Origin: a virus
IMG/VR virus record: IMGVR_UViG_3300029118_000005
Reading direction: 5' to 3' (one strand)
Length of the DNA stretch: 64,000 nucleotides
This document shows, piece after piece, positions 1 to 64,000 of the stretch. The position numbers and the translations under genes were made by a program. A model generated the notes under the pieces. That model did no database searches, was not told the DNA's origin, and was given only the letters and a program-made list of their open reading frames with translations. Positions within the stretch are counted from its first letter, which is position 1; every line of letters begins with the position of its first letter.

Positions 1-857
1 CTTGTGACTTCTTTTACGCTTTCTGTTTCACCATTTTCCGATAGCTTTTTGCCACCATAAACATCGTTTTCAGTTATTCCATACTTCTCGCTAAGGTTGG
101 GAATGTCTTTTGCGGCAAACTTTGATAGCTCAGATTCAATCTCTTGTACTGGAATTAAGCCGTTTTTGATAACATCCTGTGATGTCATCACAGCTTCCTT
201 GCGTATATCTCTTAAGCGCTCTACTACATCTCTGAACAGATCTGTTGCATTTTTTGTGGTATCAAAAGTGGTATTTATTGACTTGTTCATATCGTCTATG
301 AACGCTACAAAATCTGTACCACTATTTGTTGTGGAGAAATTCTTTCCAAGTACACTTCGCAGATCGGCAAATTCTCTATCTGTCTTTAGGTCATTTTTTA
401 CACCAATCGGGATCTTTATATTTCGAGCTTTTTTGATATAATTATCAAAGGCTTTTTCCACACCGTCTAGTTGCCTAATCTCTTTAACGTTCTGCGCGAT
501 GGTATTTTTAACGTTCTCCATCGCGCTTTCCACGTTCTCCATGGCTCTTTTCCATGTGTCCTCGGAAAAGATTGAACCCTTCTTTTCGTTAAGTTGCAAG
601 TTGTTAAGCTTAATAGATGCTTCTGCAAGTTCTCTTACAGATTTTTCAACCGCTGCAATTCCTGCCTTATTGGTTATTCCTGTCAGCTTCGTCAGTCTTT
701 GCGTTAACCCATTTACAGACGTTGAATAGTGATCAATTCCACTTTTGTTGTCGCCCAATCCAGTTAGGGATTGTTTCAATGCTTCAATATCGGATATAGC
801 CTCTTTGATATTTGTTTTAGCCTCAATCCGTATTGAATCAATATTTACCTCGCTCAT
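1..857 (-). CDS. Tail tape-measure protein, N-terminal part (CDS runs off the window start)
   Basis: ATG at 857 with GGAGG upstream. The reverse frame stays open to position 1, so it is absent from the ORF track. It begins MSEVNIDSIRIEAKTNIKEAISDIEALKQ and lies directly after the tail chaperone pair. Confidence 0.7.
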   Translation of the reverse strand, partial: MSEVNIDSIRIEAKTNIKEAISDIEALKQSLTGLGDNKSGIDHYSTSVNGLTQRLTKLTGITNKAGIAAVEKSVRELAEASIKLNNLQLNEKKGSIFSEDTWKRAMENVESAMENVKNTIAQNVKEIRQLDGVEKAFDNYIKKARNIKIPIGVKNDLKTDREFADLRSVLGKNFSTTNSGTDFVAFIDDMNKSINTTFDTTKNATDLFRDVVERLRDIRKEAVMTSQDVIKNGLIPVQEIESELSKFAAKDIPNLSEKYGITENDVYGGKKLSENGETESVKEVT

Positions 858-871
858 TTTATCCCTCCTCC

Positions 872-1240
872 CTAGATTGGACTCTCTGGCAATCCTTGCT
901 TTTCAAGTTGCCTGATTCTTTGTCTCATTTCGTACACTGCGATTTCTTCGTTAGATTCCACATTACCGTTTTCACTTTTCTTTGCCTCCTGTTGCAAGAA
1001 AGGCATATCTGGATATTCAAACGGTGGCGTATGCTTCCCTTTAAACCACTGACTATTGCCCAGCGTTGACAAAATAGACATTCTCACGTACTTTCCTAGC
1101 ATGTGGTTTTGTATGTCGACTTGCTGTTGATGCAGCTTGTAAGCAAGCTCATATGGTTTTAACTCACACGGGCACATATTGCCTATTTGTTCAGTGGTGA
1201 AGCCATATTGTTGCGTAACGCACAGAAAATATGGAAGCAA
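872..1240 (-). CDS. Tail assembly chaperone, -1 frameshift extension (gpT-like part of a G-T fusion)
   Basis: The frame is -1 relative to 1270..1683. It stays open upstream of the listed TTG back through the slippery site at 1330-1336. Confidence 0.6.
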   Translation of the reverse strand: MLPYFLCVTQQYGFTTEQIGNMCPCELKPYELAYKLHQQQVDIQNHMLGKYVRMSILSTLGNSQWFKGKHTPPFEYPDMPFLQQEAKKSENGNVESNEEIAVYEMRQRIRQLEKQGLPESPI

Positions 1241-1269
1241 CTTTTCATCGTAATAGTCAATTGGATCTA

Positions 1270-1683
1270 TTACTCTGTTTTTTGCTCTTTCGCTTCTTTC
1301 TCCGCTTTCATCTGCAGAACTTCTTTCTTGAAAAAACCATTCTGCATCACCTCTTTTATCAGTTCTTCAAAAAGCTCCCTAATACTTGAATCTTCCTGAT
1401 CGGTATACTCATCAATCAATTCGCATACCTTTGCTGTTGCCTCTTCCTTGCCTTTATTTGTGTTGTAATCGTATCCAAACTCGTCCTTATGTCTTTTTTG
1501 CAGCCCTACCAGTAAAAACTCCGGAAGCATATTAAGTATCATTTCAATCTCATCAACAAAATCATCACTGGACTGTTGAGCTTCATCATCACTGGACTGT
1601 TGAATTTCTTTAATCTTTTTTAAAATTCCGCTCTTTGTAGTTGCTTCGATTCCAAACTTAATTTCATAATTCATAAATTTCAT
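1270..1683 (-). CDS. Tail assembly chaperone (gpG-like)
   Basis: 137-aa acidic protein between the major tail protein and tape measure genes. It contains the slippery heptamer near its 3' end. Confidence 0.65.
   Translation of the reverse strand: MKFMNYEIKFGIEATTKSGILKKIKEIQQSSDDEAQQSSDDFVDEIEMILNMLPEFLLVGLQKRHKDEFGYDYNTNKGKEEATAKVCELIDEYTDQEDSSIRELFEELIKEVMQNGFFKKEVLQMKAEKEAKEQKTE
1330..1336 (-). promoter_or_regulatory. Programmed -1 ribosomal frameshift slippery heptamer (U UUU UUC)
   Basis: The reverse-strand zero frame reads GGT TTT TTC. The -1 frame is open from here to the stop at 872. Confidence 0.6.
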
Positions 1684-1701
1684 AATTCATTCTCCTTTAA
1701 A

Positions 1702-1728
1702 CAAAAAACGGGAAGCTCACGCTTCCCG
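1702..1728 (-). terminator. Rho-independent terminator after the major tail gene
   Basis: Reverse strand reads CGGGAAGC-GTGA-GCTTCCCG followed by TTTTTTGT. Confidence 0.7.
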
Positions 1729-1738
1729 AATATAGTTG

Positions 1739-2242
1739 TTACATTTCTTTCTTTGCCAGTGTAATTGATGTTGGATAACCATTCTCATCTTCTGTTACAG
1801 ATACGGTATAACTATCCTCAATCCATCTTGGATTGGTTACTGTAGCAATTGTTACTGTTCCTGTAAGATGATCTTCTGTCGCTTCATCTGGTGCAAAAGA
1901 CTCTGTTCCTATAAACGCTGCAATTCCTTCTGAGCCTTTTCCATCTGTTCCGTAGAGAATACAGATATCTAATTGCTTTCCCTCATTTTTAACAAGTTCG
2001 TCCTTATATTTTTTTTCAAAAGCACCTGGTACTTCCATTGACGCAGCTGCTCTTCTTCCCTGCTCCTGAGTCTCCATCAAGTCTTCCAAGGTTGATGTAT
2101 CAACCATGTTAACACTGCCAATAGGTGATGGAATTGACTTTGCCCTAATCAAGAGCTTATATTCACCTGCCCAGTAATCGGCTGCGCTATCTTCCTTTGT
2201 TTTCTCTCTGTAAATAATCCTACTTTTTAAGCCTGTTGCCAT
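1739..2242 (-). CDS. Major tail protein
   Basis: 167 aa, located immediately upstream of the chaperone pair. Followed by a strong terminator, and GGAGG RBS present. Confidence 0.7.
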   Translation of the reverse strand: MATGLKSRIIYREKTKEDSAADYWAGEYKLLIRAKSIPSPIGSVNMVDTSTLEDLMETQEQGRRAAASMEVPGAFEKKYKDELVKNEGKQLDICILYGTDGKGSEGIAAFIGTESFAPDEATEDHLTGTVTIATVTNPRWIEDSYTVSVTEDENGYPTSITLAKKEM

Positions 2243-2258
2243 TTTGTATTCCTCCTAC

Positions 2259-2287
2259 TAAAAAAGCCCCATCTTGCCGATGGAGCT
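2259..2287 (-). terminator. Putative terminator or attenuator hairpin
   Basis: Reverse strand reads AGCTCCATC-GGCAA-GATGGGGCT followed by TTTTTT. It overlaps the stop codon of 2287..2700. Confidence 0.5.
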
Positions 2288-2700
2288 TAAAAAATATCAT
2301 TCCAATCAAATGTTCTTTCAAAACGTGCTACATAACGATATATTGGTGATTGATTGTCTGCGTATGGTGACATCTTTACATCGAACATAAGCTTTTTTAG
2401 ACAGTCCATAATTTCTGCCATTATAGTTCTACAGTCTAGCTGTGATGTGTTGCTATACACTTCAATTTGGAATCCTGCCACTATAGTATTGATTCTTGTG
2501 CGTTCCAGATCGGAGTTTGCTTCGCTTCCACCCAACTCATGGACGTACACGCAGGGAAAATTACGCTGCGAATCATTGCTTATATTTGAGGTGGTGTACA
2601 TTATTTGTGGATATCTTTTCTTTAGCTTGTTGTATGTCTTGCCTTTCACAAGGGATAATACCTTGCTCTCAAGGTCGATGACCCATTGATTCTGAGCCAC
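2287..2700 (-). CDS. Tail completion / tail terminator-like protein (position-based)
   Basis: 137 aa, last gene before the major tail protein. Start overlaps the stop of the upstream gene. Confidence 0.4.
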   Translation of the reverse strand: MAQNQWVIDLESKVLSLVKGKTYNKLKKRYPQIMYTTSNISNDSQRNFPCVYVHELGGSEANSDLERTRINTIVAGFQIEVYSNTSQLDCRTIMAEIMDCLKKLMFDVKMSPYADNQSPIYRYVARFERTFDWNDIF

Positions 2701-3206
2701 TATCCAAACACCTCCCTTGCAATTCTTTCAATATCATGTCTCATTTGTGTTGAGGCATGATACATGAATGGTCTTGATGGCATACCTTCTGTGAAGTACC
2801 ACTTTCCATCTCCGCCCAGATAATACCAGCCATATCTACCGTCTGCCGTTTTTCTAATTGTTTTTCCTTGCGCATAAATAGCCGGGAGCTTGCCCGGATA
2901 TGGAGTAGTAGCGCCTATAATTCCTGTTCCCATTTCTACATAGATAGCATGTTCTGAATCAGCTTCTACCGCAAAGATAACTCGCTCTGCGTTGCTCTCT
3001 ATCTCGGTTGAGTGAATGCTATTTACAAGTTCACCAGTAAATACTGCATCCATCGTCAAGACTTCTTCTGTTGCTTTTTTAACTCCGTAATCAGTAAGCT
3101 TCTTCATGAAAAGCTCTACTCGCGTTTGGAACGTTTTCTGGTAACGTTCCAACATCCTTATGGCTTCATCTACTCCGCTCACCTTTATTTCCAAAGCCTT
3201 TGCCAT
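2700..3206 (-). CDS. HK97 gp10-like head-tail component
   Basis: N-terminus MAKALEIKVSGVDEAIRMLERYQK... and length are typical of the HK97 gp10 family. Translationally coupled on both sides. Confidence 0.55.
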   Translation of the reverse strand: MAKALEIKVSGVDEAIRMLERYQKTFQTRVELFMKKLTDYGVKKATEEVLTMDAVFTGELVNSIHSTEIESNAERVIFAVEADSEHAIYVEMGTGIIGATTPYPGKLPAIYAQGKTIRKTADGRYGWYYLGGDGKWYFTEGMPSRPFMYHASTQMRHDIERIAREVFG

Positions 3207-3715
3207 TAGTTTTTTTCCACGCTTTGCTGCAACACCTGCAGATAGTAAGACGTTTCATTCAGTGCTTCATTCATGATTCCACTCACTTGATAGTCAGCAG
3301 AATTTTCATCTGGTGATCCGTTTGGTTTCGTTTTAATTTCTGAATGCAGCCAAATTCTTGCTCCAAACGGCAAGTTAAGTTCGTTTCCGCCAGAGTCTTT
3401 TGCATGTTTAGCTAAGATGAGCGTAGCATAATTGTTTGTGCTGTCGCTTCCCCATGCTCGCATGATAGCGTTTTTTAGCTGTGATGTGATTGTTCCCCAA
3501 AACTTCACAGGATTGCTATAAAGCACTTCCATTTCACCGCTTTCTTTCGGGATTTTTTTGCCTTCATCATCGGTATAAAAATATACCTCCCCATCAGCTC
3601 CAACGTAACTCTCGTACTGAATGTCACCATTTTCGTCTCTCAGATATCCAGGCACTTTTCCGACTTGGTACGAATACCACATCTGTTGGCGATTTCTTCT
3701 ACTTGTCCGCGCCAT
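3206..3715 (-). CDS. Head-tail joining (head-closure-like) protein, position-based
   Basis: 169-aa ORF within the connector gene block. Confidence 0.35.
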   Translation of the reverse strand: MARTSRRNRQQMWYSYQVGKVPGYLRDENGDIQYESYVGADGEVYFYTDDEGKKIPKESGEMEVLYSNPVKFWGTITSQLKNAIMRAWGSDSTNNYATLILAKHAKDSGGNELNLPFGARIWLHSEIKTKPNGSPDENSADYQVSGIMNEALNETSYYLQVLQQSVEKN

Positions 3716-3974
3716 CTTTTAACTGCTTGTATACCTGATTGACGCCAGTGCTAGACAAACCTGATACAATGCCGACAGCAATCGCATTCAGAATATCCTG
3801 CGCTGGGAAGTCTGGTATGACATACATTCCTAAGACTCCCAGAATGCCGCCAAAAGCACCCACAATGACCGGAATGTAATTATCCTTGACTGCTGGAATT
3901 GTCTTGGCTGCAAGCCCAATTAAATAGCAGATAACTACAATTGCAATCACGGTAGTCATGCTCGATATATCCAT
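3699..3974 (-). CDS. Holin-like small membrane protein (3 predicted TM helices, charged C-terminus)
   Basis: Likely start is ATG 3974 (MDISSMTTVIAIVVICYLIGLAAK...) with GGAGG upstream. Hydrophobic segments are followed by KQLKDGADK. Resembles clostridial phage holin families. Confidence 0.5.
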   Translation of the reverse strand: MDISSMTTVIAIVVICYLIGLAAKTIPAVKDNYIPVIVGAFGGILGVLGMYVIPDFPAQDILNAIAVGIVSGLSSTGVNQVYKQLKDGADK

Positions 3975-3975
3975 T

Positions 3976-4281
3976 TTATTTACCTCCTCCACTCTTGATG
4001 TGTAACTCTTTGATCTCTTCATACATCTTTTTAACCATACCGTTTCCGTTTAAATCACGGTAGGCTTCATACATTTCTTCGAAGTTCTGATAATCATCGG
4101 ACGGTATCTCCCCCAGCTGTATGTATTCTGCGTAATACTTGATCAGCTGCACACGCAATAACAGCATGGTTCCTCTCTCATTTGCGTTCTTGCCTTTCTT
4201 CTGTTGCTGCAGAAGCCAAACAATGTATCCTAAAGCAATCGGAAGGATGATTGTGTATGTTTGTAATAAAAATTCTTGCAT
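3976..4281 (-). CDS. N-terminally membrane-anchored protein, unknown function
   Basis: TM segment TYTIILPIALGYIVWLL followed by a basic stretch. AGGAG RBS present. Lies directly upstream of the holin-like gene. Confidence 0.45.
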   Translation of the reverse strand: MQEFLLQTYTIILPIALGYIVWLLQQQKKGKNANERGTMLLLRVQLIKYYAEYIQLGEIPSDDYQNFEEMYEAYRDLNGNGMVKKMYEEIKELHIKSGGGK

Positions 4282-4386
4282 TTTTTATATCTCCTGCTTG
4301 TATTTTGCATATTGCCCACCGCCGCTTTAATATGCACCCTGCCAGCGTATTCGCAAACATTGCAAACACACTGGCGAACATCCTTC

Positions 4387-4731
4387 TTAGATTGTTGCTA
4401 ACGGTATTATTCCAGCAAATAAAGTGTTCCTATCCACCATTGTTCGCTGAATTGAATCCTCACTGTGCTGACTCTCGCCCTCAAAGCCAATCGAGTTATA
4501 ATCGTACAAAGCCAAATTGCGAATCTGGCTATAGTACCTGTCTAAATCTTGTGCAATCATTCCGTCCGTATATCCAAGTGGATATCTTCTTTTGTCTCGG
4601 ACCTCTCTAATTGCACTTTTGATTTTTTGCTTGAGTAACGGTTCCGAAAAGCTGCCGCCTTCTTCATCATTTGAAAGTTCAACTTGCAAATCAAAAAAAA
4701 GCTCGTCTGCAAGGTTGTCTGTATAACTCAT
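4387..4731 (-). CDS. Head-tail connector protein (gp6-like)
   Basis: 114 aa; the sequence ...LLKQKIKSAIREVRDKRRYP...YYSQIRNLALYDYN resembles the gp6-like connector family. Positioned after the capsid gene. Confidence 0.5.
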   Translation of the reverse strand: MSYTDNLADELFFDLQVELSNDEEGGSFSEPLLKQKIKSAIREVRDKRRYPLGYTDGMIAQDLDRYYSQIRNLALYDYNSIGFEGESQHSEDSIQRTMVDRNTLFAGIIPLATI

Positions 4732-4746
4732 ACTTTCTCACCTCCA

Positions 4747-4929
4747 TCAAACAGCTTTTGGTTTCTTGCCTCTTCGCTTTGGTTCATCATCAACTTGCAA
4801 CTCTGGAATTTCGATTTTCTCTTCCATCGGGACATCAATCTCTGGGGCATCGTTTTTCTCTTCCATCGGGACGTCTTCACCAGCTGCATAGTAGATTCCG
4901 TTAAGCTTGATCATGTGATCAAATTTCAT
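4747..4929 (-). CDS. Small acidic protein with repeated VPMEEK motif
   Basis: 60-aa ORF. Its start is coupled to the capsid gene stop (4929). Confidence 0.4.
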   Translation of the reverse strand: MKFDHMIKLNGIYYAAGEDVPMEEKNDAPEIDVPMEEKIEIPELQVDDEPKRRGKKPKAV

Positions 4930-6014
4930 TACTTGACGTCAATTACAAATGTGCTGTCGATGCCCTCATATGATGGAAGCACAATCTGTGATACGCTGGT
5001 TGTAGTCTTAATAGGTGGTCCCTGCTCGGTTTTGGTCGCAATTGCAATGCGGTTGTCAAGCATGGCAACATCCACATTTTTATTTGACATCAATGTACGC
5101 TCTTCTGGTGTTACACCATAATATGTTGATCCCAGTGTTCCTGCGCCGATTATGGTTACTTTGTTGTCCGGGTAGAACTTTTGAGTCTCTCCCTTGTAGT
5201 CAATGTACATCTTGTCATAAATGATAGGCGTCAGACCTGTCTTTCGCGTGAAGATCTCCTTAACAGTTGCTTCATCGGTAAAATCAACCGCCTTGCCAGA
5301 AGAAGTGATTAAAGCGTTCTTAATCTGCTCGTTTTCAACGAGATAGTCAAAGGTAGTGCTGTTCATTAGCGCGTAGCGTGGAAGCACTCCGATTGACCTT
5401 AAATATTTAGTACCCTGCTGAACGTCTTTTAACGGCTTCGCTGTGTCAGGATGGTCCCAAGTATCAGTGCCTTCAACTTTTAAATAGTGCTTTTGCTTAT
5501 ACGTTCCATCGCTATCGTAATCGTAGCCATGAACCATATTGTCACTCTCTGATTCCCCGGTTCCTATTGCAATAGATGGTTTTCCATCCTTTGGCGCAAG
5601 TAGTGCCATTCGCATTACTTCGGCAGCGATTTCTGCACCGTCAATAAGCCTTGCAGCATCATTGTAAATTGATGATACAATGTCTCCAATGAATGGGCTA
5701 TTAGCGTCTTCGATCTCCATGAGTCGCATTAAATCTTCCTCTCGTACGGTCATGCTCTCACGGAAAAAGATCATCTCTGTAGACTCCTGCTTAAATCCCT
5801 CACGGACTCTGATCATCGGAATTGCATCAAAATTGCTTGGCTTTAAGATGGCATTCAAGCCTTTGTGTGTCTTAATCCATTTTAACGACAAGCCCAGCTT
5901 CTTTCTGTTTGGGAAAAAAGCCTTTCCGACAAAGCCCATGGCATTACTTGGATCTTGTGTACGTCTTGCGGCAACTGCCTGTGAATCATAAATATCTGTA
6001 ATTAAAACTGCCAT
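4929..6014 (-). CDS. Major capsid protein (lambda gpE-like family)
   Basis: 361 aa. Preceded by decoration-like and scaffold genes. N-terminal region resembles E-family capsid proteins. Confidence 0.75.
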   Translation of the reverse strand: MAVLITDIYDSQAVAARRTQDPSNAMGFVGKAFFPNRKKLGLSLKWIKTHKGLNAILKPSNFDAIPMIRVREGFKQESTEMIFFRESMTVREEDLMRLMEIEDANSPFIGDIVSSIYNDAARLIDGAEIAAEVMRMALLAPKDGKPSIAIGTGESESDNMVHGYDYDSDGTYKQKHYLKVEGTDTWDHPDTAKPLKDVQQGTKYLRSIGVLPRYALMNSTTFDYLVENEQIKNALITSSGKAVDFTDEATVKEIFTRKTGLTPIIYDKMYIDYKGETQKFYPDNKVTIIGAGTLGSTYYGVTPEERTLMSNKNVDVAMLDNRIAIATKTEQGPPIKTTTSVSQIVLPSYEGIDSTFVIDVK

Positions 6015-6026
6015 TGTTCCTCCTTT

Positions 6027-6392
6027 TTACTCAACCACGATCATAGGCAGGATCTTAGTTAAGTCTGCATCATAAGTGATTCCTGCATTCTGTTCTGCTC
6101 TTGACTTGTTAATGTATGCCTTTTTGAGAATCGTTCCTTGTGGTCGATGCTCATACACATCAAAAAGTAAGATTCCAGCTCCGCCTGTCCATGGTGTTGC
6201 TGCAACTACTGTTCCTGTTCCGCTAATTACGCTTCCTGCTTTTACAACCTTCTCTCCGGTATCACTATCAGTAGTGCTGACATCTGTAAAATCAATAGTC
6301 ATTGGCACTCCTTCGAACACCTCTCTGTTTAAGATCTCTGCACCGGATGGACGTATCTCGGTTGTTGCATATCTCATGTCTCCTCTTGCCAT
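6027..6392 (-). CDS. Head decoration-like protein (gpD-like position)
   Basis: 121 aa, located between the scaffold and capsid genes. Contains a ...GGAGILLFDV... segment reminiscent of gpD-type decorators. Confidence 0.4.
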   Translation of the reverse strand: MARGDMRYATTEIRPSGAEILNREVFEGVPMTIDFTDVSTTDSDTGEKVVKAGSVISGTGTVVAATPWTGGAGILLFDVYEHRPQGTILKKAYINKSRAEQNAGITYDADLTKILPMIVVE

Positions 6393-6408
6393 TTCTTACT
6401 TCCTTTCT

Positions 6409-7050
6409 TTACATGTATTGCTTCAAAACACTTTCATCGACCTCTGTTGAATACGTTGGTAGTGATTTCATAAGTTCAACAGCCTTGCTCTCGTGACTGT
6501 CTCCGTGGCCGGCATTGACTTCGCCGCGCTCTGCCAAAAACTCCTGCATCATCTTTGATTTGAGCGTTTTCATGTGCTGCCTCAAGATTTCGTTTTCCTT
6601 ATCTCCATCTCCGTCAGCTCTTGCTTCGGCGTACTGTTGTGCTACTTCCTTGGACATTTCCAAAGTGTCCATGTATGTATTGGTAGATTTCATAATCGTC
6701 AGCTCGCGCTGCATTGCCTTGAACTGCTTGTCTCTCTCGGCTTCTGCTTCTTTCTTTGCTTCCGCTTCCTTCTCTTGAGCAGTCATCTTTTCTCTGAGCT
6801 GCTTTGTCTTAGCTGCATTCTCGGATGCCAATGCATCAGCTTTGTTTGTGAGCTTCGCGATCTGCGCGTTTGCCTGTGCAAGCTGCACTCTTAATACATC
6901 AGCATCAGTTTCCGGTTCGTGATCATCACCTGATCCCTTTGGCTCTTCACGAGTTTCAACCTCCGGTGTCGGCTCTGCAAAAAGCTGCAGGTTTAATTTT
7001 CTCTTGGTGGCATTGCGTTCAAATGTTTTAAAAATCGGCTGAGTCTTCAT
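6409..7050 (-). CDS. Capsid scaffolding protein
   Basis: 213 aa, highly charged and coiled-coil-like (AEAKKEAEAERDKQ). Lies upstream of the capsid genes. Confidence 0.65.
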   Translation of the reverse strand: MKTQPIFKTFERNATKRKLNLQLFAEPTPEVETREEPKGSGDDHEPETDADVLRVQLAQANAQIAKLTNKADALASENAAKTKQLREKMTAQEKEAEAKKEAEAERDKQFKAMQRELTIMKSTNTYMDTLEMSKEVAQQYAEARADGDGDKENEILRQHMKTLKSKMMQEFLAERGEVNAGHGDSHESKAVELMKSLPTYSTEVDESVLKQYM

Positions 7051-7172
7051 AGATTCATTCCTTTCTGCGTTTGTGCGGTTCTCTCCGCTTTGATTTGTGC
7101 GATTATTAAGCTCTTCTCTGAGCTGTTTTGCTCCTTAAAGTCCGTCTCCGACTTGTTTGCCCTAATTTTGTG

Positions 7173-7209
7173 CAAACAAAAAGCCCTTCAAACCTTCGTT
7201 TAAAGAGCC
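7173..7209 (-). terminator. Putative terminator after the head morphogenesis gene
   Basis: Reverse strand reads GGCTCTTTAAAC-GAAG-GTTTGAAGGGC followed by TTTTTG. Confidence 0.5.
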
Positions 7210-7224
7210 TATTCTTTGCATAAA

Positions 7225-7848
7225 TTAAGAGTACGTCACCCAGCAGCGACAATTGATCACTTCCTCCGGGTTAGTAAAAGCAACTGCCATATCGTGCGGA
7301 TACCGCATAAGTGCTTTGCCAACTAAAAAGTAGTTGTTTATTGGTATAGTCGTTTGATCTTCCTTGTGGTGTGTTTCACGTTCTTTTCCGTCTATAATTG
7401 TGTTCCATGTTTTGTATGTTTTATTTCTGGTTGCCTCTTTGAAGTCTTTGTGGTTTAAAAAATCAAGGGCTGTGTTTTCACTGACCAGACGTATTCGGTC
7501 TTCTGAGACATAATATTTTTCGTTCACGTGATCCGCCGTTACCTGTGCTGTGGATAAACAAAAATCTGATATATAAGCCTTTGTCTCGCTGTCAAGGTCA
7601 ATATATCGTGCAATCCATTTCAGCAATTTTGTTTCAAATTGTTCTGCTGCTTTCTTGACATCAACTCTACCTGTCTCTTTCATAATCAGGATGAGTAAAA
7701 TTAAAAAACGCATATCATCTTCAATTTTGTCTGAAAATTCAATGCGTTCCTGTTTTTGCTTTTTTGTGATTCCCATTTCACCAAAAAATCTATTGTATGG
7801 CATGGACCGTATCTTTTCAATTTCGTCAAATCCAAATATCTGTGCCAT
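7225..7848 (-). CDS. Head morphogenesis protein (SPP1 gp7 / Mu F-like)
   Basis: The C-terminal motif ...WNTIIDGKERETH...EVINCRCW matches the Mu F family signature. Directly follows portal. Confidence 0.75.
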   Translation of the reverse strand: MAQIFGFDEIEKIRSMPYNRFFGEMGITKKQKQERIEFSDKIEDDMRFLILLILIMKETGRVDVKKAAEQFETKLLKWIARYIDLDSETKAYISDFCLSTAQVTADHVNEKYYVSEDRIRLVSENTALDFLNHKDFKEATRNKTYKTWNTIIDGKERETHHKEDQTTIPINNYFLVGKALMRYPHDMAVAFTNPEEVINCRCWVTYS

Positions 7849-7857
7849 ATCATCACC

Positions 7858-9348
7858 TTATACTTTCCCAGTTATAGGGCTTGTTTCCAACTGATCTATT
7901 TGTCTATCAGTTGGTTCACTGTCTTCCGTTGCTGTGGTTCCGCTTGATGCAGCAGCCCTTTGTACTGCTTCTATCATTTCCTTGCTGTCGTTCCATGTAG
8001 CCTCGGTGTCTTCAAAACCGTCAATAAATTTAAGTGCATGTCTGCCATGTACACCAGTCTTAATAAGGGTTGATAAAGCATTTGCTTTAACAGACATGTC
8101 ATAGTTCTTTCTTCTTGAGAAGTGGAAATTGATATCTCCAACATGTACTCTTTTGATTGGGTCATCGTCTTTAAGCACATTTGATGGAGTTAATTGGAGT
8201 ACTTTTATGATAAGTTTAAGCTCCTCTCTCTGTGCCTTGCTCACAATCTGTTCCTCGCGCACAGCGTCAATCTCAGCTGCACTCCATCCGCTAGACATAT
8301 CCATTGCTGTTCCTGTGGAACCACCGCCTTCTGAATCTTGTTGTGTAGGTACTTTACATTTTTGTAAAATTCTTCGCCAGCGTGTATCTATCGCTGTTAA
8401 TGTTGCGTTTGTATCGAATGCATTAGATAGTGCCTTGATTTGTGGTGTCTTTCCATCTGGTGTTGTGCTAGTAAGCACCCATTGCCCCGACTTCACTTCT
8501 ATAGGTTTTTTAGTTTTGGGGTCAACTGGGAAATCAACATCATTGCCCCACCATATCTCCTGAGTTTGCTGCGCTGTAAGGTTTGCAAAATCAGAGACTA
8601 GCGTGTTAAGTTCGATACAATCTGATATTTGTCTCTCAAAGCAGCCCGTTCTGTCAACGGATCTCTCGTATTCGACTATCGCTATTTTTTTGAGTGGATT
8701 TAATGATTTTTTAACAATTTTGCCTTTTGAGACTTCAAAGCGCATCTTAGGAGTAAAACACGTAAAATATTGTTCACCATTGTCCGTTCTGTATGTTACT
8801 CCCATTAGCTTCTTTTGTTTGGCATCATTGCTATATACACAAAAAGCATATCTTGGGTCTAGCGTATATATATCCACAAGTGCTTCGTCATCTTCTTCAA
8901 AATCGGTTTTAACGTCAACAAGTCGGTATCCTACACCTACTTTTTCAACAAAATTGCCAAGCTCCTGATTCTTGTAACCTATGTCGCAAGCATTTGTAAG
9001 CATTTCGTTAAGTGCAGATATTCCTTCGTCGTCTAAGTCTGCTGATGTTTTGTGAGCGTCTTTGTCAGATCTCTGTATCAGCATTGCTGGCGTTCCCCAA
9101 AAGTACGCCATTTTGAAATCAGTAATGTAGTTTGCGGCATTATCAGTTACTTTAATATTGATCTCAGGGCGAACAATTTTGGGTCTGTCCAGCGGTTGAT
9201 CGCCGGCTTCAAAATCTATAAGATATTGCATCTCTAACCGATTAAATTTATGCTTCTCATATGCTTTTGACAATTCTTTGATTATGTTGTCGGCAGTGAT
9301 TTCTTTTGCGTCCGTATATATCTTTTGACGTCCCTTTAGCATCCACAT
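7858..9348 (-). CDS. Portal protein (SPP1 gp6-like)
   Basis: 496 aa. Position upstream of the Mu-F-like gene and N-terminal similarity to SPP1-type portals. Confidence 0.85.
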   Translation of the reverse strand: MWMLKGRQKIYTDAKEITADNIIKELSKAYEKHKFNRLEMQYLIDFEAGDQPLDRPKIVRPEINIKVTDNAANYITDFKMAYFWGTPAMLIQRSDKDAHKTSADLDDEGISALNEMLTNACDIGYKNQELGNFVEKVGVGYRLVDVKTDFEEDDEALVDIYTLDPRYAFCVYSNDAKQKKLMGVTYRTDNGEQYFTCFTPKMRFEVSKGKIVKKSLNPLKKIAIVEYERSVDRTGCFERQISDCIELNTLVSDFANLTAQQTQEIWWGNDVDFPVDPKTKKPIEVKSGQWVLTSTTPDGKTPQIKALSNAFDTNATLTAIDTRWRRILQKCKVPTQQDSEGGGSTGTAMDMSSGWSAAEIDAVREEQIVSKAQREELKLIIKVLQLTPSNVLKDDDPIKRVHVGDINFHFSRRKNYDMSVKANALSTLIKTGVHGRHALKFIDGFEDTEATWNDSKEMIEAVQRAAASSGTTATEDSEPTDRQIDQLETSPITGKV

Positions 9349-9366
9349 TCTGTTCGCCCTCCTTTC

Positions 9367-9567
9367 TTAATAAAATCGTTTGCCGCTGCTGCTTTTAGCT
9401 TGTATCTTTTTTATAGGCTTAACTGACTGCACAATACCGTCCTGTGTAAGAATGCAAGTCATTTGCTCACATTTCCTACATTGCACTTCAAAAACGTTTG
9501 TCGCTTTCTTGTCATAGTGGAAAATAATTCTTCCACAATTGGGGCATGTAATTATCTGGCTACTCAT
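9367..9567 (-). CDS. Com-like zinc-ribbon protein
   Basis: 66 aa with CPNCGRII...VQCRKCEQ, a layout like the Mu Com zinc finger. Confidence 0.4.
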   Translation of the reverse strand: MSSQIITCPNCGRIIFHYDKKATNVFEVQCRKCEQMTCILTQDGIVQSVKPIKKIQAKSSSGKRFY

Positions 9568-9809
9568 AGCGTTTCAGCCGACAGCAGCATCGAGTCTTGC
9601 AATTTGTATACTTCGTCCTGGAAAGACTCGTAATCGGAATTGCATTCCTTCCGGTTCTGCTTATATAACTCATGGTCGTTTATCCAGTTGCTAAACTGTA
9701 CCTCTTTAGGATTGTTTGAATTGATTGATGCCTGAAACGCAAAAATCACTTGATCATTTACTGTGCTGTCTCCTGACAGTGATATACTCTTGCTTCTAAT
9801 CGTTAACAT
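9564..9809 (-). CDS. Hypothetical protein
   Basis: Likely start is ATG 9809 (MLTIRSKS) with AAGGAG RBS. The longer listed start would run through a terminator hairpin. Confidence 0.4.
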   Translation of the reverse strand: MLTIRSKSISLSGDSTVNDQVIFAFQASINSNNPKEVQFSNWINDHELYKQNRKECNSDYESFQDEVYKLQDSMLLSAETL

Positions 9810-9830
9810 GGCTGTCTCCTTTTTGGGTAA

Positions 9831-9859
9831 TAAAAAAGCGCCATACATATGTAAGGCGC
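9831..9859 (-). terminator. Putative minus-strand terminator between the iteron region and the late genes
   Basis: Reverse strand reads GCGCC-TTACATATGTAT-GGCGC followed by TTTTTTATT. Confidence 0.4.
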
Positions 9860-10046
9860 AATTAACTTTATTTCATACTTTTCTATTATTGAGAGTATCA
9901 TAGTAATAGCATGTATTCAAGATGATATCTTGTGTCATTTAGTGATATTAAATGATAGGTTTTAGTGTTATAGGTAACCATGAAATTCCAATTAAAATGT
10001 CATAGTTAATATTGAATTGTTTTTTTATCTGCCTACCAATGCTTTT

Positions 10047-10106
10047 CTTGATTGATAGCTTGATTACTCTCTTGATTACTCTCTTGATTACTCTCTTGAT
10101 TACGGG
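10047..10106. repeat. Tandem 12-bp repeats (CTTGATTACTCT; 3 perfect plus 2 degenerate flanking copies)
   Basis: Read directly from the sequence. Explains the spurious VIKRVIKRVIK ORF 9948..10223. Confidence 0.9.
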
Positions 10107-10149
10107 AGTTCTGAAGGCCGCATAAATGCTAGCTTTTTGATATGTATAG

Positions 10150-10237
10150 GTAACCAAGAAATTCCACATGAGTAACCAAGAAATTCCACATGAGTAACCA
10201 AGAAATTCCACATGAGTAACCAAGAAATTCCATAAAA
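10150..10237. repeat. Iterons: 22-bp direct repeats GTAACCAAGAAATTCCACATGA (3 perfect plus 1 partial)
   Basis: Read directly from the sequence. A degenerate copy lies at 9974-9995 and GGTAAC half-sites overlap the rep promoter. Located immediately upstream of the Rep gene. Confidence 0.9.
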
Positions 10238-10261
10238 TATAAAAAAGGTAACAATTTTATA

Positions 10262-10290
10262 TTTACAATGGTAACTTATGGTGCTATAAT
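10262..10290 (+). promoter_or_regulatory. Sigma-A-type promoter of the rep gene
   Basis: TTTACA, 17 nt, then TATAAT with an extended TG (TGCTATAAT). GGTAAC iteron half-sites lie inside the spacer. Confidence 0.7.
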
Positions 10291-10323
10291 AAACATAAAA
10301 GTAGAGAAAGAGAGGTTTTACAC

Positions 10324-11499
10324 ATGGCTAGAAAAAAGATTGGGCCAATAACCAGTTTAGGAAATGGAGACAAACTTACTGTTCAAAAAAGTTTACCGCT
10401 GTTTTCCCTGTGGCGTTCTGAGCTATCGCTTGCAGAATTTAAAATACTCGATACATACCTATCGCGCATAGATAGTCACAAGCCAGAGAAACGAGTTGTA
10501 GTATTTGAAAAAGGTGAGCTTGAAAAGATTCTAGGAGTAAAAAAAATCAACAACCAAGACCTCAAGGCAAGATTAAAGCATCTTATGGGAAATGTAATAG
10601 AAGTGCAAGATGATAGTGAAAAACAAGGTTTTAGATTGGTGACGTTATTTGAAGAAGCAACGGCAGAACAAGATGATTACGGTCTGTGGCAAGTAAAGCT
10701 AGAGTGTTCTCAAAAAGCAATGAAGTATTTTTTTAATATTGAAAACCTCGGATATCTTCGGTATAAGCTGCGCTGCATAACATTACTCACAAGCCGTTAC
10801 ACTTATATCATGTTTACGTATCTTGAACAAAACCGTTTTCGAAAAAAATGGGAAGTGCAGCTTGATGAATTAAGGCAAATACTTGATTGTGATAAAGAGG
10901 AACTGTATAAAGAATACAAGTTTTTTAATCAAAAGATATTGAAACGTGTTCAGAAAGAAATGGATGAAAAAACTGAATGTCGGTATACATACGAACCCAT
11001 TAAGAAAGGGCGAACGGTAGTTGGTATAAGATTTGAAGTCGAAACATTGCCTATATTGGAAGTGCAAGTTCCAGAAGCGCCAGTGCCAAAGGAAGATACA
11101 TTAGATCGTCCGCTCTGGGAAAGTGCATTGAATGAATGGGAACTATCACAGGCACAGCTAGAAGAGATACAGACGCTACTCGTAACAGTACCAGTTCATA
11201 AGCTGCCAAGTTGCCAAAAGGAAGATCTGGAAAAGGCTTACTACCAGTATATAGCACAGAAAGCTGCTGAAATTAAGCGAAGAAATGAGCAAAAGCCGAT
11301 TCGTAGTCGATTTTTGTATTTGCGAAAGCTTATACAAGGAGATGTATCATCGAAAGCAAAACAATCATCGCAGGCAGCTGCTAAAGGTACTCAAGTATTC
11401 CAAAATTTCACAGAGCGTCAAGACAACAATTACTCGGAAAAAATCATGAATAAGTTAAAAAGTGATTTAAAGGAATTTCAGGAAAATCAAAGTTGCTGA
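10324..11499 (+). CDS. Plasmid-type replication initiator (Rep_3-like, iteron-binding)
   Basis: 391 aa. Winged-helix-like segments (LSLAEFKILDTYLSRI; TSRYTYIMFTYLEQNR...WEVQLDELRQIL; KKGRTVVGIRFEVE) are typical of Rep_3 initiators. Iterons lie upstream. One of the few plus-strand genes. Confidence 0.7.
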   Translation: MARKKIGPITSLGNGDKLTVQKSLPLFSLWRSELSLAEFKILDTYLSRIDSHKPEKRVVVFEKGELEKILGVKKINNQDLKARLKHLMGNVIEVQDDSEKQGFRLVTLFEEATAEQDDYGLWQVKLECSQKAMKYFFNIENLGYLRYKLRCITLLTSRYTYIMFTYLEQNRFRKKWEVQLDELRQILDCDKEELYKEYKFFNQKILKRVQKEMDEKTECRYTYEPIKKGRTVVGIRFEVETLPILEVQVPEAPVPKEDTLDRPLWESALNEWELSQAQLEEIQTLLVTVPVHKLPSCQKEDLEKAYYQYIAQKAAEIKRRNEQKPIRSRFLYLRKLIQGDVSSKAKQSSQAAAKGTQVFQNFTERQDNNYSEKIMNKLKSDLKEFQENQSC

Positions 11500-11506
11500 A
11501 ACATCA

Positions 11507-11542
11507 ATAGCAGGGGAAATTTGCTTCCCCTGCTATTTTTTA
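11507..11542. terminator. Bidirectional terminator between rep (+) and 11540..11977 (-)
   Basis: ATAGCAGGGGA-AATTTGC-TCCCCTGCTAT followed by TTTTTTATT. Confidence 0.75.
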
Positions 11543-11977
11543 TTGGTTCAGATATTCACTCCCAAACTTTTTCTCAAATTCGTTTAATGCTTCTTTGTGA
11601 AGCTTAAAAACATGTCGTTGTGTAAAATGTAACTCATCTACTATTTCGCACCATTGTTGCTGTGCAACGTAACGCTTGAACAGTATATTATAATACTTAA
11701 ACTCAAGCTGCTCCATTTGAGCAATGATTTTAGTTTTTAGGTTCACAAAAGAATCAATCATTGAATCAATTTCGCGTTCCATATCTACCAACTTACAAAT
11801 CGTAGATGCAGTCTTGTCTGTGGCATGTCCAGTTTGCACATTGACATCTTTTACACAACTCGGAACCGAACAAAGCATATTTTTTAACTGTGTTTTTTCA
11901 TAGATCTTGTTTGATATTTTAAGATCAAGTACGCTAATTTGTGAAAGATAGTGTTTTGTATCCATACATGTCTCCAA
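11540..11977 (-). CDS. Sigma-70 region-4-like late transcription regulator (RinA/ArpU/DUF1492 type)
   Basis: The C-terminus YNILFKRYVAQQQWCEIVDELHFTQRHVFKLHKEALNEFEKK matches the HTH pattern of phage late activators. Confidence 0.45.
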   Translation of the reverse strand: METCMDTKHYLSQISVLDLKISNKIYEKTQLKNMLCSVPSCVKDVNVQTGHATDKTASTICKLVDMEREIDSMIDSFVNLKTKIIAQMEQLEFKYYNILFKRYVAQQQWCEIVDELHFTQRHVFKLHKEALNEFEKKFGSEYLNQ

Positions 11978-11979
11978 TC

Positions 11980-13689
11980 TTAATAGATGCTGTTAATGAT
12001 TCTTGTTGGCCTTGGTTTTCTACGCTGTATGCGTAATGCGAAGTTTGCAAATGTATCTGGTACATCATCAAGCTGCTTTTTTCCGGTTGCCGAGTATTGG
12101 GCCAAAAGTGACATCATAATTCCATATGGTTCACGTGGCTTGTACATTTCCATATCCTTAAAAACGATATTTTGCAGTATCCAATTCGAACATTGAAAAA
12201 TTCGGGCTTCTTTGTTCGATTCAGTCATAGGATGGCTTATATTACAAATCCATCCTTTTTCTAAAACTCTTTTGGCAACTTCGTTGGCAACTCGGTCACC
12301 ACCATTGTTTCCTTCAAATTCACAATCCATAACTTTGTTGTTGACTAAAATGTTAGCAGAATTTTCATACTGTGCCTCATAGTCTGTAGAATTACTGCAT
12401 ATACAATCTATGCAATAATAGAGGTTGCCATATTTTAAAAATACTGGAAGAACAAAAAAATCAGTTCCACTAGACTTTGTATCACATTGCGCAGTAATCA
12501 ATTCTGGAGTTCCCTTAGGAAGTTCTTTATAGCGTTGAATTTTTTCTCCAGGAAATAATAGTCCTTCTCTTTCAATTGGTTCTTGCATAAAAAGACACTT
12601 GTACGAGATTTCGTCCATTGTCAGCTCTTGATCTGCAAAGAACTCTTTCGTGAATCCACCGACTGCATAATTGAAATTGCTCTCACCAGTAATGGGATCA
12701 ACTGCAGGTACAGATATAATTTTTGTGCGAGGGTCATCTTGATAAAGAATTATTACTCGACCAATTACGTCTTGGTTTGACCATCTAGTAGCCTGCATAA
12801 TTTCTTTACATGATTTTCCATCACTATCTACAGTTTTACGCTGCTTTGCATCTACAGAATAAAAACGCCATATTTTATCAAGATAGTTTTTATTTAACGC
12901 CTGTTCGCTGTTACCAATTAAGTCGTCTGATAGCAAGTATTTGTTTGCTCGCACCTTACCTGAACTGTTTGCACCAATTGATGTTGTTTGTAGCGATGGG
13001 AATGGTTTGTAGCTTCCCACGTTAAACTGTTGCATCAATGCATTTGTTGATGTAATTTTTAAACCTGGGAAGATTTCGTTCCACGCATATTCAATAGTAT
13101 CGTCTATCATCTGATAAACACCATCATAATACATTCGTGTAATATCGCCAGAATGAGAGCAAAATAAACTATAATCTTCTGGGAACCACCCTATAATCGC
13201 TGAATGAAAGAATTTTAAAAGGGTGGTTTTTCCAGTACCAGGAGGCAGAGAAATACACAGTCTATCATAACGATCATCCAACATTCCTTGGTAAGCTTCG
13301 ATAAGCTTAAATTTTTCAAACTGTTTAATTTTTGGCTTATAAAACATGTTCCTAGGATCACGTTTACGTTCCAAAAACAGTAAATAGTCATTGAATATTC
13401 TTGCTCTCGCACCATTCAGATAGGTCTGCCAATACAGTTTGTCCCACTCGTCACCCTCTACTTTTCTGTTGCGGTTGCAGTACCATCGGACGTAGCTATT
13501 TACATGGTCGCCATACCCTCTATACGCATCAAGATTCTTAAAATCGCGATTTGGTATAAACTCATTGGCATCAAGCAGAATCAGTCTTGCTCCGCCACAT
13601 AAGGTGTTGAGCTGACTGTATGTAGGCTGCATGATAATCTGGCGCTGTATATTCTCCACACGTTCTTTATGCTGTCTTAGCTCTAACAA
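11980..13689 (-). CDS. terL: Terminase large subunit
   Basis: 569 aa. Walker A LPPGTGKTT and a C-terminal nuclease-like region. TTG start with AGGAGGAG RBS. Confidence 0.85.
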   Translation of the reverse strand: MLELRQHKERVENIQRQIIMQPTYSQLNTLCGGARLILLDANEFIPNRDFKNLDAYRGYGDHVNSYVRWYCNRNRKVEGDEWDKLYWQTYLNGARARIFNDYLLFLERKRDPRNMFYKPKIKQFEKFKLIEAYQGMLDDRYDRLCISLPPGTGKTTLLKFFHSAIIGWFPEDYSLFCSHSGDITRMYYDGVYQMIDDTIEYAWNEIFPGLKITSTNALMQQFNVGSYKPFPSLQTTSIGANSSGKVRANKYLLSDDLIGNSEQALNKNYLDKIWRFYSVDAKQRKTVDSDGKSCKEIMQATRWSNQDVIGRVIILYQDDPRTKIISVPAVDPITGESNFNYAVGGFTKEFFADQELTMDEISYKCLFMQEPIEREGLLFPGEKIQRYKELPKGTPELITAQCDTKSSGTDFFVLPVFLKYGNLYYCIDCICSNSTDYEAQYENSANILVNNKVMDCEFEGNNGGDRVANEVAKRVLEKGWICNISHPMTESNKEARIFQCSNWILQNIVFKDMEMYKPREPYGIMMSLLAQYSATGKKQLDDVPDTFANFALRIQRRKPRPTRIINSIY

Positions 13690-13774
13690 AAAGAGGCTCC
13701 TCCTTTCTTAGCATTTAAAGAAGAGCCTCCATTTTGGCTGTTACATAATCACCATTTTGATTATGCCGTTTTAA

Positions 13775-14752
13775 TTATTTTCTTACTATGTCTTCTCTGT
13801 TTACCCAACCGTAGACGTTATCGCCTATGATGTGATACTGATGCTTGCCACTCTCACAAATACCTGTTACAGTTGCAACCTCTGGAACTGCAGTGATTGG
13901 CCTGTCGGACCATGCCGACATATACTGTTTATTGCCTGTGAATTGGACTTTATCGCCTAAGTTTATAACTTGTGCGTTAGCATTCGGGGAATAGCTGTAA
14001 TAGCCACTTCCTGCCTTTGTAAAGGCATATCCGCATGAAGCGCCGGGCCATACAATCTTATACCAACCAGAAGCGGTGATTTCGAGGACTTCTACGGCTA
14101 CAGAAGTCTTGATTGTATCAAGCTTCTTTGCAGATGTATCTGCTCCTGTACAGATGTTCATAGGTGTGAGTGCGACTGCTGTTCCAATACCCTTGCCGCA
14201 GAGTGTAGTGTTACCAGTTGAGATAATCTCGCACTCCACTTTAGAACCATCATCCAGTACTACTACAGTATGTCCCTGTACAGTTGTACACAGGATATCT
14301 CCACGCATCTGATATGCTGAGGACTCTGTACATTTTGGCTCACGGATGATTTCAAACTCATCTGTAGCATCCAAAACCTCAACTTCGTTGGCAGTAGAAA
14401 ACCACGGAATGTCGCGCTGCAAAGCATATGCCACGCATACACGTACAAGGCTGCTACAGTCTGTCTCCACTGGAGTGTTAACCTTGCTGCAATCCCATCC
14501 GTACTGCTTAGCCTTGTCGTACAAATCCCAAGACGTAGACTGATCATACCCGATATTATTATTTGCGCACGCTGCTTCCATACAGATTGCGATACGCTCA
14601 CGGATATTTGCGTCCTTCGCGCGGATTATAACCCAACCCTTATCGTGCAGATACCATGGCTCAATCGCCACTTCAAGTCCTGTCTGGTCACCTGGCTGTC
14701 CACCCTTCAATTTTCCGTTCTCGTCAATCCTTGCCGATCCTACTCTAACCAT
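13775..14752 (-). CDS. Endolysin: NlpC/P60-like cysteine peptidase domain plus C-terminal SH3b-like repeats
   Basis: ETDCSSLVRV resembles the NlpC/P60 catalytic DCSG motif. The C-terminal segments GWYKIVWPGASCGYAF and YGWVNREDI are SH3b-like. Confidence 0.6.
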   Translation of the reverse strand: MVRVGSARIDENGKLKGGQPGDQTGLEVAIEPWYLHDKGWVIIRAKDANIRERIAICMEAACANNNIGYDQSTSWDLYDKAKQYGWDCSKVNTPVETDCSSLVRVCVAYALQRDIPWFSTANEVEVLDATDEFEIIREPKCTESSAYQMRGDILCTTVQGHTVVVLDDGSKVECEIISTGNTTLCGKGIGTAVALTPMNICTGADTSAKKLDTIKTSVAVEVLEITASGWYKIVWPGASCGYAFTKAGSGYYSYSPNANAQVINLGDKVQFTGNKQYMSAWSDRPITAVPEVATVTGICESGKHQYHIIGDNVYGWVNREDIVRK

Positions 14753-15178
14753 TTAATTTCCTCCGTGTTTATTCCATATTCTTTCATATTCATCTACCCA
14801 TTGTTGAGCAGAGTAACAGCGATGTTTCTTTATTTCTTCTCGGACATCGCTCCACATCACAAAATAAGTATTTATTATAGACTTTCGAACATAACAACTG
14901 TATACTTGGCTAAGATGATATATATGTTGGTTACCAACAAATGCCTCAGTATTATCAAAGCGGCTTCTTTCATCAGTCAAGCTTCTGTCGTACATTTCTG
15001 TAAGCCCCATATATAAACAAGCTAGCTTGTAATAGTCCGACTTCTCTGATTCTATTCCTGTTGGAAAATATCGAAATTGAATTTTTTCAGCAGGTAGCTT
15101 TTGTATGCCATCGGCTAAGTTGCTTTGTGGATCACAATATTTTAGATTCTCCATTTTCCTCCCATCATTTTTATTCAA
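14753..15178 (-). CDS. Hypothetical protein
   Basis: 141-aa ORF, tightly packed between its neighbours. Confidence 0.4.
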   Translation of the reverse strand: MNKNDGRKMENLKYCDPQSNLADGIQKLPAEKIQFRYFPTGIESEKSDYYKLACLYMGLTEMYDRSLTDERSRFDNTEAFVGNQHIYHLSQVYSCYVRKSIINTYFVMWSDVREEIKKHRCYSAQQWVDEYERIWNKHGGN

Positions 15179-15698
15179 TATACCAATCTTCCGCTAAAAG
15201 ATCTTCCACGCTTGGGAGATACATTGCAAGTGAACCATCAATATAACGCATCTGAAGATATGGATCGCAGTTAAGAAGCCCTTCTCCGTTATCAACTTCT
15301 AAATAGGCATCCACTGTGCCTATATCACAAGGATGGCCAGCTGGTAAACCTTTGCGATATAAAACAAAACGTCCGCTTCCATACCAACACATTCGGGCGA
15401 CTTTATAACCTTGCTTTAGTAAATCTAGCGCTTTGCTAAATGTGAATAATTGTTTTCCGTTAGCTGTTTGCGATTCACTAGAATTATTTGCAATTTCCCA
15501 GTCTTCCGCAAGCATTCCCATAAAAATATAAGTCATATCAGCAGTGTCAGGAATGTTAAAAAGTTCTTTAAGCTTTCCTGAATCGTGTTTTGCTATTAAG
15601 GTTTTCTTTGATTTGTCATAGTACCAGACTTCATTCCATTTCTTTCTTTTCATTGGAATGCCTTTTTTCATATTGGAAAATGCAGCTCTGAAATCCAT
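15171..15698 (-). CDS. Protein with two DUF2829 (Tad2-like) domains
   Basis: Two repeats follow the DUF2829 pattern. The first is FRAAFSNMKKGIPMKRKKW...MLAEDWEI. The second is FSKALDLLKQGYKVARMCW...EDLLAEDWYIE. Confidence 0.6.
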   Translation of the reverse strand: MDFRAAFSNMKKGIPMKRKKWNEVWYYDKSKKTLIAKHDSGKLKELFNIPDTADMTYIFMGMLAEDWEIANNSSESQTANGKQLFTFSKALDLLKQGYKVARMCWYGSGRFVLYRKGLPAGHPCDIGTVDAYLEVDNGEGLLNCDPYLQMRYIDGSLAMYLPSVEDLLAEDWYIE

Positions 15699-15703
15699 AG
15701 TGC

Positions 15704-16261
15704 TTAATCCTCCTCGTAGATGATATCTAGCCCATACTCAACTGCCGCATCATGTTCGATGCAACATCCTCTTGCATTTTCCCATCCTTTGCAGAAATAA
15801 GCAGCATGACATAAACTCATATTTGTTAATGATGTTGCAAGGAAACAAAGTGGAATCTGTGTCACTCCTCTTTCTTTCATTTTCTCACTGTTATACCACT
15901 CGTCTGTAAAAAGTGTATTTATAATCTCATAGCCTTTTTCTTTCAATGCTGCAATTGCCTTTTCTCTTGTCGCCTTAATTTCTTCATCCGTTTTTCCTGC
16001 CATTGGCTGTGAAATCATAGCCATCTTAGCTCTGCTTTTAAGACTCTCACTGTTCAAATGCCAAACAATCCAATTATCGGATGCAATGTTTGAAAAAGTA
16101 TAATCTGGATTAGCTGTTTTTCTAATGTCAAACTCCTCACCATCTTTTGTGTGGATGATGATGGTCTGCTTTTCTTTGGACCAGTACCAATAACCTACCC
16201 ATGACGGAAGCTTTATCAGTGCACCCTGTTTCATCAATCCAAATGCTTCTGAAAATTTCAT
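15704..16261 (-). CDS. DUF2829 (Tad2-like) domain fused to a DUF4406 / nucleoside 2-deoxyribosyltransferase-like domain
   Basis: N-terminus FSEAFGLMKQGALIKLPSW...SDNWIV. The C-terminus SQPMAGKTDEE...GWENARGCCIEHDAAVEYGLDII matches the DUF4406 pattern. Confidence 0.55.
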   Translation of the reverse strand: MKFSEAFGLMKQGALIKLPSWVGYWYWSKEKQTIIIHTKDGEEFDIRKTANPDYTFSNIASDNWIVWHLNSESLKSRAKMAMISQPMAGKTDEEIKATREKAIAALKEKGYEIINTLFTDEWYNSEKMKERGVTQIPLCFLATSLTNMSLCHAAYFCKGWENARGCCIEHDAAVEYGLDIIYEED

Positions 16262-16274
16262 GCGTACTCCTCCT

Positions 16275-16712
16275 TTAAACTATTAAGGCTATAATTGTTG
16301 TCGCTAAAAATACAATAGTTGTAAGCATAAATATTTTTTGATTGCGTTTTAGGCCATAAAGAGTGTTGAATGCATCGGCAACGATCATTTGCTCATTGGA
16401 ATACCGGGCTGTATAATTGCTGCCGAGTAGTTCTTTTAAAAAATCATCTTGTATGCGACTCAGGCGTTCAAAACGCTTTCGATAATTTCTAAGTTCCCAT
16501 CTAAGATCTATTTCTGTATAAGTACTCCATTTATCGCTTTGAATGGCTTCGCAAAACTTTTTGTATCCTTTGTATTCTTCACTACTTCGAATTACATGAG
16601 AAGAACAATTCAGAAATTCTTTTGCTTCTTCTAGGCGCAGATACTCCTCTCCTGTCCATATCATTACATTTAGACCATTTTTTGAAGCTTTTAAGGCGTC
16701 TTCGTATGTCAT
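16275..16712 (-). CDS. C-terminally membrane-anchored protein, unknown
   Basis: 145 aa with a terminal TM segment IFMLTTIVFLATTIIALIV. Confidence 0.4.
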   Translation of the reverse strand: MTYEDALKASKNGLNVMIWTGEEYLRLEEAKEFLNCSSHVIRSSEEYKGYKKFCEAIQSDKWSTYTEIDLRWELRNYRKRFERLSRIQDDFLKELLGSNYTARYSNEQMIVADAFNTLYGLKRNQKIFMLTTIVFLATTIIALIV

Positions 16713-16856
16713 AAAAGATTTTTCTCCTTTCCTAAGTGTTTGGCGACAGTTTTCTAAGTTTTCCGCACTTTAGCACGGCAAAATTCATTTCCAAACTCTT
16801 GTTATGGGCCTTTAAAATCGAATATATTACATATGTTTACTATGTAAACGTAAAGT

Positions 16857-17246
16857 TTACTCGTGATGAGTTGCCTTAAATCCCCATTCTGGCAAGAAAT
16901 TGATCTCATAATGGAACTTGTCTACCTCCGAACCAGAGATGTCTTCGACCACATACATGGTGTAGTCGTTCAAATACACATAATCTTTCTGATATTTGCC
17001 TTCGGCAGTCTCAATAATGACTTCGAGTTCATTTGATGAATTGTTCTTTAATGCAAATGTTCCAGTCAGCTCCAGAAGAACTGTGTCGGTTCTTGCGTTC
17101 AGAACAGTAAGCTTCCTAGTCACGTTGAAGTTGTCTGCCTGCTTAGAGATATTAGAACTTACCTGATCAGCTTCTGTACAGCCAATGGCTGCACCAGAAA
17201 GCATCACTGCGGCTGCAAGGGTAACAATTAGTCTTTTTAATTTCAT
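16857..17246 (-). CDS. Lipoprotein (beta-sandwich lipoprotein type), possible superinfection-exclusion factor
   Basis: Signal peptide plus lipobox (MKLKRLIVTLAAAVMLSGAAIGC). Confidence 0.65.
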   Translation of the reverse strand: MKLKRLIVTLAAAVMLSGAAIGCTEADQVSSNISKQADNFNVTRKLTVLNARTDTVLLELTGTFALKNNSSNELEVIIETAEGKYQKDYVYLNDYTMYVVEDISGSEVDKFHYEINFLPEWGFKATHHE

Positions 17247-17971
17247 TGTCCATGTCCTCCATTGGTTGATTCGTTAAATCTTTTTACGCCATTTGAAAAA
17301 ATATCGGGGTCTTTTTCAAAACAAATGTAATGGCGACCAGTATTCACAGCTGCTATTGCTGCTGTCATGCTTCCAGCACAGATATCAAGTACTGTGTCGT
17401 TTGGGTTACTATATGTCTTAATCAACTCTTCGATTAGTTTAACTGGCTTTTGTGTCTGATGATATCCGTTTTCATTTGAAAATCTCCACACAGATCTTGG
17501 ATATCTTTGTGTGCTTTCATAGTCAGTTGGTGTATAGTTTCCGTAGCATTTTGATGTTGCTTTCTGAGTTTTTCGAACCCGTTTAACAGGCATACCGTTT
17601 TTCATTTGCGGATTGTATGTTGGCAAACACTTATAGAACACGCAAATATCTTCATGCGCTCTAAGTGGCATACGGTTCGCGTTGAGAAATCCAGATGCAT
17701 TTGCTTTTTCATAAATCAAATTATAGTGCCACATTTTGCAATTGCTTTTCATCAAGTCTGCCGTGAACATACCAGATGCAAAGAGGATAATTGCACCATT
17801 GTCTTTGATTATGCGGTTAATGCCCCCCCATAAGTCATCAAACGGAATCGGAGTATCCCATTTATTTCTTGTAATCCCGTATGGAAGATCTGTGCAAACC
17901 ATGTCAATCGACTTGTCAGGTATACTTTTCATTCCATCTCTGCAGTCAATGTTAATCATGACATCGATCAT
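17243..17971 (-). CDS. DNA N6-adenine/N4-cytosine methyltransferase (orphan)
   Basis: DPPY-like motif (CTDLPYG) near the N-terminus and a C-terminal AdoMet motif (VLDICAGSMT). No restriction partner is visible. Confidence 0.8.
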   Translation of the reverse strand: MIDVMINIDCRDGMKSIPDKSIDMVCTDLPYGITRNKWDTPIPFDDLWGGINRIIKDNGAIILFASGMFTADLMKSNCKMWHYNLIYEKANASGFLNANRMPLRAHEDICVFYKCLPTYNPQMKNGMPVKRVRKTQKATSKCYGNYTPTDYESTQRYPRSVWRFSNENGYHQTQKPVKLIEELIKTYSNPNDTVLDICAGSMTAAIAAVNTGRHYICFEKDPDIFSNGVKRFNESTNGGHGQ

Positions 17972-18114
17972 CGGTACACAACCTTCTTGCTAACCTCGGC
18001 AACGCTGATTCCGGCTGCAGTTCGCCGTACCTCAACATCTTTACCTTTTTTGAGTGCCGCCGCTATAAGGGCGGCTTGCTCCACAACTTTTGTTTGCAAA
18101 TCATCTTTAATCAA
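17968..18114 (-). CDS. Small ORF (48 aa), possibly real
   Basis: The TTG start overlaps the upstream stop (GTTGATTAA), and the TGA stop overlaps the methyltransferase ATG (ATGA). It fills the gap exactly. Confidence 0.3.
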   Translation of the reverse strand: MIKDDLQTKVVEQAALIAAALKKGKDVEVRRTAAGISVAEVSKKVVYR

Positions 18115-18472
18115 CTAGTCCTGCCTCCTTCCACGCCTTATACAGTTTCTCACCATTCCATGCAATCCAATCAATCATCTCTTCATTCACTGCCCATCCC
18201 TGCATCGAAAAATTTGAGTTGTAGACAAGTCCAGACTCGTTAAGGAAAGCGTGTACAATTTCATGCCTAAGAACTTGTTTCATTCGTCCTGCTGGGTCAA
18301 TTGCGATTGGATCACAGTCTGGGCTGGTAGTCTGGTCGATGATGAAGATTTTTTTACTATATGGGTCAGTCCATCCATCACAACCCTCACACGTTTTATA
18401 CTGATCGTGTTGAACTACTGTAATCTGATACTCACATCCGAGTATCGTTATACTATTTTTTGGATTCATCAT
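18107..18472 (-). CDS. Putative zinc metallopeptidase (HExxH)
   Basis: RHEIVHAF motif in a 121-aa protein. Confidence 0.45.
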   Translation of the reverse strand: MMNPKNSITILGCEYQITVVQHDQYKTCEGCDGWTDPYSKKIFIIDQTTSPDCDPIAIDPAGRMKQVLRHEIVHAFLNESGLVYNSNFSMQGWAVNEEMIDWIAWNGEKLYKAWKEAGLVD

Positions 18473-18487
18473 GTTATTATCTCCGTT

Positions 18488-18760
18488 CTACAATTCAATC
18501 GAACACATTCCAATACACTGTGGTGTGTCAAAAATCTTTTCTCGCATTCGCCTGGTGCAGACATATCTGCCTTCCTTCCAGTTAATGCGCGCGTCTTTTC
18601 CTTCATCGCAGGTTATGGTTAAATCTCCGACATTGAATGGATTTCCGTAGGCTTTCCAGTCTTCGACAATGTAGTGGAACATATCTTCGACAGAATCAAA
18701 GATTCTCATTTCTGCCATTGCATCATTCAAACCGCCTCTGTGTGGTCTATATTTCACCAT
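18488..18760 (-). CDS. Hypothetical protein
   Basis: 90-aa ORF within the operon. Confidence 0.4.
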   Translation of the reverse strand: MVKYRPHRGGLNDAMAEMRIFDSVEDMFHYIVEDWKAYGNPFNVGDLTITCDEGKDARINWKEGRYVCTRRMREKIFDTPQCIGMCSIEL

Positions 18761-18763
18761 GAA

Positions 18764-19033
18764 TCAGTCCTCCTCAAAAGCATAGCCTTTGATTTTATTG
18801 TCAACAAATTGAATCTGGCTAGGATTTACCTCACCCATCGTGCCGTCCTTATACTCTACAAGCCCAAATATCATGCTCATTTGTCCTTCTGGGCAACCGC
18901 CAATGTACAAATCCGCTGCAACAGGCTTTGCAAAATTTTCCCACATATGGAATAACGCTTTCTTTTCTTCGCCATTTTGAGTTACAATACATGGACGAAC
19001 CCCAAAGTTGATTTCTATGTTCTGCATTTGCAC
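18764..19033 (-). CDS. Hypothetical protein
   Basis: 89-aa ORF with TAGGAGGTG RBS. First gene after the operator-bearing intergenic region. Confidence 0.45.
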   Translation of the reverse strand: MQMQNIEINFGVRPCIVTQNGEEKKALFHMWENFAKPVAADLYIGGCPEGQMSMIFGLVEYKDGTMGEVNPSQIQFVDNKIKGYAFEED

Positions 19034-19039
19034 CTCCTA

Positions 19040-19104
19040 GTGTACGTGTATACTTGTATCAACGTACATATATAGCTAGCATAATGTACGTGTATATAGC
19101 TAGC
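19040..19104. promoter_or_regulatory. Operator-like repeats (TGTACGTGTATA x2; TATAGCTAGC x2)
   Basis: Direct repeats read from the sequence. The TATAGCTAGC core also occurs three times at 29.49-29.57 kb. Confidence 0.55.
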
Positions 19105-19121
19105 AAATGTGCGTTGGCAAG

Positions 19122-20132
19122 TTAGAACAAGTGTTTATAGAACAGTATTTCTCGGATGCTGCCAGACATGTAGTGCGATAAACTTTTTACAATCACTCCA
19201 TGTTTGCTGCCGTAATCAGTTTTTAGATATTCTTCAATCAGAACCTTGTTACTTTCAAGGTCATCATAGTCATCCTTCAAGGATTCTGGAGACTTGATGT
19301 AGCTTCGTGTAACTCGTTTAAGGCTCTCATCTGATAGATTCTTAGCGTCAAAGCCCGTAGATGCTTTGTATTGGTGGTTAAACTCAAAAATAATAGCAGT
19401 CAGGCTGTTATATTCCTTGTCAACCCAGTCATTTTCCTGTTGCTCTGTGGTAAAGATGTTTTTCGGATTGTTTGAATACAGTCTGTGAAGCTCATCTTTA
19501 AGAACTGACTCCTTAGACTTGATAAAATCATCTGGATCAACATCAGATTCTTTCTTTTGGGTCTTGTGCACTGAGTTTTGAGCACTTTTAGTGCGCGAAA
19601 CCATGTATTTATCTCTATTGTCAACTTTAGTTGATAATAGAGCATGTTCTTTATCTGTATCACTTAAACTACTGTTATACTTAATATCTATTGTATTACT
19701 TATCTGTGGACTTTTTTCAACCCCACCCTGTTGATTTTTCTCCATACCCCCACATGGATTTTTTTCCATGTTAGAAGAAATAGATTTTTCATTGACAAAA
19801 GAATCAAAAAATTTCTGAGTGAGGATAATGATTCGCTTGTCGATTTCTTTAGTGTTTTCTTTGTATTCAAAGATTCTTTCAATCAATCCCAGTTGTTCAA
19901 ATTTTAAAAGCATCTTTTGGATACTATTTTCTTTTAAGCCAATGAAGTTGGCAAAATGCTTGTTAGAAGCAAAACAGCCTTTGTCTTTTTGAGTAAGGCT
20001 GTATATCTCAATTAACAAGAATTTCTCTCTAGGACTTAAATCCGGTGATAAATAAAGACGTTCTGGAATCCAGATTCCTTTAAAATCTCTGCCCTCCGAT
20101 ATTACTATTTCTTTTTTTGCCTTCTCTGACAT
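19122..20132 (-). CDS. Winged-helix (HTH_36-like) protein, possible replication organizer or regulator
   Basis: The N-terminus IPERLYLSPDLSPREKFLLIEIYSLTQ...CFASNKHFANFIGLKENSIQKMLLKFEQLGLIER follows a typical phage HTH_36 pattern. Confidence 0.45.
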   Translation of the reverse strand: MSEKAKKEIVISEGRDFKGIWIPERLYLSPDLSPREKFLLIEIYSLTQKDKGCFASNKHFANFIGLKENSIQKMLLKFEQLGLIERIFEYKENTKEIDKRIIILTQKFFDSFVNEKSISSNMEKNPCGGMEKNQQGGVEKSPQISNTIDIKYNSSLSDTDKEHALLSTKVDNRDKYMVSRTKSAQNSVHKTQKKESDVDPDDFIKSKESVLKDELHRLYSNNPKNIFTTEQQENDWVDKEYNSLTAIIFEFNHQYKASTGFDAKNLSDESLKRVTRSYIKSPESLKDDYDDLESNKVLIEEYLKTDYGSKHGVIVKSLSHYMSGSIREILFYKHLF

Positions 20133-20232
20133 CTGTTTTACCTCCTGTGCGATAATGTATTCCTGTGATTACAAATCAGTTGCCAGGCAGTCACAGGTTC
20201 TGCTTTTCGGGAGCTACCCTAGGCAACTGGAG

Positions 20233-20316
20233 CGCCGCGAGAAGGATTCGAACCCTCAGTCCTTTTACAGATCACTAGTTTTCAAAACTAGCCCAGTACC
20301 ATTGTGGCATCGCGGC
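20233..20316 (-). tRNA. tRNA-Ser (anticodon UGA)
   Basis: Reverse-strand cloverleaf. Acceptor is GCCGCGA/TCGCGGC. Anticodon stem CTAGT/ACTAG carries loop TTTGAAA. The variable arm is 17 nt and the T arm is GAGGG-TTCGAAT-CCTTC. No CCA is encoded. Confidence 0.8.
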
Positions 20317-20320
20317 AAGA

Positions 20321-20405
20321 CGCAATCGACAGGGGTTGAACCTGTAAGCCGAAGAAACGACCGACTCCTTAGCGGGGAGTTCCAATACCATTATGGGACG
20401 ATTGC
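20321..20405 (-). tRNA. tRNA-Ser (anticodon GCU), with C at position 33
   Basis: Acceptor is GCAATCG/CGATTGC. Anticodon stem ACTCC/GGAGT carries loop CCGCTAA. The variable arm is 18 nt and the T arm is ACAGG-TTCAACC-CCTGT. Confidence 0.7.
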
Positions 20406-20411
20406 AAAAAG

Positions 20412-21224
20412 TTAAATATTCCTCCATTCATCTTCCGAATATTCTTTTATTTCAGTTGACTTTTTAGGTAAATTGTATTTATCACACCATTTACGTATCG
20501 CATTGTCCGACACACCAAACATAATTCCGATCTGAGTAAATGGAACAGTCCTGATTAGTCTCTTTAACTCCTCACGGGTTATATTTCTTAATGGAGTGAT
20601 CGTTTTCTTTGGAGACTTTTTCTTCTTTTTCTTTTTTCTGTGATATTTTGAATAACAAAGATAGCAAAGATTGCTTTTATTGTTTTTTCTAATCGTTTTA
20701 CCACATTTTTTACATGTGTTTCTAGCTCTCTCTTTTATTCTTTCTTTTACTTTTTCTGAATTATATACTCCGAAGTTGTCTGTTAAACTATGACAATTAG
20801 GACATAGAATTTGCAAGTTTTCCAACGAATTGTTATCATGATTTCCATCAATATGATGTAATTGTAATTTAATCGGTTTTCCCATCCATTCGGAATTTCC
20901 ACACAATTCGCATCTTTTTTCTTTATACCCAAGTTCTATGAGCTTATTTTTAAGTTTGTGACTATTAACTTTTGTATTTGGCATCAACTTTGACTGAATG
21001 TCATAAACTTCCTTTCGATTTTGGTTGCATTTCAGTATATAATTGCGTTTATTTTCTTCAAATTTAGTGGTATCTAAATTGTATTCTTCTATGATTCTTT
21101 TTAGTGTTACAGTACTACTCGCACTTTTTATTCCTGCTAATTCCAATATTGATTTATATGTACTATGCGTGTCAATCAAGGATTGTAATTCTTCAGGAGT
21201 GAAATTATACAGCTTACTACTCAT
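20412..21224 (-). CDS. HNH homing endonuclease with C-terminal HTH
   Basis: CELCG...LHHIDGNHDNNSLENLQILCPNCH is the HNH motif. Inserted between the two tRNA groups. Confidence 0.8.
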   Translation of the reverse strand: MSSKLYNFTPEELQSLIDTHSTYKSILELAGIKSASSTVTLKRIIEEYNLDTTKFEENKRNYILKCNQNRKEVYDIQSKLMPNTKVNSHKLKNKLIELGYKEKRCELCGNSEWMGKPIKLQLHHIDGNHDNNSLENLQILCPNCHSLTDNFGVYNSEKVKERIKERARNTCKKCGKTIRKNNKSNLCYLCYSKYHRKKKKKKKSPKKTITPLRNITREELKRLIRTVPFTQIGIMFGVSDNAIRKWCDKYNLPKKSTEIKEYSEDEWRNI

Positions 21225-21281
21225 TTAGACTCCTTTTTATATCGTAAGAGAATTCTTATAAGAATTATCTGTTGCTAATAT

Positions 21282-21352
21282 TGCGGAGAGATGGACTTGA
21301 ACCATCAACTCTGGCGTATGAAGCCAGCAAGCTCCCTTTGCTCTATCCCGCA
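21282..21352 (-). tRNA. tRNA-Met-like (anticodon CAU), imperfect acceptor stem
   Basis: Anticodon stem CTGGC/GCCAG carries loop TTCATAC. T arm is GATGG-TTCAAGT-CCATC and D arm is GAGC-AAAGGGA-GCTT. The acceptor strands pair only partly in either register. Confidence 0.45.
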
Positions 21353-21353
21353 G

Positions 21354-21425
21354 TGAGTGATAGGAGACTCGAACTCCACAGTCTTAATTAAAGGTTAAGT
21401 GCTCTACCAGCTGAGCTAATGGCAC
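21354..21425 (-). tRNA. tRNA-Lys-like (anticodon UUU), poorly paired acceptor stem (possible pseudo-tRNA)
   Basis: D arm is GCTC-AGCTGGTA-GAGC. Anticodon stem CTTAA/TTAAG carries loop CCTTTAA, and the T loop is TTCGAGT. Acceptor GTGCCAT versus ATCACTC pairs at about 4 of 7 positions. Confidence 0.4.
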
Positions 21426-21427
21426 AA

Positions 21428-21498
21428 CAGGGCTAGTTGGACTCGAACCAACAGTGCAGGAATCAAAATCCTGTGCCTTACCATTTGGCGATAACCCC
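21428..21498 (-). tRNA. tRNA-Gln (anticodon UUG)
   Basis: Acceptor is GGGGTTA/TAGCCCT (two G-U pairs). D arm is GCC-AAATGGTAA-GGC. Anticodon stem CAGGA/TCCTG carries loop TTTTGAT. T arm is GTTGG-TTCGAGT-CCAAC. Confidence 0.8.
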
Positions 21499-21513
21499 AG
21501 CGTGATCTTATCC

Positions 21514-21681
21514 TCACAAACCACTGGCTGTCAAGACAAGATTTATTGCAAAGAACACAGAAAGCACTACAGAACTGATAAGTCTTTCTCTGGATCTTTT
21601 TTCGTTAAGCCACCCTATAATGGTGATCAGCATAAAGATGTTGAAAAGAGATGCCAGAATGCGGAGAATAAGAACAAACAT
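21514..21681 (-). CDS. Small two-TM membrane protein (55 aa)
   Basis: The ATG overlaps the MazG stop (TAATG). Sequence is MFVLILRILASLFNIFMLITIIGWLNEKRSRERLISSVVLSVFFAINLVLTASGL. Below the ORF-track length cutoff. Confidence 0.35.
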   Translation of the reverse strand: MFVLILRILASLFNIFMLITIIGWLNEKRSRERLISSVVLSVFFAINLVLTASGL

Positions 21682-22022
21682 TAAATATCCCCTTCCTTTC
21701 TGTGGAGTGAATTTTCAGCTTTGAAGCCGTCAGGATAGCGTTCCCAAAGCTTCTTGTTATTTTTAATCGCAATATCCTCAAGAGAGGTATCAAGTGCCTC
21801 AGCAGTAAGTGCCAGATAATACAGCACATCGCCACACTCCTTGATAAGATGCTCTCTATCAAATGGATGCCCCTGAAAAATCTGCTTTTTAAGAAGATCA
21901 ACAAGCTCACCTGCTTCACCTGCAGTACCAAGGATACCATTCATAAGCATGTTTTCCTTTGTTGCTTTTGTTACGTCTGATGCGGTTCTCATTACACCGC
22001 GCTGATATTCATTAAATGTCAT
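21681..22022 (-). CDS. mazG: MazG-like nucleotide pyrophosphohydrolase
   Basis: GTAGEAGELVDLLKK and KECGDVLYYLA are MazG EXXE-type motifs. 113 aa. Confidence 0.75.
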   Translation of the reverse strand: MTFNEYQRGVMRTASDVTKATKENMLMNGILGTAGEAGELVDLLKKQIFQGHPFDREHLIKECGDVLYYLALTAEALDTSLEDIAIKNNKKLWERYPDGFKAENSLHRKEGDI

Positions 22023-22744
22023 TTTGTTTCCTTTCCAGTGATAAGATCACTATACGGCAATGTTTCAATCCAGTCGCAAAAATCTCGCCATTCGTCCAGT
22101 TTATGGTTTTGACGGGACTTATGAATATTTGCCAAAACCTCATAATTCAGCATAACATTCCTAGTCTGATTATAGCTACTCGGCAATAGCTGAATCATCT
22201 GCCACCAGATATCCTTTTTGCTCGGGCATCCATTGATTTCAAAGTCATCTGGATTATAGTTGGCATACATTTTTCTATAATCATTCAATGCTTTTATTGT
22301 TTCTTCCAAAATTCTGCGTGTTCGAACATCAAGGTGATCGTGACTAAAATCGTCCCATGTAAATTCTTTCTCAGCAATCCTATGCATAGTACTACATGAA
22401 TTTGCAACTGTACCGACCTTGTAAGTATCAAATTCTTTCCACCAATAAAGTGGTGCTGTAATACGGACATAAACCGGCATCATCCGCATATATTTACGAT
22501 GATCTGTTCCGGATTTAGCCAATTTGAGCATGAGTGTGCGATCATTATAGCCAAGTTTATATTCCCCATTTCGTGGGCAAAGATCGTCTCCAGTGCATTC
22601 GGCATTACACAATTCTTCACAATAATAAACACATTGATAACCACTATCACTTTTATTCCAACTATTCATTGGATTCCGTATCCCTTCGATTACAAATTGC
22701 ATCTGGTCAGGACTCGGTAACACAGCATGTTCTAATTTAATCAT
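22019..22744 (-). CDS. Conserved phage protein, possibly a divergent ThyX-like fold
   Basis: The segment ITAPLYWWKEFDTYKVGTVANSCSTMH loosely parallels the ThyX core, but no RHR motif is present. This is a weak call. Confidence 0.3.
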   Translation of the reverse strand: MIKLEHAVLPSPDQMQFVIEGIRNPMNSWNKSDSGYQCVYYCEELCNAECTGDDLCPRNGEYKLGYNDRTLMLKLAKSGTDHRKYMRMMPVYVRITAPLYWWKEFDTYKVGTVANSCSTMHRIAEKEFTWDDFSHDHLDVRTRRILEETIKALNDYRKMYANYNPDDFEINGCPSKKDIWWQMIQLLPSSYNQTRNVMLNYEVLANIHKSRQNHKLDEWRDFCDWIETLPYSDLITGKETK

Positions 22745-23028
22745 AAAAACTCCTCTGCGTTGAATGCTTCTTTTTCACATTCGATAAAATATTCCAAAAT
22801 TTTATCGAAAAATACATATTCGAAATATTCCGGAAGTTGACGAGTGTCAAGGTTTTCCGGTAAACAAAGCTCAAAAGCATAGTTAAAGCGGTGCAGAGTA
22901 CCATCATATAATTTTTTATTAAAAGTAACAGTTATGTGGTTAAAACACGGTGGCAAAGCTTTAGCATCAATTCCAAAAGACTTGCTAAGCTTGATTAGCA
23001 CAGAAATGCATTTGTCTATATTACTCAT
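22741..23028 (-). CDS. Hypothetical protein
   Basis: 95-aa ORF with overlapping stop/start junctions to its neighbours. Confidence 0.4.
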   Translation of the reverse strand: MSNIDKCISVLIKLSKSFGIDAKALPPCFNHITVTFNKKLYDGTLHRFNYAFELCLPENLDTRQLPEYFEYVFFDKILEYFIECEKEAFNAEEFL

Positions 23029-23041
23029 AGATGTTCCTTTC

Positions 23042-23269
23042 TTATCGAGTTGCTGACAAAATAATCTTGTTATTACACTGCGGGCAGATGATGTAATACT
23101 CTTTCGCTTGAATAGGTTTTGGCAGTGAATAGTCTAGCTCAGCAGCTAATGATTCACAAGACGGTAATGTGTTTTTTTGGACATCAGTTGCCTCATCATA
23201 ACTTAAAAGTGCACCGCAATGCGAGCAACCAATTTGCTGTAATGTACCAGGTTTCAGAATTTTTATCAT
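23042..23269 (-). CDS. Zinc-ribbon protein
   Basis: CSHCG ... CPQCN pairs in 75 aa. Confidence 0.45.
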   Translation of the reverse strand: MIKILKPGTLQQIGCSHCGALLSYDEATDVQKNTLPSCESLAAELDYSLPKPIQAKEYYIICPQCNNKIILSATR

Positions 23270-23544
23270 TCCACATATCCTCCTAAATTTCGGTTAATCA
23301 CCTTGTCAACCTCGACAGACTTGACGATAAAGTGTTCACTGATTTCTTTTTCAATTTCAGAATCACTTATTCCATCGTAGTATCTAGCATGGTCGCGATA
23401 TTCATTTATGGTTTTTTTATATTTAACTTTTGTTTGCTCAATAGCGGCTTTTACTTTATCTTTGGACTGAAAGACACCAATCAATTTGAGCAAAGAACCA
23501 TAGGAATCAAAATAGGAATCAAAAGTTAAAACGAAAACTTTCAT
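23266..23544 (-). CDS. Hypothetical protein
   Basis: 92-aa ORF, coupled to the downstream gene. Confidence 0.4.
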   Translation of the reverse strand: MKVFVLTFDSYFDSYGSLLKLIGVFQSKDKVKAAIEQTKVKYKKTINEYRDHARYYDGISDSEIEKEISEHFIVKSVEVDKVINRNLGGYVE

Positions 23545-23552
23545 AAGACCCC

Positions 23553-23984
23553 CTAGCTTCGCTTTGAGGCAAAATCTTTAAGTGTTCCAAGAAGTGCCTC
23601 TTTTGACCCAAATTCTGGAAGCTCCAAGATTAAAGCAGCTCTACAAAAGCTGATTGTAGCATCAAGCCCCAAAACAAGCTCTAATTGCTCTAGCTGTTCT
23701 TTACCTATAGTATTTGCCATTGAATGAGCTGAAATTGATTGTGGGGCATTCTGTGGCTTTACAGCGGTATTTTGAGAACTTGACTTAGCAGCCATTATAT
23801 TATTCTGCTGCTTAGCCTTAACCATAAAGTCCAAAATGTACTGACAAAGCTCTTGACGCTCTTTACATGCTTTTATTTTATTTGCATCTGGATTAGGCGC
23901 AGCTGAGAAATCGTTGATCTGCTTTTGATATCCAGAAATGACACCTTGTAACCATGTTGTTGCATTCTCAAATTTTGTTGCCAT
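23553..23984 (-). CDS. Hypothetical protein
   Basis: 143-aa ORF with GGAGGAG RBS. Confidence 0.45.
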   Translation of the reverse strand: MATKFENATTWLQGVISGYQKQINDFSAAPNPDANKIKACKERQELCQYILDFMVKAKQQNNIMAAKSSSQNTAVKPQNAPQSISAHSMANTIGKEQLEQLELVLGLDATISFCRAALILELPEFGSKEALLGTLKDFASKRS

Positions 23985-23992
23985 TACTCCTC

Positions 23993-24184
23993 CTATTCAT
24001 CCAAAGGGGATATTGCTTTAACAAACTCGCGAGGAAAGAAAGCTTTTGAGCTAGAAGTGCAAGATGCGTAAAACAATTCTTCGTTGGTTAGATAGCCATA
24101 GTATCCGTCTTGTGGATTACAATAAGCTTCTATTGTTTCGCTTGTGCCGTCAATAAATTTAACTAAAACTAATTTTCTTTCCAT
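23993..24184 (-). CDS. Hypothetical protein
   Basis: 63-aa ORF within the operon. Confidence 0.35.
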   Translation of the reverse strand: MERKLVLVKFIDGTSETIEAYCNPQDGYYGYLTNEELFYASCTSSSKAFFPREFVKAISPLDE

Positions 24185-24187
24185 TGC

Positions 24188-24400
24188 TTATTCCTCCGGC
24201 ATGTAGTAGATATCTGGTGAGAAGCTAGAAGCGGAAATATTTAATTCCTCAAATACCTCGGCTGCTCTGGCTGGAGTCTTATACTCTGCAAGTACCATGT
24301 CTTGGTTTGCAGTCCTTGCAAAGATAGTTTCATCACGTCTCAGCAAAGCAACGTTACAAAACTCAACAGATTTGGTTTTACACTGTGAAATGATTCTCAT
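24188..24400 (-). CDS. Hypothetical protein
   Basis: 70-aa ORF within the operon. Confidence 0.35.
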   Translation of the reverse strand: MRIISQCKTKSVEFCNVALLRRDETIFARTANQDMVLAEYKTPARAAEVFEELNISASSFSPDIYYMPEE

Positions 24401-24560
24401 TAGATAACCTCCTGTTCTTGTGTTCTATCTGGCATGTAACCATTTGGGTAACGTTTATTCGTTTACGATTGATTCCGTGTCCTTCACGGCACAACTGGCA
24501 AACCAGTATGTCACCGCAATGCTGACATTCATCGGTTATTTCTTTTGTTGATATTTTCAT
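24378..24560 (-). CDS. Small zinc-ribbon protein
   Basis: Likely start is ATG 24560, overlapping the upstream TGA (ATGA). Contains the motif CQHCGDILVCQLC. Confidence 0.35.
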   Translation of the reverse strand: MKISTKEITDECQHCGDILVCQLCREGHGINRKRINVTQMVTCQIEHKNRRLSNENHFTV

Positions 24561-25336
24561 TGGCTTGATAAATTTTTGGCAGCTATTGCGTTTTCGTCGA
24601 TTAGACCATGTTCGATCCACTTTTCGACAAATCGAGCTTTTAGTGCTGAAAGCTCTGCTTCCATGTTGTCTTCTAGCGCAGCTCTATAATCATCAACTAG
24701 CACTCTTGCTGTGAATATAATCTCTTCTGTTAGGGAATCCGCATCGTCTAACATGGCATCATACATCTCTTCAAAATCTGATTTTGAAGAATAAAAATCT
24801 CCTCTGAGAAGGGACTTCCCAAATTCGATTAACGCTTTTCCACTTTGTTCAATGTCCTTTAATATTTCTTCAGAATTATCTTCAAATAGAATGCCTTTAT
24901 CTGAAACTATGAATTTGGCAATCTGATCCACACTTACAGTAAATACTTCTGTATTTGGAATCCTGAACTTTGAAAAATGTTGATGTAGTTTCTTTTCGTT
25001 TTCTTTATAGTTTGTATGCCATGGACTGATTAGAATTTTATCTACTGGGCATTGCATGTAGTCATTGATGTAATGTGTTAAGATAGAAGTTCTGTTTGCT
25101 GGAAATGAGGACATTCCAATTTTGCTGACTCCATTTCCATACCCAATAGCATATATAATTCCCACAACAGAATTAGGTTTCTCTTTTTGAAGGTCTTTGA
25201 TTTTATTAAATTCATTCTCTTCAAATATTTTTATATTATTCATATAAACACCTACCTTCCTGGTATGCCTTGGCATTATGGCAAAGAAACTGTCAAGGCT
25301 CACAGCTTTCGGGTCGCGATTCCCTATCTTTGCCAT
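24557..25336 (-). CDS. T5orf172 / GIY-YIG-superfamily domain protein
   Basis: GIIYAIGYGNGVSKIGMSSFPANR...LHQHFSKFRIPNTEVF fits the T5orf172 pattern. Confidence 0.5.
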   Translation of the reverse strand: MAKIGNRDPKAVSLDSFFAIMPRHTRKVGVYMNNIKIFEENEFNKIKDLQKEKPNSVVGIIYAIGYGNGVSKIGMSSFPANRTSILTHYINDYMQCPVDKILISPWHTNYKENEKKLHQHFSKFRIPNTEVFTVSVDQIAKFIVSDKGILFEDNSEEILKDIEQSGKALIEFGKSLLRGDFYSSKSDFEEMYDAMLDDADSLTEEIIFTARVLVDDYRAALEDNMEAELSALKARFVEKWIEHGLIDENAIAAKNLSSQ

Positions 25337-25657
25337 ATGTGTAGTTACGAGCTAAAAGGGGCTTTTTATTTTGGAAAAATATTTTGGGGACTAAGTAGCC
25401 CCATGCCGGGGGCATGCTCTCAGACCCCTACACCCCCTTTTTGTGTGATCATCTGGCAGCTGCGCAGCTGGTCGCGGCTCCTGATCCTATGGCGGCAAAA
25501 CCTAAATTGTGTGCATTTGTATATACAAAAGCAACAGTGTTTTGCTGCCCTGGTCTGAGTATACGCACCATTGACCGTTAAAAGTTCGTATAATAAAGAT
25601 TATACGTACTCTATGTTACTTTGAAGATTAACACAGATCAAGAAACCTTGACTAATC

Positions 25658-26233
25658 TTAATTTAAATCGTCAGATAATTTAAAATCCGATAGTTTAGGG
25701 GCTTCTGGTTCTGCGTCAATGACTTTTTCCCACTCTTCCGCCGTTATCTGCTTGGCCTCCGGTGCTGTCTCAGCTGATAAGCGGAACTCTGACGCGTTGA
25801 CATAGTCGCTATTGTTAGTAAGATCAAAAATTGCAAGCACTGGTGGCATTTTGCCAGCAAGTGCAAGCTGCTTTTTACAAGCTGTGATGATGCCTTTGTA
25901 AAATGCAATGGCATTTTGCCAGTCTTCGCCGCGTTTTTCGTAGTTGAGAATAGTTTTTCTTGTGATACCCAGATATGTGGCCCATGATTCAACGTCAGGA
26001 ATCAGCCGCATTTCGCCCCTTCGGTTGATATCTCGAACTTGTGCAAAGTAGCTGCGTGAAGCTACTTGAAACTCTTCTAGCCCGTCTTCGCTGTTTTCGA
26101 ACGCTTGTGGTGCTCCACACCTGCGGCTTCTGGGGCGATCAAGGGCAGATGATAGAATTGCGTCTAGCTCGTCCCCTTCCATAGTCTCAGCTACATCTTG
26201 CAGACTGGGCATTCTTTTCCCACCTCTTGGCAT
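25658..26233 (-). CDS. Terminase small subunit-like HTH protein
   Basis: The HTH WATYLGITRKTILNYEKRG is followed by ...GKMPPVLAIFDLTNN, as in TerS families. Strong GGAGG RBS. Lies 12 kb away from terL. Confidence 0.45.
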   Translation of the reverse strand: MPRGGKRMPSLQDVAETMEGDELDAILSSALDRPRSRRCGAPQAFENSEDGLEEFQVASRSYFAQVRDINRRGEMRLIPDVESWATYLGITRKTILNYEKRGEDWQNAIAFYKGIITACKKQLALAGKMPPVLAIFDLTNNSDYVNASEFRLSAETAPEAKQITAEEWEKVIDAEPEAPKLSDFKLSDDLN

Positions 26234-26310
26234 TCTATGCCGCCTCCTTCCTTTCTAGCTTTTTGTCGTGAATAAATATGGTTAAACCTTAGCCTTTCCC
26301 CTTCAAACGT

Positions 26311-26352
26311 CTTCTAGCCGCCTTCTGTGCCCTTCTAGCGCCCTTCTGTGTG
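26311..26352. repeat. Two tandem 21-bp repeats (CTTCTAGCCGCCTTCTGTGCC / CTTCTAGCGCCCTTCTGTGTG)
   Basis: Read directly, about 80 bp upstream of the TerS-like start. Confidence 0.8.
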
Positions 26353-26520
26353 TGCTCATCGTGTCCAGCTCTCGTCTGTGTCCGTCCTGGCTGTCTGTCC
26401 TGACTGTGTGCCGTCCTCATCTGCCGCCTGTCTGTGTATCTCTCGTCTGTTGGCTGTCTCTGGCTTGATCATCTGTCAGTTGTCAACTGTCAGCTCCTGC
26501 ACTCTGTATCTGTATATACT
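26340..26520. repeat. Strand-asymmetric CTGT/CTGTC-rich, A-poor low-complexity tract
   Basis: Recurring words are TCTCGTCTGT, GGCTGTCT and CTGTCAG. Contains the palindrome CAGTTG-T-CAACTG near 26477-26489. Confidence 0.75.
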
Positions 26521-26765
26521 TAGATACACTATACACATACCTACTTACTAGATATCTATATACAGTACATACAGATATACTATACATATACCTTGTACAT
26601 ACTGTATCTATACATACTCACCTTATATATACTGTACATATATACCTTATACAGACATACTTAATATATATTATCAGATAATATATTAAATATACCGATA
26701 GTATATTAAATATATATACCATATACATATACAGTAAATATATATACTGTATATATTATATATAA
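26520..26765. repeat. G-poor TATACA/ATACTGTA low-complexity tract
   Basis: Many ATACTGTAT / ATACAGTAT words. Includes a perfect inverted repeat TACAGTA-N8-TACTGTA at 26730-26751. Confidence 0.75.
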
Positions 26766-26797
26766 GGAAGCGACACGGAAAAGCTGTAGGCCTGGGG

Positions 26798-26928
26798 AAA
26801 AGAAAAAAGCCCACGACCAGAAAAAGAAGCACCGTGTTTCAGCACGGCTTGGAATCTTTTCCGATCATGGGCTATATACTCTATATATCCATATCTAGGC
26901 TACATATAAATACTATATATAGTAGCTT
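26798..26928 (-). ncRNA. Candidate small RNA ending in a long branched terminator
   Basis: Minus-strand promoter has TTGATT (26958-26963), 17 nt, then TATTAT (26935-26940). The outer stem GCCCAUGAUCGG/CUGGUCGUGGGC pairs fully only in the minus-strand RNA (three G-U pairs). It encloses hairpin AAGCCGUG/CACGGUGCUU and is followed by UUUUUUCUUUU. Confidence 0.35.
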
Positions 26929-27028
26929 GATTACATAATACAACAATATGAGGTGTAAATCAAGTTAAATATTTTTAAAAACGCAAGTTGCACAAATTGA
27001 ATATAACAATTTAAAAGTCAGAAAACAT

Positions 27029-27056
27029 AAAAAAGACAATCCACTTTTGGATTGCC
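27029..27056 (-). terminator. Rho-independent terminator after 27064..27666
   Basis: Reverse strand reads GGCAATCCA-AAAG-TGGATTGTC followed by TTTTTT. Confidence 0.7.
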
Positions 27057-27063
27057 TTAGAAA

Positions 27064-27666
27064 CTATTCTGTAATATAACTATAAACATACTGTTTTAAA
27101 AGCTTTGTATAGTTGTCGGACTCTGCGAACCACTCTGACAAAAGGTCATTATCTGGGCGAGCATCGCCAGGCTCGGCAGCTGCACGCGCGATTGGTAAAA
27201 GATCTTGATTTTTTTGTACAACGGCATCTGAAAACGAGTTGATCAACGTTTCTTTTAAAACTTCTGCATTGTGTGTCTGCTGACGGAGAAAAGAAACAAC
27301 TTCGTCCCACTCTTGGCGCGTTGGGAGCCTGTAAGTTACTGCTGCAAGCTTTGAAAAAGCTATTCCGCGTGCATATGGGGCGACAAGATCACAAGCAGGA
27401 ATCGAAAGCACTTGTGATGGTGTGATTTTAAGGCAAGAAAGACAATCTCCGGAAGAGATTGCTAAAAGTGATAAAATTTCTGCTGTATTTTTGGATTGTG
27501 TAAGCTGCTCTAGCTCGTAAGGGGTGATAGGATGATCACCAAGAAAAAGTTCATGCTGGAACACGAACTTTTCAATCTTGCGTTTTAATTGTTTTGGCTT
27601 CAACTTATTTTCCTTTCTGCCCTCGTAGCCTCCGGGGCGGGTGCTTTGATATTTACCAGATTTCAA
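27064..27666 (-). CDS. Hypothetical protein
   Basis: 200-aa ORF in the GC-richer segment. Confidence 0.45.
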   Translation of the reverse strand: MKSGKYQSTRPGGYEGRKENKLKPKQLKRKIEKFVFQHELFLGDHPITPYELEQLTQSKNTAEILSLLAISSGDCLSCLKITPSQVLSIPACDLVAPYARGIAFSKLAAVTYRLPTRQEWDEVVSFLRQQTHNAEVLKETLINSFSDAVVQKNQDLLPIARAAAEPGDARPDNDLLSEWFAESDNYTKLLKQYVYSYITE

Positions 27667-28090
27667 CGCCGAGCTTGTCAGCTGCTGCGCTTACTACGTC
27701 CTCTACGGTGTCACTGTCGGCGCTGTCGTACTCGTCCGCCATATCAGCCAGTTCACACAGCTTGCGGCAGTCGTCGGGGTTCCACTCTCCATTGTGGCGG
27801 ATGCGATACGCGGTAAGTTCTGCAGAATCCTCTTCAAGGAGCACAACAGCGTCAACATAGCGGTTGCTGTCTGGGTCTTCGTCATCGATATAATCATTTG
27901 CGCAATTCTTCCAGTCTTCCATCTGCTCAATGCAGTAATCTACATCATCGACCATAAAAGCATCAACTTCACCGTCAAATTCGAGACCTCCGGTTTCAAA
28001 AAACTCATTGGCCCAATCTGGACCATATCCGCTGCCATTCCAAATTTTCATTGTGACTTCTACAAGCTTCTTTCCGTCTGTCATCTTCAT
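27653..28090 (-). CDS. Highly acidic protein (DNA-mimic / anti-restriction candidate)
   Basis: By my count, 40 D/E versus 11 K/R in 145 aa. First gene downstream of the leftward promoter at 28141-28169. Confidence 0.4.
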   Translation of the reverse strand: MKMTDGKKLVEVTMKIWNGSGYGPDWANEFFETGGLEFDGEVDAFMVDDVDYCIEQMEDWKNCANDYIDDEDPDSNRYVDAVVLLEEDSAELTAYRIRHNGEWNPDDCRKLCELADMADEYDSADSDTVEDVVSAAADKLGVEIW

Positions 28091-28140
28091 ATCTTTTTTA
28101 CCTTTGCCCTTTGGGGCTTCCTTTCTTTCTTTGTGCCTTT

Positions 28141-28169
28141 AGTATAACTTAAAAAAGTTACTATGTCAA
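28141..28169 (-). promoter_or_regulatory. Leftward sigma-A-type promoter overlapping the 3' end of the HTH gene
   Basis: Reverse strand reads TTGACA, 17 nt, then TATACT. It shares the block AAAAAGTCTTGACATA..AACTTTT with the rightward promoter. Confidence 0.6.
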
Positions 28170-28417
28170 GACTTTTTTTGAAAGTTTTTTAAAATTTTTT
28201 CTTCTTCGGCTTGGTCTGGTGCATAGTATATAAGGTGCTCTGGCTGCATGTGCAAGATGCAGCATATACGATTGATAGCATCAAGGCTTATGTGTGTATC
28301 TCCTGCCTTGATCTTTCGCCATGTATCCTGCGACAAAATGCCGCTTTTCTGCGCTGTGTAGGCTGTAACGCCTGCGGTAGCCAGGGCGCCGGCTACATCA
28401 AATTTAAACTTTATCAT
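28166..28417 (-). CDS. XRE-family HTH regulator
   Basis: Likely start is ATG 28417 (MIKFKFDVAG) with AAAGGAGAG RBS. The HTH is YTAQKSGILSQDTWRKIKAG....LDAINRIC. Confidence 0.6.
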   Translation of the reverse strand: MIKFKFDVAGALATAGVTAYTAQKSGILSQDTWRKIKAGDTHISLDAINRICCILHMQPEHLIYYAPDQAEEEKILKNFQKKS

Positions 28418-28462
28418 ATTTGTAGTACTCTCCTTTCGTGCTTGGTGTATTGCTACATATAT

Positions 28463-28491
28463 ATAGTAACTTTTCTGCGGCAAAAAGTCAA
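28463..28491 (-). promoter_or_regulatory. Promoter of the XRE gene
   Basis: Reverse strand reads TTGACT, 17 nt, then TACTAT. Confidence 0.5.
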
Positions 28492-28525
28492 GAAAAAATA
28501 TAACGAAAAAAAGTTATAAAAAGTC

Positions 28526-28553
28526 TTGACATAACTTTTAAAAGTGATATAAT
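28526..28553 (+). promoter_or_regulatory. Rightward near-consensus sigma-A promoter
   Basis: TTGACA, 16 nt, then TATAAT with an extended TG (TGATATAAT). Confidence 0.7.
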
Positions 28554-28664
28554 AAGGGTGTAAACAAAAAAAGCCGGTTGCACTACCTACCAAGCAAACG
28601 CAACCGGCACCAATCAAAAAAAAGAAAGGTAGCTTGATTATACATCAAGCAAAGGGAAAAAACA

Positions 28665-28997
28665 ATGTTATATTCAGAGTTAGCAAAAACTTACAGAAAG
28701 CTTTTTAAGAAATATCCAAATATTTCTAGTCTCCAGGATTTCGGCGGCAAGATTTTAGAAGAAAAAACAACCTATGCTAAGCGCGGCGCGCGTTGGGTTG
28801 AAGTGAAAAAAGAAGAAAAAGAAGTACCGGCAACTTATGTTTTTAATGTATTTGATGCAGTACAATTTTTTAAAGGCTTAGGCGGATACGAAAAAGTAAG
28901 TTGTGGCTATACAAAGGCCGGATATCTTCCAGACGAGTTACTAAGTATCAGCCCTAACAGAACGGAAAAAACAGTAAGAAAATATTATTTCATTTAA
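28665..28997 (+). CDS. Hypothetical protein
   Basis: 110-aa ORF. About 100 nt of structured leader (hairpin GCCGGTTGC...GCAACCGGC at 28571-28608). AAGGGA RBS. Confidence 0.45.
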   Translation: MLYSELAKTYRKLFKKYPNISSLQDFGGKILEEKTTYAKRGARWVEVKKEEKEVPATYVFNVFDAVQFFKGLGGYEKVSCGYTKAGYLPDELLSISPNRTEKTVRKYYFI

Positions 28998-29023
28998 AAA
29001 AATAAGGTGGGCGAAAATGCCCA
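28986..29023. terminator. Bidirectional terminator between convergent genes
   Basis: AAAAAA..GGTGGGC-GAAAAT-GCCCACC-TTTTTTT. Confidence 0.8.
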
Positions 29024-29030
29024 CCTTTTT

Positions 29031-29426
29031 TTATTTGCTTCGTGCCTGATCAAGTAGCCGCTGCGTCTGCTTCTGGCCGTATATATCCATGATATCAAGC
29101 TGATACCGTGCATCAGTCAAGAGCCTTTGCAGGTCTACCGCTTCCAGGTCTGGCGTATGGTTCTTAGTCTTCTGACTGGACGGCTCCGGACCTGCCGCAG
29201 GTGCTGCAGGTCCTTCTGCATCTGGTGCCGCTGATCGGATGCTATCGCGGTCTATAGCTGCATCGGCTGCATCTGTCAAAAACTGCGCTAGGCTTTGCCC
29301 TCTGGCGGCTGCTGCGTCTAAATACTTTTGCTTGCATCCTTTTTTCACGCGAATATTTATCTGCTCAAGATGTTCTTTTTGATACTTCATGATCGCGTTT
29401 TTCTGTGCCTCTGAATACTTGCCCAT
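29031..29426 (-). CDS. Ribbon-helix-helix (CopG/Arc-like) regulator
   Basis: The N-terminus EQINIRVKKGCKQKYLDAAAARGQSLAQFLTDAADAAI is a typical RHH pattern. Divergent from the operator-rich promoter region. Confidence 0.55.
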   Translation of the reverse strand: MGKYSEAQKNAIMKYQKEHLEQINIRVKKGCKQKYLDAAAARGQSLAQFLTDAADAAIDRDSIRSAAPDAEGPAAPAAGPEPSSQKTKNHTPDLEAVDLQRLLTDARYQLDIMDIYGQKQTQRLLDQARSK

Positions 29427-29490
29427 TTTACACCTCCTATAAATAATGGCCCTATTCCACCACTAGCATAGTTATAGCATAGAAATATAG

Positions 29491-29576
29491 TGCTAGCTAT
29501 AGATAAAATAAACAAAAATTCTATAGCTAGCTTGTGAAATATCACAGTTGACTATAGCTAGCTATAGAAGTATAAT
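29491..29576 (+). promoter_or_regulatory. Promoter (TTGACT, 17 nt, TATAAT) with three TATAGCTAGC-type palindromic operators
   Basis: Operator copies lie at 29491-29502, 29521-29531 and 29554-29567; the last is inside the spacer. The -35 is at 29548-29553 and the -10 at 29571-29576. Confidence 0.65.
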
Positions 29577-29625
29577 ACAGTCAGAAACAAGGAAAACAAC
29601 AAACACAGAAAGGAAGTAAAAAAAT

Positions 29626-29928
29626 ATGAAGAGAACAAAAAATATGATTTATAAGGCATCCGATGAAGCAAGAGAGCTGTTTTTATATGCTACTAACTCA
29701 GGCGTTTTGTATGATCGCCAGATTAAGCCGAGTATCGAAAACCTCAGAAAAAAAGCAAGAAAGGGGACCTTTGATAAAGACAAGGCGGCAGACCTCTTTT
29801 ACTATGTAGCCACAAGCGCTTCGGCCATGTATAATAGAGATTTTGGATTTAGCTTTTCTGTCCAGCAGCGCTTTACAGCCGCGGTTGATATGGTTGATTT
29901 TTACATTGATGAAATAGAAGAGATTTAA
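29626..29928 (+). CDS. Hypothetical protein
   Basis: 100-aa ORF with AAAGGAAG RBS. Confidence 0.45.
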   Translation: MKRTKNMIYKASDEARELFLYATNSGVLYDRQIKPSIENLRKKARKGTFDKDKAADLFYYVATSASAMYNRDFGFSFSVQQRFTAAVDMVDFYIDEIEEI

Positions 29929-30006
29929 GCCGAAACGCCCAAGGCTGGGCGTCCGTTGGGGATTGCCTCCCAGCGCTGATGATGGCAGGCAAGAAAGGGA
30001 AAAGTT

Positions 30007-30369
30007 ATGACAACATTACACATTATTAAGTTAAGTGAGAACGCCCCAGCTATGGCGCACGGTTTCCACTATAACGTCCAGATCTGGACGAAGGACAGCG
30101 GCCGTGGCTGGTGCTATGCCGGAAATGGTAAGTTTTTAAAGGCTGCAGATGAGGTTCTGAGATATGGCAAGGAACACGCCGAGTTTTACAGTGATGACAT
30201 GTACAAGGATTTTTACGCCTGTATGAGTGAGGAAGACGTTGTATATTTTGTAGGGGTTTACAAGTGGCACGCCTTCCGCGTATATCCAGACGGAAAAATT
30301 ACAAAGGCAACTGAGCAAGAACGCGAATTGGCCGGAAAATGGCTTGAAAGAGAGAAAGGAAAGCGATGA
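30007..30369 (+). CDS. Hypothetical protein
   Basis: 120-aa ORF. Its N-terminal half is paralogous to the next small ORF. Confidence 0.45.
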   Translation: MTTLHIIKLSENAPAMAHGFHYNVQIWTKDSGRGWCYAGNGKFLKAADEVLRYGKEHAEFYSDDMYKDFYACMSEEDVVYFVGVYKWHAFRVYPDGKITKATEQERELAGKWLEREKGKR

Positions 30370-30524
30370 TCACAACAAAAATTGTCTTGCTGGGCGACAC
30401 TCACCCGGCAAGACTTCGCGGTTATGGTTACAGTGTGCAGATTTTTGTAGATGGTGAATACAGTAATATTTGCAAGCTGTGCCGGACTCTGGCAGATGCT
30501 GAAAGCTACGCTAAGGAATTTTAA
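30366..30524 (+). CDS. Small protein (52 aa), paralog of the N-terminus of 30007..30369
   Basis: ATGA start/stop overlap. Sequence is MITTKIVLLGDTHPARLRGYGYSVQIFVDG...AESYAKEF. Below the ORF-track cutoff. Confidence 0.4.
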   Translation: MITTKIVLLGDTHPARLRGYGYSVQIFVDGEYSNICKLCRTLADAESYAKEF

Positions 30525-30628
30525 GTTTTTTTGTGTTTCTCCGCTTTAGGCGGCGAGGTTCACGACCTGGGGACACTTTACCGGGGAAAACCGGAACAAA
30601 AAAGAAAACTAAAAGAAAGGTTAAAACA

Positions 30629-31024
30629 ATGATTTTACAGACAGTATCTATCAGCGCCGCGCCGCGAGAGCTGCATATAAAGCTTTTCAAGGCTCACGGC
30701 GAGGAGTGGGAAAAGCTGGTGAAAGAAATTGCAAGCCTTGACGCTGTGGCTCTTGCGTCATGGGCGCGAGTATTCGAGGCGGTAAAGACTCCAGGTGTGG
30801 TGGCACACTGGGAAGTGCAGCACGAAATTGGCGACAAGGCATACACAGAGCAACGTATACTGCACGTATCCGTAAAGAATCCGGGCTGCATTCAGTTTTC
30901 TACAGCTCACATCTACCCAGACGAATATATCCCGGTGATGGATTCACAGTTTAAAAATGCAGCTGATTTTTTCAGATATGAAGCGCCGCCATCAGCAGTT
31001 GTTATTGTTGAAAAGGTTGCGTGA
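30629..31024 (+). CDS. Hypothetical protein
   Basis: Likely start is ATG 30629 (MILQTVSIS). Confidence 0.4.
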   Translation: MILQTVSISAAPRELHIKLFKAHGEEWEKLVKEIASLDAVALASWARVFEAVKTPGVVAHWEVQHEIGDKAYTEQRILHVSVKNPGCIQFSTAHIYPDEYIPVMDSQFKNAADFFRYEAPPSAVVIVEKVA

Positions 31025-31043
31025 AACGGAAAGAGGTGATAAG

Positions 31044-31316
31044 ATGAAGGTAATCTGGGAACCAGGTCTGCAGATCAAGAAGATGTGCAGCAGTGCAGAG
31101 CATGCTATTGTTGCGGTTAACGTCCGGCAGTATATTGATTTTCTAGGTGGAAAATGGAGAAACCATTTTGTTACAAAGCGGCAACTGTTTGCAGAAAAAG
31201 AGTTGTCAACGAATAACGGAAATTTTAAGACATTTGCTAGCAATGGACGCTTAGAGCTTTTTAATGCGGTAACAGATGGGGTTGAAAAAGCCAAGAACTT
31301 TTTGTATAATATTTGA
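31044..31316 (+). CDS. Hypothetical protein
   Basis: Likely start is ATG 31044 (MKVIWEPG) with AAAGAGGTG RBS. Confidence 0.4.
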   Translation: MKVIWEPGLQIKKMCSSAEHAIVAVNVRQYIDFLGGKWRNHFVTKRQLFAEKELSTNNGNFKTFASNGRLELFNAVTDGVEKAKNFLYNI

Positions 31317-31377
31317 AACACACATATGTACTGTTATTTTGCAATAGTGCATATTGACAAAGAAAGGAAGGGCAAAC

Positions 31378-32283
31378 ATGAATTGGGAAAATTTGCTGAA
31401 AGTGTATGAAAATATGGGTGTTGAGGATATTATCCCAATAGCCCATACAAGAATTTTACCACATATAAAGGTATTGCTCGATGAAAATGGAAATTACATA
31501 GGGGCGATGTTAAACGGTAAAGACCGTTTTACTATTCCGTGCACCATTGAATCTGAATCAAGAACAAGCGGAAACAATCCACATCCGATTCATGACAATA
31601 TGCAATATTTGTCGGCAGACTATAACAAAGAAAAACACGATAAATATATGGAACAATTAGAAGCCTACATTTCTAAAGTAGATGACAAATTGGCAAAATC
31701 AGTATACAGATTTGTTCAAAAAGGATTGATGAGGGATGTTTTACAAGGATTTCTAAAAAAGATTCCTTATCCAGAAGAAAAAACTGTGGTTTGTTTTGTG
31801 ATGGCTCCGCAGGAAGAATTGATAAGAGCAAGTTTTAGTGGGGAATATGAAAAATATTGCCTAAATCTTCTTCGATCAGGAGACGGGCAAAACAAGCAAT
31901 GGAAAGACTATTATCTTAGCAGTTTGGAACCAAATGGAATGTGTAGCATTACAGGAAATAACGATTTTATTCCTGCAACTTATCCGAAGGGTATTAGATT
32001 TGCAGGTGATGGAGCAAAACTTTTTATTGCGTCATCTCGTAATATTATGTTGGAAGGAATGCCGGCCCTTGCACCTGGTTACATAGCGTCGCAAAAAATA
32101 CTGCATACGCTTCAATGCCTATGCTTTGAGGGACCACAATGGGCAAATCAAGTAATGCGTGACAATTTAAAATCTGTTAAAGAAATTGATTTAACAGCAG
32201 ATGAAGAGAAAGTAGTGGAAAGGTATATAAAAAACATACTTAAAGAAAGTAAGACGTGTCAAATAACTCCTGACTGTAAATAA
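31378..32283 (+). CDS. cas8c: Cas8c/Csd1-like protein, N-terminal ~300 aa only (truncated type I-C Cascade large-subunit homolog)
   Basis: Likely start is ATG 31378. Four segments are collinear with Firmicute Csd1 as I recall it: NWENLLKVYEN, IIPIAHT, TIPCTIESESRTSGNNPHPIHDNMQYLSADY, and CSITGN..P..YPKGIRFAGDGAKL...GYIASQKILHTLQCL. The protein ends about 300 aa short of canonical length. Confidence 0.55.
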   Translation: MNWENLLKVYENMGVEDIIPIAHTRILPHIKVLLDENGNYIGAMLNGKDRFTIPCTIESESRTSGNNPHPIHDNMQYLSADYNKEKHDKYMEQLEAYISKVDDKLAKSVYRFVQKGLMRDVLQGFLKKIPYPEEKTVVCFVMAPQEELIRASFSGEYEKYCLNLLRSGDGQNKQWKDYYLSSLEPNGMCSITGNNDFIPATYPKGIRFAGDGAKLFIASSRNIMLEGMPALAPGYIASQKILHTLQCLCFEGPQWANQVMRDNLKSVKEIDLTADEEKVVERYIKNILKESKTCQITPDCK

Positions 32284-32388
32284 AGGCTGGAGAATGTAAG
32301 AATTACTAATTAAAAAGACCGAAACGGATGTGAAAATGGCACTGGAAGTGATTCGAAAGCAGAAAATTGAGAGAGGGGGTGAAGATGA

Positions 32389-33297
32389 ATGACTGGTAAA
32401 TATAATATTCAGATAGGCGATGTATTTGGGCAATGGGAAGTAATAGGGCAAGGCAGCAAGCCCTATTACTCAAAGTGTAGATGTACTTGCGGTACGATTA
32501 GAGATGTAAGCAACAGATCTCTTTGCGCTGGTGATTCTAAATCTTGTGGATGCAATAAGGAATACTTAAAAGCCAGACGAAAAGAATCTTCTGTTAAGAC
32601 TGGTGATCGTTTCGGAATGTGGAAGGTGATTGGTGAATCAAGTAGACCGTATTCAGTTCTATGCAAATGTGACTGTGGGACAGTTAGAAACGTATATAGT
32701 CGTATGCTATTAGCAGGTAAATCTAAATCTTGTGGGTGCAATAAGGAGCATGTAAAAACTACCTCTAAAAAAATATCCGAAACCAACTTGAGAATTGCAC
32801 AGAAAAAAGTCGGAACTAGTATCAATGGATTTAAAATTGTAAGTATTTTTAAGAAAAAGGGGGAGAATGTTTTTTATTGCAAAGCTATATGCCCAGTTTG
32901 CGGAAAAGAAACAGAAACCCAGTTGTCCAGATTGAAAAAAAATTATATGTGTGTAAATTGTAACCGTAATAATGGGGACTTTTTGAAAGAAATACAGAAA
33001 AGCTGCTATGTGGATGGTTCTTGCTTGCCAAGCATTAGATCAAGAGAAAATGGAACTGTCAACAAAAATTCTAGTACAAAAGTAAACGGGGTTTCGCTTC
33101 AAAAAGACGGAAGCTATAGAGCATATATAACATTTAGACATAAACAATATCATTTGGGAGTATATGCTAGTCTGGAAGAGGCAGCATCGGCACGCAAAGA
33201 GGCTGAAAAAAAGCTCTTTGGTGAATACATAAAGAGTCATCAGGGATGGGAAGATGAGCTAAAAGAAATCGGAAAGAGACATAGAAAAAAACCATAA
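32389..33297 (+). CDS. AP2-domain DNA-binding protein with repeated zinc-ribbon modules
   Basis: The module W.VIG....Y...C.CGT.R.V....L..G.SKSCGCNKE occurs twice. The C-terminus GVSLQKDGSYRAYITFRHKQYHLGVYASLEEAASAR is an AP2 pattern. Confidence 0.6.
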   Translation: MTGKYNIQIGDVFGQWEVIGQGSKPYYSKCRCTCGTIRDVSNRSLCAGDSKSCGCNKEYLKARRKESSVKTGDRFGMWKVIGESSRPYSVLCKCDCGTVRNVYSRMLLAGKSKSCGCNKEHVKTTSKKISETNLRIAQKKVGTSINGFKIVSIFKKKGENVFYCKAICPVCGKETETQLSRLKKNYMCVNCNRNNGDFLKEIQKSCYVDGSCLPSIRSRENGTVNKNSSTKVNGVSLQKDGSYRAYITFRHKQYHLGVYASLEEAASARKEAEKKLFGEYIKSHQGWEDELKEIGKRHRKKP

Positions 33298-33304
33298 TAA
33301 AAAG

Positions 33305-33337
33305 TAGGGATAGAATCAAATCTATCCCTATTATTTT
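33305..33337 (+). terminator. Rho-independent terminator of the plus-strand island
   Basis: TAGGGATAG-AATCAAAT-CTATCCCTA followed by TTATTTT. Confidence 0.75.
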
Positions 33338-33408
33338 ACAGTTCTTGACAGTATTTTACATTACTTTACATTATTATACATTATTTTACATTAAAATAAT
33401 GTCAAAAT
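33331..33408. repeat. Junction motif copy A: six 10-bp-phased TTTACA-type repeats ending in the palindrome ACATTAAAATAATGT
   Basis: ttattttaca|gttcttgaca|gtattttaca|ttactttaca|ttattataca|ttattttaca|ttaaaataatgtcaaaat. Confidence 0.8.
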
Positions 33409-33567
33409 CTATCGGCTTTTCTTACGGCGCTGCTTCTGCCTCTGCTGTTTGTATTCGGTTCTTATGACTGTGATATTTCCGACAGTTTCCTCAGTTCTGA
33501 TTCGCTTCAAACTGCCAACATAGGTTATTATGCTGATTTCGTGTTTTTTTCCACTTCTACTACCCAT
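33409..33567 (-). CDS. Small basic protein (52 aa)
   Basis: The ATG lies 1 nt after the upstream TGA, with GAGGGG RBS. Sequence is MGSRSGKKHEISIITYVGSLKRIRTEETVGNITVIRTEYKQQRQKQRRKKSR. Confidence 0.4.
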   Translation of the reverse strand: MGSRSGKKHEISIITYVGSLKRIRTEETVGNITVIRTEYKQQRQKQRRKKSR

Positions 33568-33568
33568 A

Positions 33569-34210
33569 TCATCCCCTCAACTTTCTCGTAAGCTGCTGTC
33601 CAAATGATTCTCGATACGTAATTTTTACATCTGTGTCCACATCAATAGGGCGTCCAACGACTAAAATTTCTGTTGGATGGAGCCGGGAACACATTTCTTT
33701 GAAGCCCTGTCGATAACACTCCTTGCCTTGATCGGTAAAGCAGCCGTTTGTGCTGACTGCCAGCGTACTCTCTTCTGGCAGCCCTTCAAAACAAAACTCA
33801 AACGTCTCTGTGCTTCCCCAACCTACAGTTGGGATGGCGTTACAACCGTTCATAAATAGCCACCATGCCAGGGCACGGCTTCTGTACACTTGATGCAGCT
33901 GCATGACCTTTGGCATAGAGTCGTAGAACGAGAAGTCAGGAGCGCAGACATATTTGAAATTTTCAAGCATTGGAAGATACTTTTGCGGTTGATTCCATAA
34001 TGGCTCGAACCGTGCATCATCAATAAAAAAGTGGCAAAGCGCCTTCTTCGGATTTTTTTCTTTCACCGCCTCACAAAATGATACTGCATTAAGCCCACTC
34101 AGAGAAGCGTGTACTGGGAGCAGTTTTGGAAATCCCAGTGGAGTAAGTTCGGATTGATAAAGATATCGCTCACGGAGAACGTCTTTTTGCGTGTGAATCT
34201 TTGTGTACAT
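33569..34210 (-). CDS. DUF4417-like protein
   Basis: Likely start is ATG 34210. The segments HFFIDDARFE..W, APDFSFYDSMP, YRSRALAWW...IPTVGW and FCFEGLP fit the DUF4417 pattern. Confidence 0.5.
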   Translation of the reverse strand: MYTKIHTQKDVLRERYLYQSELTPLGFPKLLPVHASLSGLNAVSFCEAVKEKNPKKALCHFFIDDARFEPLWNQPQKYLPMLENFKYVCAPDFSFYDSMPKVMQLHQVYRSRALAWWLFMNGCNAIPTVGWGSTETFEFCFEGLPEESTLAVSTNGCFTDQGKECYRQGFKEMCSRLHPTEILVVGRPIDVDTDVKITYRESFGQQLTRKLRG

Positions 34211-34265
34211 CTGCCTTCCTTTCTGGCACATTGCCTAAAGTCATGCGTGTACTGTGATCTTTATT

Positions 34266-34604
34266 TTATGCACAGTACCTAGTTGTATTGTTTCCTAAAA
34301 GTTGATATATAAGTTCGTCTGCAACAGTTACTATACTCCTGCCAAAAAGACTTATAAAGTCTGCGACAATTTCCTCTGTTTCAATCGGGATAGAGTATCC
34401 ATATTCCATTGCGTGAACATGTGTTAATTCGTGGCACAGCACTTTATCAATCATCTGGCTTGACAGATCATTACACATAAAGACGGTCTTTAAATTGTTG
34501 TCGGTTACACCGAGAGTATATGTTCCGTCACTGCGCTGCAACTGCGGATCGCCAGGATTGACAAAGCAAACTTGCCAAGTGTTGTTATTTACTGTAAAAA
34601 ACAT
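34266..34604 (-). CDS. Putative zinc metallopeptidase (HExxH)
   Basis: Likely start is ATG 34604. Contains the motif CHELTHVH. Confidence 0.45.
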   Translation of the reverse strand: MFFTVNNNTWQVCFVNPGDPQLQRSDGTYTLGVTDNNLKTVFMCNDLSSQMIDKVLCHELTHVHAMEYGYSIPIETEEIVADFISLFGRSIVTVADELIYQLLGNNTTRYCA

Positions 34605-34688
34605 TTGATACCCCCCATTATAGCACATTTATAGCAAGTGCGCAATTGAAATAAAACCGGGAGCATTTGCTCCCGGCTGTACCATTGA

Positions 34689-35399
34689 TTATATACGCTG
34701 TACCCAGTTTGTCATCTTGGTTTTCATCATTGTTTTTTCGGAAGCTGAAAGCCCTGGCATGATCTCTTTAAGATCTTCGTCAATGACGGCCAGCAAGGAC
34801 TCAAGCCCTCGCATGTTTGCGTCATTGTCTTCTTTGGTGTTAGCTTTGTGCATGTCCTTAGTCTCACTGTATGACCTTCTAGCACGGTCATATCGGCTTT
34901 CTGACTTCATTCCCATATCTTCTACACTTCTACCATCTGACGGCATTTGGGAGCCTCTACGTGGGTCAGAGTAGTACATGCGCCCAAAGCGGAGTCTATC
35001 AAGATCACGCATACGCTCCTCTTCTGGCATGTCAGCCCATTCGTAATACATCTCTGGTGTCATGTGCCAATAAGGTGGCTCGTCATAACCACGTCTACCT
35101 ATGGTTCTTGTACCTCTACCCTTTGGGGCGAATCTGCCGTTAGCATATCTGTAGCGGTCGTAATAGCGTCGTGACGGGTAATCACCGTATTGCTCAACCA
35201 TTTCCATGATTTCGTCATCGTTTTGCAGCTTATCCATTGCCTCAACGATGCGATAATCTTTGTCAAAGCAAGCAATGTTCTTAACAATTTCGGTCCAATC
35301 TTTTAAATCATCAAGATTCTGACCTTCGAAATTATCAATTCCGATAGTTTTGGCTTTTTCTTTGACACATTCCAAAATCTCTTTAGCCCATTTATGCAT
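34689..35399 (-). CDS. R/Y/D-rich low-complexity protein, unknown
   Basis: 236 aa with a central tract RRYYDRYRYANGRFAPKGRGTRTIGRRGYDEPPYW... Confidence 0.45.
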   Translation of the reverse strand: MHKWAKEILECVKEKAKTIGIDNFEGQNLDDLKDWTEIVKNIACFDKDYRIVEAMDKLQNDDEIMEMVEQYGDYPSRRYYDRYRYANGRFAPKGRGTRTIGRRGYDEPPYWHMTPEMYYEWADMPEEERMRDLDRLRFGRMYYSDPRRGSQMPSDGRSVEDMGMKSESRYDRARRSYSETKDMHKANTKEDNDANMRGLESLLAVIDEDLKEIMPGLSASEKTMMKTKMTNWVQRI

Positions 35400-35412
35400 A
35401 GTCTACCTCCAA

Positions 35413-35835
35413 TTAAGCAACTCTATTCACTATAAGGTTTGCATTGGCAACCTCAATAGCAACGCCACTTGTATTCTCAACTGCAATATTTACGCAGCAG
35501 CCACGCGGAACACTGATAAAAATGCCTGAGGACACATTGTTAAATTGAGATACTGCAGCTGGTGTTGAAATCATCTTGGAAGCAGGTACTGGCTCACCAC
35601 TGATAGCAACGGCTAATGATATAGGAGCCGCAGTTCCACCGGCTGGAAGAGCTATATTTGCAGAGAAGTTTACAAAAAAACGTGCCTGACACTGATTCGT
35701 AAGACCTCTAAGAGTAATGATCCCACTGCCTTCGCGGTGCTGTATGCAGTTTGAACCCTTAACAGATGTGTTTGTAAAAGTTATATTTTCATTTGCCGCA
35801 ACTTCCTGTGTTGCGACTGCAACATATTCTGCCAT
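35413..35835 (-). CDS. BclA C-terminal-domain-like (C1q/TNF-like) protein without a collagen region
   Basis: The pattern ...ANIALPAGGTAAPISLAVAISGEPVP...VAIEVANANLIVNRVA resembles the BclA exosporium C-terminal domain, which ends ...IIIEKVA. Confidence 0.45.
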   Translation of the reverse strand: MAEYVAVATQEVAANENITFTNTSVKGSNCIQHREGSGIITLRGLTNQCQARFFVNFSANIALPAGGTAAPISLAVAISGEPVPASKMISTPAAVSQFNNVSSGIFISVPRGCCVNIAVENTSGVAIEVANANLIVNRVA

Positions 35836-35954
35836 TTGATACCTCCTTAAAATAAGGGACAGGCTCTATTTCGAGTCTGCCCCTTTGCTGATAGTAATAC
35901 TGCGTTAGTTAGCAGACATAACCGTTTTGGTTAAGATACCGATATTTAATTTTG

Positions 35955-36746
35955 TCAGCAGTTGCAACCACTATTGCATCCGCATCCGTAAGCATAGCCA
36001 TAGAGATTAGATGCCGGGAAAGACGGTACTGGAGTAGGTCTTACAGCGTCAATAATCTGATTGGTCTGCGCAGCCATTGCTGTGGTGAGCAGTGCACTCT
36101 GGCGATCCTGTGAAGCAGCTCTGCGAAGATCATTGTTCTCAGCCTGCAAGGTGGCAATCTTGTCCTGGCAAAGGTAGTCAAGGATGCTTCTCACACCTGC
36201 ATTTTGGTTGTCAATAATATCTCTGGTGTTGTTGTTCATAGTGTTCTGCAATGCGCAAGTGTTGGTTGCCATATTGTAATTTACACCCTGAATAGCTTCG
36301 CGTGTCTCGCAGCAGCAGTTAGCTAACTGTGCCTGCAGAGCATTTGTATTTTGCATATTAGCTACGGTATCAGCGTTGATAGCCTGCTGAATGCCATATC
36401 CAGTCTGCATGATGTTTGTGTTGATTCCATTAAATCCGGTTAACATGCTATTGTTAACTGCGTAGAATCCATCACAAATACCATTGTTGATTCCGTCTAA
36501 CTTTCCAACGATCGCTTGGTGATCAAAACCACGCTGAATTGCGCTATCTGTGTAGGCTGCCGCGGTAGAACCCATGCCACCACCGTTATTGCCCCAACCG
36601 CCGAAGCCATTACCCCAGCCGAAAATGGCAAAAATCAAAATGATCCAGATCCATCCCCAACCGTCGTTGCCCCAGCCACCGCTGTTGTTGCCGTTACCAT
36701 CAATGCTAGCCACTAATGGTACACTACAGTTTCCTGAGTTAAACAT
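35955..36746 (-). CDS. Membrane protein with G/W-rich N-terminus (YjcZ-like) and Cys-rich C-terminus
   Basis: Likely start is ATG 36746 with GGAGG RBS. Contains GGWGNDGWGWIWIILIFAIFGWGNGFGGWGNNGGG, a Q/N-rich core, and ends YGCGCNSGCNC. Confidence 0.5.
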   Translation of the reverse strand: MFNSGNCSVPLVASIDGNGNNSGGWGNDGWGWIWIILIFAIFGWGNGFGGWGNNGGGMGSTAAAYTDSAIQRGFDHQAIVGKLDGINNGICDGFYAVNNSMLTGFNGINTNIMQTGYGIQQAINADTVANMQNTNALQAQLANCCCETREAIQGVNYNMATNTCALQNTMNNNTRDIIDNQNAGVRSILDYLCQDKIATLQAENNDLRRAASQDRQSALLTTAMAAQTNQIIDAVRPTPVPSFPASNLYGYAYGCGCNSGCNC

Positions 36747-36808
36747 ACTATTTACCTCCGTAATATTTTTTATATACATAATCTTGCGCAAGAATTAGTA
36801 TCATGTTT

Positions 36809-37048
36809 TTATTGCATTCCAAATTGATTTTTTATCTGGCGAACTGCATCATCAACATTTATCCCTTTCTCTTTGCAAAGGTTGCGAGCTAATTGTTCTA
36901 CACCCTTTGTATCACCTTTATTTGCCATATCCATAGCATTTTTTAAAATAGGATTGCTCATAGCTTGGCTGTTTCCAGCCATCTGTTGCAAAAACTGCTG
37001 CGGATTCCTCATGGCTTGAAATAGCTGAAATGGATTATTCATTCTCAT
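36809..37048 (-). CDS. Hypothetical small protein
   Basis: 79-aa ORF, overlapping the upstream gene end. Confidence 0.4.
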   Translation of the reverse strand: MRMNNPFQLFQAMRNPQQFLQQMAGNSQAMSNPILKNAMDMANKGDTKGVEQLARNLCKEKGINVDDAVRQIKNQFGMQ

Positions 37049-37556
37049 TCGCCTCCTTCTTTAAGCCTCCGGACCTTTTAGGCGCTATTTTAGGCATCAG
37101 TTCATCAAACTTCTTTTCAAGGCTATCAAATCTTGCCATAAATGCCTCTGTAGCCTCGTCAGACAGCCCCATTTTCATTTTGGACATGTCAGCTGAACTA
37201 TTCGCCGCATTTGGCTGTGAAGCTGTGTACGGCTTATATACAATCGTTCTAATGGTTCCATCTGCATTCCATGATTTTGTATAGATCTCTGACATGTCTT
37301 GCTTTGGGAATACGGCAACTGAGCCGTCCATAGGTACATCGTTCGCAGTAATTTGTTCGACAGCTTGCACGACCTTTCCGTTCAATCCAGCTTGCTGCTG
37401 TGGCTGAATATTTTGCTGTTGATTAAAAAGCGGTTGGTTTTGCTGCAGATCATAACGCGGCTGCTGATATTGATACGGGTAATAACTATTATATTGGCCA
37501 TACATTGTCTGTTGGTTGTACGGTTGATACATCTGATTTGGTATCGGCATCGTCAA
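37035..37556 (-). CDS. Protein with Q/Y/N-rich prion-like N-terminal domain
   Basis: 18 Q and 9 Y in the first 60 aa. The real start may be ATG 37550 (GGAGTG RBS). Confidence 0.5.
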   Translation of the reverse strand: MTMPIPNQMYQPYNQQTMYGQYNSYYPYQYQQPRYDLQQNQPLFNQQQNIQPQQQAGLNGKVVQAVEQITANDVPMDGSVAVFPKQDMSEIYTKSWNADGTIRTIVYKPYTASQPNAANSSADMSKMKMGLSDEATEAFMARFDSLEKKFDELMPKIAPKRSGGLKKEANENE

Positions 37557-37683
37557 TTATCACTCCTTCCTCGTCAAGGACCTCTCCAATAGCTTGAATC
37601 ATTGCTGATTGATACTGCATTGGAATCATACATACATCTGGTCTTTCAAATATTTTAGTCAAAAATGATTCGGGAAACATCAT
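37489..37683 (-). CDS. Hypothetical small protein
   Basis: 64-aa ORF, first in the cassette after the terminator at 37766-37799. Its 3' end overlaps the next gene. Confidence 0.35.
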   Translation of the reverse strand: MMFPESFLTKIFERPDVCMIPMQYQSAMIQAIGEVLDEEGVIIDDADTKSDVSTVQPTDNVWPI

Positions 37684-37765
37684 TCACACCTTCCTTCCTC
37701 TTATTCTGACTGTATTGTGCCATAAAAATAAGATGTAAAAACGACAGGGATACGACATATTAACG

Positions 37766-37799
37766 ACAAAAAGAGCTGCCAGATAAACTGACAACTCTT
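37766..37799 (-). terminator. Rho-independent terminator of the cas8e-like/HTH operon
   Basis: Minus-strand RNA reads AAGAGUUGUCAG-UUUAU-CUGGCAGCUCUU (12 bp including 2 G-U pairs) followed by UUUG. Confidence 0.7.
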
Positions 37800-37809
37800 T
37801 CAAAGAATA

Positions 37810-37875
37810 TTTTACTGTAAATAAATGTCAAATATTGTTAAATAAAGTTAAATAATGTAAAGAAATGTAAAATAC
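37810..37875. repeat. Junction motif copy B (inverted orientation), lying in the 3' UTR between the HTH stop and the terminator
   Basis: TTTTACTGTAAATAAATGTCAAAT ... AATAATGTAAAGAAATGTAAAATAC. Confidence 0.75.
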
Positions 37876-37879
37876 ACTA

Positions 37880-38113
37880 TTACAACATCTGCAATTCCTC
37901 TCCGGTGTCCTTTGATGTGAGTTTGATAGAAACGTCATATCCTAATGCTTCGGATATCTGGCGTATATCACTTTCTCTAAAATTATTTAATCTAAGCTTT
38001 TTGGACACGTTAGATTGAGAGCACCCTAACAGTTTTGCAAGCTGAACTCCGTCCATCTCTTTCTTAAACATTATTGTTTTTACAATGTTCGAAAATGTGT
38101 TTTTGCTTTCCAT
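37880..38113 (-). CDS. XRE-type HTH protein (aca-like position)
   Basis: The ATG abuts the TAA of the cas8e-like gene, and the RBS GGAGGAAGG lies inside that gene. The HTH is GVQLAKLLGCSQSNVSKKL. Confidence 0.65.
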   Translation of the reverse strand: MESKNTFSNIVKTIMFKKEMDGVQLAKLLGCSQSNVSKKLRLNNFRESDIRQISEALGYDVSIKLTSKDTGEELQML

Positions 38114-39673
38114 TTACTCACCTTCCTCCTTCGGTTTAAGATCTGCCTTGTAAGAGCTTAAATGTTCTTCTATAGTTTCAAGACTATTGGATTCCTCTGG
38201 AATCAATCGGTTGAGATAATATAAAAAAGAATTATAAGCCTTTGCTGTGCAATAATACTTTTCCTTGCCATTCACCGTAACTATTCGACCTCTAAATGAT
38301 GTCGGGGATGCATTATCAATTAAAGATTTAGAAAAGTCCAGTGCAGACTGCTTGACCATTCTTAGAAAATATTCAAATGCGGTGGCGCTTGATGAAAGAA
38401 ATCTGGACCAAATCAAATCTAGGTTACTAGAAAACTCATATTTTTTAAGTTCAGTCGGATTCTGCTTGCCACTAGCCATCTGAATATTGTAGGATAATAC
38501 ACCAATTTCATTTGTAATATAACGGCATAGTTCAATGGCAACAGATATGTAATCTGCAAAGTTAGGATCGAGATTCGCTGTAAATCTTTTTGAACATTCA
38601 TCGACAAACTTCATTGCCTTAGAGTCATACATCATTCCACAAGTTTGAAAGCCTGCGTTGCTAATTCCGATTAAGCGCAACCATGTAACAGTGTCTTGAT
38701 TGCTGTAAAGTATCTTGTCGAGTAGTTGCCACAATGGAACATCGTTAAATAAGCGAAGTGGTTTAGCACTGTTACTATTTAAAATGTAAAGTGCCATGGT
38801 TTCAGCTACAACACGTTCTTTATCAAAAAACTCCCCACCCAATGCATTAAATCCGGTTATGACCCCATTTTCACGCTTGAGAAATATCCTGCGCGATTGG
38901 TGCGTGAATAATTCCGCTGGGTTAGAAGGTGGATCAATCTTTTTGCGCTCATCGGATCGTGGCGAGCATTCCCATATTGGGCAAGGCTTAGGCCACAATT
39001 CTCCATTACCATTCTGTAAAGGAACTAGGTTCATCATAAGTGTTTCAAAAAGATTTCGCCCGATTGCGTAAACAATAGTATTTTGCCCCAACCATCCAAT
39101 ACTGATTGAAGGCAAGCCTGTCCTACTTGGCTTTACAGAAACATCGTCATACCCGTTGATAAAAAGAAGCCATCTAGCCGCTTCTGCATATGTTAGTTGC
39201 ATTTTTGCTTCTCCACTTCTTGCTGCAAAAATTCGTACCTTGTTGTTGCTTTCAGAAATTTCTCCGTTTAACTTTGCAGCACCAAAAGCAGTTCCTTTTT
39301 TAGCTTCGTTTGCCTGATAGAATGGAGCATCAGGATGAAAAAGCCAGAAACGTTCTCTGTATTCTTCTAAATATTTTAAAAACGTTTCTGGAAAATGACC
39401 GAGACTCCAATAACTTTTCCAACGGCTGATTGCTTCATCCCTGTTTGAAAGTGGAATTTCATCACCGTTTGAGTCGAATCTTGCGAATCCAGAATGAGCA
39501 ATTGCAAGAAGTAGCCGTATCATTGCGACATTTTGAGTATCTGTTTCACCTGCCAAATCCATGTATTCATGACTGCGGGCGAAAACTTCTTTAAGTGAAA
39601 CTTCTTTAATAGTATAATTTGGAAGCAATACACGCACCCAGTTTTCATCAAGCAAATTAAATTCTTTCTTCAT
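38114..39673 (-). CDS. cas8e: Cas8e/Cse1 (CasA)-like protein, full length, orphan
   Basis: Six segments are collinear with E. coli and T. thermophilus CasA as I recall them: FNLLDENWVRV, VAMIRLLLAIAH, GHFPETFLKYLEEYRERFWLFHPDAPFYQ, LTYAEAARWLLF, GRNLFETLMMNLVP and CPIWE. 519 aa. Confidence 0.75.
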   Translation of the reverse strand: MKKEFNLLDENWVRVLLPNYTIKEVSLKEVFARSHEYMDLAGETDTQNVAMIRLLLAIAHSGFARFDSNGDEIPLSNRDEAISRWKSYWSLGHFPETFLKYLEEYRERFWLFHPDAPFYQANEAKKGTAFGAAKLNGEISESNNKVRIFAARSGEAKMQLTYAEAARWLLFINGYDDVSVKPSRTGLPSISIGWLGQNTIVYAIGRNLFETLMMNLVPLQNGNGELWPKPCPIWECSPRSDERKKIDPPSNPAELFTHQSRRIFLKRENGVITGFNALGGEFFDKERVVAETMALYILNSNSAKPLRLFNDVPLWQLLDKILYSNQDTVTWLRLIGISNAGFQTCGMMYDSKAMKFVDECSKRFTANLDPNFADYISVAIELCRYITNEIGVLSYNIQMASGKQNPTELKKYEFSSNLDLIWSRFLSSSATAFEYFLRMVKQSALDFSKSLIDNASPTSFRGRIVTVNGKEKYYCTAKAYNSFLYYLNRLIPEESNSLETIEEHLSSYKADLKPKEEGE

Positions 39674-39689
39674 ATATATCCTTCTTTCT

Positions 39690-39718
39690 ACAGTTCTTTA
39701 CATTAAAATAATGTCAAA
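39690..39718. promoter_or_regulatory. Junction motif copy C: operator/promoter element upstream of the cas8e-like gene
   Basis: ACAGTTCTTTACATTAAAATAATGTCAAA. The palindrome ACATTAAAATAATGT lies at 39700-39714. The reverse strand carries TTGACA. Confidence 0.6.
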
Positions 39719-39723
39719 TAAGG

Positions 39724-41178
39724 TTAAATACTGTTATTTACTAATATATATATTTCTTGCAATGCGTAATCTATATTTATACGGCTCAAATATCCGATTT
39801 TTGCATTCCAATCTTGAGCCTGTGCAATCATGGCATAATACAGTTTGTGGCTCAGGTGAGCAGTTACGAAGAACACAAAGTCAGATTTTTTTAATGCAGC
39901 GTTGCGCACAGTGCTGACATTTCCTGCACTGATATATTGCCAATCCGGAAGATAAGTTTTAAGCTTCTTTATCAAGTTTGGATACCCTCCAACAATTGTA
40001 CCACTAATGTTTTTTAATTGCTGAATTTGCTCTTTAGATAGCTTATTTGCAATTTCGGTTTCCGAATCAGATTCCAGTGAAAACATATGCTCTCGTAAAG
40101 CATAAAGCTCCCTACGTTCACCCTCTACCTTTTGCAGTTCGGATTTTAGTGCATCATTCTTCTGCTTGAGTAGATTTATCTCATCAGATAAGCGCTGAAC
40201 CTGCTCAGTACAAGCTTTTTGTTCAGACATCCTGCGTTCCTGAGATTCAGATAATGCAGATTTGGCTTGAAGCAATTCATTTTTAATGCTCTCTACTTCA
40301 ATATACACGTCTTCACGATTGTGTTGGAAGTAGTATTCTTTAGACTGCTTATATGCCTTACACATAGCTAATATATAGCTCGTATATTTTGCATAAGTCA
40401 GGAAATCCTCACGTATTCCTCCTCTTTTTCCGTGCGTATAAGCAATTGCTAGTGCTTCCAGATCTTCATGTGTGAACTGTAATTCAGAAAAAATAGAAAC
40501 GCTTGAAAGTGACTCAATGTCAAACACGGTAGTGTATCCAAATTCCTCATCTTTTGGTGCTAACTGGATCTGCTTAAATAAATCTTTTGGAAGTTGACTA
40601 ATGTATGATTTTGCTCTTTCCTGAAAAGCACAGTCATATTTCTTTAAGCCTTTTTGTATTCTGCGTTCTGGATTGTATCCGTAGTTTGCAATAAAGCAAA
40701 GTAATTCATCACATTTTTTACGTTCTTGCACTAACTCTTGCGGCCACATATTTAAAAAGTAATAGCCTGCAAATAAATGGCCATTAAAATTATCGTCCGA
40801 AACATGATCTGACTTTGCAAGCTTTGCATAAATGACTTCTCCGATTACACTATCAAAATGAAGCGGTTCGTCTTTTGGAAGCCTTTTAAAAATGTTGTAT
40901 AGCTTTCTGTATCCCTTTTTGAAAAGAATATCCAAAGAAGTCTGTGCTTGTTCATCTTCTGTGTAGCTATATTCGACGATTCCGAGTGCTTTTTTATAAG
41001 CTTCTTCTGTTTGCAAAGACAGCTCTTCCGAAAATAAAGTATTGTAATATTCGCTCTGCTTTGCAGCATTATAATAAGCTACAGCATTCTTGCCATATTC
41101 GCTTTCTAAATCTAATCGTATATGGCGTGCAAACGCGATAGCGCAAGCGTAAAACGGTATCAAGTTTACTTGCTCCAT
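39724..41178 (-). CDS. Coiled-coil protein with C-terminal DUF2325-like domain
   Basis: 484 aa with GGAGG RBS. The central coiled coil is followed by a C-terminus GTIVGGYPNLIKKLK...SDFVFFVTAHLSHKLYY...KIGYL that fits the DUF2325 pattern. Confidence 0.5.
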   Translation of the reverse strand: MEQVNLIPFYACAIAFARHIRLDLESEYGKNAVAYYNAAKQSEYYNTLFSEELSLQTEEAYKKALGIVEYSYTEDEQAQTSLDILFKKGYRKLYNIFKRLPKDEPLHFDSVIGEVIYAKLAKSDHVSDDNFNGHLFAGYYFLNMWPQELVQERKKCDELLCFIANYGYNPERRIQKGLKKYDCAFQERAKSYISQLPKDLFKQIQLAPKDEEFGYTTVFDIESLSSVSIFSELQFTHEDLEALAIAYTHGKRGGIREDFLTYAKYTSYILAMCKAYKQSKEYYFQHNREDVYIEVESIKNELLQAKSALSESQERRMSEQKACTEQVQRLSDEINLLKQKNDALKSELQKVEGERRELYALREHMFSLESDSETEIANKLSKEQIQQLKNISGTIVGGYPNLIKKLKTYLPDWQYISAGNVSTVRNAALKKSDFVFFVTAHLSHKLYYAMIAQAQDWNAKIGYLSRINIDYALQEIYILVNNSI

Positions 41179-41227
41179 AAAATGCCTCCTTTCTTTAATT
41201 TTAGTAAAGAATTATCTTGTGATAAAA

Positions 41228-41728
41228 TTACCAAAATTTTATTTTTTGATTACGTAAATAGGATCTATTTTTTGATTTATTATAAATCTCATAATGCGTT
41301 AAATACATTGCAAAATCATCGTTCCATGCCTTTTCTAATTTGACCTTATATTCCGTAATATGCCCAGACTTATATATTCGTATCGCGTGATATCTGCCGT
41401 ATGTATCGCCGCTATCTGTATGCCATATGAATAAATCTACATATCCATTGTAATAATCTTTTTTAACTTGTTTGTACATGTTACAGCATAATTCAGTTGT
41501 TGGCAAATCAAATTTGTCAATGTAATTAAATGCCATTGTAAACTCGCCACTCGCAAACACAGTTAATGCTGATACAATATCAATTGTTTTCATATTATTA
41601 GCGGATAGTAAACGCCGTAATGATTCTGCAATATTACAATTCCGTTCATATATCACATCGTCAAGTTTTCCTTCTGCAATAGCATTTTTAACACTAACTA
41701 TTCTTTCATAAATCTCATTACTTACCAT
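41228..41728 (-). CDS. Hypothetical protein
   Basis: 166-aa ORF with AAGGAGG RBS. First gene of its cassette. Confidence 0.5.
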   Translation of the reverse strand: MVSNEIYERIVSVKNAIAEGKLDDVIYERNCNIAESLRRLLSANNMKTIDIVSALTVFASGEFTMAFNYIDKFDLPTTELCCNMYKQVKKDYYNGYVDLFIWHTDSGDTYGRYHAIRIYKSGHITEYKVKLEKAWNDDFAMYLTHYEIYNKSKNRSYLRNQKIKFW

Positions 41729-41757
41729 AATAAAATCCTCCTTTTAACAATTTTTAA

Positions 41758-41807
41758 CAGTTCTTTACATTATTAACCCTTTTTTAAATGTCAAATAATG
41801 TAAAGAA
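41758..41807. repeat. Junction motif copy D: perfect 12-bp inverted repeat TTCTTTACATTA - N23 - TAATGTAAAGAA
   Basis: The arms lie at 41761-41772 and 41796-41807. Preceded by ACAG, as in copy C. Confidence 0.8.
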
Positions 41808-42176
41808 TTATAGATCATGTGTCCGCATGTATTCCTCGATGGCAAAGCAAGCAAATCCTGCTAGGGTGCGGCCTGACTTACGAGCGGCTTCTGAAAAGGC
41901 TGCCTTTTGCGATTCAGTACACGATACACTGAACTGAATCTTACGCTCAGCTGCAGGGACTTCTCTGCGCCCTACATACCCACCATTTGGACCAATCTTT
42001 GGAGTTGGGTTATATCCAGGCGTATACACTCTGTTTGGATCAACTGGAGCGGAGACAAATACTGATTTTTTTTCCACCGGCTGGATGCTTGGAATTTCAG
42101 TTTCGCCAGTATCTGCAAAATCAATGCCGGCTGTCACATCAAAAGAAGTGGTGGTGGTGTTATCTTTCTTTCTCAT
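41808..42176 (-). CDS. Ribbon-helix-helix DNA-binding protein (HicB-C-terminal / ParG-like)
   Basis: The C-terminus KIQFSVSCTESQKAAFSEAARKSGRTLAGFACFAIEEYMR is an RHH pattern. Confidence 0.5.
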   Translation of the reverse strand: MRKKDNTTTTSFDVTAGIDFADTGETEIPSIQPVEKKSVFVSAPVDPNRVYTPGYNPTPKIGPNGGYVGRREVPAAERKIQFSVSCTESQKAAFSEAARKSGRTLAGFACFAIEEYMRTHDL

Positions 42177-42189
42177 ATCAAATTACTCC

Positions 42190-42318
42190 TTAATAAGTCA
42201 ATGTTTCTTCCAGTCTAGTTTCCTCTACTGGAGTTGCGTCTGGAAAATCTACGAACTCCAAATGGTAGCAATTGCCACAGTTTTTTAATGTGGCTGGATA
42301 AAAGTATCTTTTTTCCAT
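42190..42318 (-). CDS. HicB N-terminal-like fragment (42 aa)
   Basis: MEKRYFYPATLKNCGNCYHLEFVDFPDATPVEETRLEETLTY resembles the HicB N-terminus (YSYPA...Y.V.FPD..G..T.G.TLEEA). GGAAAGAGGA RBS. The stop overlaps the RBS of the RHH gene. Confidence 0.35.
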   Translation of the reverse strand: MEKRYFYPATLKNCGNCYHLEFVDFPDATPVEETRLEETLTY

Positions 42319-42393
42319 AAATCCTCTTTCCACGCCCTGTTAGACGCTTTTTTATTTGCCTTGCTGAGATTTTTTATAATCTTTCGGTCACAA

Positions 42394-42720
42394 TCACAAC
42401 CAGCAGGCAAAACCCGCCTTCCGAAGGTACTTTTCTCTATCCATTCGGAAATCCCTTCGTGGCAGGTTCTTATTTATGCTTTCTAAGTATGCCTTACGAC
42501 AAGCGTCTGTCGTGAGTTTCTTTGATAGATAGTCGTAGCAAAGACCCCACCCATCAAAAAAAACATTGACACTTTCGAGAGCCGCTATAACCTCGGACTC
42601 TGTTTCTGCACCCTTGCTTGCGGCAATTATCTCGTCGCAAGTTTTGGTGTACTTGTCATGCTCTCGGTACTCCTCAAACACATTTACAGTAAAAGCATCT
42701 TCTCTCATAACAAACCTCAT
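42394..42720 (-). CDS. Hypothetical protein downstream of parA
   Basis: 108-aa ORF. Confidence 0.4.
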   Translation of the reverse strand: MRFVMREDAFTVNVFEEYREHDKYTKTCDEIIAASKGAETESEVIAALESVNVFFDGWGLCYDYLSKKLTTDACRKAYLESINKNLPRRDFRMDREKYLRKAGFACWL

Positions 42721-42818
42721 TTCTCCCCGTTTTGGCGATAGGACACCAGTTATTATTATTTGTTTTGCGTTGTGGCTATAACCACGTTTCCGCCAATAAA
42801 AGATATATTTAATATCCC

Positions 42819-43586
42819 TTATTGGCAGAATCTAAGTAGTTCTTTTGTGAACTGCATATAGTCAATGGCAGCGTTACACTTTGAATCAAATTTCATGAGA
42901 GTTGTTCTGGTTGCCTGTGCCTTTTGTACAGCAATGCTTTCACGAATAGTTGTGCAAAAAACCTTTGTGTTGAGCTGCTTGGCAATTTCTTCTAAAGAAT
43001 TTTTAACTTCCTGAGCGAGGAGTTGACGGCTCTTATATTTTACTAGTAAGAGTCCTGCAACCTCTAGGTTAGGATTATTTCTTTTCTTTACGCCTGTGAT
43101 GGTTCTGTTAAGTTCTGAGAGGCCTTGAATAGCATAACGGTCTGCAGTGACAGGAATGATGACTTTGTTAGAAGCAATTAAACAGTTTTTAAGCAATTTG
43201 TTGTCAGCCGGAGCTGTATCAATAATAACATAGTCATAGCCAGTTAATTCAGCAAGAGCATCTTTTAGTCTAAAATACTCGTTCCCGTCACTTGGGAATC
43301 TTTGATCTGCTGTTTTCAGCTCTGGATCGGATGCGACTATGTCACCGATTTCTGTTTTTTGAATAGCTTCCGCAATTGGAAGTGGATCTTCAATGTCTAA
43401 AATAACATCGTAGAGAGTTGCCGTATCTTTGGATACTGCTCTATAAGTATCAGTGCTGTTACCCTGCGGATCAGCGTCAACCAGTAAGACCTTCTTGCCT
43501 TGCGACATTAAAATTGACGCAAGTGTAGTGGCTGTTGTGGTTTTTGCAATGCCGCCTTTTTGATTTGCAATGCATATTACTTTCAT
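42819..43586 (-). CDS. parA: ParA/Soj-family partition ATPase
   Basis: Deviant Walker A (IANQKGGIAKTTT) and LLVDADPQGN. 255 aa with AAGGAGG RBS. Confidence 0.85.
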   Translation of the reverse strand: MKVICIANQKGGIAKTTTATTLASILMSQGKKVLLVDADPQGNSTDTYRAVSKDTATLYDVILDIEDPLPIAEAIQKTEIGDIVASDPELKTADQRFPSDGNEYFRLKDALAELTGYDYVIIDTAPADNKLLKNCLIASNKVIIPVTADRYAIQGLSELNRTITGVKKRNNPNLEVAGLLLVKYKSRQLLAQEVKNSLEEIAKQLNTKVFCTTIRESIAVQKAQATRTTLMKFDSKCNAAIDYMQFTKELLRFCQ

Positions 43587-43600
43587 TGTGAAACCTCCTT

Positions 43601-43672
43601 TGTGATTACATTATTCTACATTATTTTACAATTCTTAACCCAATTTGACATTTCTTTACAGTAAAATAATGT
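43601..43672. repeat. Junction motif copy E: 10-bp-phased TTTACA-type array upstream of parA
   Basis: tgtgattaca|ttattctaca|ttattttaca|attcttaacc|caatttgaca|tttctttaca|gtaaaataatg. Collinear with copy A. Confidence 0.8.
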
Positions 43673-43701
43673 TTTTTCCTTTCTCAGTTATAGCATACAT
43701 T

Positions 43702-43738
43702 GTTAGAACTAAAAAGTCAATAGTTAGAACTAAAAAGT
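43702..43738. repeat. Two 16-bp direct repeats GTTAGAACTAAAAAGT (21-bp period)
   Basis: Read directly from the sequence, between motif copies E and F. Confidence 0.85.
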
Positions 43739-43766
43739 TATAAAAAATATCTTTAAGGTTATACGT

Positions 43767-43795
43767 GTGACATTTCTTTACAGTAAAATAATGTT
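43767..43795. repeat. Junction motif copy F (GTGACATTTCTTTACAGTAAAATAATGTT)
   Basis: 28 of 29 nt identical to 43648-43676 in copy E. Confidence 0.8.
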
Positions 43796-43805
43796 AAAAA
43801 ATGTT

Positions 43806-43840
43806 GTAAAAATCCCCTAGCATCATAAATACCAGGGGAC
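43806..43840 (-). terminator. Putative terminator after 43844..44041
   Basis: Minus-strand RNA reads GUCCCCUGG-loop-CUAGGGGAU followed by UUUUACAACAUUUUUU. Confidence 0.5.
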
Positions 43841-43843
43841 TAT

Positions 43844-44041
43844 TTATAGTTGGTTGATTTTTGATTTTATATCGGCAATCCTGCGATCAACCGTCCTAGT
43901 CGACACAGATAACCGGGTTGCTATTTCGCTGATAGATTTGCCTTTAGATAACATATCAAATGTTATCTCTTCATCGTCCGTGAAATTACTTCTAAGTTTG
44001 TAATCATCAAGCTTAGACTGGGTAAGTTTGTGTAATTTCAC
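43844..44041 (-). CDS. Small HTH protein (sigma-70 region-4 / LuxR-like)
   Basis: GKSISEIATRLSVSTRTVDRRIADIKSKI. Confidence 0.55.
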   Translation of the reverse strand: MKLHKLTQSKLDDYKLRSNFTDDEEITFDMLSKGKSISEIATRLSVSTRTVDRRIADIKSKINQL

Positions 44042-44049
44042 GGATCACA

Positions 44050-45993
44050 TCATGACTCCTTGATTGTTAGCTCTTTAGAATCAGTTCTTTTGAGAACAAT
44101 AAGCTGCCTGTCTATATCTGGTATTTTCCAGCCATCAACAGACTCCGAGTCATCTACGATGATAGGAAGGGTAGTAGCGTATTTCTTCTGAAAAGCCTTA
44201 CAAACATCTGTCTCGATTAAGATTTTTGCACCGTGATTAAGGTTTCTAGCGTATGGTTCACCGTTTACACAGAAATCACACGTTTCTTCTAGGTCGCCAT
44301 TCACAAGCTGCCTGAAAAATTTTACTTGGCAGTACTCTAAATACTCGTTTACTTTACTTTCCAGAAGCTCATGCTTGCGGATATTGAAGCGTTTCAGCAA
44401 GTCGAGTTGTGCCTGTGTATCTGCAATTAGCTGCTCATTCTTTCGGCGCTCGATGTTAAGCTCTGCAACTCTTGCGTCAATCTTGACATTGATTTCGGTT
44501 TTTGCAAGCTCTGCTTTTAAGCCTGATAACTGATGCTGAAGATTATTTTCTTCTGCCTTGAGCTGTGCAAACGTTGCATTTGCAGTATTTGCTTCTAACT
44601 GGCTTTCAAGCTTTACGATTTCTGCAGATCTGGTTTTTGCTGTCTCGTCTGGCTCTGCTGGAGGTGCAGTGGATATAACTTTTTTCTGAGCAACTAAATC
44701 ATCGACAACTCTTGACTTTTTATTGGATTCTTCACGAAGGGTAGAAAGCTCTGCATCTGCAGCATTGAACTTTTCGCGTAAAGCATCAATAGCTTCTTTA
44801 CATTTCATTCCATCGTCTGTGATTTCCTGCAACTTTTCTTCCTTTGATTCTTCAAAATGCTTTCGCATTTCATCCTGCTGATCAGATGGGTATTCACGCT
44901 TGCAATACGGGCAAATCAGCAAATTTTCATCAAATTGCATATCTTTATTGCTTTTCCAGTCACTTGAAAGCTTCAAACGCTTAGTTTCAAGATCCCGAAT
45001 CTCGGAGTCAATCTGGTGCAATTCATGCTCTTTGGCATTTAAACTACTGTTGGATAGGAAAAGTTCTTCCCTTGCTGCCATAATCTGAGCATCTAAATCG
45101 GCAATTCTTTTCCTGTTTTCGGCATTAGCGTCATCAGTGGCTTTTAATTGCTCCTGCTTCAACTTATAAATTTGTGCCTGAATTGTACGTTGCTCATCAA
45201 ATGCCTTCTGCACATCAGCTTGTTTACTCTGGTTATCTTTCAGTCTGCTTTCAATATCTGTAATCTGGCTGTTTATCAAGGCTTCATCAATGACAATTTT
45301 CTGCTTTTCCACCTCATCAATGCGGCTTGGAAACTCTTTGCGAATATCAAGCAGTCCTTTAGTGCCATTCCTTCCGCGTCTGCCATTCAGCATAGTGTTG
45401 AATTTTGACTTCAATTCATCAACACTGCCATCATCCAACAATGGGAGAAGAGGGGAGAACTCTGGAAAACGTTCACAAACCTCTGCATTGGAACACGTTC
45501 CAAAGGTGGATTCCAAGATTGATCTGCAGTCGGCGGCACTCTTTGACAAGAGCGTTTTGGCGTTGATCAAGTTAGAAAGTTCGCTCACAGGAACCAATTT
45601 TTCTGCAATAAAATCTTCATAGTCACACTTCTTTTTAGGGATATTATTGATATAATAGTCAATAACATTACCCGTGAAGTCACCCTTTTTATTGTAGTTC
45701 TGACGAGAGACCTTTTTAAATGTCTTGCTGGAACCGTTAAGCTCTACGGTCATCTCGACTGTAACCTCAATATCGTTAATCTCGTTACCTGATTTATCAT
45801 GTGGCCTGATTCCGGTAATTTCTTCGCCGTTCTCACCCCTACAATTCAGTACCCAAAAAATAGCCCTCTTAACTGTGCTTTTTCCAGATTCATTACATCC
45901 AGATACCTCTGTCTTATTGTATAAATCTGTGTCTACAGTTTTCCCATTGTAAAAGCTGCAAAAATTATCTAACTTCAAATGCTTAATTCTCAT
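44050..45993 (-). CDS. Rad50/SbcC-like SMC-family ATPase with CxxC zinc hook
   Basis: Likely start is ATG 45993 (MRIKHLKLDNF). Walker A is GCNESGKST. A long coiled coil carries a central CPYC, and Walker B is LPIIVDDSES. Confidence 0.7.
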   Translation of the reverse strand: MRIKHLKLDNFCSFYNGKTVDTDLYNKTEVSGCNESGKSTVKRAIFWVLNCRGENGEEITGIRPHDKSGNEINDIEVTVEMTVELNGSSKTFKKVSRQNYNKKGDFTGNVIDYYINNIPKKKCDYEDFIAEKLVPVSELSNLINAKTLLSKSAADCRSILESTFGTCSNAEVCERFPEFSPLLPLLDDGSVDELKSKFNTMLNGRRGRNGTKGLLDIRKEFPSRIDEVEKQKIVIDEALINSQITDIESRLKDNQSKQADVQKAFDEQRTIQAQIYKLKQEQLKATDDANAENRKRIADLDAQIMAAREELFLSNSSLNAKEHELHQIDSEIRDLETKRLKLSSDWKSNKDMQFDENLLICPYCKREYPSDQQDEMRKHFEESKEEKLQEITDDGMKCKEAIDALREKFNAADAELSTLREESNKKSRVVDDLVAQKKVISTAPPAEPDETAKTRSAEIVKLESQLEANTANATFAQLKAEENNLQHQLSGLKAELAKTEINVKIDARVAELNIERRKNEQLIADTQAQLDLLKRFNIRKHELLESKVNEYLEYCQVKFFRQLVNGDLEETCDFCVNGEPYARNLNHGAKILIETDVCKAFQKKYATTLPIIVDDSESVDGWKIPDIDRQLIVLKRTDSKELTIKES

Positions 45994-46116
45994 CGTTTCC
46001 CCTCTTTCCTTCGTCATCGGTTTCATTTGCGCTTGATGCAGCACACAAAGCAACTGCAAGCACACCAGTAATTCCGCCGAATAATAGTCCTGCTATTAAA
46101 CCAATTAAAAAATCCA
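45982..46116 (-). CDS. Small TM protein (44 aa)
   Basis: MDFLIGLIAGLLFGGITGVLAVALCAASSANETDDEGKRGNDEN. The end overlaps the ATPase start. Below the ORF-track cutoff. Confidence 0.3.
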
Positions 46117-46118
46117 TA

Positions 46119-46526
46119 TTATTCGCCCTTTCCGCTTACAGAATCTATCTCAAATGAGAATCCGGTTCTATCTTCAAGCTCTTTCATAAAACGTTCAATG
46201 TCTCCGTTGTATTCTTTTGAGAATTTGTCAACATAGTCCATTGTTTTCTGCATTCGTTTGGCGATTGCCTCAGCCTTCCAATTAGGACAAGTATCTGCCA
46301 AGGCAAGTCCAAATGATGTTAATATGATACTGTATATGTTGTCCACAGCGTCTTTATTTGCTTTTTGGTAGTATTTGTCATAAAGCTTGCGATCAACGTC
46401 TCGTGCAATATTTTCTTTTAACAAAGCGATTCTTACACTTTCTTCCACGCCTGTGATTCGCTGTTCTACGACTTTGTTTCCTTTTTTTGCTTCTCTTTCA
46501 GCCCGTCTCCTTTGTGCTCGTGTCAT
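46119..46526 (-). CDS. Hypothetical protein
   Basis: 135-aa ORF. Confidence 0.4.
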   Translation of the reverse strand: MTRAQRRRAEREAKKGNKVVEQRITGVEESVRIALLKENIARDVDRKLYDKYYQKANKDAVDNIYSIILTSFGLALADTCPNWKAEAIAKRMQKTMDYVDKFSKEYNGDIERFMKELEDRTGFSFEIDSVSGKGE

Positions 46527-46540
46527 CTGCGCACTCCTTC

Positions 46541-47068
46541 CTATATACTTATTTCAAACTCTGGCAAGCAAGGTTGCTTGCCAGTTGAGCTGATTCCTTG
46601 AATCTTTTGAATTTCTTTTTGCTTCGTCAAAACTGTTGCATACGTTCTTAAAAAGTTACTCTGGACCACCGTTTCGAGATCTGTTTGTTCTGTTTTGGCC
46701 CATTTTTCTAAGTTGCCAGGGCTTCCAACGGCTCTTTGAACGCATGATGGCAGTTTTTCAAATTCCTCTTCTGCATGATATGTACTATTGGAAGCAGCAG
46801 CGCGAACCATAGCCCATGCTTCCAAACCTGTTGGAATTTCTGGTTGGTTTAATAATGCTATTTTTTCAACAATTTGTCCTATTGTCGGGGCGAATCCTTT
46901 ACTCTCTGTGAGAATATAGGCTCTCAGTGCTGCATCAACCTGTGAATATGTGTAGTCTGATAGCAGCCTAGCCCAGATTTGAGCAGTAGCATCAATATCT
47001 GCGACTTTATAATTTGGATATGCTACAGTCATCACTAGCATTATTTTTTTTGCGTCATTCTCAGTCAT
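46541..47068 (-). CDS. Replicative helicase loader/inhibitor (SPP1 G39P-like)
   Basis: The N-terminus KKIMLVMTVAYPNYKV....TAQIWARLLSDYTYSQVDAALRAY fits the G39P family pattern. Confidence 0.5.
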   Translation of the reverse strand: MTENDAKKIMLVMTVAYPNYKVADIDATAQIWARLLSDYTYSQVDAALRAYILTESKGFAPTIGQIVEKIALLNQPEIPTGLEAWAMVRAAASNSTYHAEEEFEKLPSCVQRAVGSPGNLEKWAKTEQTDLETVVQSNFLRTYATVLTKQKEIQKIQGISSTGKQPCLPEFEISI

Positions 47069-47525
47069 TGTATATGCTGCCTAAAATGGCATCGAACTGT
47101 GAGCGCTGTGGATTTTGCAGCTTTCTTTCAAATGCTTTTTCTGCTCTTAATGGAAAAATGCCTATCCAACAGTTATCGGTGGACTGATTAAGCAACTGAA
47201 TCTTTAAATTCTTGTCTCCGTGAGATAGGGATTCAAGCTTAATCATTGCTCTTTCAAGAGCTTTTGAAGTCAGTGGTTTCTTTATCTTTGTTCTCATCGA
47301 AGCATAGTCACTTAATGCCTCGTCAAGTTCTGGATCATCTGAGTACTTTCCAGATGCTTTTGCAGTAACAGTCAGTGCCTTTGCATCAGTGTATAATTCC
47401 TGCATGGTTCTTGCCGCTTCTTCATAGCCTAGTCCGTGCAATGCTTTAATCGTATTTATTACGTTTTCTTCATACGGCTTGCTTTTGACTTTTGCTATCA
47501 ATTCTTTCTTTGTCATTTTCTCCAT
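47061..47525 (-). CDS. Possible replisome organizer (DnaD-like C-terminal motif)
   Basis: The segment KKPLTSKALERAMIKLESL...LLNQSTDNCWIGIFPL, plus position upstream of the loader gene. Confidence 0.35.
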   Translation of the reverse strand: MEKMTKKELIAKVKSKPYEENVINTIKALHGLGYEEAARTMQELYTDAKALTVTAKASGKYSDDPELDEALSDYASMRTKIKKPLTSKALERAMIKLESLSHGDKNLKIQLLNQSTDNCWIGIFPLRAEKAFERKLQNPQRSQFDAILGSIYND

Positions 47526-48252
47526 TCCTTTCTAATTCGTTAAATGCCAGATAGCACATAATTCCGCAATCCTGCATTATTTCATCACTCATTCTTCCTC
47601 TGTTCGGGTCCAATTCGTCCAGGAATACACCATTGATGCAACTGTGTCCGATGTCTCGTTCAAGCTTCGCACGTGCTGCAAACACCTCTGGAAAATCTTT
47701 TCTGATCTTGTTCCAATAGCCCATGCCGCCTTTTACGCAGCCAATACAGTTATTGTTATTGTAGCCCATATCGTACATTACAGGGCGCTTTATACCCAAA
47801 CGATCAGCAAAAGCATGGCAATCTTGCTTAGACATTTTCTCCCTAATAAGCGGAAATTTATGCTTAAATTCAGGAAAATTTTGTACCATTTGCCTAGCTC
47901 TATGTTTTTCATTCGAGTCCATTCCCCATACATACGTTAATTGGTATTGTAAGTGCTCATTTTCCCGCTTTTTGCGAACTGCTTTCTTTAACATTCCTGT
48001 ACAAGGTGCTCCTTGCTTAGAATTTATAAACCTGAATTTTCTGGCTACATCTTCCACACAGTTAAACTTGGAAGATTTTAAAATTGTTACTTTCTTTCCA
48101 ATGATTTTTTCTACATCATGTATAAATCTCAGACTGTCTGGGTGCTGATCAGCGATATCTATATATATCCATTCGTCAGCATCCTTTTCCAAATATCCAG
48201 CAACAAAACTAGAGATTCCTGCTGATAACCAGCACACTTTGTATTTTTGCAT
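47470..48252 (-). CDS. PAPS reductase / PP-loop ATPase family protein
   Basis: N-terminal PP-loop-like motif (VCWLSAGISS) and overall family pattern. 260 aa. Confidence 0.55.
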   Translation of the reverse strand: MQKYKVCWLSAGISSFVAGYLEKDADEWIYIDIADQHPDSLRFIHDVEKIIGKKVTILKSSKFNCVEDVARKFRFINSKQGAPCTGMLKKAVRKKRENEHLQYQLTYVWGMDSNEKHRARQMVQNFPEFKHKFPLIREKMSKQDCHAFADRLGIKRPVMYDMGYNNNNCIGCVKGGMGYWNKIRKDFPEVFAARAKLERDIGHSCINGVFLDELDPNRGRMSDEIMQDCGIMCYLAFNELERNGENDKERIDSKSQKQAV

Positions 48253-48410
48253 AACACCACGCTACAAATGCATGTATCGTGGATCATAATTCGTTTGCTA
48301 TCAATTGCGTGTGCAGCGTTTCCACTGCACACCTTTTCAGCCACGGTGTTTAAATTTTCTGATACGCCACCACAAGTCACTGCGCACCAACCTGGTTTAC
48401 CAGGCATTCG

Positions 48411-48644
48411 TTATTCCTTTCCTTCTATATTTGTAATTAGGGCATCTGTTGATTCAACAAATACCGCGTCATCTGAAACAACAACTTTATTTTTGCAATA
48501 AGGGCACATTACACATTTGTTGTAGTAATTTCTGTGTCCACAGGAGAGTATTTTGTTAAAAAACACATCATTTTCCTCATAGCTCAAATTTCTATCACAT
48601 TCAGGGCAAGTTATTACGTTTTCTACTTCAATAATTCTGACCAT
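48411..48644 (-). CDS. Zinc-ribbon protein
   Basis: CPECD ... CPYCKN in 77 aa. Confidence 0.4.
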   Translation of the reverse strand: MVRIIEVENVITCPECDRNLSYEENDVFFNKILSCGHRNYYNKCVMCPYCKNKVVVSDDAVFVESTDALITNIEGKE

Positions 48645-49282
48645 CTGTCTCCTTCCGCAAGTGCCCTTCTCTGGCGGTAAACCTTTGATTCTATTATTCT
48701 TTCAATAAAATCTCTGTCGCCAAAAATCATAATGATTTGAGTTAACATTATAATAACATCAGCAGTTCTCTCAAGAATATCTGTTCTCGCTTTTACCAGG
48801 TCTGCGGCAGACGTTGGATTTACATTTTCACCCTCCAAATGGCGATGTTTAAGCAGTGCTTTTGTCAGCTCGCTCAGTTCTTTAATTGTCTGGTCGATTT
48901 GTTTATCTGCTCCGTAAGTATCAATGCATTCCTGTAGTACTTCTGGATATGCAGTTGTTGGCAATCCTGTTGTTTCGTATATTTTTAAGCGTTCTCGGCT
49001 TTCTGCCATTCCAACAAGTGCCATATAAAAAGCGGCGATAAAACTATCAATATCTTCCTCTGGCTTAAATTGCAAATCGTCATACATTTTGTCACTAAAT
49101 GCTTCATCATTCATCGTTGATGCCTCAGAATCGCCGTATGCTTTGTTAAGATTCCGTGCAAGCTCCATAAGTGGAATTTCACGTTCAAAATCCCTGTACC
49201 ATACATCACCATCTTTTATAAATACGCAATTGTGCATCAATGCTATGAAGTTTGACGGATTATCAAAAATTGTTTTAACCAT
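48623..49282 (-). CDS. Protein with C-terminal MazG-like domain
   Basis: IKELSELTKALLKHRH... and ERTADVIIMLTQI resemble MazG helices. Confidence 0.35.
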   Translation of the reverse strand: MVKTIFDNPSNFIALMHNCVFIKDGDVWYRDFEREIPLMELARNLNKAYGDSEASTMNDEAFSDKMYDDLQFKPEEDIDSFIAAFYMALVGMAESRERLKIYETTGLPTTAYPEVLQECIDTYGADKQIDQTIKELSELTKALLKHRHLEGENVNPTSAADLVKARTDILERTADVIIMLTQIIMIFGDRDFIERIIESKVYRQRRALAEGDRWSELLK

Positions 49283-49286
49283 ATTT

Positions 49287-49994
49287 TTACACCTCTCTAG
49301 CCTTAATTAGTTTTCCTGCCAAGTCGTAATCGTATCCAGAATTTTCTTCTTTTCTGTTCATGTAGTCGCAGAACTCCTGGCATTCTTCTTTTGTTGTGAA
49401 GAATGTATGCCACAAGTTTTCTTCTAATTCTTTGAAATCTTTGTTGTGATCCACTATTGTATCTGTACTACGACCATCTGTGTCGAAATACCCATCTGAG
49501 ATTGCTTTGTACCAGCCTATAATCTTTCCACTAGTATCGCTAAGCATATATAGCAGATTTTCTTTCGGCTGATATATTTTCTTGCGTTCTCCGCATTTGC
49601 AATCATCGTCTACCACGTTTCCAGATGGTAATGTCACTTTGACTTTTCTATACTTATCGCACTTGTCGCATTTCTTTTTGTACTGGTAGCTCCAATTTGC
49701 TGACCACATAACAGCCTTAAATTGTTCCATTAACTCTTTCAGCCTAGCTCGTCCAGCTTTGGCTCCAGCCTTTTTCGCTGCGCTTTTGTACTCTGCTTTC
49801 TTTCTCTCGTAATCTTCCTTTATGGATTCAAAATTCTCCTTGATCTCCTGCAATTTTTTGTTTTCCTCACGCAGCTTTTCAAGTTCGTCCTTAACTTCCT
49901 TTTTTACAGATTCCCGAAGCTCGTTTTTAAGTTCTTCGATTTTTGCGTCAAACTCGCTCGGCCCGAAATAATCTTCGTCATCCATGTAATACAT
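49287..49994 (-). CDS. Coiled-coil protein with Cys cluster
   Basis: Likely start is ATG 49994 (MYYMDDEDYF). Contains the motif CDKCDKYRK...DDCKCGERKK. Confidence 0.4.
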   Translation of the reverse strand: MYYMDDEDYFGPSEFDAKIEELKNELRESVKKEVKDELEKLREENKKLQEIKENFESIKEDYERKKAEYKSAAKKAGAKAGRARLKELMEQFKAVMWSANWSYQYKKKCDKCDKYRKVKVTLPSGNVVDDDCKCGERKKIYQPKENLLYMLSDTSGKIIGWYKAISDGYFDTDGRSTDTIVDHNKDFKELEENLWHTFFTTKEECQEFCDYMNRKEENSGYDYDLAGKLIKAREV

Positions 49995-49998
49995 ATTA

Positions 49999-50493
49999 TC
50001 ATTCCTTTCGTTTTTGCAAAGCAGCAGTTGATTCAACAACTTCAAATTTGATTGGTAAAAAAGCTGTAAATCTCGATTTCATCCAAGGTTTTTCTTTGGA
50101 AGAAAACTCGTCACCATATTCTGAGCAGCATACAATGTTTCCGATGGTATACTTGAAATGGTGTGAATCAAAATAATCCTCATTTTCTGGAGCTTCTTTT
50201 AGTACTTTTGTATTGTATGTTTTACAGTTGAGTACACTTAGAAGCACATCACTTGCTACATCGTACATAAATAACAATGTGCCGTCGTTAATGCTGCTAC
50301 TCATTGTGTAGTAGTTAAAATCAGCATCATCGTCATAGTACACTTCACTAATGAGGTTTCCGCTTTTTGTCTTTAATTCATAGATTTTATTGCCACTATC
50401 TTTTTTAATTATTTCATATATATCCATCTCATACATTGAATCAAATTTGCAATCAGGTAGTCTCTGCTTGATGTATTCAATTGATTTTCCCAT
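49999..50493 (-). CDS. Hypothetical protein
   Basis: Likely start is ATG 50493 (MGKSIEYIKQ) with GGGAGGA RBS. Confidence 0.4.
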   Translation of the reverse strand: MGKSIEYIKQRLPDCKFDSMYEMDIYEIIKKDSGNKIYELKTKSGNLISEVYYDDDADFNYYTMSSSINDGTLLFMYDVASDVLLSVLNCKTYNTKVLKEAPENEDYFDSHHFKYTIGNIVCCSEYGDEFSSKEKPWMKSRFTAFLPIKFEVVESTAALQKRKE

Positions 50494-50860
50494 TCTCAAT
50501 GTCCTCCCAGTCAATCTTCTGCCCACAATCTGAGCAATATGGTGATTTCCTTGCAATACTTATGCCACTCCATACTGTCTTTCCGCAGCACGGGCATTCC
50601 CACAACTCGCAGTGGCTTTCTATCCATGCGTGCGGTTGATCACCTCTATTTTCATGGACGACAGACTTGCGAATTACTTTAACTGGTGGCTGCGGAAGCC
50701 GCTTCTTTAAGCATTCTACTGCTGTTTCGTAAGCAGTTTTTTCTCTTCCAATCCTCAAACTTGTCTGCATATCGCAGTTACAAACTCGATGCTTCATGCA
50801 TTCCAATTCATGGTTAAAATAATCAATAGACTCCTTGACATGATCATTGCACTTATTCAT
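50477..50860 (-). CDS. Zinc-ribbon protein ending in CxxCGQKIDW motif (paralog family)
   Basis: C-terminus CPCCGKTV...YCSDCGQKIDWEDIENG. Confidence 0.45.
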   Translation of the reverse strand: MNKCNDHVKESIDYFNHELECMKHRVCNCDMQTSLRIGREKTAYETAVECLKKRLPQPPVKVIRKSVVHENRGDQPHAWIESHCELWECPCCGKTVWSGISIARKSPYCSDCGQKIDWEDIENGKIN

Positions 50861-51269
50861 CTTTTAAATATTTTCTCCTTTCTTCTTGATCCGGAATGTC
50901 GGCAAAACGATATGTGGAAAAAGTATTTGCATCCATTGCTGTCCAACTGCTTCTACCCAAACTAAAAACAGTTACAAGATTGCCTTGTGCTGCGGCAAAG
51001 TGAGCTTTGATCCAGTGACCATTCATAGAATCTCTTACTAAAATTTTAGTATCTACAGGAACCTTGTTCCAATCAATCTTTCCTGGCTCGCAAGAACTTT
51101 CAGCCCAATGTATAAAGGCTTCATCACAAGAATATTTTGTATGAGCGAATTTGCAATGCCTGCATTCTTTGTGGCACTCGAGTATTTGCTCATTTATCAG
51201 AGCCGGATGTATTCCTGTTTTGAATAGAATTTGCATTATTTCTTCTGAATACTTTTCTCTATTTGTCAT
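50853..51269 (-). CDS. Hypothetical protein
   Basis: 138-aa ORF. Confidence 0.4.
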   Translation of the reverse strand: MTNREKYSEEIMQILFKTGIHPALINEQILECHKECRHCKFAHTKYSCDEAFIHWAESSCEPGKIDWNKVPVDTKILVRDSMNGHWIKAHFAAAQGNLVTVFSLGRSSWTAMDANTFSTYRFADIPDQEERRKYLKDE

Positions 51270-51278
51270 GCTATCTCC

Positions 51279-52799
51279 TTATGCGAATTTAAGCTGTCCA
51301 GTTTCTTCTTCTCTAACCTTCATATTTGGCATTCTCTGCCGCAAACACATCTCTGGAAGATTTGCTCTTACTAGTGCTGCAGGAATTGGTGGACACACCG
51401 CATTTCCACACCTTTTAACTTGCTCTGACCGAGGATATGATTTGCCAGAGTAATCGTGGTCAATGATATAATCATCGGGGAATCCCTGACATCCATATAA
51501 CTCACGCGGTTCTAACATGCGAAGTCCTATGTCTACGATTTGGTAATCTACGCCTTTGATTGTAACAAGCCCAAATCTATCATGTGTTGTTACGGTGTCT
51601 AGGGGCTGTTTAATATTCTGACCATCATTGCTGCCATAATATTTAATCAGGAAAGCTCTGACTTCCCCAAAATGGCCAGCTGACGTTGCTACAGTATGTA
51701 ATGGCTCTCGCTCATCCTGCCCGATACCGGTCTTATAGAATTTGCTCAAGAAAGATGTTACAAGTCCGTATCTGTTTGAGCTATCTACAGTCATTATTGG
51801 TTCGCTGATGCCCTGTCCGCGAATACTGTCATTTTCATATGAATGATACTGGGTTAGGATCGGAGCTACTAGGAAATTCTTGTCTTTTGCAACGATAGTA
51901 TGCAAAGGCTTTTCTACACTGTATGCTCTTGGGCTTTTTTGATTTTTAGATTCGCCATATCCGATTTCAACAATGAATGGATCAGCATTATCAACAACAA
52001 ATTTCTGAATGCCTCGCGCAATCCGTTGCATTGTTTTTGGAGCTAATGGTCTGACTGCACGAACACCATACTTCTTTTTAATCTCTTCCGATGTGTTAAA
52101 AATGCTTGGACATGGAATTGAAAAGTCTAATTGTGTGTATGCCCCTACATATGGCTTTAAAATACCCTTTTTAACCGCTTCACTATCTAATGGAGCATGT
52201 GTAGGCTCAGGCCATAATATTGGCTTATTATCGCATCTGGCAATTAAGAAGAATCTTTTACGCATTGTAGGCGCACCGTAATCAGCTGCGACTAGTTCGC
52301 GAAACTCTACAGTATATCCTAAATCTGTAAGTTGCTTGATAAAACGTTTGAACGTTTCTCCTGACCTTGATTTTATAGGGTGATGCCGTCTATTAAGCGG
52401 TCCCCATGTTTTAAATTCCTCGACATTCTCAAGCATTATCACTCTAGGTCTAACTAGTCCAGCCCACCTGCAAGCCACCCAAGCAAGGCCACGGATGAAT
52501 TTATCCTTCGGCTTTCCGCCTTTAGCCTTGCTAAAATGCTTGCAATCTGGCGAAAACCATGCAAGCCCGACTGGGTGCCCACCACAAGCCTTTACTGGAT
52601 CTACCTGCCAAACGTCCTCACAATAATGTTTTGTAGTTGGATGGTTAGTTCGATGCATTCTGATAGCTTCTGGATCATGGTTGATTGCAATATCAACACT
52701 TACCCCTGTTGCCATCTCTATTCCTGTTGAAGCTCCGCCACCACCTGCAAAGTTGTCTACCACTAATTCACCGTTTATCATAATCTCTCCTGCTAACAT
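51279..52799 (-). CDS. DNA (cytosine-5) methyltransferase (orphan, long variable region)
   Basis: Motif I is DNFAGGGGAS, motif IV is SPDCKHFSKAKGG, motif VI is MLENVEEF, and the C-terminus carries CGNAVCPP. 506 aa. Confidence 0.85.
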   Translation of the reverse strand: MLAGEIMINGELVVDNFAGGGGASTGIEMATGVSVDIAINHDPEAIRMHRTNHPTTKHYCEDVWQVDPVKACGGHPVGLAWFSPDCKHFSKAKGGKPKDKFIRGLAWVACRWAGLVRPRVIMLENVEEFKTWGPLNRRHHPIKSRSGETFKRFIKQLTDLGYTVEFRELVAADYGAPTMRKRFFLIARCDNKPILWPEPTHAPLDSEAVKKGILKPYVGAYTQLDFSIPCPSIFNTSEEIKKKYGVRAVRPLAPKTMQRIARGIQKFVVDNADPFIVEIGYGESKNQKSPRAYSVEKPLHTIVAKDKNFLVAPILTQYHSYENDSIRGQGISEPIMTVDSSNRYGLVTSFLSKFYKTGIGQDEREPLHTVATSAGHFGEVRAFLIKYYGSNDGQNIKQPLDTVTTHDRFGLVTIKGVDYQIVDIGLRMLEPRELYGCQGFPDDYIIDHDYSGKSYPRSEQVKRCGNAVCPPIPAALVRANLPEMCLRQRMPNMKVREEETGQLKFA

Positions 52800-52859
52800 G
52801 TGAGTATCTGTATTTTCTCTTTTGGTTTTTTACAACTCGTTCCTATAAAAACAATAACG

Positions 52860-53003
52860 TTATAAAAGAATCAAAACCCACAAAAGTATCAGTGAGATAA
52901 TCCACAATGCTCCAAATGATGCTCTAGTCCTTTTGGGTCCTATGTAGTGCAGAAGCTGGGCTAAAAGCATAACCACACATAAAACACTCTTAATTATCTG
53001 CAT
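52860..53003 (-). CDS. Small membrane protein (47 aa)
   Basis: GAGGAG RBS. Sequence is MQIIKSVLCVVMLLAQLLHYIGPKRTRASFGALWIISLILLWVLILL. Below the ORF-track cutoff. Confidence 0.35.
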   Translation of the reverse strand: MQIIKSVLCVVMLLAQLLHYIGPKRTRASFGALWIISLILLWVLILL

Positions 53004-53018
53004 AATATTCAACTCCTC

Positions 53019-53282
53019 TCATTCTTTACGTTTTACAAAGGATTTGCATTCTGTATTCAACAAGCATCCATAATCACGACCTATGGTATAGCTCGGTATC
53101 TCGTATCCATTCTCACAAACGCGACAATATCCGCCACATTTATACTTGCTATTTACAGCTTTTTCTGCTTTAAGCTGATCCAGTTTATCTTCAAGATTTA
53201 CCTTTGCATTTTTAAGTTCTGTGTTCTCCCTGATTAGGCTATCGTATTTGCTTCGACTCATTATTTTGAACATTCGTGCCAC
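53019..53282 (-). CDS. Hypothetical protein with Cys motifs
   Basis: 87-aa ORF. The start may be internal (MFKIM or MSRSKY). Confidence 0.35.
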   Translation of the reverse strand: MARMFKIMSRSKYDSLIRENTELKNAKVNLEDKLDQLKAEKAVNSKYKCGGYCRVCENGYEIPSYTIGRDYGCLLNTECKSFVKRKE

Positions 53283-53469
53283 CTCGCCCCATAATATTTA
53301 AAACTATGATTGCTATGTTGCACAGCAGTATAACGATAAGTGCTAAAATATTCACGATTTCAGCAGTTTTTCCGTACTTTAGCGGAGATTTGTATGCAGC
53401 TCTAACCATTATGATTTGAACTGCAAGAAATACAAATTCGATGCATAAGATAATATGCTTAATGCTCAT
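53239..53469 (-). CDS. Small two-TM membrane protein
   Basis: 76 aa; contains IILCIEFVFLAVQIIMV and ILALIVILLCNIAIIVL. Confidence 0.4.
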   Translation of the reverse strand: MSIKHIILCIEFVFLAVQIIMVRAAYKSPLKYGKTAEIVNILALIVILLCNIAIIVLNIMGRGGTNVQNNESKQIR

Positions 53470-53882
53470 TTATTGCTCCCTTCTGATACCTTATTATCAT
53501 TTTCTTGTGCATCCTCGAAGAATGATTTGATATCAAACCACTTATCATTGATTATATTTCCAATAATTTTTAATCTTCTATCTCCAGTTACTGCGGTTCG
53601 TATATATCTTCCCTCTAAATCACTCAACTTTGTAACTCCGACTGTATCCATTATTCTAGCAATGGATTCCATTCCCGGACCATAGCCACTAAATTCTTTC
53701 GCCCCCAGATAACCGTGTCCGAGACTATATCCGCCAAAAACGCATCCCCAACCTGCACCTTCAACAACGACATCAAACGATATGCAACCGTGATTTTCCA
53801 TTGTTAACTCTGCGCCTTTGATTTGTGCGTTTCGGATATCGTATCCTTCGTCAATAAGCTTTTCTTCTGTCCAGATCTTCAT
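53466..53882 (-). CDS. Hypothetical protein
   Basis: 138-aa ORF. ATGA overlap with the downstream gene. Confidence 0.45.
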   Translation of the reverse strand: MKIWTEEKLIDEGYDIRNAQIKGAELTMENHGCISFDVVVEGAGWGCVFGGYSLGHGYLGAKEFSGYGPGMESIARIMDTVGVTKLSDLEGRYIRTAVTGDRRLKIIGNIINDKWFDIKSFFEDAQENDNKVSEGSNK

Positions 53883-53955
53883 GCGTCCTCTCCTTCCTCA
53901 CTTAGATACTTATTTTAAGGAAGTTAGCTGCTGTAGCAGCCAACCCCGAAATGTT

Positions 53956-54336
53956 TTATAACTCGTTAATCATCTTATCCAATTCCTCATCAGAAAAATT
54001 CTCCAGTGCAGCTTCTTCTCGTCTAGCCTTGATAGCCAACAGTTTCTGCTTCCTCTCTTTATTGACCTTCTCATTTTCTCTGATCTTCTGTTCTTCTAGC
54101 TTCACAGAAACAATGTATCGAACGATTGCAATCTTATCAGAAAGTTCTTCATCTTCTTTTGTCTTTAGCTTCAACAGACTTTCTTCTGACACCTTCTTTA
54201 CTTCTGCGTTCAAGGTCTTGAAGACTGAATCTAAATCAGTCAGGCGAAGATCCCATAAATCCTCAATAGTTATCTGTCCACGATACGGGAAACGGTACTT
54301 ACATCTTGTTGCTAACTCAAATAAATTCTTTTCCAT
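53956..54336 (-). CDS. Hypothetical helical protein
   Basis: 126-aa ORF, directly downstream of the 682-aa gene. Confidence 0.45.
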   Translation of the reverse strand: MEKNLFELATRCKYRFPYRGQITIEDLWDLRLTDLDSVFKTLNAEVKKVSEESLLKLKTKEDEELSDKIAIVRYIVSVKLEEQKIRENEKVNKERKQKLLAIKARREEAALENFSDEELDKMINEL

Positions 54337-54348
54337 AATAATTTCTCC

Positions 54349-56397
54349 TTAAAATTTAACTTTCATAATACGTTCTGTCGCGCCCTTGACTTTAACAACC
54401 AATTCTGCTCTTTTAGTCATGCTAAAGCCAATTCCAGACAGCTGGTCATACGCATCCTCTACATGGCACTTCGCACCTAAAGCTTCAAACACTCTTTTAT
54501 GTGGTTCAAGCTCATGCTTTAAGAACTCGTTATAGTATCCGTTTGGTTCTTCTGTGTTCTTGCATCCCTTTAAGAAGAAGAACAAATGCCTGTGACCAAT
54601 TCCGTTCTGATTATCAAAATAATTTGGACTATAGCTAATCACTGATACAGGCACAAACTGATTGGTACTTACTCCCCAGATTTCTTTGCTAATGGTCTCA
54701 GATGTCGTAGGAAGAATCGGTTTAATTGTGAACTTTCTATTTTTATCCATTGTTACCTCAGCAATTTTGATTTTGCCCACAACTGGATGTGGATAGCTAA
54801 AGCTATAAGTCTCCTCGCCAAAAGCAATCTCAGCGGAAAATCCTTTTGACCCTCTTGCATCAAACTGATTAACATAGAATTTGTATGTTCCAGGAATCAT
54901 TCGATTGTAATTGCTCCAAACAATATTCTCAACAGATGGAACTCCTGGTCTTTGACTCATTGGCTCTCTAATGTCAATATCCAAATTTCCGCCAGTTCGA
55001 CCATGTTTATCCGCAAAATAGATTTCGTTGCCGTTTGGTTCTTTGCAATGAGCATCCAAATCACTATTGTCGTCTTGACCATCATTCCACTGGATAGAGA
55101 ATCGAAGCACTCCATCAACCTTTCCTCCGGCATCCTTTACATTCTTGCGGATATCAGAATCAGTGATATTTCCACTATAAGCCCAACTTAAAGGATTGTT
55201 CCATTTAAACATTGACCTTGCATCCTTATTTACTGGGGCAATCAACGAGACAAAATTAGAAGCATGTTTATTTTCAACAAAAGCTTCTAATTCTCTAGCT
55301 GTAGGAAGCACCTTGTCAATGAAATCCTGTGCTGAAATTTCTTCAACTTTAGAGAACTTTTTTGGATTTACCACTACCTCCTTCTCCATCTGACCAAAGA
55401 TGTCATCTGCTCCGACGATTCTTTTTGCAGCATCTTTGTTTGAAAACAGGATATTATTGACTGTAATATCATCAAGATTGGCAAAGCGACGTTGAAGAGC
55501 ATCCATATATCCCAATTCCGCGATTGTCTTCTTTGCATCTTCTAACATCTTTTTCGTAAAAATTGCTTTGACTCTCTTGTAGTTTGCCGGAGCTACAATT
55601 ACTTCATACTTTCGAACAGCTTGATCGAGATCCATCCCCTTACTAATATTGACAAGCAAGGTTCCAATGGAATGATTTCTAATTCTGCCAATTACCGGAC
55701 CCACTTCTGCTGACTTTTCCCATGCAAAAAGATCTTTCTGGGAATCAGGCAGTTTTTCATATATCCTCTTATATTTCTTGAACTCAATTAACTGAATCTT
55801 CCACTCTTCACCCTTATACAGCGTGTTCGAATTGATTAACTCAAGTACTGTGTCAACAGCCTCCATACTAATTTCATCAAGCGAATGTTTGAATACGTTC
55901 TTGGTGTCTCTATATTCGGCACAAATACTCTCGTTAGATTTGCCACTCCTGTTTACCCATTTGCCTGGCAAATCTAAAAACATATGTGTCCACTCATGAG
56001 ATCTTCCATTGATTTCTTCAAAATCATGGTCAGTTCCAACTCTTTTGAATTTACTAACAAAAATGTCAGAAATTGCATTCCCCTTTATAAAAGCGTCTAA
56101 AGCATCACACACTTTCTGGAACTCTTCGCTGCCGGCATCAAATCCCCAAATTGTATGAATTGTACCATCCTTAATAGTTACAGCAGCTCCAATGCTCTTG
56201 ACAAAATGTCTGCAGCAACTGCAATCATACTCTCGGCGCTTTCTGAACAAAATGTTTGTACCAGGTCCAAAACTGTCCAAATATAAATTCCACATTTCAT
56301 CCTTGTCCACATTTACGATGTATAGTTGCTTGCAGCCTTTCATTTCATCTTCAAAATGTTTCTGCATTCTTGACCTAAAAATATCAAAATTATCCAT
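54349..56397 (-). CDS. Large conserved phage/plasmid protein of unknown function
   Basis: 682 aa. The N-terminus carries ...LYLDSFGPGTNILFRKRREYDCSCCRHFVKSIG. The C-terminal beta-rich segment carries LRFSIQWNDG..DLDAHC..P.G..IYF....GGNLDIDI...VENIVW. Confidence 0.5.
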   Translation of the reverse strand: MDNFDIFRSRMQKHFEDEMKGCKQLYIVNVDKDEMWNLYLDSFGPGTNILFRKRREYDCSCCRHFVKSIGAAVTIKDGTIHTIWGFDAGSEEFQKVCDALDAFIKGNAISDIFVSKFKRVGTDHDFEEINGRSHEWTHMFLDLPGKWVNRSGKSNESICAEYRDTKNVFKHSLDEISMEAVDTVLELINSNTLYKGEEWKIQLIEFKKYKRIYEKLPDSQKDLFAWEKSAEVGPVIGRIRNHSIGTLLVNISKGMDLDQAVRKYEVIVAPANYKRVKAIFTKKMLEDAKKTIAELGYMDALQRRFANLDDITVNNILFSNKDAAKRIVGADDIFGQMEKEVVVNPKKFSKVEEISAQDFIDKVLPTARELEAFVENKHASNFVSLIAPVNKDARSMFKWNNPLSWAYSGNITDSDIRKNVKDAGGKVDGVLRFSIQWNDGQDDNSDLDAHCKEPNGNEIYFADKHGRTGGNLDIDIREPMSQRPGVPSVENIVWSNYNRMIPGTYKFYVNQFDARGSKGFSAEIAFGEETYSFSYPHPVVGKIKIAEVTMDKNRKFTIKPILPTTSETISKEIWGVSTNQFVPVSVISYSPNYFDNQNGIGHRHLFFFLKGCKNTEEPNGYYNEFLKHELEPHKRVFEALGAKCHVEDAYDQLSGIGFSMTKRAELVVKVKGATERIMKVKF

Positions 56398-57013
56398 TGA
56401 TCATATCTCCTTCCTCATAGTTCTCAACACTGATAAGCTCCATAAACTTATCTCTCTGGCGCTCTGAAACCTTGTTACCCTGCTTTTCGGGCTTAACAGC
56501 AATTGTAAGGTGTTTCTCAGCAATAGATGATAATTCCTTAGCTAGCGATTTCTTGCCTTGCTGTATGCCCTCAAAGTAGCTTCTAGGTTGCTTTCTGTCT
56601 CCTATAGTTCCACTTGAACGGTTTTCACCTTGTCCACCCAGACTAACATTCCGAAGTTGATAGCCATTTTCTGCATAAAATCTGATGTAATACTTTTCCT
56701 GCTCGTCAAGCTGATCAATAGGAACATTCATGTATTCAACCTTCCACCCGTAAGGATTGTCCGCTGAATACAGTTTGTGCTTTCTAAGGCTCAGGTCTAT
56801 GTGCTGTTTGTAGCCAACCATATGACTTGCCAACCTGCTAAGTATGTGCATGGCTTGCCCGACATACGCAAACTGGAAACCGTTCTCATCCTTTCTGGTC
56901 AAAATGTAGATCCCACTTGCGTCGTTCAGCTGGGGATTGATTTTCAGCAGTCGCTTCTTGTTCTCCTGCTCTATGGCTTTTGCCTTTGCAATGTTCTTGC
57001 ATTTATTCATCAA
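56390..57013 (-). CDS. GIY-YIG nuclease-domain protein (free-standing homing-endonuclease-like)
   Basis: GIYILTRKDENGFQFAYVGQA....RLASH plus YYIRFYAENGYQLRN. Confidence 0.65.
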   Translation of the reverse strand: MMNKCKNIAKAKAIEQENKKRLLKINPQLNDASGIYILTRKDENGFQFAYVGQAMHILSRLASHMVGYKQHIDLSLRKHKLYSADNPYGWKVEYMNVPIDQLDEQEKYYIRFYAENGYQLRNVSLGGQGENRSSGTIGDRKQPRSYFEGIQQGKKSLAKELSSIAEKHLTIAVKPEKQGNKVSERQRDKFMELISVENYEEGDMING

Positions 57014-57362
57014 TAACCTCTATTTTCTTGATATGATTATTTTCCACACTCTCTCCTCCTTTCACACTTTTTACATAGCCAAACCGACCATGTGAATAAA
57101 AATAGCTTATGCTGGCTTCCTGATCTGCTTTCCCATTATCAATATGGCTTTGGCAGCATTGCTCTGCTCGCTTTCTGGCGCCCTCTTCTCCAAATGCCTG
57201 TACATCCCAACCTTCTCCACAAATATTGCAATGTATGTATTTTTTTACTTTTACTTGATGTCCTTCACGGAAATGTTTTTCTATTTCTGCTTTATTTGTG
57301 GAGTTCAGCATACAAATCGGGCAATAATAGTAGGTCATGCTTTTAGTTCGTTCAAACTTCAT
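57003..57362 (-). CDS. Zinc-finger protein
   Basis: Likely start is ATG 57362 (MKFERTKS). Contains the motifs YYCPICM....HFREGH and HCNICGEGW. Confidence 0.4.
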   Translation of the reverse strand: MKFERTKSMTYYYCPICMLNSTNKAEIEKHFREGHQVKVKKYIHCNICGEGWDVQAFGEEGARKRAEQCCQSHIDNGKADQEASISYFYSHGRFGYVKSVKGGESVENNHIKKIEVIDE

Positions 57363-57370
57363 TTTTGCCT

Positions 57371-57634
57371 TCACTTTTTCAACTCCCTTCCAAGTTCTTC
57401 TAAGCAAAAGCAGAATGCTTCGCAACTCAACTTTCCTAAAGCAGAAACTGATTTTTGCAGTCCATCTTTAATTCTTTCAAGGCAACTCCCCAAATCTGTA
57501 AATGTAGTTGTTTCTGAATCCATAATTTTTTTCGATGGTTCTTCAAGCGATACCAGTTGCATAGCTTGTTGATATTGCTTTGGATTCATACCATAAAGTT
57601 TCTTAAACTGCTTCTTTCTCTGTCTTTTATTCAT
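57371..57634 (-). CDS. Small basic-N-terminus protein (MNKRQRKK family, copy 2)
   Basis: Likely start is ATG 57634. MNKRQRKKQFKKLYGMNPKQY parallels the upstream gene. Confidence 0.4.
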   Translation of the reverse strand: MNKRQRKKQFKKLYGMNPKQYQQAMQLVSLEEPSKKIMDSETTTFTDLGSCLERIKDGLQKSVSALGKLSCEAFCFCLEELGRELKK

Positions 57635-57824
57635 TTGACTGTCCCCACCACTCTCTACAAATTTCCCAAGTTTTGCCATCTTTTTTGCATAACAGTCTGA
57701 TCATTTTACTTGAATTAACGAAAGCTATAACTGTTTTCGGAACATTTTCGCTTTTCATGAAATAATCCCTTGGATTCATGCCGTGAATCTTCTTGAACCG
57801 TTTCTTTCTCTGCCGTTTATTCAT
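57627..57824 (-). CDS. Small basic-N-terminus protein (MNKRQRKK family, copy 1)
   Basis: MNKRQRKKRFKKIHGMNPRDYF... Confidence 0.4.
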   Translation of the reverse strand: MNKRQRKKRFKKIHGMNPRDYFMKSENVPKTVIAFVNSSKMIRLLCKKDGKTWEICREWWGQSNE

Positions 57825-57827
57825 CGT

Positions 57828-58043
57828 TTACACCTCCTTCCAGTATTGCTCAAAATCTTCTACTGTGACCAGGAACAAAATGTGCCGTTTTTCACTAAAA
57901 ATGGTAACTTCGCCTCCTTCCTTGCGTTTAAACTGCCACTTTTGTTGTGATAAGCAGCTTATCCAACATTGATCGCCAAATATATATTGGCGCCATACTT
58001 TAGGTCTGCACCATCCTTCTTTATCCATTGGATTTTTCCTCAA
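57828..58043 (-). CDS. Hypothetical protein
   Basis: 71-aa ORF. Confidence 0.35.
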   Translation of the reverse strand: MRKNPMDKEGWCRPKVWRQYIFGDQCWISCLSQQKWQFKRKEGGEVTIFSEKRHILFLVTVEDFEQYWKEV

Positions 58044-58239
58044 AGGCTTCTTTCATGGCTGCTGTAAGCTCGTTTGCATCGTGGAGTGCCACTTCTGCTT
58101 CGTTGAATTTTCCTTTTTCCAACCTGCTGCTAGCCACCCTGATAAGGAAGTCACGAAGAATTACAGCTGCGTCATTACTATAAATATTTACTGAGACGCA
58201 TTTCTTATCCTTTAATGTGTAGCTTGATACCATTGACAT
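58021..58239 (-). CDS. Hypothetical protein
   Basis: 72-aa ORF. Confidence 0.35.
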   Translation of the reverse strand: MSMVSSYTLKDKKCVSVNIYSNDAAVILRDFLIRVASSRLEKGKFNEAEVALHDANELTAAMKEAFEEKSNG

Positions 58240-58284
58240 TTTTATACCTCCGTTAATCTGCCAAATTTTTTTAATAAATCATTC

Positions 58285-58629
58285 TTATTCATCCTTAACA
58301 TCCTTCGGTTCAAATTTTGGAAACGGCATCCAGTAAGCAACATGCATTCTGTCTTTAAGTAGCATTGGTACTGTCGTCCACTCACCGTTAATGGTTTTAC
58401 CTGTTCCAACTACAAAATTATCTTCATCGTGATTATTGGCTAATACTACTAAAACGGTATTTGAATTTTTTTCCCAAAACGAATTGCACCACTTGTCGGT
58501 TCCTTTGAACTTTGCAAATATACTGTCGCGTTCTTCTGGCATTGCTTCTTCGACTGAAATCCAATCATTTTTCTCGATTTCATCAGCAAGTGCCGATAAA
58601 GTCTGTTCACAGCTAGAAGCTATCTTCAA
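58285..58629 (-). CDS. DUF551-like protein
   Basis: WISVEEAMPEE ... VAYWMPFPKFE fits the DUF551 pattern. Confidence 0.45.
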   Translation of the reverse strand: MKIASSCEQTLSALADEIEKNDWISVEEAMPEERDSIFAKFKGTDKWCNSFWEKNSNTVLVVLANNHDEDNFVVGTGKTINGEWTTVPMLLKDRMHVAYWMPFPKFEPKDVKDE

Positions 58630-58718
58630 GGCAAGCTTTTCGTACTCACTTTTAGGTGCAAATATATCGCACTCATCTATGTACTTTTGGCAAAGTGCAA
58701 CTTCTTCTTTGATTTCTT

Positions 58719-59036
58719 TTAAATATTTTTTAATTGCTGTTCCTCCTCTGAACTTGATTCTGTCCCCTGGTGAATGCTACTCTCAATTTCTTCATCGGTT
58801 GGCACAATGGCATATAGAGCCTTTTCTAAAATGTTCTCTACAAGTCTCTTGAATGCAGCCTTGGCATTTTCTGCGTTCTTATATTTGCCAATTGGGTAAT
58901 CAGTCGACTCGTTTGAACCTTTAACGTGTTTTAATAATATTTCTGTTCTTGAAAGTCCGTTAATGTAAATGTCAACTACATTGTCCCAGTTGTAAAAAGC
59001 ATTTCTATCTTGTCTTACAATGATCACCTCAAACAT
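58719..59036 (-). CDS. Hypothetical protein
   Basis: 105-aa ORF. Confidence 0.4.
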   Translation of the reverse strand: MFEVIIVRQDRNAFYNWDNVVDIYINGLSRTEILLKHVKGSNESTDYPIGKYKNAENAKAAFKRLVENILEKALYAIVPTDEEIESSIHQGTESSSEEEQQLKNI

Positions 59037-59047
59037 CTCCCTTCTTT

Positions 59048-59467
59048 TTAATTAAACGGTAGTCCTTCATCTTCCACATTATCTGGAATGTTCATAAAAC
59101 CTTCATATCCACCTGCAGGTGCCGGTTCTGGAGCTGGCTGCGTATTCTTTTTGCTCTCTGCGAACTCCTGCTCCTCGACAACCACATCAGTGGTATAGAC
59201 CTTTTGACCGTCTCTGTTTGTGTAACTTCCGGTCTGGATACGACCTGTGACAACGATCTTGGTTCCCTGATGCAAATACTTCTCGGCAAACTCGCCACTC
59301 TTTCCGAACGCTATACAGTTGATAAAATCTGCTGACTGTTCGCCCTGCTTGCTACCTCTGCGATCTACTGCCAATGTATATCTGGCGATTGCAAGGGGCT
59401 GTGCACCCTGTGAGTAACGCACTTCTGGGTCACGGGTAAGTCTACCCATTAAAATTACTTTGTTCAT
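59048..59467 (-). CDS. ssb: Single-stranded DNA-binding protein
   Basis: The OB-fold N-terminus is MNKVILMGRLTRDPEVRY. The acidic C-terminal tip is EDEGLPFN. Confidence 0.9.
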   Translation of the reverse strand: MNKVILMGRLTRDPEVRYSQGAQPLAIARYTLAVDRRGSKQGEQSADFINCIAFGKSGEFAEKYLHQGTKIVVTGRIQTGSYTNRDGQKVYTTDVVVEEQEFAESKKNTQPAPEPAPAGGYEGFMNIPDNVEDEGLPFN

Positions 59468-59479
59468 ACTGAACCTCCT

Positions 59480-59830
59480 TTAAAGCTTGATTCTTTTCTT
59501 TCTTCTGCCTAGTTCCCTCTGCCTTGTAAGAGTGTACATAAGCTCTTCCTCTGCTCTTATTTCCTGCTTAATCTTCAATTTAAACATTGTTCGCATAGCT
59601 TTGAGAAAATCTTTTCTTTCTTTTTCTGCCATGCTAGGATCAAAAGCAAGCGTAGGTACAATTAACTTTTCATTCAGTAAAACTTGCCGATTTTTCTTCA
59701 CTTTGAAGCCCTTCTTTCTTTTAATACTGAAACACCCCTGCGTCCATTCTTTCGTTATATCTTTTCTCTGCATAGTATCTGAATGTGTAATATTCAAGAC
59801 CACATTTCTTTGCAGCTTCGCTGCATCCAA
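59480..59830 (-). CDS. Small basic protein, start uncertain
   Basis: The listed ORF overlaps the upstream gene by 110 nt. ATG at 59773 or 59632 is more plausible. Confidence 0.3.
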   Translation of the reverse strand: MDAAKLQRNVVLNITHSDTMQRKDITKEWTQGCFSIKRKKGFKVKKNRQVLLNEKLIVPTLAFDPSMAEKERKDFLKAMRTMFKLKIKQEIRAEEELMYTLTRQRELGRRKKRIKL

Positions 59831-60647
59831 TGTCTCCTTGTTCCCATTCCAGATATACGTCTGTGAAGTTTAGTGGAAGAATCACTCCTCTCTGGATTCC
59901 CTTCCTCTGCTCTCCAATCTCTTTCAAACGGATATTTGCATACTTGCGGAATGTTGTATGCGATATCCCACATTGTCTAGCTGCCTTTTCGTCTGAGAGC
60001 AATCCGAGCTTCCATTGTTCAAAGCAATCATCAAACATTGGCGGCAAAGGCTTTGGTGGTACTTTGTTACCTGTCTTGACGGTATGCCTATCACCTCTCT
60101 TCGCAAGTTCTTCCCTTGCATACTTCTCAAAGGTAGTAATGCAAACACCTATCTTCTTTGCACCTTCTGGTCCAGTTATCTTTCCGTCCCTCCAGGCAAT
60201 GTAAAGCTCCTCTGGAAGTGTAGTTTTTTTCGCGACAAAGTTTGATCTATGACCTGTTTGCTTTTTAAACGGCTTTGCTTTAGCTGCATCCTGCCAGTGT
60301 AGCCAATTTTTATACATTGGACGCTGGCTAAACTTTGAACAGTGATATCCTAACTGGATATTATGTGCACGGTTATCAGCTTCTTCCGCAGCTTCTTCTT
60401 TGCTCAGAAATACCGCCCTTCCAAGTGCTAATCTCTCCCAATGATGTATGTTATTCGTATTGCTTCCGATGTCACGTTTTTCGGTTATCGTATCAAAATG
60501 TGTGTCTGTCACGGCTATAACAACCGATTCAACAACTTCAAGTCCGTAGTTGTCGAACCCTTCGAATCCCTTTTGCTTTAACTCATAGTTGCTTAATCGG
60601 TATTCCTCTACGTGATAGACAGGAGTTCCGATCTTAATCTCACCCAT
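59721..60647 (-). CDS. Protein with three HTH-like repeats
   Basis: Three repeated W..G.I...EAAKK.G....TF.KYA units: GAKKIGVCITTFEKYA, AARQCGISHTTFRKYA and EAAKKCGLEYYTFRYYA. Confidence 0.5.
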   Translation of the reverse strand: MGEIKIGTPVYHVEEYRLSNYELKQKGFEGFDNYGLEVVESVVIAVTDTHFDTITEKRDIGSNTNNIHHWERLALGRAVFLSKEEAAEEADNRAHNIQLGYHCSKFSQRPMYKNWLHWQDAAKAKPFKKQTGHRSNFVAKKTTLPEELYIAWRDGKITGPEGAKKIGVCITTFEKYAREELAKRGDRHTVKTGNKVPPKPLPPMFDDCFEQWKLGLLSDEKAARQCGISHTTFRKYANIRLKEIGEQRKGIQRGVILPLNFTDVYLEWEQGDIGCSEAAKKCGLEYYTFRYYAEKRYNERMDAGVFQY

Positions 60648-61032
60648 CTTGCACCTCCTTTATCAGTTTTAGATCATATCCACCTTCTACAAACTCTTTA
60701 GTGAGCTTGTGCCTGATACCATTGCCTAAGTACTGGTATATATCAAGCATGTCATCATCAGAAAAATTTGTCCGCAGATACTGGTTTATACTCTTTCGGG
60801 TTCTATTCCAGAATCTTACGTTCCTTATGTGTTGCTGATAAACCATTGTTTTGCAAGCGTCCCTTGACACAGATTCAAGCAACTTACATTTAAGATCTTC
60901 TTCACTCTCAATGTCAGCTACGGAAAAACCAGAACGCTGCTTGTTTAAGAGCAAGTATCCATCGCTGTTGATACTGCTACCAGGAAAGCATTTCATAAGT
61001 TTTAAAATTTCATTCAGAATTATTATTATCAC
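60640..61032 (-). CDS. Hypothetical protein
   Basis: 130-aa ORF. The start is possibly internal (MKCFPGSS). Confidence 0.4.
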   Translation of the reverse strand: MIIIILNEILKLMKCFPGSSINSDGYLLLNKQRSGFSVADIESEEDLKCKLLESVSRDACKTMVYQQHIRNVRFWNRTRKSINQYLRTNFSDDDMLDIYQYLGNGIRHKLTKEFVEGGYDLKLIKEVQDG

Positions 61033-61330
61033 TCCAATCTATCTTCTGTCCGCAGTACGGGCAGTGTACGCAAACTCCTGCTTCTGATTCATACCGTGTG
61101 CCACATGTCGGGCAATACCATTCGTATACATTTTCGTTTGATGCACAGATGACTGGTTCTTCTGCAATTGTTTTATGCATGTCTCTGTTTTCGAGAATGT
61201 GATCGACTATTTCACATGCCGTTTGTAGGGGTACTACACGGCAATAGGTATGTGGATATGCTGTCGTAACCATCAATTCACTATTGCTAACCAAAAGGTT
61301 TTTGATTTCATCACTTTTTGCAATAGACAT
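61010..61330 (-). CDS. Zinc-ribbon protein ending in CxxCGQKIDW motif (paralog family)
   Basis: CPTCGTRYESEAGVCVHCPYCGQKIDWSD. Confidence 0.45.
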   Translation of the reverse strand: MSIAKSDEIKNLLVSNSELMVTTAYPHTYCRVVPLQTACEIVDHILENRDMHKTIAEEPVICASNENVYEWYCPTCGTRYESEAGVCVHCPYCGQKIDWSDNNNSE

Positions 61331-61651
61331 TTAACAATCCTCCCAATCAATCTTCTGTCCACATTTTGAACAATAGGAAGCAAGGCAATCATTTATGATG
61401 TTTCCACATACAGAGCAGCTACATGCGTTCTTGTCTGCTAGAATAACCAGTTTTTGTGGAACCTGCTTTTTAAGAGCGCTATGTGCCTTCATGAATACAA
61501 ACGCGGTTCTCATTGATTTTTCAACTGCCTTGTAGTCCTTTTTCTTCAAGGCTTGCTCAGTTGCTCTGGTGCAAGTATCAAGTTTCTTCTTTAATATCTT
61601 CAAGGCTTCTTTATTGCTCATTTGCTTTTCCTTTCTTACAGGAACGGACAT
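61331..61651 (-). CDS. Zinc-ribbon protein ending in CxxCGQKIDW motif (paralog family)
   Basis: CSVCGNIINDCLASYCSKCGQKIDWEDC. Confidence 0.45.
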   Translation of the reverse strand: MSVPVRKEKQMSNKEALKILKKKLDTCTRATEQALKKKDYKAVEKSMRTAFVFMKAHSALKKQVPQKLVILADKNACSCSVCGNIINDCLASYCSKCGQKIDWEDC

Positions 61652-62364
61652 GTTTCGTAATTAAACAATTGCCAGGTCTTACCTGCTTCTGCAACGTCCA
61701 CATTTGCCATTCTTGCAACTTCTTTTATTCTTACTAGCATTTCCTCTTGTACTGCATTATTTGCGCTTAAATGGCAAATAATGACGTTCTGGAGTGCGTC
61801 TGTTGTGTTAGCTTCTATGAAGCCTGCACACGTTTCTAATTCCATATGCCCCTTAATGACATGCAATCGTTTACCAGTGACATCCTCTGAAATGTACTTC
61901 TTTTGGTAATTGCAAGACACCAGGATATGGTCAATATCCTTAAATCGCCACCTTACAAACTCCGTATCAGTAATGTAGAGCATTCGCCCCATCTCTGGGT
62001 GCTCGATGATGAATCCATAGCACGGGCACTCTGTACCGTCTGCATCGGTATGTTTGAAGTGTCCATGCACATCATTCATTGGAACTGATACAATTCTAAA
62101 TTCACCATAGCCACCGATATAGGAGTTATCTTCATAAGGTTTGTAGACTGGGATTCCCATTTCTTCCAGATCACTGACTGCTTCCGAGTGATCTCCGTGT
62201 TTATGTGTGACAACACATCCAACAATATCAGATACTTTCCAGTCGCAGCCCTTTTTGATCTTCATGATTGGGATTCCTGCATCAAGAAGAAGCATCTTGC
62301 CTTTGTTATCCTTTAAAACATAGCAATTACCAGAACTGCCGCTGGCTAAGCATGTTAGAATCAT
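61636..62364 (-). CDS. Metallo-beta-lactamase-fold hydrolase
   Basis: The motif VVTHKHGDHSEAV (HxHxDH) and N-terminus MILTCLASGSSGNCYVL. Confidence 0.75.
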   Translation of the reverse strand: MILTCLASGSSGNCYVLKDNKGKMLLLDAGIPIMKIKKGCDWKVSDIVGCVVTHKHGDHSEAVSDLEEMGIPVYKPYEDNSYIGGYGEFRIVSVPMNDVHGHFKHTDADGTECPCYGFIIEHPEMGRMLYITDTEFVRWRFKDIDHILVSCNYQKKYISEDVTGKRLHVIKGHMELETCAGFIEANTTDALQNVIICHLSANNAVQEEMLVRIKEVARMANVDVAEAGKTWQLFNYETCPFL

Positions 62365-62385
62365 CTAAAAACTCCTCTCTTGCGT

Positions 62386-63024
62386 TCATCCCTCCACACT
62401 TTCGATGTGGTAGCGACCGTAACCGCTAGTTCTTCCACTTCCAATTCCGTTTCCAAAACCTGCAAGACGAATAATGTTTAAGATCTGTTCCAGAGAATAT
62501 GCATTCTCCGTATATTGAATTGTAAATGTTGCACTCCATCCGCTAAATCTATTCAGTCGTACAAGTACCGGAGCGCCCTTCTTTGGCGACATAAGTTTTT
62601 CGTCAATAAAATGTTCCGCAAACTTGATTGGAACCAGATTGCCCTTTGCAATGACATTTACAGCGGCATTGAACTTAGTTGCGTAAGTATCAATCTTGTT
62701 CTGTACAACAGCCTGTCCAAACGACTTTTTCAAACCAAATGCTGTAATGCACGGTGCATTGTTGGTCAGTGCTTCTCTCAAACCTTCCTCTGTGAAATCT
62801 GTAGGCTTTCCACCATACCAGTGCATGGCAGTGATCACTTCTTCCCATACATTTGTAGCTGCTGTGTCCTTAGCCTTGTTCTTTCTCTCGTCAGTAAGCT
62901 TCCTGGCGCTACAATCATTCATTTTGTTAAGCACCAGGTCCCCATCACCTGCAATAGTAATTCTTGCCTGCTTGATGCTTAACGGCTTTAATTCGATAAC
63001 CTGTGTTTCTTCCTTCTTTGTCAT
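62386..63024 (-). CDS. Early protein with C-terminal RAMP-like glycine-rich loop (function unknown)
   Basis: Likely start is ATG 63024 with AAGGAGAA RBS. It ends ...LAGFGNGIGSGRTSGYGRYHIESVEG, and GIG-x5-GYG matches the G-h-G-x5-G-h-G RAMP loop pattern. Confidence 0.3.
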   Translation of the reverse strand: MTKKEETQVIELKPLSIKQARITIAGDGDLVLNKMNDCSARKLTDERKNKAKDTAATNVWEEVITAMHWYGGKPTDFTEEGLREALTNNAPCITAFGLKKSFGQAVVQNKIDTYATKFNAAVNVIAKGNLVPIKFAEHFIDEKLMSPKKGAPVLVRLNRFSGWSATFTIQYTENAYSLEQILNIIRLAGFGNGIGSGRTSGYGRYHIESVEG

Positions 63025-63081
63025 AATTTGTTTTCTCCTTTTTTGTTTTGGTCTAAGCTTCCGCTCAAGATGCGACACAAG

Positions 63082-63090
63082 TGTTATAAT
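63082..63090 (+). promoter_or_regulatory. Extended -10 element TGTTATAAT (plus strand) facing into the repeat region
   Basis: Perfect TGnTATAAT with no good -35. Similar elements are TGTTATATT (about 63581) and TGTTATATAAT (about 63612). Confidence 0.35.
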
Positions 63091-63760
63091 GTTGTGTCAT
63101 ATACTGCTCTGTGCTATTTTGTATTGCTCTGTAATATTATGTATTGTGGCTTATGCCGCGTCTCAAATGGAAGCTTTAAGTGTTCTGGTAACACTTGCAG
63201 GCAACATGAAATGTTTTGTACTGCCTTGTTGTGTTATGTCATGTCGTGTCCTGTTATGTGCTGTCTTGTTTTGTAATGATTGGCAACTCATGTTGCCTGC
63301 AAATGCTACCAGTTTATTTTTATGGTATCCACTCGGTATATAGCATAAACTATGCATAATTATGTATATTGTTGTATTCTGTGATGTTTTAAACTATCCT
63401 GTACTTTGTTATGACATATTGCTTATGCCACATATAGAATGGATACCTTTTGCGTCGTGTTATGTACTATTCTGTCTTGTATTATTCTGCCTTGTACTGT
63501 TTTGTTTTGCTATATTCTGTTCTGCCCTGACTTATGGGCTAGCATAAAGCAACAAATAATCTGTTTTGTGGTGTTGTGTATTGTTATATTCTGTCCTGTC
63601 CTATCACTTTTTGTTATATAATTGAGACTTACTTGCTGCCTCATGTTAGCCCATAAAATTTGCTTAACTCGAATGCTCTGTGAATGATGCAATGTTATGT
63701 GCTGTTGTGTCGTGTTATGTTCTGTCCTGCGCTGTTATGTTTTTGACATATGAGCCATTT
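63090..63760. repeat. Non-coding array: long hairpin stems enclosing T/G-rich (TGTTATGT / CTGTCCTG) low-complexity loops
   Basis: Three inverted repeats are visible. The first is 63195-63209 / 63288-63302 (15 bp, perfect). The second is 63324-63343 / 63431-63447 (imperfect). The third is 63532-63545 / 63643-63656 (13 of 14). TGTTATGT-like words occur about 8 times, and 15-nt tandem units lie near 63467-63511. Confidence 0.75.
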
Positions 63761-63825
63761 CTTTTCTCAGATGGTGCATACCGTTACACCATCCATAGAA
63801 CACTCGAATTAAGCATTGAAACTGT

Positions 63826-64000
63826 TTAGACGGCTATCTTGTCGATTTCTTCAAATACGCTCTCTAACTCAGAAAGCGACTTATACCGATTTTGAAAGCT
63901 TCTCAGCTCTGCGTAAGCCCTCTGCAGCAACTTCTGATACTCGTCATGTTGTGTTGCAAAATGTGTTGTCGGCATATACACATTTCTCTGGCTTGTGATC
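63826..64000 (-). CDS. C-terminal end of an unidentified protein (CDS enters from beyond the window end)
   Basis: The reverse frame is open from 63999 to TAA at 63826-63828. It ends ...HDEYQKLLQRAYAELRSFQNRYKSLSELESVFEEIDKIAV. Confidence 0.4.
   Translation of the reverse strand, partial: ITSQRNVYMPTTHFATQHDEYQKLLQRAYAELRSFQNRYKSLSELESVFEEIDKIAV

Follow-up and report, generated by a model that had tools for sequence, protein, structure and literature searches.

The DNA analysed here (the window) is a 64,000-nucleotide stretch of IMG/VR record IMGVR_UViG_3300029118_000005. Its source is a ~90-kb human-gut phage of an undescribed family that carries a plasmid-type partition module. Three genes make up the module in the window: parA, a gene for a 122-aa ribbon-helix-helix (RHH) protein and a gene for a 77-aa HTH protein (Table 1). 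In ParA, residues 10-16 form a deviant Walker A motif (KGGIAKT); the protein has no N-terminal HTH domain and is 53-69% identical to plasmid ParAs. The 122-aa protein begins with a disordered region (MRKKD...), and approximately residues 78-122 form a predicted C-terminal RHH domain. Its Pfam match to RHH_5 (E=1.3e-3) was below the family threshold, a point against an RHH assignment. AlphaFold2 returned a strand-helix-helix C-terminal domain with a pLDDT of ~90 and a disordered N-terminus. The best Foldseek matches of this domain were Arc and CopG (probability 0.98-0.99), with NikA, KacA and AtaR also recovered; E-values were ~0.5-1 because the domain is small. An RHH fold is a model-based prediction for this protein. 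The HTH gene is set apart from the RHH gene by cargo, comprising genes for proteins of 166 and 484 aa and a lone Cas8e homologue that lies inside the par operon. Identity of the 77-aa protein to the small HTH proteins encoded right after the RHH gene in plasmids was 54% (L301), 31% (L299) and 29% (L300).

Table 1. Coordinates of module genes, cargo and repeat sites in the window.
Feature	Position	Strand	Description
Array A	33334..33406	-	Inverted unit TTTTGACATTA, TTT, six direct 10-bp units
Single core palindrome TTTACTGTAAA	34588..34598	.	Candidate solitary operator, codons 2-5 of 120-aa ORF
Array B	37811..37872	+	Six direct units, orientation opposite to A and E
77-aa HTH protein	37880..38113	-	Weak Pfam HTH matches; third gene of ancestral module
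Lone Cas8e/Cse1 homologue, 519 aa	38114..39673	-	Pfam Cse1 7.7e-70; PADLOC Cas8e 5e-68
Array C	39686..39738	.	Three inverted units, TTT, two direct units
484-aa and 166-aa genes (cargo)	39724..41728	-	Variable among relatives
Array D	41743..41807	.	Two inverted units, 12-bp spacer, three direct units
122-aa RHH protein	41808..42176	-	Candidate ParB-like centromere-binding protein
634-bp insertion	42199..42832	-	Holds 108-aa ORF (42394-42720); between parA and RHH gene
ParA, 255 aa	42819..43586	-	Pfam AAA_31 1.2e-46, CbiA, ParA; PHROG ParA-like
Array E	43604..43676	-	One inverted unit, TTT, six direct units (one degenerate)
Par promoter candidate	43720-43692	-	TTGACT-N17-TATGCT; with flanking repeats spans 43692..43736
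Site F	43766..43798	.	Partial copy of E: core palindrome and flanking units

The repeated element is a 10 bp unit, wAmTGTnAAr (e.g. TAATGTAAAG), which contains the 9-mer TTCTTTACA and is most conserved at TGT, outside the A-tract. With the unit U written as approximately TAATGTAAAr, the conserved core is RC(U)-TTT-U, extended by more units in 10-bp register. The centre-to-centre spacing of the core half-sites is 13 bp and exceeds that of most RHH operators, which counts against RHH binding. Phasing every 10 bp had been proposed for A and E; the register was exact, with approximately six direct units in each, and B was built likewise. Inverted and direct units are combined in C and D. All same-strand neighbour spacings (17/17) were 10 or 20 bp. 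The A/T-rich motif of the original prediction is real: TTCTTTACA/TGTAAAGAA was present nine times in the window against 1.28 expected, a count reached in 0 of 100 shuffles, and six of the nine copies were located as predicted at B, C, D (two), E and F. The others are solitary and within no array; that at 6405 had been named as the sole outside copy, and further copies were found at 12802 and 44794. The core palindrome TTTACWGTAAA occurred five times against 0.07 expected, with two copies standing singly outside the arrays at 34588 and 42683. A PWM scan of the 64 kb recovered arrays at five intergenic places only (six sites, A-F). This PWM was built from the very sites it recovers, so independent support comes from the 9-mer count, the TTTACWGTAAA count and related replicons.

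Each site occupies a defined position relative to genes, and several details of the original prediction were reproduced here. Array A, between convergent genes, begins 2 nt past the stop of a 52-aa ORF and reaches a bidirectional terminator at 33305-33330. Array B occupies the gap that separates the stop codon of the HTH gene (37880) from a terminator hairpin at 37772-37798. The final codons of the 484-aa gene run into C, which ends at the ribosome-binding site of the Cas8e-like gene. Directly after the RHH stop codon, D includes a perfect 12-bp inverted repeat (41761-41772 versus 41796-41807). E lies downstream of the par promoter, ahead of the parA ribosome-binding site, and is the candidate primary centromere/operator. 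Site F, which repeats 28 of 29 nt of E, follows closely on the terminator hairpin (43813-43839) that ends the preceding operon, on the upstream side of the par promoter. The palindrome at 34588 is just downstream of an extended -10 promoter read from the sequence (TTGCGC-N17-TGcTATAAT, 34645-34617, minus strand), and the other (42683-42693) is held by the 634-bp insertion. Array A and the 34588 palindrome are 4-10 kb from parA, outside described type Ib layouts and to that extent at odds with RHH-bound sites. Two exact copies of TTTTTAGTTCTAAC (43702-43715 and 43723-43736) bracket the -35 element of the par promoter; this pair is a second, different operator-like repeat, distinct from the 10-bp unit.

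All five array places were kept in 66 related gut phages, and indels within arrays were multiples of 10 bp. Array A showed 10- and 20-bp indels, and C had two extra units (20 bp) in most relatives. E was nearly invariant in the 66 save for a 10-bp unit deletion, while adjoining spacer DNA varied. The left part of D (through GTAAAGAACT) was constant in all relatives, and the sequence downstream of it was variable. Exact 19-mer matches in family contigs (up to 92 kb) mapped to B, C, D or E/F in 120 of 120 cases.

The parA-RHH-HTH module was also found in more than 20 metagenomic contigs, and those with enough flanking sequence were mobilisable gut plasmids. Distant homologues of the RHH protein showed 27-53% identity. 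In each homologous locus that included upstream sequence, a ParA gene immediately preceded the RHH gene, either whole or truncated at the contig edge, and the complete ones encode a ParA of 254-255 aa. All plasmid-type loci of sufficient length then had a homologue of the 77-aa HTH protein. The same core is present in the plasmids: TTTTAnATTA-TTT-TAATnTAAAA, flanked by units in 10-bp phase, separates the par promoter from the parA ribosome-binding site, and the core recurs ahead of the HTH gene (TTTACATTAAAATAATGT in L300; TTTTACATTATTTTAAtTTAAAATAATGTAAAA in L299, L303, L307 and L309). The stretch that begins at the -10 element of a TTGATT-N17-TATAAT promoter and ends at the parA ribosome-binding site is occupied by 10-bp-phased units. 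The counterpart of D is a ~33-bp palindrome between the RHH and HTH genes, and a palindromic counterpart of B follows the HTH gene's terminator in plasmid L299. The variable unit base (G, C or T) among plasmids tracked neither RHH strand residues nor the HTH recognition helix, which counts against an RHH binder. In the phage lineage L305/L308 the HTH gene is absent from the module (both contigs are short, and it could be encoded elsewhere). Matching sites are present there after the RHH gene and at an A-like position, with a different motif of their own, and the RHH strand differs at three DNA-facing positions, which favours the RHH protein as binder. The anatomy, phasing and conservation of the arrays are shown, as is their linkage to the module across unrelated replicons; they are cis elements of a conserved parA-RHH-HTH module common to plasmids and phage.

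An operator role and a dispersed-centromere role had both been suggested for the motif; both fit the evidence and are mutually compatible. Probably the RHH protein binds the arrays, as omega binds parS of pSM19035, and they are the centromere/operator iterons of a type Ib-like partition module. Type Ib centromere/operators sit at just this place, downstream of the par promoter and ahead of the parA ribosome-binding site. Known type Ib centromere-binding proteins belong to the RHH class; their targets are direct- or inverted-repeat arrays located upstream of parA, and they act as repressors of the operon (PMC3074162). We infer the 122-aa protein as binder, and likewise the repression and the centromere activity. 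One dimer would occupy each unit, and dimers would coat each array cooperatively on one helix face. Coating of E would repress the par operon and form the partition complex, in which the disordered, basic N-terminus of the RHH protein may stimulate ParA and so segregate the phage-plasmid. F, D, C, B, A and the two single palindromes could be additional loading sites, or operators bracketing the operon. Such sites would put the cargo genes and the neighbouring block under the RHH protein, comparable to omega at several pSM19035 promoters.

Motif and HTH gene occur together in all plasmid modules, an observation that counts against an RHH binder, and the comparative data alone are thus also compatible with the HTH protein as binder. 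It is nevertheless rather unlikely that the arrays are operators through which the 77-aa Xre-type protein regulates the par operon and cargo, with the RHH protein binding another site. A palindrome does immediately precede the HTH gene, where an autoregulated Xre-type repressor would be expected to bind, and the 23- to 33-bp palindromic cores fit HTH dimers. However, the TTTACATTA...TAATGTAAA core is common to the window, L299, L300 and L303 despite differing recognition helices (SQSNVSKKLR in the window, SSTTMYSKFR in the three others). Long direct repeats in 10-bp register that tolerate whole-unit indels are typical of RHH centromere-binding proteins, not Xre dimers, and L305/L308 keeps paired sites with no HTH gene in the module. 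The HTH protein might conceivably use a separate promoter-overlapping repeat, which differs between the two HTH types (TTTTTAGTTCTAAC twice in the phage, ACTAATTAGT in L301, TTACGCA boxes in other plasmids). Assigning the arrays to it would also leave the ParA partner without a visible centromere.

Recombination boundaries had been a further suggestion, and it is improbable that the arrays serve primarily as sites exchanging accessory cassettes in an integron- or shufflon-like manner. Cassettes are indeed deleted, replaced or fused among relatives. The 166-aa and 484-aa genes were both lost through a D/C fusion in 4 of 66, the 166-aa gene alone was deleted in 8, and in 11 it was swapped for other cassettes (nine with the 108-aa ORF cassette, two with another). 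The deletion and replacement breakpoints of these genes are inside D and C, right after TAATAAkGTAAAGAACT, where the two arrays have 20 identical bases in common. Such D/C events are accounted for by short-homology recombination between repeated DNA; no integrase or recombinase was found in or adjoining the region, and new cassettes come without new arrays. The claim that the motif punctuates every cassette boundary failed, as at least five other variable junctions (42198/42833, 41189/41190, 38126/38130, 36808/36809 and 35844/35847) had no array. Among these is the 634-bp insertion, missing at the parA/RHH position in 62 of 66 relatives; the 108-aa cassette adjoins an array in some genomes, whereas its copy in the window is at none. 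Plasmids without cassettes have the same sites at fixed par-module positions. Recombination at the arrays therefore occurs, probably as a by-product. Since cargo was inserted between the RHH and HTH genes, ancestral sites now resemble cassette borders; the operon likely bore arrays already, and describing them as delimiting cassettes reverses the likely history.

There is little probability that the arrays are protein-independent features, with -35-like hexamers (TTGACA/TTTACA) or phased A-tracts acting as promoters, UP elements or curved DNA. All units look like -35 hexamers, a promoter scan gave many overlapping matches within the arrays, and A3-4 tracts every 10 bp should bend DNA. Properly spaced -10 elements were absent at the arrays, however, and there is no space for a transcript to start between C, D or E and the ribosome-binding sites that they adjoin. 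Arrays A and B are at operon 3' ends, arrays occur in both orientations, TGT rather than the A-tract is the most conserved part of the unit, and in plasmid modules the arrays are preceded by a good promoter distinct from them. Origin iterons for the phage's plasmid-type initiator are effectively refuted: the window encodes a Rep_3 protein (10324-11499), of a kind that binds iterons, but its gene has its own classic 22-bp iterons directly upstream (GTAACCAAGAAATTCCACATGA, 4-5 copies, 10150-10254), whereas the TGTAAA arrays have a 10 bp period, lie 22-33 kb away and travel with parA and the RHH gene.

Partition sites dispersed rather than clustered are also a feature of N15, reportedly a plasmid prophage with ParA-type sopAB and centromere sites scattered in its genome, a description attributed to Ravin & Lane 1999 and Grigoriev & Lobocka 2001, both in the reference list of PMC5016525. 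N15 is a type Ia system of a proteobacterial host, with a large HTH ParB (SopB) and single inverted-repeat sites, unlike the arrays of 10-bp units described here. In type II ParR/parC systems (pSK41, R1, pB171) one RHH dimer binds each ~10-11-bp repeat; the repeats form long phased arrays over or beside the par promoter, and pB171 has sites on both operon sides. The ParR proteins of pSK41 and pB171 have RHH folds (cited in PMC3074162); the type II motor is the actin-like ParM, in contrast to the Walker-type ParA of the phage. TP228 ParF/ParG-parH and pCXC100 ParA/ParB share with the phage a small Walker ParA without an HTH domain, followed by the parB gene, and a centromere-binding protein with an RHH domain. 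Their centromere/operator, 70-100 bp long and upstream of parA, consists of numerous short degenerate repeats separated by A/T-rich spacers and is bound cooperatively by dimers (PMC3130281, PMC3074162). Theirs is a single upstream site, compared with six phage sites across 10.5 kb; pCXC100 has nine uninterrupted 9-bp direct repeats and TP228 parH has 4-bp boxes, in place of a 10 bp period with a palindromic core.

The delta/omega system of pSM19035 (Inc18) differs in its 7-bp WATCACW repeat (10 bp wAmTGTnAAr in the phage). The phage RHH protein is longer than omega (122 aa) and gave no Pfam Omega or PDB sequence match to it. The phage module has a third gene (HTH), two of its arrays are at operon 3' ends and not promoters, and its replicon is a tailed phage. 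Both systems combine a Soj-like ParA with a small RHH ParB bearing a flexible N-terminus, and both have several separate arrays of short non-palindromic repeats, mixed direct and inverted, at promoters. In both, one protein would be centromere binder and global repressor alike. pSM19035 has six parS sites of 7-10 repeats each, in mixed orientation, at three promoters, and at least four contiguous repeats are required for ParA activation (PMC9499535), compared with six to seven units in each of arrays A, B and E.

The 9-mer TTCTTTACA was counted nine times in the window against 1.28 expected, and none of the shuffled sequences reached nine. Six of these copies were confirmed by count within the six intergenic sites (A to F) of the original prediction. 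That prediction had also listed one bare copy outside the sites, at 6405; the copy is present but is not the sole one, as two more lie at 12802 and 44794, and none of the three is within an array. The 9-mer forms part of a 10-bp unit, wAmTGTnAAr in minus-strand reading (for example TAATGTAAAG), which recurs in exact 10-bp register, with same-strand neighbour spacings of 10 or 20 bp in 17 of 17 cases. Scanning of the 64-kb window with a position matrix of the unit located arrays at five intergenic places only, a result that is circular for A to F as the matrix was made from these same sites. Two statistics do not depend on the matrix, namely the 9-mer enrichment and the count of the core palindrome TTTACWGTAAA (five copies against 0.07 expected). 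Finer features claimed for the sites were also borne out in the sequence: the 12-bp inverted repeat of D, the identity of E and F at 28 of 29 positions, the placement of A between convergent genes and that of B ahead of a terminator.

Features of the probable partition region in minus-strand order, followed by features elsewhere in the window
Feature	Position	Strand	Composition
Terminator	43813-43839	minus	
Site F	43766-43798	minus	partial copy of E
TTTTTAGTTCTAAC pair	43702-43736	minus	two exact copies, 21 bp apart
par promoter candidate	43720-43692	minus	TTGACT-N17-TATGCT
Array E	43604-43676	minus	one inverted unit, TTT, six direct units
parA	42819-43586	minus	255 aa
Insertion	42199-42832		634 bp, 108-aa ORF
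RHH gene	41808-42176	minus	122 aa
Array D	41743-41807	minus	two inverted units, 12 bp, three direct units
166-aa gene		minus	
484-aa gene		minus	
Array C	39686-39738	minus	three inverted units, TTT, two direct units
Cas8e-like gene	38114-39673	minus	519 aa
HTH gene	37880-38113	minus	77 aa
Array B	37811-37872	plus	six direct units
Terminator	37772-37798	minus	
Single palindrome	34588		
Array A	33334-33406	minus	one inverted unit, TTT, six direct units
HNH endonuclease gene	32389-33297	plus	
Cas large-subunit fragment	31354-32283	plus	309 aa
Rep_3 initiator gene	10324-11499	plus	
22-bp iteron GTAACCAAGAAATTCCACATGA	10150-10254; 9974		four to five copies; one more
12-bp repeat TCTTGATTACTC	10046-10105		five copies

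The minus strand carries every gene from 33409 to 47068. At 4.4 kb beyond the terminator that follows array B, array A is flanked by the final gene of the next block and by a bidirectional terminator, and the single palindrome is just downstream of an extended -10 promoter. The two TTTTTAGTTCTAAC copies bracket the par promoter candidate and flank its -35 element. The pair is unique in the window and invariant in 66 relatives, and each copy contains ACT-N4-AGT. In plasmid L301, whose HTH is like that of the phage, ACTAATTAGT occurs upstream of the par promoter, and in other plasmids TTACGCA boxes form the promoter-overlapping repeat. This repeat could be the HTH protein's own operator.

Close relatives comprised 66 IMG/VR contigs, many of 85-92 kb, that encode the RHH protein at 92-100% identity. 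All five array places were preserved in them, and no extra arrays were found within 10 kb on either side. Insertions and deletions within arrays spanned complete units (10 bp in E, 20 bp in C and either length in A). Upstream of parA, array E and the promoter boxes were nearly invariant and the intervening spacers variable. Every exact match of an array 19-mer in full-length family contigs (120/120) fell in B, C, D or E/F. Across IMG/VR the same 19-mer marked arrays in this phage family only, its ten outside matches being single chance occurrences without arrays. A four-unit phased pattern searched in GTDB genomes returned 120 unrelated tandem repeats or chromosomal A/T-rich stretches and no homologue of the window. 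Among phage and plasmid records, similar DNA was found only in MT839398, a 4.3-kb unannotated fragment that demonstrates the 634-bp insertion.

Distant RHH homologues (27-53% identity) were collected by exhaustive HMMER search and profile search. On these contigs the RHH gene comes directly after the gene for a ParA of 254-255 aa, with 53-69% identity to that of the window. Relaxases (Mob_Pre or MobA), type IV coupling proteins, ArdC and restriction-modification genes are found on the longer contigs, which are therefore mobilisable plasmids. A gene for a 73-82-aa HTH protein, with 54%, 31% or 29% identity to the window's 77-aa HTH, follows their RHH gene, which indicates that parA-RHH-HTH is the probable ancestral unit, into which cargo is set between the RHH and HTH genes in the phage. 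Every plasmid module whose upstream DNA is covered has a TTGATT-N17-TATAAT or TATATT promoter; starting inside this promoter or immediately beyond it, direct and inverted units in 10-bp register extend as far as the parA ribosome-binding site. One plasmid (L300) has TTTTTTACATTAAAATAATGT ahead of parA and TTTTACATTAAAATAATGT ahead of the HTH gene; four others (L299, L303, L307, L309) have the 33-bp palindrome TTTTACATTATTTTAAwTTAAAATAATGTAAAA ahead of the HTH gene, repeated in L299 after the HTH terminator. The core of inverted unit, TTT and direct unit is common to the plasmids and to sites A, C and E of the window. The presence of this cis element in plasmid modules indicates that the arrays travel with the par module rather than with phage cassettes.

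Searches of PLSDB with the RHH protein (tblastn) and of IMG/VR with two distant homologues (P0022, P0025) gave no match. No Pfam domain is recorded for the RHH family, and PDB sequence searches with the RHH protein and both HTH proteins returned nothing or generic HTH matches. Upstream of plasmid parA is a long non-coding region (L299 7965-9233; L300 7387-9233; L301 3177-3722) that has a conserved stretch (…cgccaaa.ccgaaaagc…), ends in a strong terminator (gcgccaacagcgc, then a T-run) and is absent from the phage; it might represent either an origin of the plasmid or a regulatory RNA. In several plasmids, defence or anti-defence genes were observed directly or within approximately 2.5 kb after parA-RHH-HTH: Vsr, a methylase and HpaII (L304), a methylase and HaeIII (L303), a methylase, EcoO109I and Vsr (L300), type I HsdR (L306), and an AcrVA2-like gene and MmeI (L299). 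The small HTH protein might act like a restriction-modification controller protein.

At the sequence level, the system agrees with type Ib partition systems in every feature compared. ParA is small and has a deviant Walker A motif, KGGIAKT, from residue 10. Pfam AAA_31, CbiA and ParA match it across its full length with no extra domain, so the N-terminal HTH of type Ia is lacking. parA and the RHH gene are direct neighbours in 62 of the 66 phage relatives and at every plasmid locus, often with overlapping stop and start codons in the plasmids; in the window the 634-bp insertion separates them. The seven units of array E lie between the promoter candidate and the parA ribosome-binding site, a layout repeated in more than 15 plasmid modules. 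The RHH fold of the second protein is a prediction. By AlphaFold2, residues 78-122 form a strand-helix-helix (pLDDT ~90) and residues 1-75 are disordered; the top Foldseek matches were Arc and CopG, with probability 0.98-0.99 but E ~0.5, and Pfam RHH_5 was matched at E=1.3e-3, below the cut-off.

The favoured candidate for the protein that binds the arrays is the RHH protein, which is ParA's invariable partner. Mixed direct and inverted arrays with whole-unit insertions and deletions resemble the sites of omega, ParG, pCXC100 ParB and ParR (PMC9499535, PMC3130281, PMC3074162). The 77-aa HTH is a weaker candidate. Its gene occurs in all plasmid modules, but in a divergent phage lineage (L305, L308) the module lacks the HTH and yet paired sites persist, both following the RHH gene and at an A-like position. 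The sites of that lineage have their own motif, and three DNA-facing strand residues of its RHH protein are changed. The window also shares its core motif with plasmids despite a differing HTH recognition helix. Within the plasmid modules, the variable base of the unit (G, C or T) shows no correspondence with either the RHH strand residues or the HTH helix. Close RHH relatives are all at least 78% identical and therefore too alike to reveal covariation of protein and motif. A homopolymer (A7/A8) was observed in the RHH gene at about 42065-42075. A frameshift at this tract shortens six distinct protein clusters (P0016-P0021) to 67-aa products without the RHH domain, L178 with A6 being one example; this is either phase variation of a ParB-like protein or an assembly artefact.

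The cargo varied among the 66 relatives. The 634-bp segment with its 108-aa ORF was missing from between parA and the RHH gene in 62, this ORF stood in place of the 166-aa gene beside D in nine, and the 166-aa gene was deleted in eight. D and C were fused with loss of both the 166-aa and 484-aa genes in four, and a different cassette followed D in two. The D breakpoints lie directly after TAATAAkGTAAAGAACT, where 20 identical bases are common to D and C. The claim that the motif punctuates every cassette border thus holds at D/C and fails at 42198/42833, 41189/41190, 38126/38130, 36808/36809 and 35844/35847, which have no array. The D/C breakpoints would fit arrays that serve as cassette-recombination sites. 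Such a role is not needed once the sites are taken as ancestral parts of the par module; the motif is missing from several cassette junctions, newly gained cassettes add no site, and no integrase or recombinase was found among the 20 proteins at 32.4-46.5 kb. The arrays did not qualify as integron-like or other site-specific recombination sites.

Within the family the 108-aa ORF cassette is found at either of two places: in the window and four relatives it separates parA from the RHH gene, and in nine it is downstream of D (L009 10419-10861); codons 6-9 of the ORF contain the core palindrome. An extra segment of approximately 975 bp at 36808/36809 in most relatives and a 2-kb insertion at 35844/35847 in four interrupt a gene block (33.4 to 37.7 kb) that is otherwise conserved, L305 lineage included. 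The HNH gene beside array A is missing from many relatives, where homology stops at 33298 or 32408-33294 is exactly deleted (L005, L060), and behaves like a mobile homing-endonuclease gene. The par operon contains the solitary Cas8e/Cse1 homologue (Pfam 7.7e-70; PADLOC 5e-68), near which no other cas genes were found. This homologue is retained in the more divergent phage lineage (L305, 513 aa) and replaced or degraded in L006, L015 and L019; a role as an anti-CRISPR decoy or as an exapted DNA binder is conceivable. The other lone piece of a Cas large subunit has a match to Cas_Csd1 (Cas8c) at E=1.4e-18, over the N-terminal 213 positions of that family. Accessory genes, solitary Cas8 homologues among them, sit and turn over inside a par operon.

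It is conceivable, and in our judgement rather unlikely, that accessory genes additionally use the par operon of this phage-plasmid lineage as a regulated landing pad. RHH-binding arrays would then give short homologies for the gain, loss and swap of cargo (the lone Cas8e homologue and the 484-, 166- and 108-aa genes; restriction-modification systems in plasmid relatives). They would also act as operators coupling cargo expression to the plasmid-prophage state. A single centromere-binding protein would control segregation, its own synthesis and changing defence or anti-defence genes, and the distal array A and the operator at 34588 would widen the regulon to the conserved neighbouring gene block.

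The DNA comes from a tailed phage, and the proteins encoded in the window include a major head protein, portal, terminase and endolysin-like protein. The Rep_3 initiator gene, the iteron origin directly upstream of it (with the 12-bp repeat also upstream) and parA make a plasmid-prophage lifestyle likely. The arrays are rejected as replication iterons because the real 22-bp Rep_3 iterons were found; the array period is 10 bp and the arrays lie 22-33 kb away. Since some arrays run with transcription and others against it, an RNA-level role was also rejected, and an Rfam search of the region gave no credible match. A pure promoter or curved-DNA role is contradicted by array position and orientation, and promoters of the sporulation-sigma or TcdR type were dropped as there is no consistent -10 and the sites abut ribosome-binding sites or lie at 3' ends.

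A widespread uncultivated human-gut phage of approximately 90 kb (66 related IMG/VR contigs) is thus likely a phage-plasmid, with a Rep_3 initiator, an iteron origin and a complete partition cassette common to mobilisable gut plasmids. Cis sites are defined for this ParA/RHH/HTH partition family, and the candidate centromeres and operators give probes for binding and stability work. The RHH protein had no match to Pfam Omega_Repress and no PDB sequence match at E<=10, and the system is not a member of the omega/Inc18 family, whose 7-bp WATCACW heptads differ from the 10-bp unit here. The mechanism proposed here, with RHH arrays in the double role of centromere and operator, is textbook type Ib; the value lies in annotation and a model system, not in a new principle. 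In working, the closest likeness would be to delta/omega of pSM19035, which resembles the present system in its layout of several arrays at several operons.

Follow-up and report, generated by a model that had tools for sequence, protein, structure and literature searches.

A solo, full-length Cas8e homolog in phages of gut Lachnospiraceae is a candidate anti-CRISPR by subunit mimicry

Results

A Cas8e-like gene beside an HTH gene in a gut phage

We analyzed a 64-kb stretch of DNA, referred to here as the window, from the IMG/VR record IMGVR_UViG_3300029118_000005. The window contains phage hallmark genes and comes from a tailed phage of the Lachnospiraceae genus KLE1615 that is common in the human gut. 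The cas8e-like gene and the elements that flank it are listed below.

38114..39673 (-), solo cas8e/cse1-like gene, a full-length 519-aa ORF
37880..38113 (-), 77-aa helix-turn-helix (HTH) gene, with weak HTH Pfam matches and matches to PHROG transcriptional-repressor families
39674..39723 (-), 50-nt intergenic region upstream of cas8e, with a promoter-like motif and an imperfect dyad
39724..41178 (-), 484-aa gene (phrog_11092) upstream of cas8e, a variable neighbor that is missing in some relatives
37804..37874 (-), AT-rich promoter-like element with 10-bp phasing (TTGACA-16-TATTCT), the second copy, lying past the HTH stop and before the hairpin
37770..37800 (-), terminator-like hairpin with a 14-bp stem and then a U-run, from an inverted repeat and an RNA fold

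The 519-aa protein is a true full-length Cas8e/Cse1 homolog, an assignment far beyond chance. It matched Pfam PF09481 with an E value of 7.7e-70 (236.7 bits against a cutoff of 24.7; protein residues 6 to 442 against profile positions 1 to 427 of 450), TIGR02547 over the N-terminal half only (2.9e-36; 125.5 bits against a cutoff of 70.05), the PADLOC Cas8e profile (5e-68), and Cse1 sequences in the PDB (best E value, 1.9e-28). The same identity had been proposed by a sequence-only reading of this DNA, and these matches bear it out; the six peptide blocks quoted there are all found in the translated ORF. The product consists of an N-terminal domain and a C-terminal helical bundle. Structure prediction agreed with the assignment: each of the top 23 Foldseek matches of the AlphaFold2 model (pLDDT 82, pTM 0.85) was a Cse1/Cas8e with a full-length alignment, and the TM score to T. 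fusca Cse1 (3WVO) was 0.76 over approximately 540 to 560 aligned columns.

Solo status of cas8e

When a complete cellular I-E operon was searched against the window with tblastn, Cse1 alone matched (E value, 3e-123). The single marginal cse2 match falls inside an endolysin gene. Searches of the 64-kb window for CRISPR-like repeats, arrays, and solitary I-E repeats found none, in keeping with the earlier statement that the window holds no other I-E cas genes or array. By walking outward in relatives we covered the approximately 26 kb of the approximately 90-kb genome that lies outside the window (approximately 3.7 Mb of flanks), and no cas genes, CRISPR arrays, or I-E repeats were found there; the possibility of an ordinary I-E system elsewhere on the replicon, raised in the earlier reading, found no support in these genomes. 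The phage cas8e is thus encoded without cas3, cse2/cas11, cas7, cas5, cas6e, cas1, cas2, or an array. Genes of this family are carried by 64 IMG/VR contigs, and the closer Cas8e homologs (47 to 96% identity) are all solo and in phage-like contexts.

A second cas-derived gene in the neighborhood

The description of the gene as an orphan holds for type I-E but needs correction in one respect, since the window encodes a second cas-derived gene on the opposite strand.

31354..32283 (+), N-terminal fragment of Cas8c/Csd1 (type I-C large subunit), 309 aa (PF09709, PADLOC Cas8c)
32389..33297 (+), HNH-endonuclease-like gene (phrog_374, E value 6.8e-29)

The 309-aa protein corresponds by homology to about the first 200 residues of Cas8c/Csd1 (PF09709, E value 1.4e-18, profile positions 1 to 213 of 559; PADLOC Cas8c, 7.9e-29). 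It co-occurs with the HNH-like gene across relatives, the two forming one cassette. The Cas8c fragment, found in 21 relatives, alternates with an AcrVA2-like gene found in 38 (a family-level Pfam assignment, PF26125); one relative has both. In these relatives the AcrVA2-like gene or the Cas8c fragment lies 5 to 8 kb from cas8e, and neither is adjacent to it. Judged by its gene content, the cas8e neighborhood appears to be an anti-defense hotspot. Genes for ParA, a ribbon-helix-helix (RHH) protein, and an SbcC-like protein lie in the same block as cas8e, and the window also contains iteron-like repeats.

The host genus and its type I-E system

IMG/VR assigns the phage family to the genus KLE1615, that is, Anthropogastromicrobium, as the predicted host. 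A search for a host I-E locus, suggested in the earlier reading, was productive: Anthropogastromicrobium has a complete I-E operon with its own Cas8e. Among 185,579 species genomes, the best-scoring cellular Cas8e was that of A. aceti (H6_35; E value, 2e-123), which is also the closest cellular copy, at 42% identity, and which sits within a cas3-cse1-cse2-cas7-cas5-cas6e-cas1-cas2 operon. One further feature of the window connects the phage to type I-E immunity.

56397..56429 (-), protospacer, 31/33 match to an I-E array spacer (E value 2.6e-8)

The spacer comes from a 75-repeat I-E array of a related Lachnospiraceae MAG that encodes a complete I-E operon (our locus L074). It is the only strong spacer match to the window, and its source MAG is labeled Acetatifactor, not A. 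aceti.

The HTH gene and the flanking elements

The TAA stop of cas8e directly adjoins the ATG of the HTH gene, and the 3' end of cas8e contains a GGAGG. Because of this junction, translation of the HTH gene is probably coupled to that of cas8e, and we infer that the two genes are cotranscribed. The HTH gene is under strong constraint (omega, 0.03), and its linkage to cas8e is seen in all relatives with 92 to 97% identity and also in relatives at 80%. Upstream, a promoter-like motif, TATTTGACATT, occupies positions 39710 to 39720, and a palindrome, ACATTAAAATAATGT, occupies positions 39700 to 39714 (imperfect dyad ACATTA-AAA-TAATGT), where it overlaps a TTGACA box. Downstream, the hairpin, 80 nt past the HTH stop, has a predicted folding energy of -28.1 kcal/mol (z score, -4.05).

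These observations reproduce most of the layout in the sequence-only reading: both minus-strand ORFs exist, with abutting stop and start codons and the GGAGG within the first gene, and the palindrome and the overlapping TTGACA are present upstream of cas8e. The terminator described there as having a 12-bp stem does exist as a hairpin with a U-run, but its stem is 14 bp and a simple terminator scan made no call for it. The interpretation of the layout as an acr-aca operon fared less well. The palindrome occurs at five intergenic sites in the window (0.5 expected), and across relatives the exact dyad is kept in only 13 of 51 cas8e upstream regions (the promoter-like motif is kept in 44). A promoter scan called no sigma-70-like -10 element for the TTGACA upstream of cas8e. 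The HTH gene is intact in three relatives from which cas8e has been deleted (L069, L070, and L166) and is missing beside the deeper phage cas8e lineages L003 and L004, and the only distant HTH homolog found (40% identity, L218) is a stand-alone regulator. A scan that reaches close relatives only found no HTH homolog beside other acr genes, close homologs being confined to this phage group. The abutting HTH protein is probably a phage transcription regulator coexpressed with cas8e and need not be a dedicated Aca.

A separate phage clade with uneven divergence

In a neighbor-joining tree, the phage Cas8e copies formed a separate monophyletic clade (200/200 bootstraps), which is deep (47 to 96% identity) and spans different phage backbones. 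The omega value of the phage cas8e is 0.17, and each 60-codon segment is at or below 0.36; this purifying selection along the entire length indicates that the gene is functional and not a decaying passenger. Some relatives (L068, L069, L070, and L166) have lost the gene or carry a frameshift in it, so it is dispensable, as is true of many acr genes.

Divergence from the cellular proteins is distributed unevenly. Over residues 1 to 300, phage-to-cell identity is 52%, against 60% from cell to cell; over residues 301 to 369 the corresponding values are 18% and 45%, and over residues 370 to 519 they are 24% and 34%. Nearly all residues that are invariant across the phage and cellular clades lie within the N-terminal 300 residues. 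Cellular-invariant residues replaced in phage Cas8e are H308, D309, Q313, R316, G350, F360, D362, F422, R423, W425, and W436, and the phage proteins have five short deletions relative to cellular Cas8e.

Segment 301 to 369 comprises the final beta-hairpin of the N-terminal domain and the two helices that precede it. The hairpin itself, at residues 339 to 367, is present, with the tip YGDKDFF in phage and YDSKAMK in cellular relatives. We tentatively equate it with the "glutamine-wedge" (DNA-wedge) hairpin of E. coli, on an hhalign alignment with a probability of 58% and 18% identity with which the topology agrees. The E. coli landmarks G157-G161, K268, and Q354 were mapped onto phage Cas8e through this weak type of alignment; counterparts of the Gly loop and Lys finger gave no clear signal. 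Phage Cas8e strongly conserves the region that aligns, again weakly, with the L1 loop of E. coli.

Discussion

Relation to published orphan cas genes and known inhibitors

Orphan viral cas genes that act as anti-CRISPRs were described by Katz et al. (bioRxiv 10.1101/2023.06.24.545427; Nature 2024), and the gene studied here fits their type: it is a cas homolog on a virus, solo and away from any array or cas operon, and it belongs to a clade of its own. Their Table S3 lists IMGVR_UViG_3300045988_121492 (host Lachnospiraceae KLE1615) as an orphan cas8e; this contig is our locus L068, whose gene is 95% identical to the window cas8e. Cas-subunit mimicry is not a new concept, and the phage family was already in that list, which limits the novelty of the gene. 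The cas8e orphans were neither assayed nor analyzed by Katz et al., and the L068 entry is a partial tblastn match to a copy that looks frameshifted, unlike the full-length gene of the window. Our analysis adds the clade structure, the selection, the regional remodeling, the link to a host I-E system, the spacer match, and the paired Cas8c fragment. A functional test of any viral Cas8e was not found in the literature searched.

The closest precedents are AcrIB3, a Cas5 homolog (38% identical), and AcrIB4, a homolog of the Cas8b C-terminal domain, both of which inhibit the Listeria type I-B system (Katz et al. 2024). AcrIB3 takes the place of Cas5, yielding a complex that does not bind DNA; Cascade subunits copurify with AcrIB3 and AcrIB4, and overexpression of genuine Cas5 or Cas8b does not inhibit (Katz et al. 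2024). Like phage Cas8e, these are Cascade-subunit homologs encoded by phages or other mobile elements, in their own clades and at comparable identity to the host protein (~38% versus 42%). They differ in being a Cas5 copy and a 90-residue Cas8 tail directed at type I-B, whereas the phage Cas8e, known from sequence, is a full-length I-E large subunit. AcrIF3 also imitates a large-subunit surface, the Cas8f helical bundle, and blocks a step of type I interference, but it is a small protein that binds Cas2-3 and whose sequence shows no detectable relationship to Cas8f, whereas the homology of phage Cas8e is obvious and extends over its full length. With canonical Cas8e (A. aceti H6_35, T. fusca 3WVO, and E. 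coli CasA) the phage protein shares the family profile, the two-domain fold, and the N-terminal 300 residues, including the FNLLDE..W start; it differs in lying outside a cas operon, in its separate clade, and in the remodeling of 301 to 369 and parts of the helical bundle. Acr-aca operons offer a further likeness in the co-oriented HTH gene directly downstream, the abutting stop and start, and the inverted repeat near a -35-like box, although here the repeat is common to several intergenic regions and poorly conserved, and the HTH gene persists without cas8e.

Anti-CRISPR activity by subunit mimicry and its alternatives

We postulate that phage Cas8e is a captured, long-diverged host I-E large subunit that now probably serves as a subunit-mimicking anti-CRISPR. 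A role against CRISPR fits best with the separate clade, the purifying selection, the host I-E system, the I-E spacer, the Acr-like neighbors, and the precedent of Cas-subunit mimics. During infection, phage Cas8e would compete with host Cas8e and would use its conserved first 300 residues, including the weakly aligned L1 loop region, to dock on the Cas5e/Cas7e/Cas11-crRNA body. The remodeled segment at approximately 301 to 369, accompanied by altered parts of the C-terminal bundle, may then prevent Cascade from opening or locking target DNA or from licensing Cas3.

An alternative hypothesis is that phage Cas8e still works as a large subunit and hijacks host Cascade. It might shift PAM specificity so as to spare the protospacers of the phage itself, let the complex bind DNA but not recruit Cas3, or maintain or strengthen immunity against competing phages to the benefit of a resident phage. 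Typical Acrs are far smaller than 519 aa, and a protein of this length without visible truncation could be a working subunit; the fold is complete, and purifying selection also covers the remodeled region, with the L1-aligned region strongly conserved. The ParA and RHH genes and the iteron-like repeats hint at plasmid-like carriage, under which protecting the host could pay. We nevertheless consider hijacking unlikely, given that the phage has no array or spacer, that the hotspot neighbors are anti-CRISPR-like and not defense genes, and that the host genus already has its own Cas8e; to our knowledge, such hijacking by a phage large subunit is without precedent. A pro-immunity stage was raised as a possibility by Katz et al. 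(bioRxiv 10.1101/2023.06.24.545427; Nature 2024). In a more specific form of this idea, for which we see only a slim chance, phage Cas8e retools host Cascade, the rebuilt wedge/PAM-proximal region making a complex that ignores phage protospacers and still binds other DNA, or that becomes a Cas3-independent binder exploited by the phage. If this were true, phages would, with the Cas8c fragment counted in, be using "large-subunit replacement" as a general strategy directed at several type I subtypes.

Phage Cas8e could instead act outside Cascade as a free decoy that titrates Cas3, Cas11, or Cas5 or sits on the PAMs of phage DNA. In type I-E complexes Cas3 docks on Cas8e, which also reads the PAM, and AcrIF3 blocks Cas2-3 recruitment by mimicking Cas8f. 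However, Cas3 is recruited to Cas8e that sits within Cascade in its R-loop-locked conformation, and binding to the free subunit should therefore be poor. The N-terminal region, which faces Cas5e and the crRNA 5' handle in known I-E structures, is the best-conserved part of the phage protein, and divergence falls in the parts that shift when the R-loop locks. A free decoy is thus quite unlikely, and we favor assembly into a defective Cascade over titration of Cas3 by the free protein.

It is improbable that the protein has been exapted for a role outside CRISPR, for example as a DNA- or RNA-binding replication or partition factor regulated with the HTH protein. The heavily remodeled middle region, the tight linkage to a very conserved HTH gene, and the block shared with ParA, the RHH protein, and the SbcC-like protein would fit such a role, but 52% identity over the 300 residues that hold nearly all invariant positions is hard to explain without Cascade partners, the gene is dispensable in some relatives, and we know of no non-CRISPR role for any Cas8. 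Finally, entire I-E operons are known from certain virome records (in MT835722, "Bacteriophage sp.," the genes run from cas3 to cas2), but the idea that this cas8e belongs to a complete phage-borne system or is a recent neutral passenger has next to no chance, being already refuted by the whole-genome check of relatives (no other cas gene or array), by divergence (only 42% identity to any cellular copy, in a deep clade on varied backbones), and by selection (omega, 0.17).

Implications

Type I-E is the best-studied subtype and is common in gut Firmicutes. If anti-CRISPR activity by subunit mimicry holds and I-E is inhibited, phage Cas8e would open two categories, as the first anti-CRISPR to come from an entire Cascade large subunit and as the first inhibitor of type I-E that is itself a Cas homolog. 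Which change would make such a subunit an inhibitor may be sought in the contrast between the conserved residues 1 to 300 and the remodeled 301 to 369. The family is abundant, with 1,306 member sequences in one 90%-identity cluster and the gene on 64 IMG/VR contigs, which gives it the potential to influence how phages and Lachnospiraceae hosts interact in the human gut.

Identity and fold of the phage Cas8e

The window encodes a tailed phage, with genes for a portal protein, a large terminase, a major head protein, and a Mu-F-like protein, together with an endolysin, replication initiators, two DNA methyltransferases, an SbcC-like protein, ParA, and an RHH protein. A 95%-identical fragment came from human feces. 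The two genes of primary interest are as follows:

38114-39673, minus strand: cas8e/cse1-like gene (519-aa ORF)
37880-38113, minus strand: helix-turn-helix (HTH) gene (77-aa ORF)

The sequence-only reading had recognized the 519-aa product as Cse1 from short peptide blocks, all of which are found in the translation of 38114-39673, and profile searches bore this identity out. Pfam CRISPR_Cse1 matched residues 6 to 442 over profile positions 1 to 427 of 450 (E = 7.7e-70), TIGR02547 matched the N-terminal half only at 125.5 bits (cutoff, 70), and four PADLOC Cas8e models matched (best E = 5e-68), as did the sequences of Cse1 proteins with solved structures (T. fusca, T. thermophilus, and A. ferrooxidans). 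A PHROG profile search matched no family. An AlphaFold2 model built from a 32-sequence alignment (pLDDT, 82; pTM, 0.85) superposed on Cse1: the top 23 Foldseek matches in the PDB, which included E. coli and T. fusca Cascade, were all Cse1/Cas8e chains (TM of 0.76 to 3WVO). Because these matches aligned over the full length, the model indicates that the phage protein is a complete two-domain large subunit and not a fragment.

A solo cas gene

Only Cse1 had a genuine match in the window (E = 3e-123, 41.6% identity) when the eight proteins of a complete cellular type I-E operon were used as tblastn queries. A marginal cse2-like match at 13910-14341 (E = 0.002) was spurious, the region being an endolysin (ELLD plus SH3). 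Since the window is about 64 kb of an approximately 90-kb genome, the remainder was covered by extending past each end along IMG/VR contigs of relatives; contig 081304, for example, tiled over 1-16613, 33832-55388, and 59235-89774. Approximately 3.7 Mb of flanks of relatives had no match to Cas3, Cse2, Cas7, Cas5, Cas6e, Cas1, or Cas2. The only array-like repeat in these flanks was 63 bp long and was not CRISPR; it was a perfect tandem repeat, in frame, within a tape-measure-like ORF. CRISPR-like repeats, the I-E repeat consensus, and solitary repeats were absent from the window and the phage loci; the solitary I-E repeats had been sought with an RNA anti-CRISPR in mind. The claim that this phage carries an orphan, full-length Cas8e homolog was upheld by profiles, by fold, and by the absence of other type I-E cas genes.

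In INPHARED, just one further record contained a homolog (36% identity): MT835722, which is unrelated to the window phage and is not an orphan. On this GenBank “Bacteriophage sp.” virome scaffold (MT835722.1), an entire type I-E operon, from cas3 to cas2, lies at 3863-13038, and it could be a phage-borne system or, alternatively, bacterial DNA within a virome.

Relatives and predicted host

The same cas8e was found at 64 IMG/VR loci (92 to 97% identity) on contigs of up to about 92 kb. A search of 5.8 billion proteins returned a tight group of seven homologs (47 to 96% identity), followed by cellular Cse1 proteins at 38 to 43% identity over about 94% of the length. Wherever a contig of the tight group was read, the gene was solo, in phage-like surroundings (ParA, Bro-N, an integrase fragment, RRXRR, AcrVA2-like), and a 42% cellular homolog (P0013) lay inside a cas3-cse1-cse2-cas7-cas5-cas6e-cas1-cas2 operon with an array. 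The phage clade was separated from 26 cellular proteins in 200 of 200 bootstraps; a bootstrap on residues 301 to 519 alone was set aside because of saturated distances (numerical warning).

No copy of the phage-type gene was detected among 185,579 species genomes. The best cellular match in that set was from Anthropogastromicrobium aceti H6_35 (E = 2e-123, 42% identity), which has a full I-E operon. Its GTDB genus, “KLE1615,” is also the IMG/VR-predicted host of the window's phage family, which indicates that, among cellular proteins, the Cas8e of the predicted host genus is closest to that of the phage.

We also compared 1,073 spacers from arrays beside cellular I-E loci with the window and its relatives. 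One spacer of a 75-repeat array in a Lachnospiraceae MAG whose I-E operon is complete matched window positions 56397-56429 at 31 of 33 nt (E = 2.6e-8), and a second spacer of this array matched a phage relative at 29 of 33. Spacers of the A. aceti arrays (L005 and L138) had no match of at least 26 nt to the phage.

Selection and uneven divergence

Across 42 distinct phage alleles, dN/dS was 0.17 for cas8e, with every 60-codon segment at or below 0.36, and 0.03 for the HTH gene. The most constrained part of cas8e was residues ~140 to 165, which align to the L1 loop (omega, 0.05). Divergence from cellular Cas8e is uneven along the protein.

Table. Identity of Cas8e proteins by region
Residues 1-300: phage to cell, 52%; cell to cell, 60%
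Residues 301-369: phage to cell, 18%; cell to cell, 45%
Residues 370-519: phage to cell, 24%; cell to cell, 34%

The phage clade has substitutions at twelve positions that are invariant in the cellular set (H308, D309, Q313, R316, G350, F360, D362, F422, R423, W425, W436, and G456) and five short deletions, after residues 302, 327, 339, 369, and 428. In the AlphaFold2 model, the N-terminal domain ends with a beta-hairpin, residues 339 to 367, directly before the helical bundle. The Gln-wedge residue Q354 of E. coli CasA, part of the element that pries DNA open beside the PAM, falls at the tip of this hairpin in a weak profile alignment (probability, 58%), and the tip reads YGDKDFF in cellular relatives versus YDSKAMK in phage Cas8e. 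This placement is suggestive of a Gln-wedge equivalent; a firm assignment of PAM residues through E. coli CasA was dropped because the alignment was too weak.

The HTH gene and promoter-like elements

The TAA stop of cas8e directly adjoins the ATG of the HTH gene, and a GGAGG lies within the 3' end of cas8e, as the sequence-only reading had described. That reading likened the pair to an acr-aca operon. The adjacency is real, being kept in all close relatives and in relatives at 80%, but a dedicated Aca is disfavored because the palindrome occurs at multiple sites, the dyad is poorly kept, and the HTH gene both persists without cas8e and is absent from the deeper phage lineages L003 and L004, which have cas8e. 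The palindrome does overlap a TTGACA box upstream of cas8e, and it is present at five intergenic sites in the window (0.5 expected):

Dyad ACATTA-N3-TAATGT: 33388, 39700, 42277, 43658, and 43780

The TTGACA is kept in 44 of 51 relatives and the exact dyad in only 13. A repeated promoter-like element with 10-bp phasing, TATTTGACATT, contains the palindrome and has exact copies at 37824, 39710, and 41787. AT-rich elements of this kind lie in intergenic regions of the 33- to 44-kb block (33330-33402, 37804-37874, 39700-39736, 41787-41797, 42277-42291, and 43607-43794), and the family with its dyad is probably a shared regulatory signal. A terminator and promoter consensus scan called no -10 element or promoter upstream of cas8e, nor did it call the hairpin at 37770-37800; RNA folding confirmed this hairpin and its U-run, which could end the cas8e-HTH unit.

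In some relatives, cas8e is decaying. Internal deletions in L069 and L070 (10001-10354) leave residues 191 to 292 plus 500 to 519, and in L166 (3893-3997) nothing but the last 35 residues is left. All three remnants have an intact HTH gene beside them, as does L068 (10001-11557), where cas8e appears to have two frameshifts. In another relative (L061, ~11550-13590), an IS607-like element of about 2 kb (serine recombinase plus split TnpB) lies between cas8e, after residue 516, and an intact HTH gene. In another phage, a 40% HTH homolog stands alone as a divergent regulator. A conserved phage regulator, predicted to be coexpressed with cas8e, is the best description of the HTH protein, and the acr-aca framing of the pair is weak.

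A Cas8c fragment in a variable slot

Another orphan gene of cas origin lies six kilobases from cas8e, on the opposite strand:

31354-32283, plus strand: orphan Cas8c fragment (309 aa; Pfam E = 1.4e-18, PADLOC E = 7.9e-29)

It is homologous to the N-terminal ~200 residues, or about one-third, of Cas8c, the type I-C large subunit, and had no match among INPHARED phages. An HNH-endonuclease-like gene is directly 3' of it (pair, 31354-33297, plus strand). Among relatives, 21 loci have the Cas8c-fragment/HNH pair in this slot and 38 have an AcrVA2-like gene; a single locus has both. The slot looks like a variable antidefense hotspot. Lacking the C-terminal part of Cas8c, the fragment could act as a dominant-negative subunit in type I-C.

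Other features of the window

In a plus-strand accessory block, the gap that separates the small ORFs 29626-29928 and 30007-30369 is exactly where a type II hammerhead ribozyme lies (29928-29994, plus strand; Rfam RF02276, 52.4 bits; gathering score, 37). At 20162-21499 (minus strand), an int-alpA RNA motif (RF02996, 50 bits) adjoins a cluster of five tRNA genes (Ser-TGA, Ser-GCT, Met, Lys, and Gln), with an HNH-like ORF within the cluster and a replication-initiator gene just downstream. Two blocks of perfect tandem repeats at 10059-10232 (3.8 copies of a 12-bp unit and 3.8 of a 22-bp unit, each at 100% identity), just upstream of a replication-initiator-like gene (10324-11499, plus strand), look like iterons and, with ParA/RHH (41808-43586), hint at plasmid-like maintenance. 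An origin or a packaging function is possible for about 800 bp of noncoding DNA at 26240-27060, which is dense in overlapping degenerate repeats (periods of 11 to 30 bp) and also has a run of AT dinucleotides. The 278-aa product of an ORF at 35955-36791 (minus strand) begins with a low-complexity half rich in Gly, Trp, and Asn and ends in a Cys-rich tail.

Discussion

Solo viral cas genes are of a kind already known. Katz et al. (bioRxiv 2023; Nature 2024) listed 358 orphan viral cas genes and reported inhibition of type I-B by two proteins: AcrIB3, which is homologous to Cas5 (38% identity to that of the host), and AcrIB4, which is homologous to the C-terminal domain of Cas8b. With either protein present, Cascade subunits continue to copurify, AcrIB3 is itself built into a Cascade complex without DNA binding, and genuine subunits do not inhibit when overexpressed (Katz et al.). 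The family of the window gene is already cataloged there: among eight cas8e entries in their Table S3 is IMGVR_UViG_3300045988_121492 (host KLE1615), which is our locus L068, 95% identical to the window gene and apparently frameshifted. According to a 2026 review, the Cas-homolog Acrs tested are AcrIB3, AcrIB4, and AcrVIA2 only, and our literature search found no tested viral Cas8e.

We consider a putative anti-CRISPR the best-supported explanation of phage Cas8e, and a moderately probable one. The protein would most likely act by assembling into a defective I-E Cascade. Full length, abundant in the human gut, and paired with a Cas8c fragment, phage Cas8e is a good candidate for experiments.

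Follow-up and report, generated by a model that had tools for sequence, protein, structure and literature searches.

The window analysed here is a 64,000-nucleotide stretch of viral DNA (IMG/VR record IMGVR_UViG_3300029118_000005), and close to its right-hand end lies a non-coding region (63040-63825) that has RecT/gene X on one side and an SSB-gene module on the other. On the minus strand, gene X is upstream of this region and a vipr-like gene encoding a 213-aa RAMP protein is immediately downstream of it (62386-63027, minus strand; ATG at 63027, preceded by an AGGAG ribosome-binding site); the RAMP gene stands alone, with no cas genes adjacent. Translation of the right-hand end of the window gave the last 58 codons of gene X (63826-64000, minus strand), the remainder lying past the window end. 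The full protein has 145 aa in relatives, being complete in related locus L001 at 2772-3209, and belongs to phrog_15946, a family of unknown function. Gene X adjoins the array and the RAMP gene in 21 of 24 diverse loci and is a candidate accessory (vap-like) gene. It has no Pfam match, and its structural model (pLDDT 75) showed no significant fold match and no recognisable DNA-binding fold; a weak, non-significant resemblance to MarR and forkhead winged helices was all that was seen. Downstream of the RAMP gene is a gene for a 242-aa metallo-beta-lactamase-fold hydrolase (61636-62364, minus strand), which is probably not a core part of the system, as it is confined to closer relatives. This hydrolase was also considered as a type VII Cas14-like partner and rejected, given that it is not conserved beyond close relatives and has no PADLOC match.

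The region 63040-63825 is an array of five long imperfect hairpins in tandem, with loops of 64 to 78 nt, and one further tract that no hairpin encloses. Pentamers repeated with a strict 5-nt period make up the loops, reading TGTNN on the plus strand and NN-ACA on the minus strand. Spacing between TGT words peaked at 5, 10, 15, and 20 nt (29, 26, 28, and 25 pairs, respectively), and no pairs were spaced 4 or 6 nt apart. The word TGTNNTGTNNTGTNNTGT occurs 13 times in the window, always inside 63227-63725, compared with 0.01 times in shuffled sequence, and TGTTATGT occurs as 6 exact copies and 15 copies with one mismatch, with every copy in the window confined to the region. The plus strand of the region is 42% T and 22% A. 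A first-pass annotation of this DNA had described T/G-rich repeats within three inverted repeats, and every word and repeat arm that it quoted was found where it had been placed. The three inverted repeats are real (I2, I3, and I4), but their arms are longer than had been given (25 to 30 nt), and two more (I1 and I5) had been missed, for a total of five. The 15-nt tandem units that it reported are likewise present, but each consists of three pentamers, and the strict periodicity had been overlooked. That annotation saw neither the pentamer period, nor the adjacent RAMP gene, nor the guide-RNA reading developed below. It held that there was no credible open reading frame, which we can corroborate, and in relatives the insertions and deletions in this region are multiples of 5 nt. 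A second TGT-rich non-coding region, at 26.3 kb, was examined as a related element and rejected, because it lacks the 5-nt period.

All features of the array are given in the minus sense. Unit 1 (63661-63815; inverted repeat I1), which would be transcribed first, has 39-nt arms (63777-63815 and 63661-63699) forming 30 Watson-Crick and 6 G.U pairs, and it encloses tract T1 (63693-63742), whose 10 units read AAACA TAACA GCGCA GGACA GAACA TAACA CGACA CAACA GCACA TAACA; the final two overlap the 3' stem arm. Unit 2 (63532-63656; I4) encloses the 8 units of T2 (63562-63601) between 28-nt arms (63629-63656 and 63532-63559). The 13-unit tract T3 (63458-63522) forms the linker between units 2 and 3 and is the one without a stem of its own. 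Unit 3 (63324-63447; I3; arms 63418-63447 and 63324-63353) has a degenerate tract as its loop, in which ACA, ATA, and other units are mixed. Unit 4 (63185-63312; I2) encloses the 13 units of T4 (63212-63276) between 25-nt arms (63288-63312 and 63185-63209) that form 23 Watson-Crick and 2 G.U pairs. The pairing of one of its arms with a nearby GGCAAC, which the first-pass annotation had read as a switch-like alternative fold, is real; it corresponds to a small hairpin, GGCAAC-AUGA-GUUGCC (63282-63297), of a kind that recurs just 5' of tracts. Unit 5 (63055-63176; I5; arms 63150-63176 and 63055-63081) encloses the 12-unit tract T5 (63090-63149), an allele seen in this window only.

The wobble asymmetry of the stems, the fold z-scores, and the orientation of the genes indicate that the array RNA is a minus-strand RNA, co-oriented with the flanking genes. 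In the window, 15 stem mismatches would be G.U pairs in minus-sense RNA and 4 in plus-sense RNA; across 79 distinct stems in relatives, the corresponding counts were 300 and 66. The fold z-score was -12.8 for the minus strand and -3.6 for the plus strand, and the tracts have the sense of the RAMP gene here, in relatives, and at canonical VIPR loci. The first-pass annotation had leaned the other way, toward a plus-strand RNA, or several, whose loops would be U/G-rich and whose transcription would run rightward from extended -10 boxes. The strings on which it drew, TGTTATAAT, TGTTATATT, and TGTTATATAAT, do exist on the plus strand, and one stem mismatch is indeed a G.U pair in the plus sense only. 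Promoter-like sites are not enriched, however (3, compared with 4.5 ± 2 in shuffles), and the -10-like strings are by-products of TGT-TA units; with the wobble counts, z-scores, and co-orientation with the RAMP gene also against it, we consider plus-strand transcription extremely improbable. On the minus strand of the region, no promoter or terminator was detected.

Of the tract contexts, 59% lie within a long stem, compared with 0% when the flanks are shuffled. Folding energy in the 28 nt upstream of tracts is -5.6 kcal/mol (-2.4 in shuffles), and in the 28 nt downstream it is at the level of shuffles; no common 3' sequence, 3' tail, or pseudoknot was found after the tracts. The first-pass annotation had suggested looking for compensatory changes, and these were observed in the orthologous stems of relatives, where pairing survives in 38 variant pair types and is lost in 14, and where 4 changes are double compensatory. 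An Rfam/Infernal scan, including the large phage RNAs ROOL, GOLLD, and HEARO that it had named for such a scan, returned nothing in the region at gathering score, and at E ≤ 10 it gave only two chance-level matches there, to a plant miRNA and U6atac. The non-coding part had no homologue by blastn among 50,697 phage records. Identical direct repeats of 24 to 40 nt with unique spacers of similar length, the mark of a CRISPR array, do not occur in the region; as the first-pass annotation had concluded, this is not such an array, the direct repeats found reflecting the pentamer register only and the stems differing from one another in sequence.

Among the options left by that annotation, several structured non-coding RNAs acting with a protein is the best reading of the region, whereas a decoy and a replication or packaging element are disfavoured by the evidence. 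A DNA element, whether a replication origin, a packaging site, or cruciform-forming iterons in a recombination/replication module, would suit the location next to RecT/gene X and the SSB-gene module as well as the presence of repeats and inverted repeats. Nevertheless, the strand-asymmetric tolerance of G.T mismatches in the stems is left unexplained for a double-stranded DNA site, a fixed triplet with two free, wholesale-replaced bases between is not expected of one, and the feature travels with the RAMP gene rather than with replication genes; we therefore give this explanation almost no credence.

To describe the code, 105 distinct tracts from the window and its relatives were compared. These contain 6 to 20 units, mostly 9 to 13, and the fixed triplet is A in 96%, C in 91%, and A in 98% of units, with ATA or GCA used less often. 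The information content is 1.73, 1.47, and 1.85 bits at A, C, and A, values that are high partly by construction because the tracts were selected for ACA, and 0.05 and 0.14 bits at the two N positions. Units of the TA type, e.g., TAACA, occur in excess. Among phages whose RAMP proteins are 98 to 100% identical, the same stems flank at least seven unrelated NN strings; such near-identical phages differ in unit number, and their loop lengths shift by multiples of 5 without taking ACA out of frame. Identical stems thus hold exchanged NN strings and unit numbers, as would be expected of guide cassettes. Composition of the NN positions resembles that of codon positions (raw r = 0.73), but single-position base composition explains this fully (residual correlation, -0.15); we therefore rejected it as evidence for guides. 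In relatives, down to about 50 to 57% identity, an ACA/ATA signal of period 5 directly precedes the RAMP gene; these relatives come from Lachnospiraceae and Oscillospiraceae genome bins. A metagenome scan for (ACANN)8ACA returned at least 120 simple microsatellites and, among the matches listed, none with at least six different NN.

The 213-aa protein has a weak match to the Pfam RAMPs family, and its AlphaFold2 model (pLDDT 81) comprises a single RRM core with a helical insertion, a long beta-hairpin thumb (residues 138 to 162), and a glycine-rich loop (GFGNGIGSGRTSGYGRYH; residues 192 to 205). When the model was compared with the PDB by Foldseek, the best 50 matches were all to Cas7-family proteins (Csm3, Cmr4, and type VII Cas7). 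A tblastn search with this protein alone led to genes of Gordonia and Felix-O1-like phages that are flanked by GGY/NN pentamer tracts. Such tracts are the hallmark of VIPR (Viral Interference Programmable Repeat) systems, which consist of a Vipr protein and a vrRNA, e.g., in Escherichia phage SUSP1 (bioRxiv 10.64898/2026.04.26.720920 and 10.64898/2026.04.26.720927). The RAMP profile aligned with Gordonia phage ODay gp19 in hhalign (probability, 92.8%; E = 3.9e-7; 184 columns), and ODay gp19 in turn matched PDB entry 36pp, "SUSP1 Vipr protein" (E = 1.8e-4). Direct comparisons were weak, both with 36pp (E = 0.31) and with HY02 gp089 (E = 7e-5, C-terminal 55 residues only). At the sequence level, then, homology of the RAMP to Vipr proteins is detectable, and its similarity to the solved SUSP1 Vipr is transitive only.

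In the published systems, Vipr places one protomer on each pentamer, with GGY hidden and NN presented for gapped pairing to DNA (bioRxiv 10.64898/2026.04.26.720920 and 10.64898/2026.04.26.720927); vrRNAs have 9 to 16 tandem pentamers whose NN read double-stranded DNA by a 1-nt skip rule, and natural targets are competing phages, satellites, or prophages. Our locus resembles them in that it is phage encoded (RAMP-bearing contigs are phage contigs of 57 to 92 kb), has a minimal stand-alone RAMP of about 20 to 24 kDa with RRM core, glycine-rich loop, thumb, and helical insertion, and carries intergenic tandem pentamers of three fixed and two free bases in similar numbers. Also shared are free bases that are hypervariable from one relative to the next, several units at a locus, and tracts that run in the sense of the RAMP gene; a small conserved gene is the candidate partner. 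We therefore consider it likely that the region is a minus-strand array of guide-type (vrRNA-like) RNAs that serves the adjacent RAMP in a VIPR-family system; the periodicity, strand, structure, conservation pattern, and protein homology are themselves established by the data.

We infer the remainder, from binding of the RNA by the protein and RNA processing to DNA targeting, its decoding rule, and its biological targets, as follows. Transcription of the minus strand would take in the array along with gene X upstream and the RAMP gene downstream, each guide unit being a tract of about 8 to 13 NN-ACA pentamers. By homology with SUSP1 Vipr, the 213-aa RAMP would polymerise along the tract, one protomer per pentamer, sequestering the constant ACA and leaving the two variable bases exposed; jointly, the variable bases could then read a gapped sequence in the DNA of competing mobile elements, which would be silenced. 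The long stems may either set the ends of the protein filament or be cut by an RNase III-like double-strand-specific RNase, releasing the units. Processing stems of rRNA operons and the tracrRNA:pre-crRNA duplex are RNase III substrates, and they too are long imperfect flank duplexes arranged in tandem in one transcript; cleavage of the stems described here is presumed, unlike in those cases.

The locus also differs from published VIPR systems. In place of GGY, it has ACA as the fixed triplet, with ATA or GCA as less frequent forms, and the published alternative repeat words (NNNGG, YNNNG, and NNNNG) all keep G, at the end of the word. In the solved SUSP1 structure, D177 and W178 are the residues that read the two guanines, with R179 holding the pyrimidine; all three align with S197, G198, and R199 of the RAMP, so that the D-W of the guanine-reading loop is S-G here, and all ACA-type relatives, as far out as 50% identity, have the GIGSGR motif unchanged. 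Published vrRNAs carry an invariable structured 3' tail after the tract, which is a pseudoknot in the SUSP1 clade (VIPR preprints), whereas the units here share no such tail and have a long, unit-specific imperfect stem of 25 to 39 bp, often with a small 5' hairpin. The hosts are gut Clostridia, and the candidate partner gene is the one described above, without a DNA-binding fold that could be recognised. On balance, we slightly favour the view that this is an undescribed VIPR-like type, in which the scaffold word has changed from GGY to ACA along with a change of the loop from D/E-W-R to S-G-R, and in which guides are bounded by long flanking stems and not by a 3' tail. Decoding in such a type may not follow the published 1-nt skip rule, either in skip length or in whether the target is DNA or RNA.

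Targets were sought in several ways. When all 82 tracts of at least 9 units were compared with the window and the 24 loci at skips of 0 to 3 nt, nothing rose above shuffled controls, and the sole match was a trivial self-match at skip 3. IMG/VR was searched with exact 8- to 9-unit seeds, using five tracts at a 1-nt skip and one tract also at 0- and 2-nt skips: T4 gave no matches at any of the three; T1 gave 6, none extending; T3 gave 108, which correspond to a conserved giant-virus protein motif and did not extend; T5 gave 6, the best covering 10 of 12 units, about chance level; and the common L001 allele gave 1, without extension. Reading the tracts as codon positions 1 and 2, we also compared degenerate peptides with 5.8 billion proteins, and none of the 545 candidates reached E ≤ 10. 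That neither the skip-rule nor the peptide searches identified a DNA target would fit an RNA that is a scaffold, store, or regulator of the RAMP with no DNA-guide role, perhaps in an RNA-targeting complex or as a titrator of the RAMP or of an ACA-recognising host protein. The excess of TA-type units, which looks filler-like rather than informative, and the degeneracy of several loops, e.g., that of unit 3, would fit this as well. A pure scaffold, however, needs neither a near-random NN composition nor wholesale in-frame swaps of NN between otherwise identical phages, and the homologous proteins form guide-presenting filaments, so we regard a role of this kind as unlikely.

The same phage encodes an orphan Cas8e homologue and no other cas genes, and RNA-based anti-CRISPRs that mimic repeats are known. 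It is thus conceivable that the phage RNA and the RAMP homologue form aberrant complexes with host Cas proteins, acting as an RNA anti-CRISPR or decoy. This we judge very improbable: the region contains no CRISPR-repeat-like sequence and its stems all differ, the period is 5 nt where Cas7-bound crRNA is segmented every 6 nt, and the RAMP groups with the Vipr proteins of pentamer-tract loci. The guide-array reading does share features with the Cas7, Csm3, and Cmr4 backbones that Class 1 CRISPR systems assemble on crRNA, namely, the fold family and, by homology, one protomer per fixed-length RNA segment with a base-flipping thumb. Unlike those systems, the locus has no repeat-spacer array, other cas genes, or adaptation genes; 3 nt of each 5-nt segment would be hidden, in place of 1 nt of 6, and constant and variable parts alternate along the guide. 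An early idea, a ring protein like TRAP (trp RNA-binding attenuation protein) wrapping a closed loop, was dropped in view of the neighbouring RAMP and the VIPR papers. TRAP sites consist of 11 (G/U)AG triplets 2 to 3 nt apart and are alike in having a fixed triplet, a period of about 5 nt, and roughly a dozen repeats in single-stranded RNA with one subunit on each; TRAP itself is an unrelated protein that forms a closed ring, with information-free spacers and no RAMP association.

VIPR was described only in 2026, as an RNA-guided way of recognising DNA by a gapped code, from which CRISPR effectors may descend, and all published types keep guanines in the fixed part (VIPR preprints). If our reading is correct, even the "hidden" triplet of the pentamer code can evolve, and the ACA clade would be a natural second scaffold "alphabet", matched by changes at exactly the guanine-reading residues; it would offer a direct test of protein-repeat co-evolution and, for engineering, a second orthogonal protein-RNA pair. 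Tracts turn over like cassettes in phages that are otherwise identical, which raises the question of how new guides are made without adaptation machinery. A search for the RAMP family in a library clustered at 90% identity gave 2344 matches at E ≤ 0.001, mainly from gut metagenomes, with the binned relatives assigned to Lachnospiraceae and Oscillospiraceae. As the family is common and gut derived, the system, which would be abundant in phages that infect human-gut Clostridia, may influence how phages of these dominant gut bacteria compete.

Region 63040-63825 contains no credible ORF, as the first-pass annotation had proposed, and its plus strand has an excess of T (T 42%, A 22%). Every word and inverted-repeat arm quoted in that annotation was found in place; its three inverted repeats are all real, but our repeat search brought the count to five in tandem (63055-81/63150-76, 63185-209/63288-312, 63324-53/63418-47, 63532-59/63629-56, and 63661-99/63777-815), with arms of 25-39 nt, complementarity of 74-92%, and loops of 64-78 nt. 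The loops and one stemless block (63458-63522) keep a strict pentamer register: 29, 26, 28, and 25 TGT-to-TGT pairs are spaced at 5, 10, 15, and 20 nt, and none at 4 or 6 nt. All 13 copies of TGTNNTGTNNTGTNNTGT in the 64-kb window lie inside 63227-63725; shuffles give an expectation of 0.01. The loop units are TGTNN on the plus strand (now and then TAT or TGC), which reads as NN-ACA on the minus strand.

The genes on both sides of this array are on the minus strand: upstream, gene X, which has its 3' end at 63826 and extends past the end of the window, and directly downstream, the gene for a 213-aa RAMP protein (62386-63027), with an AGGAG ribosome-binding site before its ATG at 63027. Would-be G.U mismatches in the window stems number 15 in minus-sense RNA versus 4 in plus-sense RNA, and 79 distinct stems from the window and its relatives hold 1790 Watson-Crick pairs, 300 that are G.U in the minus sense, 66 that are G.U in the plus sense, and 33 others. 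The plus-sense G.U pair on which the first-pass annotation leaned does exist, but it is outvoted by these minus-sense pairs. Folded as minus-strand RNA, the region forms five clean hairpins, whose A/C-rich loops stay open, at -212 kcal/mol versus -131 ± 6 kcal/mol for shuffles (z = -12.8), compared with z = -3.6 for the plus strand. The rightward promoter boxes suggested earlier are present as strings. Promoter-like sites are not enriched in the region, and a promoter search of its minus strand found none; since the gap from the stop codon of gene X to the first stem is only 10 nt, the array is most likely co-transcribed with its flanking genes.

The RAMP family is large: a search of a 90%-identity-clustered library with the protein gave 2344 matches at E ≤ 0.001. 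Relatives were drawn from 80 IMG/VR loci (~60 near-identical phages of 85-92 kb and ~20 of ~57 kb at 77-80% identity) and from 19 loci with 50-74% identity in genome bins (Lachnospiraceae, Oscillospiraceae, Blautia, Faecalimonas, and others). In nearly all fetched loci the strongest period-5 triplet is ACA (or ATA); it has the same sense as the RAMP gene, lies immediately 5' of it, and falls within two to five long hairpins. A long stem encloses 59% of tract contexts, versus 0% with a shuffled 3' flank. A small local hairpin in the 28 nt 5' of tracts is far commoner than in shuffles (mean, -5.6 versus -2.4 kcal/mol), with no excess over shuffles on the 3' side; the GGCAAC pairing previously described as switch-like is real and represents one case of this recurrent hairpin. 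In orthologous stems, pairing is kept in 38 variant pair types and broken in 14, with 4 double compensatory changes. Loop-closing base pairs tend to be common to all units within one genome (upstream regions of the relatives L092 [2550-2980], L089, and L086) and vary by lineage, being GGCTTGT...ACAAGCC in L092 and GGCATAA...TTATGCC in the window and its close relatives; this motif may mark a recognition or processing site co-evolving with the protein.

The tracts turn over in the manner of information cassettes swapped on an unchanging scaffold. Most tellingly, phages with 98-100% identical RAMP proteins and near-identical stems carry at least 7 unrelated tract versions between one stem pair, which differ in NN strings and unit number, shift loop length in steps of 5, and always keep ACA in frame. 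Tract T5 of the window (63090-63149) is absent from every other array compared. Tracts contain 6-20 units, mostly 9-13. Across 105 distinct tracts, information content is 0.05 and 0.14 bits at the N positions and 1.73, 1.47, and 1.85 bits at A, C, and A; only the near-randomness of NN is informative, because the tracts were selected on ACA. A codon-like NN composition was considered as a signal and rejected, since base composition alone explains it.

The Pfam RAMPs match of the 213-aa protein is weak and confined to the glycine-rich C-terminus, and the protein is assigned to an uncharacterised PHROG. Its AlphaFold model, built from 38 homologues (mean pLDDT, 81), contains one RRM core, a helical insertion, and an extended beta-hairpin, and a G-rich loop links its last helix to the last strand; the best 50 solved-structure matches are all Cas7-family RAMPs (Csm3, Cmr4, and type VII Cas7), the lowest E value being 2e-5 and TM lying at about 0.45-0.5. 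No other cas genes are present at the locus. Gene X (145 aa) is a conserved partner in 21/24 loci, and a fold search with its model gave no informative match. An MBL-fold hydrolase lies downstream of the RAMP gene in close relatives only; in one of these (L001) the order is RecT, X, array, RAMP, and MBL hydrolase, with SSB further along.

These features resemble VIPR systems, described only recently in two 2026 preprints (bioRxiv 10.64898/2026.04.26.720920 and 10.64898/2026.04.26.720927). Vipr is a phage-encoded minimal RAMP of ~20 kDa that binds vrRNAs of 9-16 tandem pentamers, each made of a conserved GGY and a hypervariable NN; a conserved 3' tail follows the tract. Vipr protomers assemble into a helical filament, one on each repeat, sequestering GGY and presenting NN, whose bases pair with DNA while every third target base is skipped; in nature the system targets competing phages, satellites, and prophages. 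The preprints describe seven types, with NNNGG, YNNNG, and NNNNG as alternative repeats, and their main text mentions neither ACA repeats nor hairpin-enclosed units. With tblastn against GenBank phages, the window RAMP gave only weak matches, to hypothetical proteins encoded by Gordonia phages and by Felix-O1-like coliphages, and textbook GGY/NN tracts flank those genes. The RAMP profile matched gp19 of Gordonia phage ODay (probability 92.8%, E 3.9e-7, 184 columns), which in turn matched the PDB chain "SUSP1 Vipr protein" from an Escherichia phage (E 1.8e-4); the direct match to that chain was weak (E 0.31), and HY02 gp089 was matched over the C-terminal 55 residues (E 7e-5). Residues S197-G198-R199 align opposite SUSP1 D177-W178-R179, of which D177 and W178 contact two guanines and R179 holds the pyrimidine (same preprints). 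GIGSGR is invariant in all ACA-type relatives and GGY-type proteins have G(D/E)WRP; the protein has thus changed at its guanine-reading positions in the clade whose RNA lost the guanines. The window locus has the protein and architecture of the VIPR family, but its array lacks GGY and the 3' tail. The finding is real, and the region is neither an origin nor a CRISPR array nor any known Rfam RNA; the best classification is a putative guide-RNA array that forms a variant within the VIPR family.

Periodicity, strand, structure, conservation pattern, and homology are observed, whereas binding, processing, target type, and decoding rule are inferences. In the proposed mechanism, the minus-strand transcript carries six tracts. 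By homology, RAMP would polymerise along each of them with one protomer per NN-ACA unit, hiding ACA and leaving NN exposed to act as a gapped guide. The long stems might either delimit the two ends of the filament or be cut by a double-strand-specific RNase, releasing units, and the small 5' hairpin is a possible handle. The RAMP-RNA complex would then presumably bind and silence competitor DNA. A local target search with skip rules 0-3 yielded no excess over controls, and exact-seed scans of IMG/VR with five tracts gave no match that extends. The 1-nt-skip seed of tract T3 (63458-63522) matched 108 contigs from IMG/VR giant-virus bins (L108-L215) owing to its coincidence with K-N-V-S-E-I-S-E-V, a conserved protein motif of giant viruses; gapped NNx patterns act like peptide patterns and may gather homologous genes instead of targets. 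A degenerate-peptide search with the tracts found nothing, and in a metagenome scan for runs with an ACA period the matches listed were all microsatellites.

Elsewhere in the window, a type II hammerhead ribozyme (29928-29994, plus strand; Rfam 52 bits, gathering score 37) occupies precisely the interval that separates plus-strand ORFs 29626-29928 and 30007-30369; hammerhead-interspersed vrRNA arrays are reported in the VIPR preprint work, but this ribozyme is 33 kb away from the array. An orphan Cas8e/Cse1 homologue of 519 aa (38114-39673, minus strand; Pfam CRISPR_Cse1 E 8e-70, PADLOC Cas8e E 5e-68) has no further recognisable cas genes among its neighbours, and a Cascade large subunit standing alone in a phage might serve as an anti-CRISPR decoy. 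Another long non-coding region (26260-26960) consists of a C/T/G-rich CTGT/GTC block (26300-26500), ~250 nt of ATATAC/TATACA-type repeats, and a G+C-rich hairpin region, without a 5-nt period; an origin or a partition site is a possible role. A 10-nt unit (TTTACATTAY-like; 33338-33393, plus strand) is present in six to seven copies that immediately follow a hairpin, in the space separating the plus-strand from the minus-strand gene block, and look iteron- or operator-like. The minus strand also encodes an SbcC-like ATPase (44050-46065) and a ParA-like partition protein (42819-43586), and the presence of the latter suggests that the phage may persist in the form of a plasmid-like prophage. Five minus-strand tRNA genes (Ser-TGA, Ser-GCT, Met, Lys, and Gln; 20162-21499) are adjoined by an int-alpA RNA motif (Rfam 50 bits).
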